Shown here piece by piece: positions 1 through 20,015 of a DNA stretch of 20,015 bases. The DNA comes from an uncultured virus (IMG/VR IMGVR_UViG_3300003873_000005). Lineage: Duplodnaviria; Heunggongvirae; Uroviricota; Caudoviricetes. Every line of letters starts with the position of its first letter. Positions within the stretch are counted from its first letter, which is position 1. The translations under genes and the position numbers were made by a program. The stretch lies in IMG/VR virus record IMGVR_UViG_3300003873_000005. The stretch is one strand, 5' to 3'. The notes beneath the pieces are model-generated. The model saw only the letters and a list, made by a program, of their open reading frames with translations, searched no databases and was not told the DNA's origin.

Positions 1-1420
1 TAATTTTCTTATTACTAGACCCGGTTGTAGACCCAGCTCCAGATCCTCCTGTAATACTTCTACCTAATGGATCAGTATTAGGAGTTATATTTTCAACATT
101 CATACCAGGTCTAGTTTGTAAAAAATCTGTGCCTGATAAAGGTTTAACTGGCTCATGCTCAATACCTAATATTAAAGCTGCTTCATCATCTGTTATATGA
201 CCAAAACTTTGTAATTGTAAAATTCTATTTTGTTTAGCTAACCTTTGAGGTTCTAATTCTAAAGATGGTCTTAAATCAATTGCATCATGTGTACATTCTA
301 TAAAACCTTTATACCCCATTAATCTTGCAGACATAGTTAATACCTGGCTCATTAGCTTTTCTGATTTTCTTTGTAAGTAAGTGGGCGTATTAATGTATAC
401 TTTAGCTTCAACAGAAGCTACATTTTGATTTCCGCTTCCTTTACCTAATATACTTGGCAATGATTTAAGCGATGAAACTACTTGACTGTCTAAAATTGAA
501 ACAATTGGCCTAAAATCTACAATTGCACTGCCACTACCATTAGATAAATAGTCTATAGATATTGAGTCAAATATTACTAAAGCTTCTTCTGGTTTAACTT
601 TGCTCAGCTCTGTGGCTATTTCTGTTTTCTTTTTGCCAAGCCATTTTGCTAATTTTATCTCATCAGCTCTTATTTCTCTAGGCGCATGTTTAACTAATAC
701 ATCTTCTAGGACTTTAACTTTAAGTTTTGGATATCCAGCCTTTTTCATTACTCTCTGTATATCAGCCACCACTGTTTGTTTAAAAGCTATTGCCTGAATA
801 GCTGTAAGTAATGGAGACTCAGCTGTCGCCTCATCTGGATCTTTATCTAGATCTTGAAAGAAAAATGTTGGTATATCTAGATTAATTTGCCCATTTTGTT
901 TCTTTTGAAATGGCTTGTACCTGCCATTATTATATTTCCAACTAATTGAAGTGGCCTTAATTAAGATATAGTCTATAGGTAATTTTGCCTTGTCCAAAAC
1001 AAGCTCTAGACCTACTCCACCATATAAGAATAATTGCCGTCTAATAGCGTCTGATAGTTCTTCTGGGGTTAATTTATTAGTAGAAAATAGCCACGCCGCT
1101 TTAAGAGTAGTATTAAATTCTTTAGTTTTATTAGAATCAAAATTGCCTTTCTCATCTTTATAAATAATATTTAGCTTAGTATTTGCAAAACGTAACATTG
1201 CCCATAAAGCATTTGCAGCATCTGCATCATACCTGTGTAATTCTTTTATAATATCATTAGTGTCATTACCTAATAATCTAATAGACCCTACATCTTGATG
1301 AGAATTAAAACTTTCAATTGGAACTGTATCTCCATTTTTTAATGAACTATTAACTACACTTTTAGGATTATTACTAGCTTTAACTTTGTTAAATAATTTT
1401 GAAAATATGCCATTAGCCAT
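1..1420 (-). CDS. Phage portal protein (runs off window start; missing from ORF track)
   Basis: ATG at 1420 with AAGGAG RBS (1425-1430). Frame is open to position 1 (MANGIFSKLFNKVKAS...RRQLFLYGGVGLELVLDK...LRPSLELEPQR...ITDDEAALILG). More than 470 aa and immediately downstream of terL. Confidence 0.8.
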   Translation of the reverse strand, partial: MANGIFSKLFNKVKASNNPKSVVNSSLKNGDTVPIESFNSHQDVGSIRLLGNDTNDIIKELHRYDADAANALWAMLRFANTKLNIIYKDEKGNFDSNKTKEFNTTLKAAWLFSTNKLTPEELSDAIRRQLFLYGGVGLELVLDKAKLPIDYILIKATSISWKYNNGRYKPFQKKQNGQINLDIPTFFFQDLDKDPDEATAESPLLTAIQAIAFKQTVVADIQRVMKKAGYPKLKVKVLEDVLVKHAPREIRADEIKLAKWLGKKKTEIATELSKVKPEEALVIFDSISIDYLSNGSGSAIVDFRPIVSILDSQVVSSLKSLPSILGKGSGNQNVASVEAKVYINTPTYLQRKSEKLMSQVLTMSARLMGYKGFIECTHDAIDLRPSLELEPQRLAKQNRILQLQSFGHITDDEAALILGIEHEPVKPLSGTDFLQTRPGMNVENITPNTDPLGRSITGGSGAGSTTGSSNKKI

Positions 1421-1475
1421 GCAACTCCTTTATTATGTGTATTATGATATAAGTCTTTAACGTAGTATAGATAGT

Positions 1476-1558
1476 CTATTGCCTAACGCTCATTCTACTT
1501 CCTAACACTCATTCTATTGCCTAACACTCATTCTATTGCCTAACACTCATTCTATTGC
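1476..1558. repeat. 19-bp tandem repeat (CTATTGCCTAACACTCATT) x4 plus partial copy
   Basis: Units at 1476, 1495, 1514 and 1533; the partial unit at 1552 contains the terL stop codon. Confidence 0.95.
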
Positions 1559-3231
1559 ATAATAGTGGTATCAAAAGTTACTGGGGCTATATGTCCTTCA
1601 GTATCTATTAATATTTTACTAGCAATATACATATAGCCTAAACTATGGAGTAAATGGTCTGAGTCTACTTTTACATATCTATACTTATCTTCATCATCCT
1701 TTTGCCTTTGCTTTACCATGCCCCTTAAATGGCTTTTATATATGTCAAGTGGTACTGATCTATTATCAGACTCTTTATCCATATTTTTATCTAAAGATGT
1801 ATTAACAACTAATTTTTCTATGCCTAAAACAGAATCAAATAGTTGCGTTCTATTTACTATTAAATCTACTTCATTAGCCTTAATATTATATAAATCTTTT
1901 TGGTTATCTGAATAATAGCACGTAAAAGCGGGGCCATCAAATATTTCACAGATGTCTTTTGATAATTTTGTTTGTGGCAAAGCATCACAGACTAAAACGT
2001 TAATAAGATATTTTCTTTGATATTCCATTACTCGTTCTTTTATTAAATCTTCAGATACTGACTCTCTTTTATATATTAATACTGAATTATCTGGACTTAC
2101 CCTACCTAGAGTTAGCCAGCATGTTTTACCAAAGTCAATCCCCATACAAAGACTAAACCCTTTAGGCTCCCCAAGGTCATAAGGAATAAATTTAGAATCT
2201 GTATCAAACATCATATCATTAGAAACATATTCCTTTCCTAGAGCAAAGTTAACAAAGTCAGAATAGCTGCTATAATCGGTCATACCCTTTAATAAATCAT
2301 AAGGAGTTTGAAAGGCTGTGTCAAAAGGATTTACTTGATAACCCGCTACTGCTCTACCTTCATATTTAGCTACCCACTCTCTTGCTGAGTAACTATGATA
2401 ATCTAGTGGCTTTCTACAGCCTTGGCATAGGTATTTAACATCTGAAGGATGTAAATAAGTTAGATCATCTTTAGTTAATTCTTTTAGTGCGAAGTTTTTT
2501 AGCTTTGGATGATCGACTATTATATCATTATCAAATGAATCACTTGTTTCATTCCATTTACCACAATGAGGACATTTTTTTAAAAAAAATTTTTGATCTG
2601 ATAATTCGAACTCTTTTGAAATACCAAATTTAGGTATAGTTGGTGTAGAAAATTTTCTAAATAATTTCCATTTTGAGTGCTGTACTCTAGAACTATATTT
2701 ATTTATTATGTCTAAATCAGAAAAATCTAACTCATCATGTATTAGGATATCAGCTGGAACTGAGATGGCTGTTTTTGCCCCAATGGTTCCTTTTATATAT
2801 AAGTAACTTTTACCTAGCTTTTTTAATTCTTTGCTATCAACATGAGTATCTAGCATTGACTTTAATAATTTTGAATCTGATATAACATCATCAACTCTGG
2901 TGGTAGAAAAATCTAGTGCATTCTTTCTAGTAGGTTGAGTTAATATGGCTGTTAGTGCTTGATTTCTGGCGAGAAAAGCTAGTGCTGATCTTACCATAAC
3001 TTCTGATAAGCCTACTTGAGCGCATTTTTTTACTACAATATTACGAGATTCATCTGCCATAATTTGTTTTTGAAATTCATGGTCATGAAAATTGTATGCT
3101 ACCCCTTTAATCTTAGTATGCTTACAAACCCAATCAGCCTGGTTTAGTTCTGAATCTTTAAATCCATATCTAGAGTTTAGCTCTGATACAAAAGCTTGAA
3201 GATATACATTAGTACTTTTTTCACTTTTCAT
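1552..3231 (-). CDS. terL: Terminase large subunit, lambda gpA-like
   Basis: VVKKCAQVGLSE (gpA-type Walker A), LIHDELD (Walker B), STPT coupling motif, CPHCG...CQGC zinc motif, MGIDFG nuclease motif; 559 aa. Confidence 0.92.
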   Translation of the reverse strand: MKSEKSTNVYLQAFVSELNSRYGFKDSELNQADWVCKHTKIKGVAYNFHDHEFQKQIMADESRNIVVKKCAQVGLSEVMVRSALAFLARNQALTAILTQPTRKNALDFSTTRVDDVISDSKLLKSMLDTHVDSKELKKLGKSYLYIKGTIGAKTAISVPADILIHDELDFSDLDIINKYSSRVQHSKWKLFRKFSTPTIPKFGISKEFELSDQKFFLKKCPHCGKWNETSDSFDNDIIVDHPKLKNFALKELTKDDLTYLHPSDVKYLCQGCRKPLDYHSYSAREWVAKYEGRAVAGYQVNPFDTAFQTPYDLLKGMTDYSSYSDFVNFALGKEYVSNDMMFDTDSKFIPYDLGEPKGFSLCMGIDFGKTCWLTLGRVSPDNSVLIYKRESVSEDLIKERVMEYQRKYLINVLVCDALPQTKLSKDICEIFDGPAFTCYYSDNQKDLYNIKANEVDLIVNRTQLFDSVLGIEKLVVNTSLDKNMDKESDNRSVPLDIYKSHLRGMVKQRQKDDEDKYRYVKVDSDHLLHSLGYMYIASKILIDTEGHIAPVTFDTTIMQ

Positions 3232-3232
3232 G

Positions 3233-3787
3233 TTATACTTCTACTCTAGCATTAAATTTATCTATGACCTTGTCCTTGATCGATGGATCTACTTCATCAA
3301 GAATAGTAAAAACAGACTCTTTAAAATCTTTGACTGCGTCTATGCTGTTTATTTTTAACTCGTTATTTAGCATAAACTGTAAAAATCTTTGAGCTGTATT
3401 TAGTAATTGTGTATCATCTGGATTATCTTTTAAATTTGTTTTAACTATTTCATAGGCACCTTGAAATTCTGATGTAATTGAAAAGTCTTCTTTAGTCTTC
3501 TTTGTTAGATTAAATATTTCCATAAACTCTTTTTGTATTAAAGGGTCTACTAAATCATTGATAAAAATATTTGTGTCATCTTGTTTAATTTTTTTTATAG
3601 CTCTAAGAATATTTGGAGTAATAAGATATTTTCTAGCTACATCTAAAGATGTACTATTTAAGGATTCATCTACATTTATATTTTTATTTAGCCTTCGTTC
3701 TCGTTCTATTTTAATAAGTTCTTCTGGTTCTATATCGGTTTCTGTCCCTAGTTCTTTTTTTATGTCTGTATATAATGATTTATTCAT
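3233..3787 (-). CDS. Probable terminase small subunit
   Basis: Helical ~184-aa protein directly upstream of terL. Start moved to ATG 3787 because GGAG lies 6 nt upstream. Function inferred from position only. Confidence 0.6.
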   Translation of the reverse strand: MNKSLYTDIKKELGTETDIEPEELIKIERERRLNKNINVDESLNSTSLDVARKYLITPNILRAIKKIKQDDTNIFINDLVDPLIQKEFMEIFNLTKKTKEDFSITSEFQGAYEIVKTNLKDNPDDTQLLNTAQRFLQFMLNNELKINSIDAVKDFKESVFTILDEVDPSIKDKVIDKFNARVEV

Positions 3788-3853
3788 AGCTGACTCCATA
3801 ATTTATAATTATATTTATAGTGCAACTAAACTATGGAGTGCCTATAGAATTTT

Positions 3854-3925
3854 GAAAATTTTTTGAAAATTTTTTGAAAATTTTTTGAAAATTTTTTGAA
3901 AATTTTTTGAAAATTTTTTGAAAAA
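3854..3925. repeat. 11-bp tandem repeat GAAAATTTTTT x6 (phased A/T tracts)
   Basis: Units at 3854, 3865, 3876, 3887, 3898 and 3909, plus a partial copy at 3920. Confidence 0.95.
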
Positions 3926-4255
3926 TTTTATTAAATTTCCTGGTATTTTTTCTGACAGTTAATATTTGGCAGTTTAAATTTATGAAAAAAATTTACTAAA
4001 ATTTTCTGGTGTTTTTTCTGACAATTTAAATTTATGGAAAAAATTTATCAAAATTTTATTAAAATTTTATTAAAATTTTAATAAAATTTCCTGATATTTT
4101 TTGGCAGTTAATATTTGGCAGTTAATATTTGGCAGTTTAAATTTATGGAAAAATTTTATTAAATTTCCTGGGCATTTTTTCTGACAGTTAATATTTGGCA
4201 GTTAATATTTGGTAGTTTAAATTTATGGAAAAATTTTACTAAAATTTCCTGGGCG
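3921..4255. repeat. Degenerate ~50-110-bp repeat array with CAGTTAATATTTGG sub-repeats
   Basis: CAGTTAATATTTGG at 3956, 4105, 4119, 4185 and 4199; TTTAAATTTATGRAAAAA x4; AAATTTYCTG x5. Confidence 0.9.
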
Positions 4256-4330
4256 TTTTCGGGGCCTATGTAGAGACTGCATGCACGTGTAATTTATAAA
4301 ACATGGCCCCCGTGTTTTAATTGTTTAATT

Positions 4331-4383
4331 TAGTTATGATTATAGCTTTAAAATCAGATTAAATAATCCTGAGGAGGATAAAA
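4331..4383 (+). promoter_or_regulatory. Hairpin+RBS cassette E1 (class A)
   Basis: TAGTTATGATTATAGCTTTAAAATCAGATTAAATAATCCTGAGGAGGATAAA before ATG. Confidence 0.85.
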
Positions 4384-4758
4384 ATGAAAATAGTTAATTT
4401 AACCCAACATATTGCAACTAAGGAACAAATAGACCAAAGTGTGTTCGAGCCTAATAAGGTTATTAAAGAACTTATTAAATTAGCACTTACATTTTATAAA
4501 ATGCCAAATAAAAGACTAATTGAAAAAAAGGCTAAAAGACTAGCTTTTATAGCTGATAGTCAATTATTAGGAGCACTTGATAAGAAAGCTTTAATTGGAG
4601 GTGCTCCATACTTAATGAGTTCCCTTGAAAAAGCCCTAAAAGCTAAAGGCATAACCCCAGTTTATTCTTATTCAAAAAGAATTAGTGAAGAGAAAGAGGT
4701 TAGTGGTAAAGTAGTAAAAACTAATGTATTTAAACATATTGATTTTATAGAGGTTTAG
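4384..4758 (+). CDS. Csx20-like (CARF-related, putative ring nuclease) protein, paralog 1
   Basis: NLTQH..T.EQ N-terminus; ALIGG, GITPVYSYSKR, K..VFKH..F C-terminus resemble Csx20 as I recall it. The ORF is solid; the family call is tentative. Confidence 0.55.
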   Translation: MKIVNLTQHIATKEQIDQSVFEPNKVIKELIKLALTFYKMPNKRLIEKKAKRLAFIADSQLLGALDKKALIGGAPYLMSSLEKALKAKGITPVYSYSKRISEEKEVSGKVVKTNVFKHIDFIEV

Positions 4759-4774
4759 TTTATTTAATTTAGTT

Positions 4775-4826
4775 TAGTTATGATTATAGCTATAAAATCA
4801 GACAAAATAATCCTGAGGAGGATAAA
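4775..4826 (+). promoter_or_regulatory. Hairpin+RBS cassette E2 (class A)
   Basis: TAGTTATGATTATAGCTATAAAATCAGACAAAATAATCCTGAGGAGGATAAA. Confidence 0.85.
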
Positions 4827-4925
4827 ATGGGCTCAGATATATTTAATGAAATAATTAAATTAGTTATATTAAATTTAGTAATATGGCTACCAATAGTATT
4901 AGTAATTAAATTAGTAATACAATAA
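4827..4925 (+). CDS. 32-aa single-pass membrane peptide (not in ORF track)
   Basis: MGSDIFNEIIKLVILNLVIWLPIVLVIKLVIQ*, preceded by its own cassette E2. Confidence 0.8.
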   Translation: MGSDIFNEIIKLVILNLVIWLPIVLVIKLVIQ

Positions 4926-4954
4926 GGAAACTTTAGATTCAATTGTTTAATTAC

Positions 4955-5006
4955 TAGTTATGATTATAGCTTTAAAATCAGATTAAATAGTCCTGAGGAG
5001 GATATT
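4955..5006 (+). promoter_or_regulatory. Hairpin+RBS cassette E3 (class A)
   Basis: TAGTTATGATTATAGCTTTAAAATCAGATTAAATAGTCCTGAGGAGGATATT. Confidence 0.85.
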
Positions 5007-5258
5007 ATGATTATTAGAATGCAAGAGTTTAGTGTGTTATTTAGAGATTTTGTTAAAGCCAACAACCTTACTGAAAAAATAGCTGAGAGTTCAAATGCTT
5101 TTATAACTTCTACAAAAGAAGTTCATGATGGTCTAGCTGCCATGGGACATAAATTCTCAATAGATGTTGAAAATTACTGTAGAGATATAAAGACTTTACA
5201 AGCCAGAACAATAAATAAGTTAGGTAGAGATAAGCAACTACGTAACTTAAAATACTAG
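5007..5258 (+). CDS. Hypothetical early protein
   Basis: 83-aa ORF behind cassette E3. Confidence 0.8.
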   Translation: MIIRMQEFSVLFRDFVKANNLTEKIAESSNAFITSTKEVHDGLAAMGHKFSIDVENYCRDIKTLQARTINKLGRDKQLRNLKY

Positions 5259-5264
5259 AAGATA

Positions 5265-5317
5265 AAGTTTACTGGTAAAAGCTATAAAACCAGACTAAAT
5301 ATTCTGAGGAGAATAAA
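5265..5317 (+). promoter_or_regulatory. Hairpin+RBS cassette E4 (class B)
   Basis: AAGTTTACTGGTAAAAGCTATAAAACCAGACTAAATATTCTGAGGAGAATAAA. Confidence 0.85.
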
Positions 5318-5677
5318 ATGAAAATAGCAACAATTAAAGAAGCAGTAGAAAAATTTGGACAAAATGATTTATCTCAAGAAGATATTAAAAAAGCCCGAAA
5401 AGAAGAATTAATGAATTTAGACCATGAAGCATTAGTTAATATGATTTTAACATCTGAATCAAAAAACCAAGCCTCTGGAATAAAAGTAGGTGATTTAGCA
5501 AAAATGATACTACAAGATGAAGAGTTTATAACTCTTAGTAATGGAGATGTGGCCACAGTATGTAGAGAATTAATTCCAGGAAGTCAAACTAGTCATAAGT
5601 CAATAGCCAGTTATATATCTAAGAAAAGAGATGAATGGCAATTGCCTGATAGAATTAGTATTAGACGAAAAAGATAA
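5318..5677 (+). CDS. Putative DNA-binding (HTH-like) protein, paralog of 9613..10047
   Basis: Shares SGIKVGDLAKMILQDEEFIT...RELIPGS.TS.KSIASY.SKKRD.W.LPDRI with the 9613 ORF; HTH call is inference. Confidence 0.6.
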   Translation: MKIATIKEAVEKFGQNDLSQEDIKKARKEELMNLDHEALVNMILTSESKNQASGIKVGDLAKMILQDEEFITLSNGDVATVCRELIPGSQTSHKSIASYISKKRDEWQLPDRISIRRKR

Positions 5678-5683
5678 ATTAAA

Positions 5684-5736
5684 TAGTTTGCTGGTAATAG
5701 CTATAAAACCAGCATAAAAGTTCTGAGGAGGACAAA
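5684..5736 (+). promoter_or_regulatory. Hairpin+RBS cassette E5 (class B)
   Basis: TAGTTTGCTGGTAATAGCTATAAAACCAGCATAAAAGTTCTGAGGAGGACAAA. Confidence 0.85.
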
Positions 5737-6198
5737 ATGGAAAAAATAACAGAAAGAGAACTACAAGTATTTAGTGCCCCTTATTTTAGTTCTATAAATA
5801 GACTTGGCTTTAGTTGGTATTACACTAATATGTTTAGGTTACAAATAAAATTTAAAATGAATAAAGATAAAGAAATAAATATAAAAGCTGAGAAATTTAA
5901 TGGCTCATTAATAAGACTCCTAGTCTTGATGGAAAATGTATTCTTAAGAGATTATAAAGAAATAGATATCTATGAAGGAATAGCCACAATAACTAATAAT
6001 TGGGATTTCTCTGAGAAAGAAAACTATTACCTATTAAGTAATGGTGATATAATTAGATCATACTATCATAAGTACTATAGAGCTGCTATAGTTGGCCATA
6101 TTGAGATACCTAAAAACATAAACTGGGATGGAAAATTTGATGACGAGCTTATTAAAAAAATGTCTAAAAAATTAGTTGAACGAATACAAGGAGTATAA
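5737..6198 (+). CDS. Hypothetical early protein
   Basis: 153-aa ORF behind cassette E5. Confidence 0.8.
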   Translation: MEKITERELQVFSAPYFSSINRLGFSWYYTNMFRLQIKFKMNKDKEINIKAEKFNGSLIRLLVLMENVFLRDYKEIDIYEGIATITNNWDFSEKENYYLLSNGDIIRSYYHKYYRAAIVGHIEIPKNINWDGKFDDELIKKMSKKLVERIQGV

Positions 6199-6199
6199 A

Positions 6200-6601
6200 A
6201 TGATAGAGAAAATGGTAATGAGCATGAAAAATAAGATAGTCACTTTTTCTAAAAAGGGATTTAATATCCCTGAAAATGAAATGGTGATATTAAGAAAGTG
6301 GTATCTAGAAGGCGCCATTAATTTTAAGGCAAATGGTTATGGCCTTCAGGCAGATCTATATGGCCCATGTTTAGAAGATGAGTTATGGGAAAATATCTAC
6401 AGTGTGACATGGCTAAAAGTATTTAGACTGCTGTGTAATAAATATGGTGTTAAAACTGGCATAAGCAAAGCTAGTGTTAATGAATATTGTAAGTCTACTG
6501 GGAATTATAAAATCTATCCTGTAATTAGTACAAAGATTGAGAGTTTTGATCAAGACTTAGAAGATAGCCTTATGGCATTGGCGTCAAAGATTGAGAGTTG
6601 A
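6200..6601 (+). CDS. Hypothetical protein
   Basis: Start reassigned to ATG 6200 with AAGGAG at 6188-6193, abutting the upstream stop. Confidence 0.75.
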   Translation: MIEKMVMSMKNKIVTFSKKGFNIPENEMVILRKWYLEGAINFKANGYGLQADLYGPCLEDELWENIYSVTWLKVFRLLCNKYGVKTGISKASVNEYCKSTGNYKIYPVISTKIESFDQDLEDSLMALASKIES

Positions 6602-6619
6602 AAAGAAAGATATTTTAAA

Positions 6620-6672
6620 TAGTTTACTGGTAATAGCTATAAAACCAGACTAAAATTCTAAGGAGAACAAAA
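6620..6672 (+). promoter_or_regulatory. Hairpin+RBS cassette E6 (class B)
   Basis: TAGTTTACTGGTAATAGCTATAAAACCAGACTAAAATTCTAAGGAGAACAAAA. Confidence 0.85.
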
Positions 6673-6912
6673 ATGCTAAAAAATACTAGTTTAAATAAAA
6701 TTAAGCAGCCATTAAAGATTGATATTAATGAGGATAATGAAATTATACTAACTAAACAGAACGGTAGTATGAACACTTTTCATGTATCGGGAGTGGCTTA
6801 TATTGATTTAATTGAAGCTGATTACAATGATGATGAGGTCACTCAAGCATGGAACTTTATAGTTAAAAAGTTATCTGAACTTAACAAGATAAAATTAAAG
6901 AATGTTAGTTAA
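6673..6912 (+). CDS. Hypothetical early protein
   Basis: 79-aa ORF behind cassette E6. Confidence 0.8.
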   Translation: MLKNTSLNKIKQPLKIDINEDNEIILTKQNGSMNTFHVSGVAYIDLIEADYNDDEVTQAWNFIVKKLSELNKIKLKNVS

Positions 6913-6944
6913 GTTATTATAAATCTATATAAAAGGAAAAAACA

Positions 6945-7145
6945 ATGAATAAAGAATTAAATAATATTAAAAATATTATAGTTGAATCTCTTGAAGGTGA
7001 TAAACTTGATAGGATAGAATTAGAAAGTGTATGTACTTATCTAGGTTGGGTAAATTGTCTGATAGAATATAAAATTAACCCAACAATAGAAGATACTAAA
7101 GAACTATTAAACTTAGTAGCTGGTCTAAAAGAAACTTATCTATAA
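6945..7145 (+). CDS. Hypothetical protein
   Basis: 66-aa ORF with AAGGA RBS. Confidence 0.7.
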   Translation: MNKELNNIKNIIVESLEGDKLDRIELESVCTYLGWVNCLIEYKINPTIEDTKELLNLVAGLKETYL

Positions 7146-7158
7146 GTTTAAATTTAAA

Positions 7159-7213
7159 TAGTTTACTGGTAATAGCTATAAAACCAGACTAAAAAGTTCT
7201 GAGGAGGACAAAA
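7159..7213 (+). promoter_or_regulatory. Hairpin+RBS cassette E7 (class B)
   Basis: TAGTTTACTGGTAATAGCTATAAAACCAGACTAAAAAGTTCTGAGGAGGACAAAA. Confidence 0.85.
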
Positions 7214-8218
7214 ATGTTAATAGCAGAAAAAATGTTAGTAGATTTAGTAAACAAAGGAATTATTAAATTTACAGAAAAAGACCTTAAAGGTGTTAAAAGT
7301 GCTTGTGAAAGAAAATTACTATATAGTCTTGGCGCTTATAAAGGTATAAAAATAAGTAGTAGTAATCAAACGTTATTTGGTATTAGGAAGTTAAAGAAAG
7401 TCATTAGTGCTAATAAGTACACCAATGATATGAGAGAGCTATTTAAGATTGTTTATAAAGATAATCTTAATAACTTTATAAATATTACTGGAAAGTATGA
7501 CTTTATAGAGACAATAAACAGTAAAAAATACCTGTATGGAATAAAAAATAGACTGACTAACTGGATTAAATATAACAAGGGTAAAGATTTATTTATAAAA
7601 GGATTAGGCGGTTTTAATATTCAAGAAGCGCATACTAGGTATATAAAACTAAATAAATATACTGATGATGGTTTATTAACACCTGAAAATTTAATAATTA
7701 GTGGTTACATGAAAATAGATAATCTATATGCTGAAAGAATATTAGAAGCCTCAAAAGGTCTATTTAAATGGGCAGTTATTCATAAATTTGATACTGCACG
7801 TTTAGATGAGCTATTAGATCTATATATATTAGATCAATGGAATAAAAATCTTAGTGTAAATGATGTAATAAAAAGACTGGCTAATATTAAAGTACGTGGA
7901 TTAAACTTAACATATAGAGATAAAATTAACTTTGAATATCCAGAAAATCTAAAAATCTTAGCACAAAAAACAGCCTTTACTCTACCAAAGAATGGCATAG
8001 AACTTAAAAGACAAGCCAAAGAGTTCAAAAACTGTTCAGCATCTTATGTAGATAAAATAATTAAAGGTAGTAGTTACATAATGTATACTGATACTGAAAT
8101 GGTTGAAATAACAAAAACAGGTAATATAATTCAACATTATGGAAAAAGAAATAAACCTGTTGATATATATACAAAGGATAGTTTGCAAGATAAAGCCTAT
8201 AGTATAATGAGTAAATAG
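7214..8218 (+). CDS. PcfJ-like domain protein
   Basis: C-terminal LPK...EL..QA..FKNCSASY...I..G...VEI......IQHYGKRN pattern typical of PcfJ-like domains. Confidence 0.7.
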   Translation: MLIAEKMLVDLVNKGIIKFTEKDLKGVKSACERKLLYSLGAYKGIKISSSNQTLFGIRKLKKVISANKYTNDMRELFKIVYKDNLNNFINITGKYDFIETINSKKYLYGIKNRLTNWIKYNKGKDLFIKGLGGFNIQEAHTRYIKLNKYTDDGLLTPENLIISGYMKIDNLYAERILEASKGLFKWAVIHKFDTARLDELLDLYILDQWNKNLSVNDVIKRLANIKVRGLNLTYRDKINFEYPENLKILAQKTAFTLPKNGIELKRQAKEFKNCSASYVDKIIKGSSYIMYTDTEMVEITKTGNIIQHYGKRNKPVDIYTKDSLQDKAYSIMSK

Positions 8219-8242
8219 TTTAAACAGTCTAAGTAATTTAAG

Positions 8243-8295
8243 TAGTTTACTGGTAATAGCTATAAAACCAGGTTAAATACTCTGAGGAGAATGAA
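8243..8295 (+). promoter_or_regulatory. Hairpin+RBS cassette E8 (class B)
   Basis: TAGTTTACTGGTAATAGCTATAAAACCAGGTTAAATACTCTGAGGAGAATGAA. Confidence 0.85.
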
Positions 8296-8625
8296 ATGAA
8301 AACCTATATAGTTAGAATAGAAGAGATATTGGCCATAGAGGTGCCTATAAAGGCAAATAGTGAAGACGAAGCTTTAGATTTGGTGAAACAACAGTATTTT
8401 AATGAAGAGATTGTTTTAGATGAATCTAATTTTGAAGATAGATCTTTTAAAATTATAACAAAGCCTTTAGCTAAAAAACTTTACAAGAGCTATACGATTT
8501 TTCCAACTGTAAATGGCGTGTGGGTAGTAGAAGAGAATAAAGGTTGGCCAGCACAAAATGAAAGACAACAGTACTGGTCAAAGAAAGCAGCGCAGGAGGA
8601 AGCTGATAGAAGAAATTATAAGTAA
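8296..8625 (+). CDS. DpnD/PcfM-like domain protein
   Basis: Y.VRIEEIL..EV.IKANSEDEALDLVKQQY.NEEIVLD...F matches the DpnD/PcfM-like pattern. Confidence 0.7.
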   Translation: MKTYIVRIEEILAIEVPIKANSEDEALDLVKQQYFNEEIVLDESNFEDRSFKIITKPLAKKLYKSYTIFPTVNGVWVVEENKGWPAQNERQQYWSKKAAQEEADRRNYK

Positions 8626-8633
8626 TTCAAAAA

Positions 8634-8686
8634 TAGTTTACTGGTAATAGCTATAAAATCAGACTAAATATTCTAAGGAGAATAAA
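8634..8686 (+). promoter_or_regulatory. Hairpin+RBS cassette E9 (class B)
   Basis: TAGTTTACTGGTAATAGCTATAAAATCAGACTAAATATTCTAAGGAGAATAAA. Confidence 0.85.
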
Positions 8687-9085
8687 ATGATAGAATCAAT
8701 GGAAACAATAAACAAAGGTAAAGTTATTTGGGCTTATGAACTAGAAGATTCAGACACTGAAGAAATAAAAAAGCAATTACTAAATGCCCAAGGTGAATAT
8801 GATTACTATGAAACTGCAGCTACTATAGAATTAACTGGCGATACTACGGGTAACCTAGTTGAATTCGATGTAACAGTCTCTGACTATCTAACAGAGAAAG
8901 AATGGGTACACTCAATAGACTTAGGTTATATGGTAAAGACTCTTAGAGATCAGTATGAAGATACTAATAAAGATAAGTATAACTTTTATAAAGGTTTAAA
9001 TTGTGTGATTGGACTATCCCCTGAAGATCTTACCCAAAGTGATTTAGACCTTATAAGAGAAGATTTTATGGCTATAAAATTCTAA
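8687..9085 (+). CDS. Hypothetical acidic early protein
   Basis: 132-aa D/E-rich ORF behind cassette E9. Confidence 0.8.
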   Translation: MIESMETINKGKVIWAYELEDSDTEEIKKQLLNAQGEYDYYETAATIELTGDTTGNLVEFDVTVSDYLTEKEWVHSIDLGYMVKTLRDQYEDTNKDKYNFYKGLNCVIGLSPEDLTQSDLDLIREDFMAIKF

Positions 9086-9095
9086 GTAACTTATA

Positions 9096-9118
9096 GAGCC
9101 CTACTATATGTAGGGTTC
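9096..9118 (+). terminator. Stem-loop closing the early cluster (terminator or processing site)
   Basis: GAGCCCTAC-TATAT-GTAGGGTTC just after the stop; no strong U-tract. Confidence 0.5.
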
Positions 9119-9430
9119 AATTAAGATTCATTTAGAAAGGAACCCAAATGTGCGTACAATACTACATTAACAGCCCATAAATGCTCAACCAGTTTTAGCT
9201 TATATTTTATATTTTATATAAAGCTAATGGCCTTGGCATTTCCCAAGTTCCAAATTCCTACCCAATAGTCTTTTATATTATATAGACATACCCTCTATTA
9301 CTGTAGATTTACGTATTACTCTGCACTCATTTTACTATATATGCCCAATCCAATTGATTCATTGCCCGCACGCACATGACAATATAAATATGCCTATGCC
9401 ATTACAGATAGGCCAAGTAACCACGCGCAC

Positions 9431-9539
9431 ACTTGATATATAATATAAATACATAAGGAGATAAGGTGCTAGCGCTCAGCTGGCTAACTTGCCAAATGTT
9501 ATATGCCAAGTGGCTATTAATGAACTTGATATATAATAT
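9431..9539 (+). promoter_or_regulatory. Duplicated promoter motif ACTTGATATATAATAT
   Basis: Exact 16-bp copies at 9431-9446 and 9524-9539, each containing TATAAT, upstream of the 9613 operon. Confidence 0.65.
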
Positions 9540-9612
9540 TATTACGAATCAAAAATAAGATGCTTCTGACAAAAGAAGCCCACAAACTGTCAATCTTAGG
9601 AGGACAAATCAA

Positions 9613-10047
9613 ATGAAAATTACAACTAAAGAGGACATAGTCCAAAAATTTGCACCAATGGTAGCTGACCCTGAGTCAGCCAATGAGGAAGCTGTTACTG
9701 CCCGTACAGAAGAACTTATGAAGTTAACAAAGGCTGAACTTGCTGAAATGATTACTACCAAAGAGGCGATGTCTACATCAGGCATCAAAGTGGGTGACCT
9801 TGCCAAGATGATTCTACAAGATGAAGAGTTTATCACCGCAAGTCATGGTATGGTAGCTGCTGCTATCAGAGAGCTTATCCCCGGAAGTAATACAAGTTAT
9901 AAGTCAATTGCAAGTTATGTCTCCAAAAAGAGAGATGACTGGAACTTGCCAGACAGAATTATGATTAGAACAGCGAGACCAAAAAAAGCCGTATCTGAAA
10001 CTGAAACTGAAACTGAAACTGAAACTGAAACTGAAGAACAAGAATAG
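9613..10047 (+). CDS. Putative DNA-binding (HTH-like) protein with poly-ET acidic tail, paralog of 5318..5677
   Basis: AGGAGG RBS; shared core with the 5318 ORF; (CTGAAA)x6 at 9995-10030 encodes ETETET. Confidence 0.65.
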   Translation: MKITTKEDIVQKFAPMVADPESANEEAVTARTEELMKLTKAELAEMITTKEAMSTSGIKVGDLAKMILQDEEFITASHGMVAAAIRELIPGSNTSYKSIASYVSKKRDDWNLPDRIMIRTARPKKAVSETETETETETETEEQE

Positions 10048-10053
10048 TCACCC

Positions 10054-10067
10054 GGGCCGCAAGGCCC
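10054..10067 (+). terminator. GCAA-tetraloop hairpin after 9613 ORF
   Basis: GGGCC-GCAA-GGCCC; lacks a U-tract, so it may be a stabiliser or weak terminator. Confidence 0.45.
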
Positions 10068-10089
10068 TATACATATTAAGGACATTTAA

Positions 10090-10410
10090 ATGAAAAAATA
10101 CACTGCCATAATCACAGAAAAGACTACTGTTGAAGCCAATTCAAAAGAAGAGGCTTATCAAAAGTTTAATGAAATGGACTTAAAAGCTGAGTCTACAAAT
10201 AGAAAAATTGAAATTGAAGCAACTGTTGGTTATAAACTACACCGTAAAGTACTTAAAAAAGCTACCAGTATTGACCATTTGGGTAACTGCCTTAAGGTTG
10301 ATTACAAAGATAATAAACAGCGAGATAAAGCTCTCAAATTTATAGATACAAATATCTGGACTTATAGTGATGCTTTGGATAATATTATTTATATATATCC
10401 ACTAGTTTAG
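10090..10410 (+). CDS. Hypothetical protein (N-terminal VEANSKEEA motif like 8296 ORF)
   Basis: 106-aa ORF with AAGGA RBS. Confidence 0.75.
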   Translation: MKKYTAIITEKTTVEANSKEEAYQKFNEMDLKAESTNRKIEIEATVGYKLHRKVLKKATSIDHLGNCLKVDYKDNKQRDKALKFIDTNIWTYSDALDNIIYIYPLV

Positions 10411-10418
10411 TCTAACAC

Positions 10419-10476
10419 AGGCCCTCATTAGGGGTGGATTAGGTCCTCCTCAGATAATCCGCCCTAATGAGGGCCT
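10419..10476 (+). ncRNA. Long stem-loop with anti-RBS loop (candidate antisense RNA)
   Basis: Arms 10419-10441 and 10455-10476 pair (22 bp, one bulge, one G.U); loop GGTCCTCCTCAGA is the reverse complement of TCTGAGGAGGACC. Confidence 0.6.
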
Positions 10477-10493
10477 AACTATAAAGGAATTCT

Positions 10494-10766
10494 ATGGGCT
10501 CAACGCTATTTATTATGTTTTTACTATGGCTATTTTTGCCAAGAGAGATATTTAGGGGGGCTCCTTGGCTAATAACTGGCACTACTGCCTGTTATATGCT
10601 GGCATTTTATGGTACTTCCTGGTATGGCCAATTAGGTGTAATGTCTAGTTTTATCATTTATGCAATTTGGACAAGAAATGATAGCAAATTTCATGAATAT
10701 TTAGCATATATTATTATGCCTATTATAGCTGTATTTGGTGAATTTTTAATGCTATGGATTCATTAA
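10494..10766 (+). CDS. Small multi-pass membrane protein
   Basis: 90 aa with 3-4 hydrophobic segments; AAGGA RBS. Confidence 0.7.
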   Translation: MGSTLFIMFLLWLFLPREIFRGAPWLITGTTACYMLAFYGTSWYGQLGVMSSFIIYAIWTRNDSKFHEYLAYIIMPIIAVFGEFLMLWIH

Positions 10767-10811
10767 ATAATTAATGACTGGCATAGGCATCAGGCTTAAA
10801 CTTATCTCATT

Positions 10812-10950
10812 GCCCATCGCTCCGTCACCCTGTCACTCTGTCACCCTGTCACCCATCGCCCTGTCACCCTGTCACCCTGTCACCCCATCACCTTATCACC
10901 CATCACTCGTCACCCCAAACGCCATTGCCATTGCCATTGCCATTGCCATT
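10812..10950. repeat. Degenerate GTCACCCT 8-mer array followed by (GCCATT)x5
   Basis: 8-mer array about 10812-10916; hexamer run 10921-10950. Confidence 0.9.
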
Positions 10951-11635
10951 CAACTATTATAGATGTGACATTTTAAACGAAAAAAGGAGTTAAAATCATA
11001 GGTATGAAAATTTTTTTTAAAAACTTCATTGCCTACAGATTAGTGAAATTTTTTTGCTTTATGGTAAATTAAAATTTTGCATAATTTTTTGTAATTAAAC
11101 TATTTTTACTTATATTAACTGTTATTTTGTGATTCCCAGATCGCTTTTTAAACTTCTTTTTTAGCTTTAATATTGATTTTATAAGCTAAATTTTTTCTGT
11201 AGCTTACTCAAGCCATGATTGTGACATTTATGTTACATTTTAGCACACTTTTAGCCTGTTGCCATGCAGGTAAAATTGAAAAGCCTCCAAGTTGAAAGAA
11301 TTTTTTATGGATTGACGAAAATCTAATACTTGAAAACACAAATTGAAAAAAAATTTCGCTGCCAATTTAAGCTAAAATTAATATTTTAAAAAAAATAATT
11401 AGTTTTTAAAACTTATAACTTGAGTTTATTTCACATTTTTGCAGTAGCACTTGTCTGAGGTTTTAAAACTGCTGCCTGTGTAGCATTAAAGTTAGCTTAA
11501 AAAGATAGCTAAAATGCAACACTTGATACCGACGCTTTTTTAGCAAGAGAATCAAAAAATGCTTCATTAGCTAATTTTTAAAAAATGTAATTAGTTATTT
11601 TAGCTAATAAAGCGCAATCTTAAACTAATATTAAG

Positions 11636-11821
11636 TTTAAGCTTAAATATAGCTTAAATTGAACGTTCAATTTTTTAGTGAAAAGTTCATATACACACAC
11701 CATTAAATTCGTTTGCAGAGCGCTTAAAATTCACACTTCGAAATATTTTTTACTATATGTGTGTATTTGAGTTTATCTAGTATAATTTTCGCTATCAATT
11801 TAAGCTATATCTAAGCTTAAA
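11636..11821. repeat. 27-bp inverted repeat with nested dyads
   Basis: 11636-11662 matches the reverse complement of 11795-11821 at 26/27; inner ATACACACA (11691-11699)/TGTGTGTAT (11758-11766). Confidence 0.9.
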
Positions 11822-12199
11822 ATGACTTCTCGTATGGAAAAGACTAACAAATTGACTAGAAAAATCATTTGAGGTATATTTCCTAACCATATACTAGTGA
11901 CTAAATAAACAATGGAAAACTGATTTCTAGTTTGGAAAAGACTAGTTTTTAACTTGGAAAAGTGCTTTTGACTTCGAGCCCTTTCTATAGAAAAAAATTG
12001 GTCTAAGTTACGTTTAAGCTTTATAAAATAGTAATTTTTTCACTATTTTATAATCTATAACACTAGCACTAATTGCGTTTATATTTTAATAAGATAACTA
12101 AGTTAAGGAGCCACAGATTGAGCAGAGAACTATTAAAAAGACTAAAAAGCATAATTATGTAATACAAAATGTTCAAAAATTTTAACAATCATTTAATCA

Positions 12200-12345
12200 C
12201 AAAATGGCTGGCACTGCCGTGGTAAAATGACAAAATGGCCTGGCACTGCCAGGCCAGTGCCGAGGTAAAAATGACAAAATGGCCTGGCCTGGCAATAGCA
12301 ATAGCACTAGCACTGCCGCTGCAGCAAAATGGCAAATTACCACTA
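12200..12345. repeat. GC-rich TGGCACTGCC/CAAAATGGC repeat island
   Basis: Repeated CAAAATGGC and GGCACTGCC; dyad TGGCCTGGCA-C-TGCCAGGCCA at 12236-12256. Confidence 0.85.
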
Positions 12346-12377
12346 ACACTTCCTGACATTGTCCATAGATTTATGCA

Positions 12378-12437
12378 CTTAACTAAGCTTAACCAAGCTT
12401 AACTAAGCTTAACTAAGTATATATATATATATATATA
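12378..12437. repeat. CTTAACTAAG x4 followed by (TA)10
   Basis: 10-mers at 12378-12417 (one variant); TA run at 12418-12437. Confidence 0.95.
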
Positions 12438-12537
12438 AAAAATAGAAATAAAGTATAGAGCATAAAAGTATAAAGCAAATTTTTCAATTATATTATATAA
12501 TCAAATAATCTAACAAAGGATCAAAGTAACTAAAATG

Positions 12538-12630
12538 AAACTTTAACTATAATTATATTAATAAAAGAGTATAATAGATTTGATTGAAGCAGTGCTATTA
12601 GGATATGCAAACTTTAACTATAATTATATT
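12538..12630 (+). promoter_or_regulatory. Duplicated promoter motif AAACTTTAACTATAATTATATT
   Basis: Exact 22-bp copies at 12538-12559 and 12609-12630 containing TATAAT, upstream of the right-hand gene run. Confidence 0.65.
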
Positions 12631-12669
12631 TAAAGCAGGTATTATTACAAAAAATAAAGGATATGCAAA

Positions 12670-12972
12670 GTGAAAAATGGAATTATAGAAGAGTTTAGCA
12701 TAATCGATTTGATTGAAGCAAATGTTATTATGAAAAGTAAAGATAAGACAAACGTAGCCAATTTTATTAATCTATATAATGTTAAGGCTATTAAATATAG
12801 ATTAACTAGCAAAGGTGGACTTAAAGCTGTATACAGTACTAAAAGTTTAACTGAAGGTTATAAAAAATATACTAAAAATACAAATATAAAACCTGGTTGT
12901 ATAAGAGATAGATTGATAAAAGCAGTTTTAACTTACCTATACAGCGGAGATAGCTGGGTTCATACAAAATAA
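12670..12972 (+). CDS. Hypothetical basic protein
   Basis: GTG start, AAGGA RBS, 100 aa. Confidence 0.7.
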   Translation: MKNGIIEEFSIIDLIEANVIMKSKDKTNVANFINLYNVKAIKYRLTSKGGLKAVYSTKSLTEGYKKYTKNTNIKPGCIRDRLIKAVLTYLYSGDSWVHTK

Positions 12973-12994
12973 AATAAAGCATAAGGAGTACAGA

Positions 12995-13243
12995 ATGGGA
13001 TATAGAAGAAATGGTGCAGATTGCGCATCAGATTTAGGAATAAATACAGAAGCTAGTGGACAATATATAGAAAAACCTTATAAAGTTAGAGTATTAGATG
13101 GCCAAGGCTATGATGATCTCTGTAGTTTTGAAACAAAGGAAGAGCAAATGGCTTTTGTTTCTAAAAAAATAGAGAATGGCTGCGAAATTAGCGGTACAGA
13201 CACTTTTATAGTAGCCAAAATAGTAAGCAGAAATATCAGGTAG
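12995..13243 (+). CDS. Hypothetical protein
   Basis: 82 aa, AAGGAG RBS. Confidence 0.75.
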   Translation: MGYRRNGADCASDLGINTEASGQYIEKPYKVRVLDGQGYDDLCSFETKEEQMAFVSKKIENGCEISGTDTFIVAKIVSRNIR

Positions 13244-13543
13244 AAATTTATTAAGCAGAAATATCAGGTAGAAATTTATTAAGCAGAAATATCAGGTAGA
13301 GATTTATTAGGTAGAAATATCAGGTAGAAATATCAGGTAGAGATTTATTAAGCAGAAATATCAGGTAGAGATTTATTAGGTAGAAATATCAGGTAGAGAT
13401 TTATTAGGTAGAAATATCAGGTAGAAATAGTAGATAGAAATTTATCAGGTAGAAATAGTAAGTAGAAATAGTAGATAGAAATAGTAAGTAGAAATAGTAG
13501 ATAGAAATTTATCAGGTAGAGACATCAGATAGAAATTTATTAA
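13221..13543. repeat. Degenerate minisatellite of 12-15-bp AGAAAT-led units
   Basis: AGAAATATCAGGT, AGARATTTATTARGY and AGAAATAGTA units tile the intergenic gap. Confidence 0.95.
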
Positions 13544-13553
13544 GGAGTATAAA

Positions 13554-13883
13554 ATGAAAAAATTAATCGAAGGTAATAATTACATGGTAATAGAGCCATA
13601 TTATTCAAAAGGGGGCCTAAATTATTTTAGTGATGCTACCGATCCAAGAGGCTATAGTATTATTTTCAATCACAAAGAATTTGAAAATAATTGCACAAAA
13701 TACATACCTATGGATAAATGCAATTTCAGAATATTTGTAAAGAAGACAAAAAGATATTCTAAAAAACAGGAAGAAAAAATTAGCGACTTTATTTACGACA
13801 ATCAAGATAAATTGTTTGATATGTACTCTAAAATGGATAAAAAGGCTATATTTGATTTTTTAAAACAAGAATTTTTAGGCTAA
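13554..13883 (+). CDS. Hypothetical protein
   Basis: 109 aa, AAGGAG RBS. Confidence 0.8.
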   Translation: MKKLIEGNNYMVIEPYYSKGGLNYFSDATDPRGYSIIFNHKEFENNCTKYIPMDKCNFRIFVKKTKRYSKKQEEKISDFIYDNQDKLFDMYSKMDKKAIFDFLKQEFLG

Positions 13884-13886
13884 AAA

Positions 13887-14195
13887 ATGAAAAAATTTGA
13901 AGAGCATATAAACAATATAAAAAATAAGTACTATACTAGTGGAGAAATTGTAGTAGAAGAGGATAAAAATTTTTATTATATTAGTTTTTGGGATAATAGA
14001 GCAAAATTTGATTTTACTGTTTCTAAAAATGAAGCAGCTGAATTTTTGAACAGTATAGAATATATATTTGAACATTTTGACTTCAGTTTTTATTTAGAAG
14101 GAGATTTGAAAAGTATAAAAGACTTATCAGGAGATTTGAAAAGTATAAAAGACTTATCGGGAGATTTGAAAAATATATTAAGGAATAAGTTATGA
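13887..14195 (+). CDS. Hypothetical protein with in-frame 30-bp repeat (GDLKSIKDLS x2.4)
   Basis: 102 aa; repeat at 14100-14172. Confidence 0.75.
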   Translation: MKKFEEHINNIKNKYYTSGEIVVEEDKNFYYISFWDNRAKFDFTVSKNEAAEFLNSIEYIFEHFDFSFYLEGDLKSIKDLSGDLKSIKDLSGDLKNILRNKL

Positions 14196-15001
14196 AAAAA
14201 ATAACAGTTAAAGTAAATAGATATTGGCTTGATACAAGCATACCAGCCGAGGCTGATGAGTATAAAAAAATTGAGACTATTTGTAAAAGCAAAAGGTATC
14301 AATTATTTGATTTTTTAGATTTACCTATCTCGGGTATAAATGATAAAAAGAAAATTGAGTCGGGTGTGTATGAGATAGATACTAAGTATCTTTTCTCAGA
14401 CCAATACAACACAGTACAAACTGATGCCCATATTGGATATAGAATACATGATTGGACAGAAAAAATTTGTGATAACAAGAAAATTAAATCAGGTTATTAC
14501 TTAAGTGAAGAAGAGGATTTACAAGCACTTATAAAGAATATATACAGATGTGGTTGGTGTGGGCATCAATATACTAAAGAAGAGGCTAAAAAAATTAAGT
14601 ATTGTGATAAATGCCGCGATGATTTAAATTTAGGCCCTGAAAGATATAGTTTATTAGTTTTAAAACCTCTTAAATATTCTGGCAAAAAAATAGAAAAGTT
14701 GCCAGAATCTGTAGTTATAGATATATTAAAGCAACAAAAAGAAGCTGCAAAAAAACAACTTGAAAAGAGTAATAAAAGAAAATTAGAAGTATTAGCTCAA
14801 GATATAGAAGATGCAAAAATAGAATATGAAGCGTTCTTATGGCTTATTGATAATGATATACACATTGACAATATTATCTATTATTCACATAGAGATAAGT
14901 TTTGTTTTGGATGGAAGACATCATATAATGAAGAAGAGGAAACTAAATTAAGAGCCAGGTTATCCAATTTTCCATATAAATACTATTTTAATAAGGAGTA
15001 A
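14192..15001 (+). CDS. Hypothetical zinc-ribbon protein
   Basis: CGWCG...CDKC motif plus coiled coil; 269 aa. Confidence 0.8.
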   Translation: MKKITVKVNRYWLDTSIPAEADEYKKIETICKSKRYQLFDFLDLPISGINDKKKIESGVYEIDTKYLFSDQYNTVQTDAHIGYRIHDWTEKICDNKKIKSGYYLSEEEDLQALIKNIYRCGWCGHQYTKEEAKKIKYCDKCRDDLNLGPERYSLLVLKPLKYSGKKIEKLPESVVIDILKQQKEAAKKQLEKSNKRKLEVLAQDIEDAKIEYEAFLWLIDNDIHIDNIIYYSHRDKFCFGWKTSYNEEEETKLRARLSNFPYKYYFNKE

Positions 15002-15004
15002 AAA

Positions 15005-15517
15005 ATGACACAGGAAAAAATTAAACAAGAAATTGAAGAGATCGAAGCAAGAATACAACAAGAATGGGCTACTTGGAAAGAAAAAATCGAAAAGGCTAAT
15101 AGCACAACAAAGCTTGGTGTACCATACTACTTAAAAAAAGAAACAACAATTGATAGTGAGGCACTACATAATATAACACCTGATGAAATAGTAGAAAATA
15201 TGCAAGATTTCAAAGAGGATGTAAAGAATCTGCCGAAGCATTTTGGAGGCAATTACACTACCTGGTATAACTTTTATGATAATGAAGTCTATGACAGTTA
15301 CATAGAATATAGATATAGTACACTACAAAGTCTTGAGGGGGGTGAATTACACAGGATAGCCATTAATAAATATAAACGCTTAATTGCAAAAAGATTAAAG
15401 CCTAAAGGTACACTGACAGCAGCTATGATTGATTGCAAACTGTTCCAAATGTTTTTGAGCAAGGATATAAGTTTAGAACAATTAGGGAAATTAACCTATG
15501 GAGAATGTGAACTATAA
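15005..15517 (+). CDS. Hypothetical protein
   Basis: 170 aa, AAGGAG RBS. Confidence 0.8.
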   Translation: MTQEKIKQEIEEIEARIQQEWATWKEKIEKANSTTKLGVPYYLKKETTIDSEALHNITPDEIVENMQDFKEDVKNLPKHFGGNYTTWYNFYDNEVYDSYIEYRYSTLQSLEGGELHRIAINKYKRLIAKRLKPKGTLTAAMIDCKLFQMFLSKDISLEQLGKLTYGECEL

Positions 15518-15549
15518 AAGTTCAATACTGAACTTTCAAAGGAGAAAAG

Positions 15550-15864
15550 ATGAGTAAGGTATATGAGGAATTAAAAGAAAAGGTATTGCCTTTATTAAGT
15601 TATTATAAAGATGACTTGATTGTTTATGACAAAAAAGACATTGAGAGCAAGCCTGGTTTAGACTTTATACATGGAGCAAGAGATACGGGGACAGATATTT
15701 GGTTTATAAATAACTGTCCAAATATCCCTGACTTTTTATTAAGAAGCACAAATACTGTTTTTCACCTATGTTATAATAGTGTAATAATACCCATAAGTAG
15801 GAAAAATGTAGAAAAAATAGTTAAAATAGTAATGGAAAAAGACTTTAACTTGCACGGTTTATAA
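15550..15864 (+). CDS. Hypothetical protein
   Basis: 104 aa, AAGGAG RBS. Confidence 0.8.
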   Translation: MSKVYEELKEKVLPLLSYYKDDLIVYDKKDIESKPGLDFIHGARDTGTDIWFINNCPNIPDFLLRSTNTVFHLCYNSVIIPISRKNVEKIVKIVMEKDFNLHGL

Positions 15865-15913
15865 GTTTCTAATATAGAATTTTATATATAATATAGTTAC
15901 AAAAGGAAATAAA

Positions 15914-16279
15914 ATGCTAAATTTAACTAAAAATACTCTAACACAAAAACAAAAGGCTTGTGGGATTATTGAGCCCAGTAAATTATTTAAAATAGAGATA
16001 AAAAAGTTACTGCTATTTGATAAGGTTCCTACAAATGCGCAGATAGAGTATAGAGCTGAAAAATTAGCCTATTATGCAGATATAATAATCTTAGGTTCTG
16101 GAAAGTTTAATTCACTAAATGAAAAGAAAGCTTTAATAGATGGTAGTCCATTTTTAATGAGTTCTTTAGAAAGAGCCTTATTTAATAGAAATATAGTACC
16201 TTATTATCTTTTTAATAACAAAGTACTTAAACCTAGTATACCTAGTTATATTAGCGTTATTAAAGCTATACGTAACTAA
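15914..16279 (+). CDS. Csx20-like paralog 2 (divergent C-terminus)
   Basis: LNLTKN..T.KQ...KKALIDGSPFLMSSLERAL...IVPYY aligns with the 4384 ORF. Confidence 0.55.
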   Translation: MLNLTKNTLTQKQKACGIIEPSKLFKIEIKKLLLFDKVPTNAQIEYRAEKLAYYADIIILGSGKFNSLNEKKALIDGSPFLMSSLERALFNRNIVPYYLFNNKVLKPSIPSYISVIKAIRN

Positions 16280-16289
16280 AGGAGTTAAA

Positions 16290-16613
16290 ATGAAATATCT
16301 TAATTTAACAGGCAGCAATGCAACAAAAGAACAAATAGACTATGGGGTAATAGACCCTAAAGAAAAAATGAAATTAAAAATTCAAAAACTCTTAAATTTT
16401 GAAAACATTCCTGAAATGGAAGAAGTTAATAGTAGGGCTAAACAATTAGCCTATATTGCACATGCCATAATATTAACAGATGATAAGTTCAAAGGTGTTA
16501 AGAGTTTTAATGCTTTAATTGAAGGAGTACCTTTTTTAATGAATACTCTTGAAAAAGAACTTATAGCAAAAGGTATAACACCATTTTATGTTGTTTTAAA
16601 GGAATTAAAATGA
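16290..16613 (+). CDS. Csx20-like paralog 3 (C-terminally truncated)
   Basis: LNLTGSNATKEQID...ALIEGVPFLMNTLEKELIAKGITPFY aligns with the 4384 ORF. Confidence 0.55.
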   Translation: MKYLNLTGSNATKEQIDYGVIDPKEKMKLKIQKLLNFENIPEMEEVNSRAKQLAYIAHAIILTDDKFKGVKSFNALIEGVPFLMNTLEKELIAKGITPFYVVLKELK

Positions 16614-16993
16614 TAAATCAAGAGTTGCTAAGTGAAGTATTAAACAAAGAAGTTATCAGCTATACTTTTGTAAAAGAATATAAAGACATGAAAAATTTTT
16701 TATCAATTACTTGTAAAGATGAAACTCACACTATAAGTATTTATGAATTAATGTGCCTTTGTAAAGAATGGATTGTTAAACAAATAAAAGAAAATTTACC
16801 TTATTCTCCTTATATAAAAACTGAAGTTGTAATTCGCAGAGGTGAAAATAGAATATATTATTTCTGCGAATTACAAAGTGAATTATTTTATATAGATAAA
16901 GTAGATAATGTTCATTTTAAGAGACTTATGGCAAAAACAGAACCAGAAGCTGTATTTAAAGCTGGTAAATATATTTTAGAGGAATTAAAATGA
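16610..16993 (+). CDS. Hypothetical phage protein
   Basis: 127 aa; ELLSEVL...IYEL...CKEW...TEPEAVFKA; overlaps neighbours at ATGA. Confidence 0.8.
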   Translation: MINQELLSEVLNKEVISYTFVKEYKDMKNFLSITCKDETHTISIYELMCLCKEWIVKQIKENLPYSPYIKTEVVIRRGENRIYYFCELQSELFYIDKVDNVHFKRLMAKTEPEAVFKAGKYILEELK

Positions 16994-17211
16994 CCCAAGA
17001 TGAATTTTTAGAAGATATGATAGACAATGGTGAAGTAGTTGTTGAAGCAAAAGAACTTAGACACTTACTTCAAAAAGTAAGAAAACTTAAAAACAGCATT
17101 AAAATATTAGAAGATAGTTTAGAAACAGAGAGGCTATTAAAAGATATTTGGAAAAAGAATTATTATAGTCTCTTAGAAGAAAAGAGATTAAAAATAGACT
17201 TAAAGGTATAA
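16990..17211 (+). CDS. Hypothetical coiled-coil protein
   Basis: 73 aa, translationally coupled. Confidence 0.75.
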   Translation: MTQDEFLEDMIDNGEVVVEAKELRHLLQKVRKLKNSIKILEDSLETERLLKDIWKKNYYSLLEEKRLKIDLKV

Positions 17212-17213
17212 AA

Positions 17214-17426
17214 ATGAAAAGAGGAGACAAAGTACTATATATAGTACAAAGCCACATATCAAGACCATTAAGAATTGGTATCATAGTGGGTATTAAAGAA
17301 TATAATCATGGGGTCATTTTTCTAATGATTAAAGGTCTAAGAGACAAAAGAATATTGTCAAGGAGAACTGAAGATGTTTATAAGTTTGAAAGTTTAGAAC
17401 AGTTGGAAAAGGATTTAACATGCTAA
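17214..17426 (+). CDS. Hypothetical small beta-rich (SH3/KOW-like) protein
   Basis: MKRGDKVLY...IGIIVGI pattern; 70 aa. Confidence 0.7.
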   Translation: MKRGDKVLYIVQSHISRPLRIGIIVGIKEYNHGVIFLMIKGLRDKRILSRRTEDVYKFESLEQLEKDLTC

Positions 17427-17509
17427 CAGAAACTCATAAGGCTATTATATTAGCTTTGTTATTTATGATAATGTTGCTTATGGCCAATGGATTTTTAAAC
17501 ACTTATTAA
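17420..17509 (+). CDS. 29-aa membrane peptide (not in ORF track)
   Basis: MLTETHKAIILALLFMIMLLMANGFLNTY*; AAGGA RBS; fills the gap, and its stop overlaps the next RBS. Confidence 0.65.
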   Translation: MLTETHKAIILALLFMIMLLMANGFLNTY

Positions 17510-17519
17510 GGAGAATAAA

Positions 17520-18176
17520 ATGATAACAGAAATTAAGATGGAAGTAACACCTGACCTATCAAAACGAGTTAAAGAAATTGTGAGCAATAATGGTGGAAGA
17601 TGGTTTATAGGCACAAAAAAGACAAAATGCTTAAACCATAAATATCTATTTATAGATGAGTATAGTGTTTTAACCATAACAAATAACAATGAAGATTTTA
17701 AAAACAATAAATTTAAAGAAATTTCACCTTGTGATTTTATAGCAAGTCAAGGGCAACAAGAATGGTTACCAAATTACGGCAAAGAAGCATTATTTAGTGA
17801 TAATGAAAAAGATTGGCACAGTGCTACATTTCGTTGCTATGATCCAAATGATAAATACCGTTTTCGTACAGAAATTAATACCTTTGTATTTTGTAAACCA
17901 CTACCTAAAGAAATATCTTTTATTCAATTTTTAAAAGATAATGCTATTTATGATACATATATGCACAATATAGAAATTGAAAATCAACGATGGTATGATA
18001 TAGAAAAATATAAACTATTATCAAGACTACAAAAACATAAATCAAAGGAATGGATACTTTGTGCGTTTAACTGGGAAAAACAAAAAGAGGGATTTGATGC
18101 TTGGAATAATTTAAATGAAAAATGGATAAATATAACAGAACAAAATTCTGATACAAACATAGTATGGGGGGAATAA
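17520..18176 (+). CDS. Hypothetical protein, tandem paralog A
   Basis: 218 aa; colinear with the 18178 ORF. Confidence 0.85.
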   Translation: MITEIKMEVTPDLSKRVKEIVSNNGGRWFIGTKKTKCLNHKYLFIDEYSVLTITNNNEDFKNNKFKEISPCDFIASQGQQEWLPNYGKEALFSDNEKDWHSATFRCYDPNDKYRFRTEINTFVFCKPLPKEISFIQFLKDNAIYDTYMHNIEIENQRWYDIEKYKLLSRLQKHKSKEWILCAFNWEKQKEGFDAWNNLNEKWINITEQNSDTNIVWGE

Positions 18177-18177
18177 A

Positions 18178-18846
18178 ATGATTAGTGAAGTAAAAATGGA
18201 AGTAACACCTGGCCTAAGTGAAAGAGTGCAAGAAATTGTACTCGCAAATGGCGGGGAATTGGGTTATGAGGGTACAGAAATAAAGCACTTAATTTGTAAA
18301 TATTCATATATATATATAAATAAAAAAGGAAAGTTGGCATATAGTGAGGATAAAAGTTATTTTGAAAAGGGTAAATACAAAAAAGTTTCAGCTTATGATT
18401 TTATAGCATCACAAGGTGAACAAGAATGGCTGCCGAAGTATAATGAAGAAGTTATGTTTAGCGATAATGAAAAAGATTGGCATAAAAAACAATTTAAATC
18501 TTATTTACCTGACTATTCATATCCCTTTATTACAGAAGGAAATATCGAATGGAAATTTTGTAAACTATTACTTAAAGAAATATCTTTTATTCAATTTTTA
18601 AAAGATGTTGGTATATATGATGCATATATGGATAGCGTTAAAATTGAAAATCAAAGATGGTCAATAAAATCAAATTATAAAACTTTAGACGAAATTCAAA
18701 GTTTACCTAATAAAGAGTGGACATCTAAAACTTTTGATTGGATGAGACAATCAGAATATAAGTTTCAATTTTGGGAAAACTTAGATAAAAAATGGTTAAA
18801 AATAATAGAACAAAATTCTGATACAAATATAGTATGGGGAGAATAA
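18178..18846 (+). CDS. Hypothetical protein, tandem paralog B
   Basis: 222 aa; shares KMEVTP, DFIASQG, FSDNEKDWH, KEISFIQFLKD and EQNSDTNIVWGE with paralog A. Confidence 0.85.
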   Translation: MISEVKMEVTPGLSERVQEIVLANGGELGYEGTEIKHLICKYSYIYINKKGKLAYSEDKSYFEKGKYKKVSAYDFIASQGEQEWLPKYNEEVMFSDNEKDWHKKQFKSYLPDYSYPFITEGNIEWKFCKLLLKEISFIQFLKDVGIYDAYMDSVKIENQRWSIKSNYKTLDEIQSLPNKEWTSKTFDWMRQSEYKFQFWENLDKKWLKIIEQNSDTNIVWGE

Positions 18847-18847
18847 G

Positions 18848-19510
18848 ATGAAAAATAAAAATATCTATATAGCAATTGTAGTTTTAATATTTATAGCAGA
18901 AATTATAGGGTGCAAAATATACATAAAAAATCACCCTATTATAAAAAATAAAATAGTATATGCTCCAGTTAAACAGATAGTATATAAAACTAAAAAAGGT
19001 GTTATAATAAACATAACATATAAAAATCTTGCACAGGATTTGATAATTAACTATAACTTCTTAAGCAAGAACCAGCAAGTACAAATACTTAATGCCATCA
19101 AAAAAGCAAGTGAAAAATATAATATCAATCCACTTGTTATATATTCACTTATAAGTGTAGAAAGTAGCTTCAGGTTCTATATACAAAGCCCTAAACGATT
19201 AGTAGTTGGTTCTGATGGTAAAAAGCATTATGATAGAGCTGTTGGCTTATGTAGTATAATCTTCAGCATTTGGGGTAATAGTTTAAGGAAAGCAAAAATA
19301 TTATCTACTAAAACAGAATTGTACCAAATAGAGCCAAATATTATGGCAGGTAGTTTTATACTAAAAACACTAATAAAACGAAATAAAGGCAATTCTATAA
19401 AAGGATTAGAGGCTTATTTTGGAAAGAGTGCTTATGCTAAAGTTTATCAACATAAGATAAGAGCAAAGATAGGCGCATTGTTTGAAAAAGAAATATTAAG
19501 GAGTAAATAA
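18848..19510 (+). CDS. Lytic transglycosylase (SLT domain) with N-terminal membrane anchor
   Basis: ASEKYNINP.VIYSLISVESSF (catalytic E), AVGL, NIMAGSFIL and AYFG motifs; hydrophobic N-terminus. Confidence 0.85.
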   Translation: MKNKNIYIAIVVLIFIAEIIGCKIYIKNHPIIKNKIVYAPVKQIVYKTKKGVIINITYKNLAQDLIINYNFLSKNQQVQILNAIKKASEKYNINPLVIYSLISVESSFRFYIQSPKRLVVGSDGKKHYDRAVGLCSIIFSIWGNSLRKAKILSTKTELYQIEPNIMAGSFILKTLIKRNKGNSIKGLEAYFGKSAYAKVYQHKIRAKIGALFEKEILRSK

Positions 19511-19751
19511 TGAATAGAGAAGAAGCAAAAAATTTGATTGGTATAGACACGATAGAGAAGATATCGAAAAACATATAGACAAAATTTATAATGCTCTTGA
19601 AAGTAGAATTTGTAAAAATTGTAAATATAATAATTGTGGATGTTCTATACAAGATAGTTTAATATCAGTATCTTTGGAAAAAAATTTAGGAATGCCTAAT
19701 TTAAATAACTTTGGTTGCAATAAATTTGAAGAAGAAATAAGTGACGAATAG
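19510..19751 (+). pseudogene. Frameshifted Cys-rich small phage protein
   Basis: MNREEAK in frame 0 continues in the -1 frame as FDWYRH...IDKIYNALESRICKNCKY...FGCNKFEE; break at the A6 run 19527-19532. Confidence 0.65.
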
Positions 19752-19956
19752 AACAAAAGAAAAATTCGCTTGGCTGCCAAAAAGAGTATGGAATATGAAA
19801 AGTAGAAATTATAAATATACAATAATATGGCTATGTTGGTATTGGGATGATAGAGAGAGTAAGTGTGAAATCAATTTTTATCGACTATCTGAAGACCCTT
19901 ATGAAACTCCAATGCAGCATAAAAGATATTGTAGAACAAATACAAATAAATGGTAA
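19741..19956 (+). CDS. Hypothetical protein
   Basis: 71 aa, GTG start, KFAWLPKRV...IWL.WY motif. Confidence 0.65.
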   Translation: MTNRTKEKFAWLPKRVWNMKSRNYKYTIIWLCWYWDDRESKCEINFYRLSEDPYETPMQHKRYCRTNTNKW

Positions 19957-19964
19957 AGGAGCAA

Positions 19965-20015
19965 ATGATGAATAGACTAAAAGTATATTTTGGTAAAGAT
20001 TGGAAATTTTATTTA
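19965..20015 (+). CDS. Start of next gene (truncated by window end)
   Basis: AAGGAG then ATGATG; open to the end of the window (MMNRLKVYFGKDWKFYL). Confidence 0.6.
   Translation, partial: MMNRLKVYFGKDWKFYL

Follow-up and report, generated by a model that had tools for sequence, protein, structure and literature searches.

A conserved long hairpin with an anti-Shine-Dalgarno loop as a candidate regulator of structured early-gene ribosome-binding sites in an uncultured tailed phage

A long hairpin lies between two plus-strand open reading frames (ORFs) at 10419-10476 of the window, by which we mean the whole stretch of DNA analysed, 20,015 nucleotides from an uncultured tailed phage of low GC content (26-37%). 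Its apical loop is an anti-Shine-Dalgarno sequence, exactly complementary to the ribosome-binding sites (RBSs) of two start regions and nearly so to those of eight more, and pairing of the loop with these early-gene sites is a well supported prediction. The reading proposed here, to which we give slightly less than an even chance, is that the hairpin is a conserved plus-strand anti-Shine-Dalgarno regulatory element, with the cassette RBSs described below as its partners and a lowering of their translation as the outcome. The functional strand is most likely the plus strand, which places CCUCC in the loop.

The portal and large terminase genes were identified by Pfam/PHROGs family searches. From ~4300 rightward all genes are on the plus strand, and the minus strand has neither a gene-quality ORF nor a transcription unit between 3800 and 20015. 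The features surrounding the hairpin are these:

2-1420, minus strand: portal gene
1552-3231, minus strand: large terminase gene
9432-9446, plus strand: promoter-like CTTGATATATAATAT, found again at 9525-9539
9613-10047, plus strand: first gene of the hairpin operon
10090-10410, plus strand: ORF with its stop codon 8 nt 5' of the hairpin
10419-10476, plus strand: the long hairpin (5' arm 10419-10441, loop 10442-10454, 3' arm 10455-10476)
10442-10454, plus strand: 13-nt apical loop, GGUCCUCCUCAGA / GGTCCTCCTCAGA, anti-Shine-Dalgarno
10494-10766, plus strand: ORF of 90 codons, hydrophobic; its RBS, a plain AAAGGAA, starts 8 nt 3' of the stem

Gene 9613-10047 is a paralogue of cassette gene 5318-5677 (62% at the amino acid level) and the orthologue of gene L012:10770-11183 (69%) of G002, the one syntenic relative. 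The two copies of CTTGATATATAATAT might be promoters of the hairpin operon; a similar promoter-like motif also lies 5' of the G002 orthologue. ORF 10090-10410 bears a weak likeness to one G002 ORF (E 0.004); it has no family match in Pfam or PHROGs and no relative among the viral contigs. Neither this ORF nor 10494-10766 matches a nuclease family in Pfam or PHROGs, and thus no homing-endonuclease gene adjoins the hairpin. Among cultured phages there is no DNA match to 9000-13000 of the window, and the closest terminase match among phage records is 31% identical. A second GC-rich hairpin is found 3' of gene 9613, at ~10054-10067, and the G002 orthologue likewise has one. The hairpin region is also bordered by a gene-poor, repeat-rich stretch of 1.9 kb (10767-12669).

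Sequence and RNA folding confirm the 22-bp stem and loop that had been called at 10419-10476. The stem comprises 22 pairs, one of them G.U, and a single bulged G. Its fold energy of -38.5 to -38.8 kcal/mol (z -5.15 to -6.4) compares with a mean of -22.2 kcal/mol for shuffled sequences, none of 200 of which matches the native -38.8. Loop positions 10443-10454 are the exact complement of TCTGAGGAGGAC. In the predicted ensemble, the probability of being unpaired is 0.87-0.99 at 8 of the 13 loop positions, 0.55 at 10450, and 0.22-0.30 at G10442, G10443, C10448 and C10449. The hairpin is present once in the window (searched at up to 3 mismatches), which sets it apart from REP- or MITE-like repeats, and DNA-run contigs from three runs, aligned on 8600-11400, carry it without variants. 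A tRNA or tmRNA was considered and rejected, none being detected; so was a minus-strand gene start within the loop, there being no start codon at the proper distance, and a cis pseudoknot with the RBS of 10494, for which the complementarity is just 4 nt. An Rfam cmscan of the whole window at E <= 1 places no family, RF01695 included, at the hairpin; its sole match, to Spot_42 at 16813-16884 (24.9 bits against a gathering score of 80), is unrelated.

The minus strand folds about equally well (-38.4 kcal/mol, z -4.66). A minus-strand transcript would display UCUGAGGAGGACC in the loop and might serve as a decoy for a Shine-Dalgarno-binding protein or for ribosomes, a sponge of the CsrA/RsmA type, as the original prediction had allowed. 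The equal fold is set against the lack of any minus-strand gene or unit from 3800 to 20015, the failure of the Rfam GGA-loop families to match, and the placement of the look-alike hairpins described below, which are flanked by a promoter-like site and by a gene that lies on the strand carrying CCUCC. We judge the decoy highly improbable.

The location of the hairpin, intergenic, with 8 nt separating it from the preceding stop codon and another 8 nt from the next RBS, and with a similar placement in G002, would also suit an element of mRNA processing, stability or termination: an RNase III substrate, an exonuclease barrier or a partial terminator between 10090 and 10494, its loop kept for a protein or for folding and its match to the cassettes without regulatory use. 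RNase III acts on stems reaching ~22 bp (about two turns of double-stranded RNA), a length that this stem attains; the other GC-rich hairpin 3' of gene 9613 again has a counterpart in G002, and the copy of the long hairpin in contig L069 (see below) is followed by a terminator-like U-run. Nevertheless, the U-tract is absent in the window, where AACTATAAAGGAATTC follows the stem, and in G002, where TACAAAGGAAATC does, and the terminator scan of the window returns no site here. A hairpin serving stability or cleavage has no need of a constant 13-nt loop; in this one the stems drift and the loop is conserved best of all, and the loop flanks covary with the cognate RBS in three of five lineages. 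As a full account of the hairpin, processing is unlikely though to be taken seriously; a processing role and an anti-Shine-Dalgarno role do not exclude each other. Neither in the window nor in G002 does the hairpin have a recognisable promoter or terminator of its own, so that a free small RNA would have to arise by processing or decay.

The proposed partners are ten start regions, spread over 4366-9605, which share a repeated leader of ~60 nt. In order, this leader consists of a promoter-like stretch, a small stem CTGGT..ACCAG, and a TCTGAGGAGGAC-like site 3-7 nt before the ATG. The ten sites are listed with the hyphens setting off the tetraloop of the mini-hairpin discussed below and, where given, the total predicted energy of pairing with the loop:

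4366-4379, plus strand: E1 site, ATCCT-GAGG-AGGAT, ATG at 4384; total -14.8 kcal/mol
4810-4823, plus strand: E2 site, ATCCT-GAGG-AGGAT, ATG at 4827; total -13.7 kcal/mol; its ORF has 32 codons and is hydrophobic
4990-5003, plus strand: E3 site, GTCCT-GAGG-AGGAT, ATG at 5007; total -13.6 kcal/mol
5301-5314, plus strand: E4 site, ATTCT-GAGG-AGAAT, ATG at 5318; total -10.5 kcal/mol
5720-5733, plus strand: E5 site, GTTCT-GAGG-AGGAC, ATG at 5737; 12-nt exact complement of the loop
6655-6668, plus strand: E6 site, ATTCT-AAGG-AGAAC, ATG at 6673; total -8.0 kcal/mol, a weak predicted partner
7196-7209, plus strand: E7 site, GTTCT-GAGG-AGGAC, ATG at 7214; 12-nt exact complement of the loop
8279-8292, plus strand: E8 site, ACTCT-GAGG-AGAAT, ATG at 8296; total -12.4 kcal/mol
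8670-8683, plus strand: E9 site, ATTCT-AAGG-AGAAT, ATG at 8687; total -4.9 kcal/mol, a weak predicted partner
9592-9605, plus strand: gene 9613 site, AATCT-TAGG-AGGAC, 11 of 12 positions matching the loop complement; total -12.0 kcal/mol

With up to 2 mismatches allowed, TCTGAGGAGGAC is matched 10 times in the window where 0.41 matches are expected, and none of 100 shuffled sequences reaches 10; the count includes the loop itself, read on the minus strand at 10443-10454 (exact). The other matches are exact at 5722 and 7198, carry one mismatch at 9594, and carry two at 4368, 4812, 4992, 5303, 6657 and 8281; the ninth cassette (8672, TCTAAGGAGAAT) has 3 mismatches. The exact complements that had been claimed for E5 and E7, and the partial ones for E1-E3, E4/E8, E6/E9 and 9594, are thus all found as described; also as claimed, the sites are of the plain AAGGAG type at the portal gene and at the genes beyond 12670. 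The site of gene 9613, which lies in the hairpin's own operon, is identical in G002.

The cassette sites are themselves structured. Each can be written as a 5-bp mini-hairpin, NNYCU-[G/A]AGG-AGRNN, with GAGG as the tetraloop and with outer five bases that pair and covary: the arms seen include ATCCT/AGGAT, GTCCT/AGGAT, ATTCT/AGAAT and GTTCT/AGGAC, and further AATCT/AGATT, TATCT/AGATA, TTCCT/AGGAA and AGTCT/AGGCT. All five pairs form in 7 of the 10 window sites, and likewise in all five G002 cassettes, L102, three L003 sites, L069 and the L103 group. The CUGA next to the Shine-Dalgarno core is kept in the window, G002, L102 and L003 despite their differing leaders. The TCTG extension, which the original prediction had regarded as the address of the loop, is present, but as one strand of the mini-hairpin that displays GAGG in its loop and not as free sequence. 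It is already accounted for by the mini-hairpin stem and therefore need not be an address. Complementary structured RBSs number ten in the window and at least five in G002; L069, the L103 group and L242 have one each, adjoining the hairpin. Whatever the long hairpin does, NNYCU-GAGG-AGRNN is a defined, covarying RNA motif in its own right, found repeatedly across phage contigs that are unrelated.

Loop pairing with the start regions was scored as the duplex energy plus the energies of opening both partners (RNAcofold is unusable for this purpose, since it cannot pair a closed loop with a second strand). The E5 and E7 sites form duplexes of -23.8 kcal/mol with the loop, or -17.9 and -16.2, respectively, when opening costs are included. 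Eight of the ten cassette-type start regions fall between -10.5 and -17.9 kcal/mol, with E6 at -8.0 and E9 at -4.9, and the remaining 17 start regions of the window lie between -2.1 and -6.9 kcal/mol. By predicted pairing, eight of the ten cassette start regions are thus set apart from every non-cassette start region of the window. In G002 the separation is weak: cassettes span -9.2 to -12.3 kcal/mol, other start regions reach -9.7, and the ranges overlap. A 12-bp helix within a closed 13-nt loop is strained, and the energy model used ignores strain.

The relative G002 is a 96-kb contig with terminal repeats, with a terminase 77% identical to that of the window, the same layout, and cassettes of the form aATCTGAGGAGATt. 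BLAST alignment of the window with it is confined to 9507-10030, the 9613 gene (69%); the ORFs that flank the hairpin are unrelated or barely related, and the downstream genes are unrelated. The G002 hairpin (L012:12226-12292; -41.1 kcal/mol, z -6.85; one copy in the 42 kb examined) lies one or two genes 3' of the 9613 orthologue and 5 nt 5' of the next RBS. The loop core, CCUCCUCAGAU / CCTCCTCAGAT, is identical in the two, the upper stem is different, and the basal stem carries compensatory changes (AGGCCCTCA/TGAGGGCCT versus AGACCCTCT/AGAGGGTCT). Conservation of the loop had been set beforehand as a test, and the loop is indeed kept while stem and flanking genes differ, in a comparison of two genomes only: with just one syntenic relative, conservation of the window type of arrangement rests on two sequences. 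The original prediction also expected the loop to track the cassette RBS in relatives. In G002 the core is kept, but pairing of the loop fails at the 3' flank of the cassettes (GGAGAU); three pairs are gained on the other side (AAU:AUU), to make 11 contiguous pairs.

Hairpins of the same kind occur in other contigs. In L069, TGTTATAAT is followed after 7 nt by a perfect 21-bp stem with a 13-nt loop GTTCCTCCTCAGA, the U-run, and then the RBS CCTGAGGAGGAA of a DUF559-type nuclease ORF (E 8.8e-5); L069 has no DNA match among cultured phages. The L103 group, nine contigs with four distinct sequences, has TGnTATAAT, an 18-19-bp stem with the loop ..GCCTCCTCAGC.., and, 4 nt after the hairpin, the RBS GTCTGAGGAGGCTT that serves an HNH-AP2 endonuclease (phrog_374, E 1e-61). 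Among the four distinct sequences of this group both sides of the stem change at 4 of 19 pairs, a count reached in 3 of 500 shuffles, and when the L103 leader is folded, the structure of lowest energy is the helix between loop and site, which covers the RBS. In L242, an Epsilonproteobacteria MAG contig, the loop is almost identical and the gene that follows is not a nuclease gene. A stem of at least 18 bp with a loop containing CCUCCUCAG is common to the window, G002, L069, the L103 group and L242, and the loop core is kept in the latter four (MAFFT did not align three of the hairpins by structure). Because the look-alikes of L069 and the L103 group stand between promoter-like TGnTATAAT and a plus-strand gene, they identify the plus strand as the likely functional one.

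An RBS follows the end of the hairpin by 4-20 nt in each of the five lineages, and in the L069 and L103-group loci the adjacent gene's site is the sole complementary one. The uniqueness of that site suggests that the habit of the class is local control rather than control of a regulon. The window hairpin might, by extension, be a local leader for 10494-10766 that sets that gene's translation or stability, with the match to the cassettes reflecting shared descent of leader modules; in the T4 family, too, a very stable hairpin is described that lies just upstream of the seg43(25) RBS without covering it (PMC2988022). The adjacent sites themselves speak against this: AAAGGAA in the window (total -3.9 kcal/mol) and AAAGGAAA in G002 are complementary to the loop over no more than 4 nt, the downstream genes of the two are unrelated to each other, and the exact 12-nt partners lie 3-5 kb upstream of the hairpin. 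A local leader is accordingly improbable for the window. All ten window sites are 0.8-6 kb upstream. In the window and in G002, where the partners lie 0.8-7 kb upstream and would be carried by different or extremely long transcripts, the anti-Shine-Dalgarno element proposed here would need to reach a second molecule or to bridge a long distance on the same one.

Covariation between loop and site was assessed by setting the loop dinucleotide 5' of CCUCC against the site dinucleotide 3' of GGAGG:

Window: loop GU, site AC; pairs (and, through G.U, with the AU of E1-E3)
L069: loop UU, site AA; pairs
L103/L105: loop AG, site CU; pairs
G002: loop UA, site GGAGAU; no pairing
L242: loop AA, site GU; no pairing

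The loop flanks thus covary with the cognate RBS in three of five lineages, through three different dinucleotides, and fail to do so in G002 and L242; in L104, a variant of the L103 group with loop CG and site CU, one of the two positions pairs. The covarying loop positions had been left free in the search patterns. Covariation of this sort also fits two half-sites read by one protein, and in DNA, complementary copies of a 12-mer constitute an inverted repeat just as well. On these grounds the hairpin might work as DNA, either as a cruciform or as an inverted repeat to which a protein binds, at an operator or at a site of replication or recombination. It would then have one half-site in common with the leaders of the cassettes, and the repeat-rich 10767-12669 that it borders could be an origin. 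What the stems contain argues otherwise. G.U, a pair in RNA and not in DNA, occurs in the stems of the window, G002 and L103 (in the last at one pair in 4 of 4 sequences), and the mini-hairpins use it as well (GTCCT/AGGAT, GTTCT/AGGAC). Judged by promoter-like sequences and the direction of the genes, moreover, the element lies in a 5' untranslated region in L069 and the L103 group. A role at the DNA level is decidedly improbable. For the original idea of an anti-Shine-Dalgarno RNA, then, loop conservation, strand, covariation and selectivity of pairing are favourable; the tracking of the 3' flank in G002 and the separation of energies there are not.

The mechanism that we envisage is as follows. 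The 22-bp stem would present the 13-nt loop, GNN-CCUCCUCAGA, as an anti-Shine-Dalgarno sequence to cassette RBSs that are folded as small metastable hairpins, NNYCU-GAGG-AGRNN. The large loop complements the tetraloop and one strand of the mini-hairpin, which suggests loop-loop contact followed by strand invasion. First contact would be made between CCUC of the large loop and the GAGG tetraloop; pairing would then extend to 11-12 bp, opening the mini-hairpin, and the Shine-Dalgarno sequence would be covered and 30S subunits kept off. Translation of the cassettes would fall once the hairpin operon (9613 -> 10090 -> hairpin -> 10494) is transcribed. That the pairing occurs in the cell, between molecules or at long range on read-through transcripts, and that its effect is repression, we infer from the arrangement of complementary sequences; action in trans, later production from another class of promoter, and shut-off itself are put forward in the same sense. 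The stable stem may also let the element outlive its mRNA.

The early phase of phage infection is known to be brought to a close by proteins, among them nucleases, repressors and anti-sigma factors. RNAs with C-rich loops are familiar in Gram-positive bacteria, in the hairpins of RNAIII and the Rsa RNAs of Staphylococcus aureus and in LhrC of Listeria, where the exposed loop pairs with G-rich Shine-Dalgarno sites of several mRNAs and blocks initiation. The window hairpin resembles them in setting an exposed C-rich loop against the Shine-Dalgarno sites of several mRNAs. They are separate transcripts with their own promoters and terminators and with short UCCC loops, whereas the window element is embedded in an operon and offers 11-12 nt of complementarity. 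The c4 antisense RNA is released from a longer transcript and serves immunity control through a single operon downstream. Here the likeness is that of a phage RNA transcribed in the direction of its target, rather than overlapping antisense, with loops that pair with the RBS region; being processed and acting on one operon are the points at which c4 departs from the proposal made here. The hairpin also has no match to RF01695, the Rfam family listed for the c4 RNA of phages P1/P7 (Citron and Schuster 1990, as listed in PMC2864571).

The closest phage structures are the RBS-sequestering hairpins of T-even phages, reported for the homing-endonuclease genes I-TevI, I-TevII, I-TevIII, segB and mobE and for the late genes e, soc and 49 (PMC2988022, PMC3014915), together with the unexplained stable hairpin just 5' of the seg43(25) RBS (PMC2988022). 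The common ground is a phage RNA fold whose base pairing makes a Shine-Dalgarno site inaccessible, and the L069 and L103-group look-alikes come closer still in that they precede endonuclease genes and, in L103, cover the site in the lowest-energy fold. The window differs from the T-even cases in having its anti-Shine-Dalgarno sequence looped out by a hairpin that stands by itself and is much more stable, in the absence of an adjacent nuclease, in an adjacent site that is non-complementary and lies 8 nt outside the stem, and in complementary sites that are ten dispersed start regions. The RegB endoribonuclease of T4 inactivates early mRNAs at GGAG sites (PMC3014915), and the parallel is one of joint early-gene shut-off through a shared Shine-Dalgarno feature (GGAG); RegB is a protein nuclease, however, and the agent proposed for the window is an RNA loop. 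The window element resembles the RBS-sequestering hairpins and the C-rich-loop small RNAs and is a member of neither class nor of any other compared here, lacking an Rfam match, an adjacent nuclease and an in-stem site. A full-text literature search, partial in depth, found no phage hairpin of this kind described.

A bolder version of the proposal is that one mRNA-embedded hairpin is a regulon-wide off-switch, kissing and then invading ten GAGG-tetraloop sites and silencing the early class at once, an RNA counterpart of T4 RegB/RegA that evolved from the self-limiting leaders of mobile nucleases; we consider it rather unlikely as a whole. If true, a single RNA loop that addresses the early-gene set through a shared structured RBS would be a new and very compact mode of timing, and would link the local translation locks of selfish nuclease genes with trans-acting C-rich-loop small RNAs. 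The loop and its tagged site would then also make a small orthogonal translation switch for engineering.

The architecture is rare. In 116 unrelated phage loci (925,632 nt) there is no CCTCC-loop hairpin with a stem of >14 bp. A covariance model, R1, trained solely on the L103 group, scores L069 at 36.8 bits, G002 at 23.6, the window at 20.6 and L242 at 16.9, each hairpin ranking first in its own locus, against a background maximum of 16.8 bits in 901,868 nt of unrelated phage loci; its E-values are rough (0.23 for the window). A search of viral contigs with TAGNNCCTCCTCAGAT gave 84 matches, in which the motif lies in a long hairpin loop just in G002 and L069; matches in L047 and L049 were set aside as GC-rich or coding sequence, as were, for being plain inverted repeats, 8 of 18 viral matches to a gapped palindrome pattern. 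Nine of 93 genome-contig matches place CCTCCTCAG in a hairpin loop with a stem of at least 9 bp, and L242 alone of the 93 has the full architecture of loop type and Shine-Dalgarno mini-hairpin, the others being plain inverted repeats or without such a hairpin. The exact 19-mer of the cassette leader has no match; ORF 14192-15001 led to one distant contig, without such a hairpin, and G003, with a terminase 60% identical, has neither cassettes nor hairpin. Relatives of the 9613 family are confined to G002 in the viral contigs, with the addition of L102, a 1.6-kb metagenome contig that carries cassettes and does not include the hairpin region. The gapped cassette pattern matches at least 119 stretches, and among the 80 loci tabulated it is matched several times only in three overlapping loci of G002.

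The ribosome site of every cassette folds into a mini-hairpin whose 5-bp stem covaries beneath a GAGG or AAGG tetraloop. The pattern NNYCU-GAGG-AGRNN is a structured Shine-Dalgarno motif that recurs across unrelated phage contigs. Each cassette leader also has a second small stem further upstream; its loop, AATAGCTATAAA, is conserved, its arms covary (CTGGT..ACCAG, GCTGGT..ACCAGC, TGAT..ATCA, CTAG..CTAG), and it overlaps a promoter-like TATAAA. This upstream element may represent either a hairpin of the promoter or a stem at the 5' end of the RNA.

Leader elements in the window and in other contigs
Window 4366-9605: Shine-Dalgarno mini-hairpins, ten sites
L012 (locus of the related 96-kb phage contig), L102 (a 1.6-kb metagenome contig with cassettes), L003 (a contig with three such ribosome sites), L069 and L103-L105 (unrelated phage contigs with the same type of hairpin ahead of endonuclease genes): Shine-Dalgarno mini-hairpins
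Window 7166-7187, 5689-5714 and 4337-4356; L012 5082-5103; L102 about 148-166: upstream leader stem, examples

A long hairpin with the loop CTCTACAACCTCCTCAGTT, nearly that of the L103 group, lies on the minus strand of L242, an Epsilonproteobacteria MAG contig, at about 1490-1604. It is followed downstream by a Shine-Dalgarno mini-hairpin and a 274-codon ORF that, judged by eye, is not a nuclease; this hints that the leader class extends beyond nuclease genes.

The only ORF driven by cassette E2 is hydrophobic and 32 codons long (4827-4925, MGSDIFNEIIKLVILNLVIWLPIVLVIKLVIQ), and its product may be a small membrane peptide. Two cassette genes, 7214-8218 and 8296-8625, resemble early-entry genes of conjugative plasmids, being respectively PcfJ-like (E 4.8e-5, just below the Pfam cut-off) and DpnD/PcfM-like (E 3e-13). 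A family of three small proteins (4384-4758, 15914-16279 and 16290-16613), one of them in an early cassette, shares an N-terminal LT..ATKEQID and a central (G/S)(A/S/V)P(Y/F)LM..LE(K/R). Paralogous genes of about 220 codons each stand in tandem at 17520-18176 and 18178-18846.

The operon of the anti-Shine-Dalgarno hairpin occupies a GC-richer island (9000-11000, about 37% versus 26-30% in its surroundings). Gene 9613-10047 of this operon, which has a higher GC content than its paralogue among the cassette genes, 5318-5677 (62% amino acid identity), ends in six GAAACT repeats encoding ETETETETETE. After this gene comes a second hairpin, short and GC-rich, GGGCC-GCAA-GGCCC (10054-10067); the orthologue in the 96-kb contig has a different hairpin with a T-rich tail in that place (L012 11193-11217).

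The divergent structural and early modules are separated by an AT-rich repeat field (3830-4260), which holds seven copies of TTGAAAATTTT spaced 11 bp apart (3852-3930) and 80-nt repeats with TTGGCAGTTAATA. L001, an IMG/VR contig whose terminase is 100% identical, stops near this field, which suggests an assembly break thereabouts. A further 1.9 kb (10767-12669) is rich in repeats and devoid of a convincing gene; this stretch may serve as an origin or encode non-coding RNA.

Repeats within 10767-12669
10805-10906: CCCTGTCA-type octamers
10923-10950: CATTGC, five copies
12200-12300: AAATGGCCTGGC/GCCAGG palindromes
12378-12417: CTTAAC[TC]AAG, four copies
Within 10767-12669: (TA)n run

Sixteen nucleotides at 10824 are missing from a contig of a related sample.
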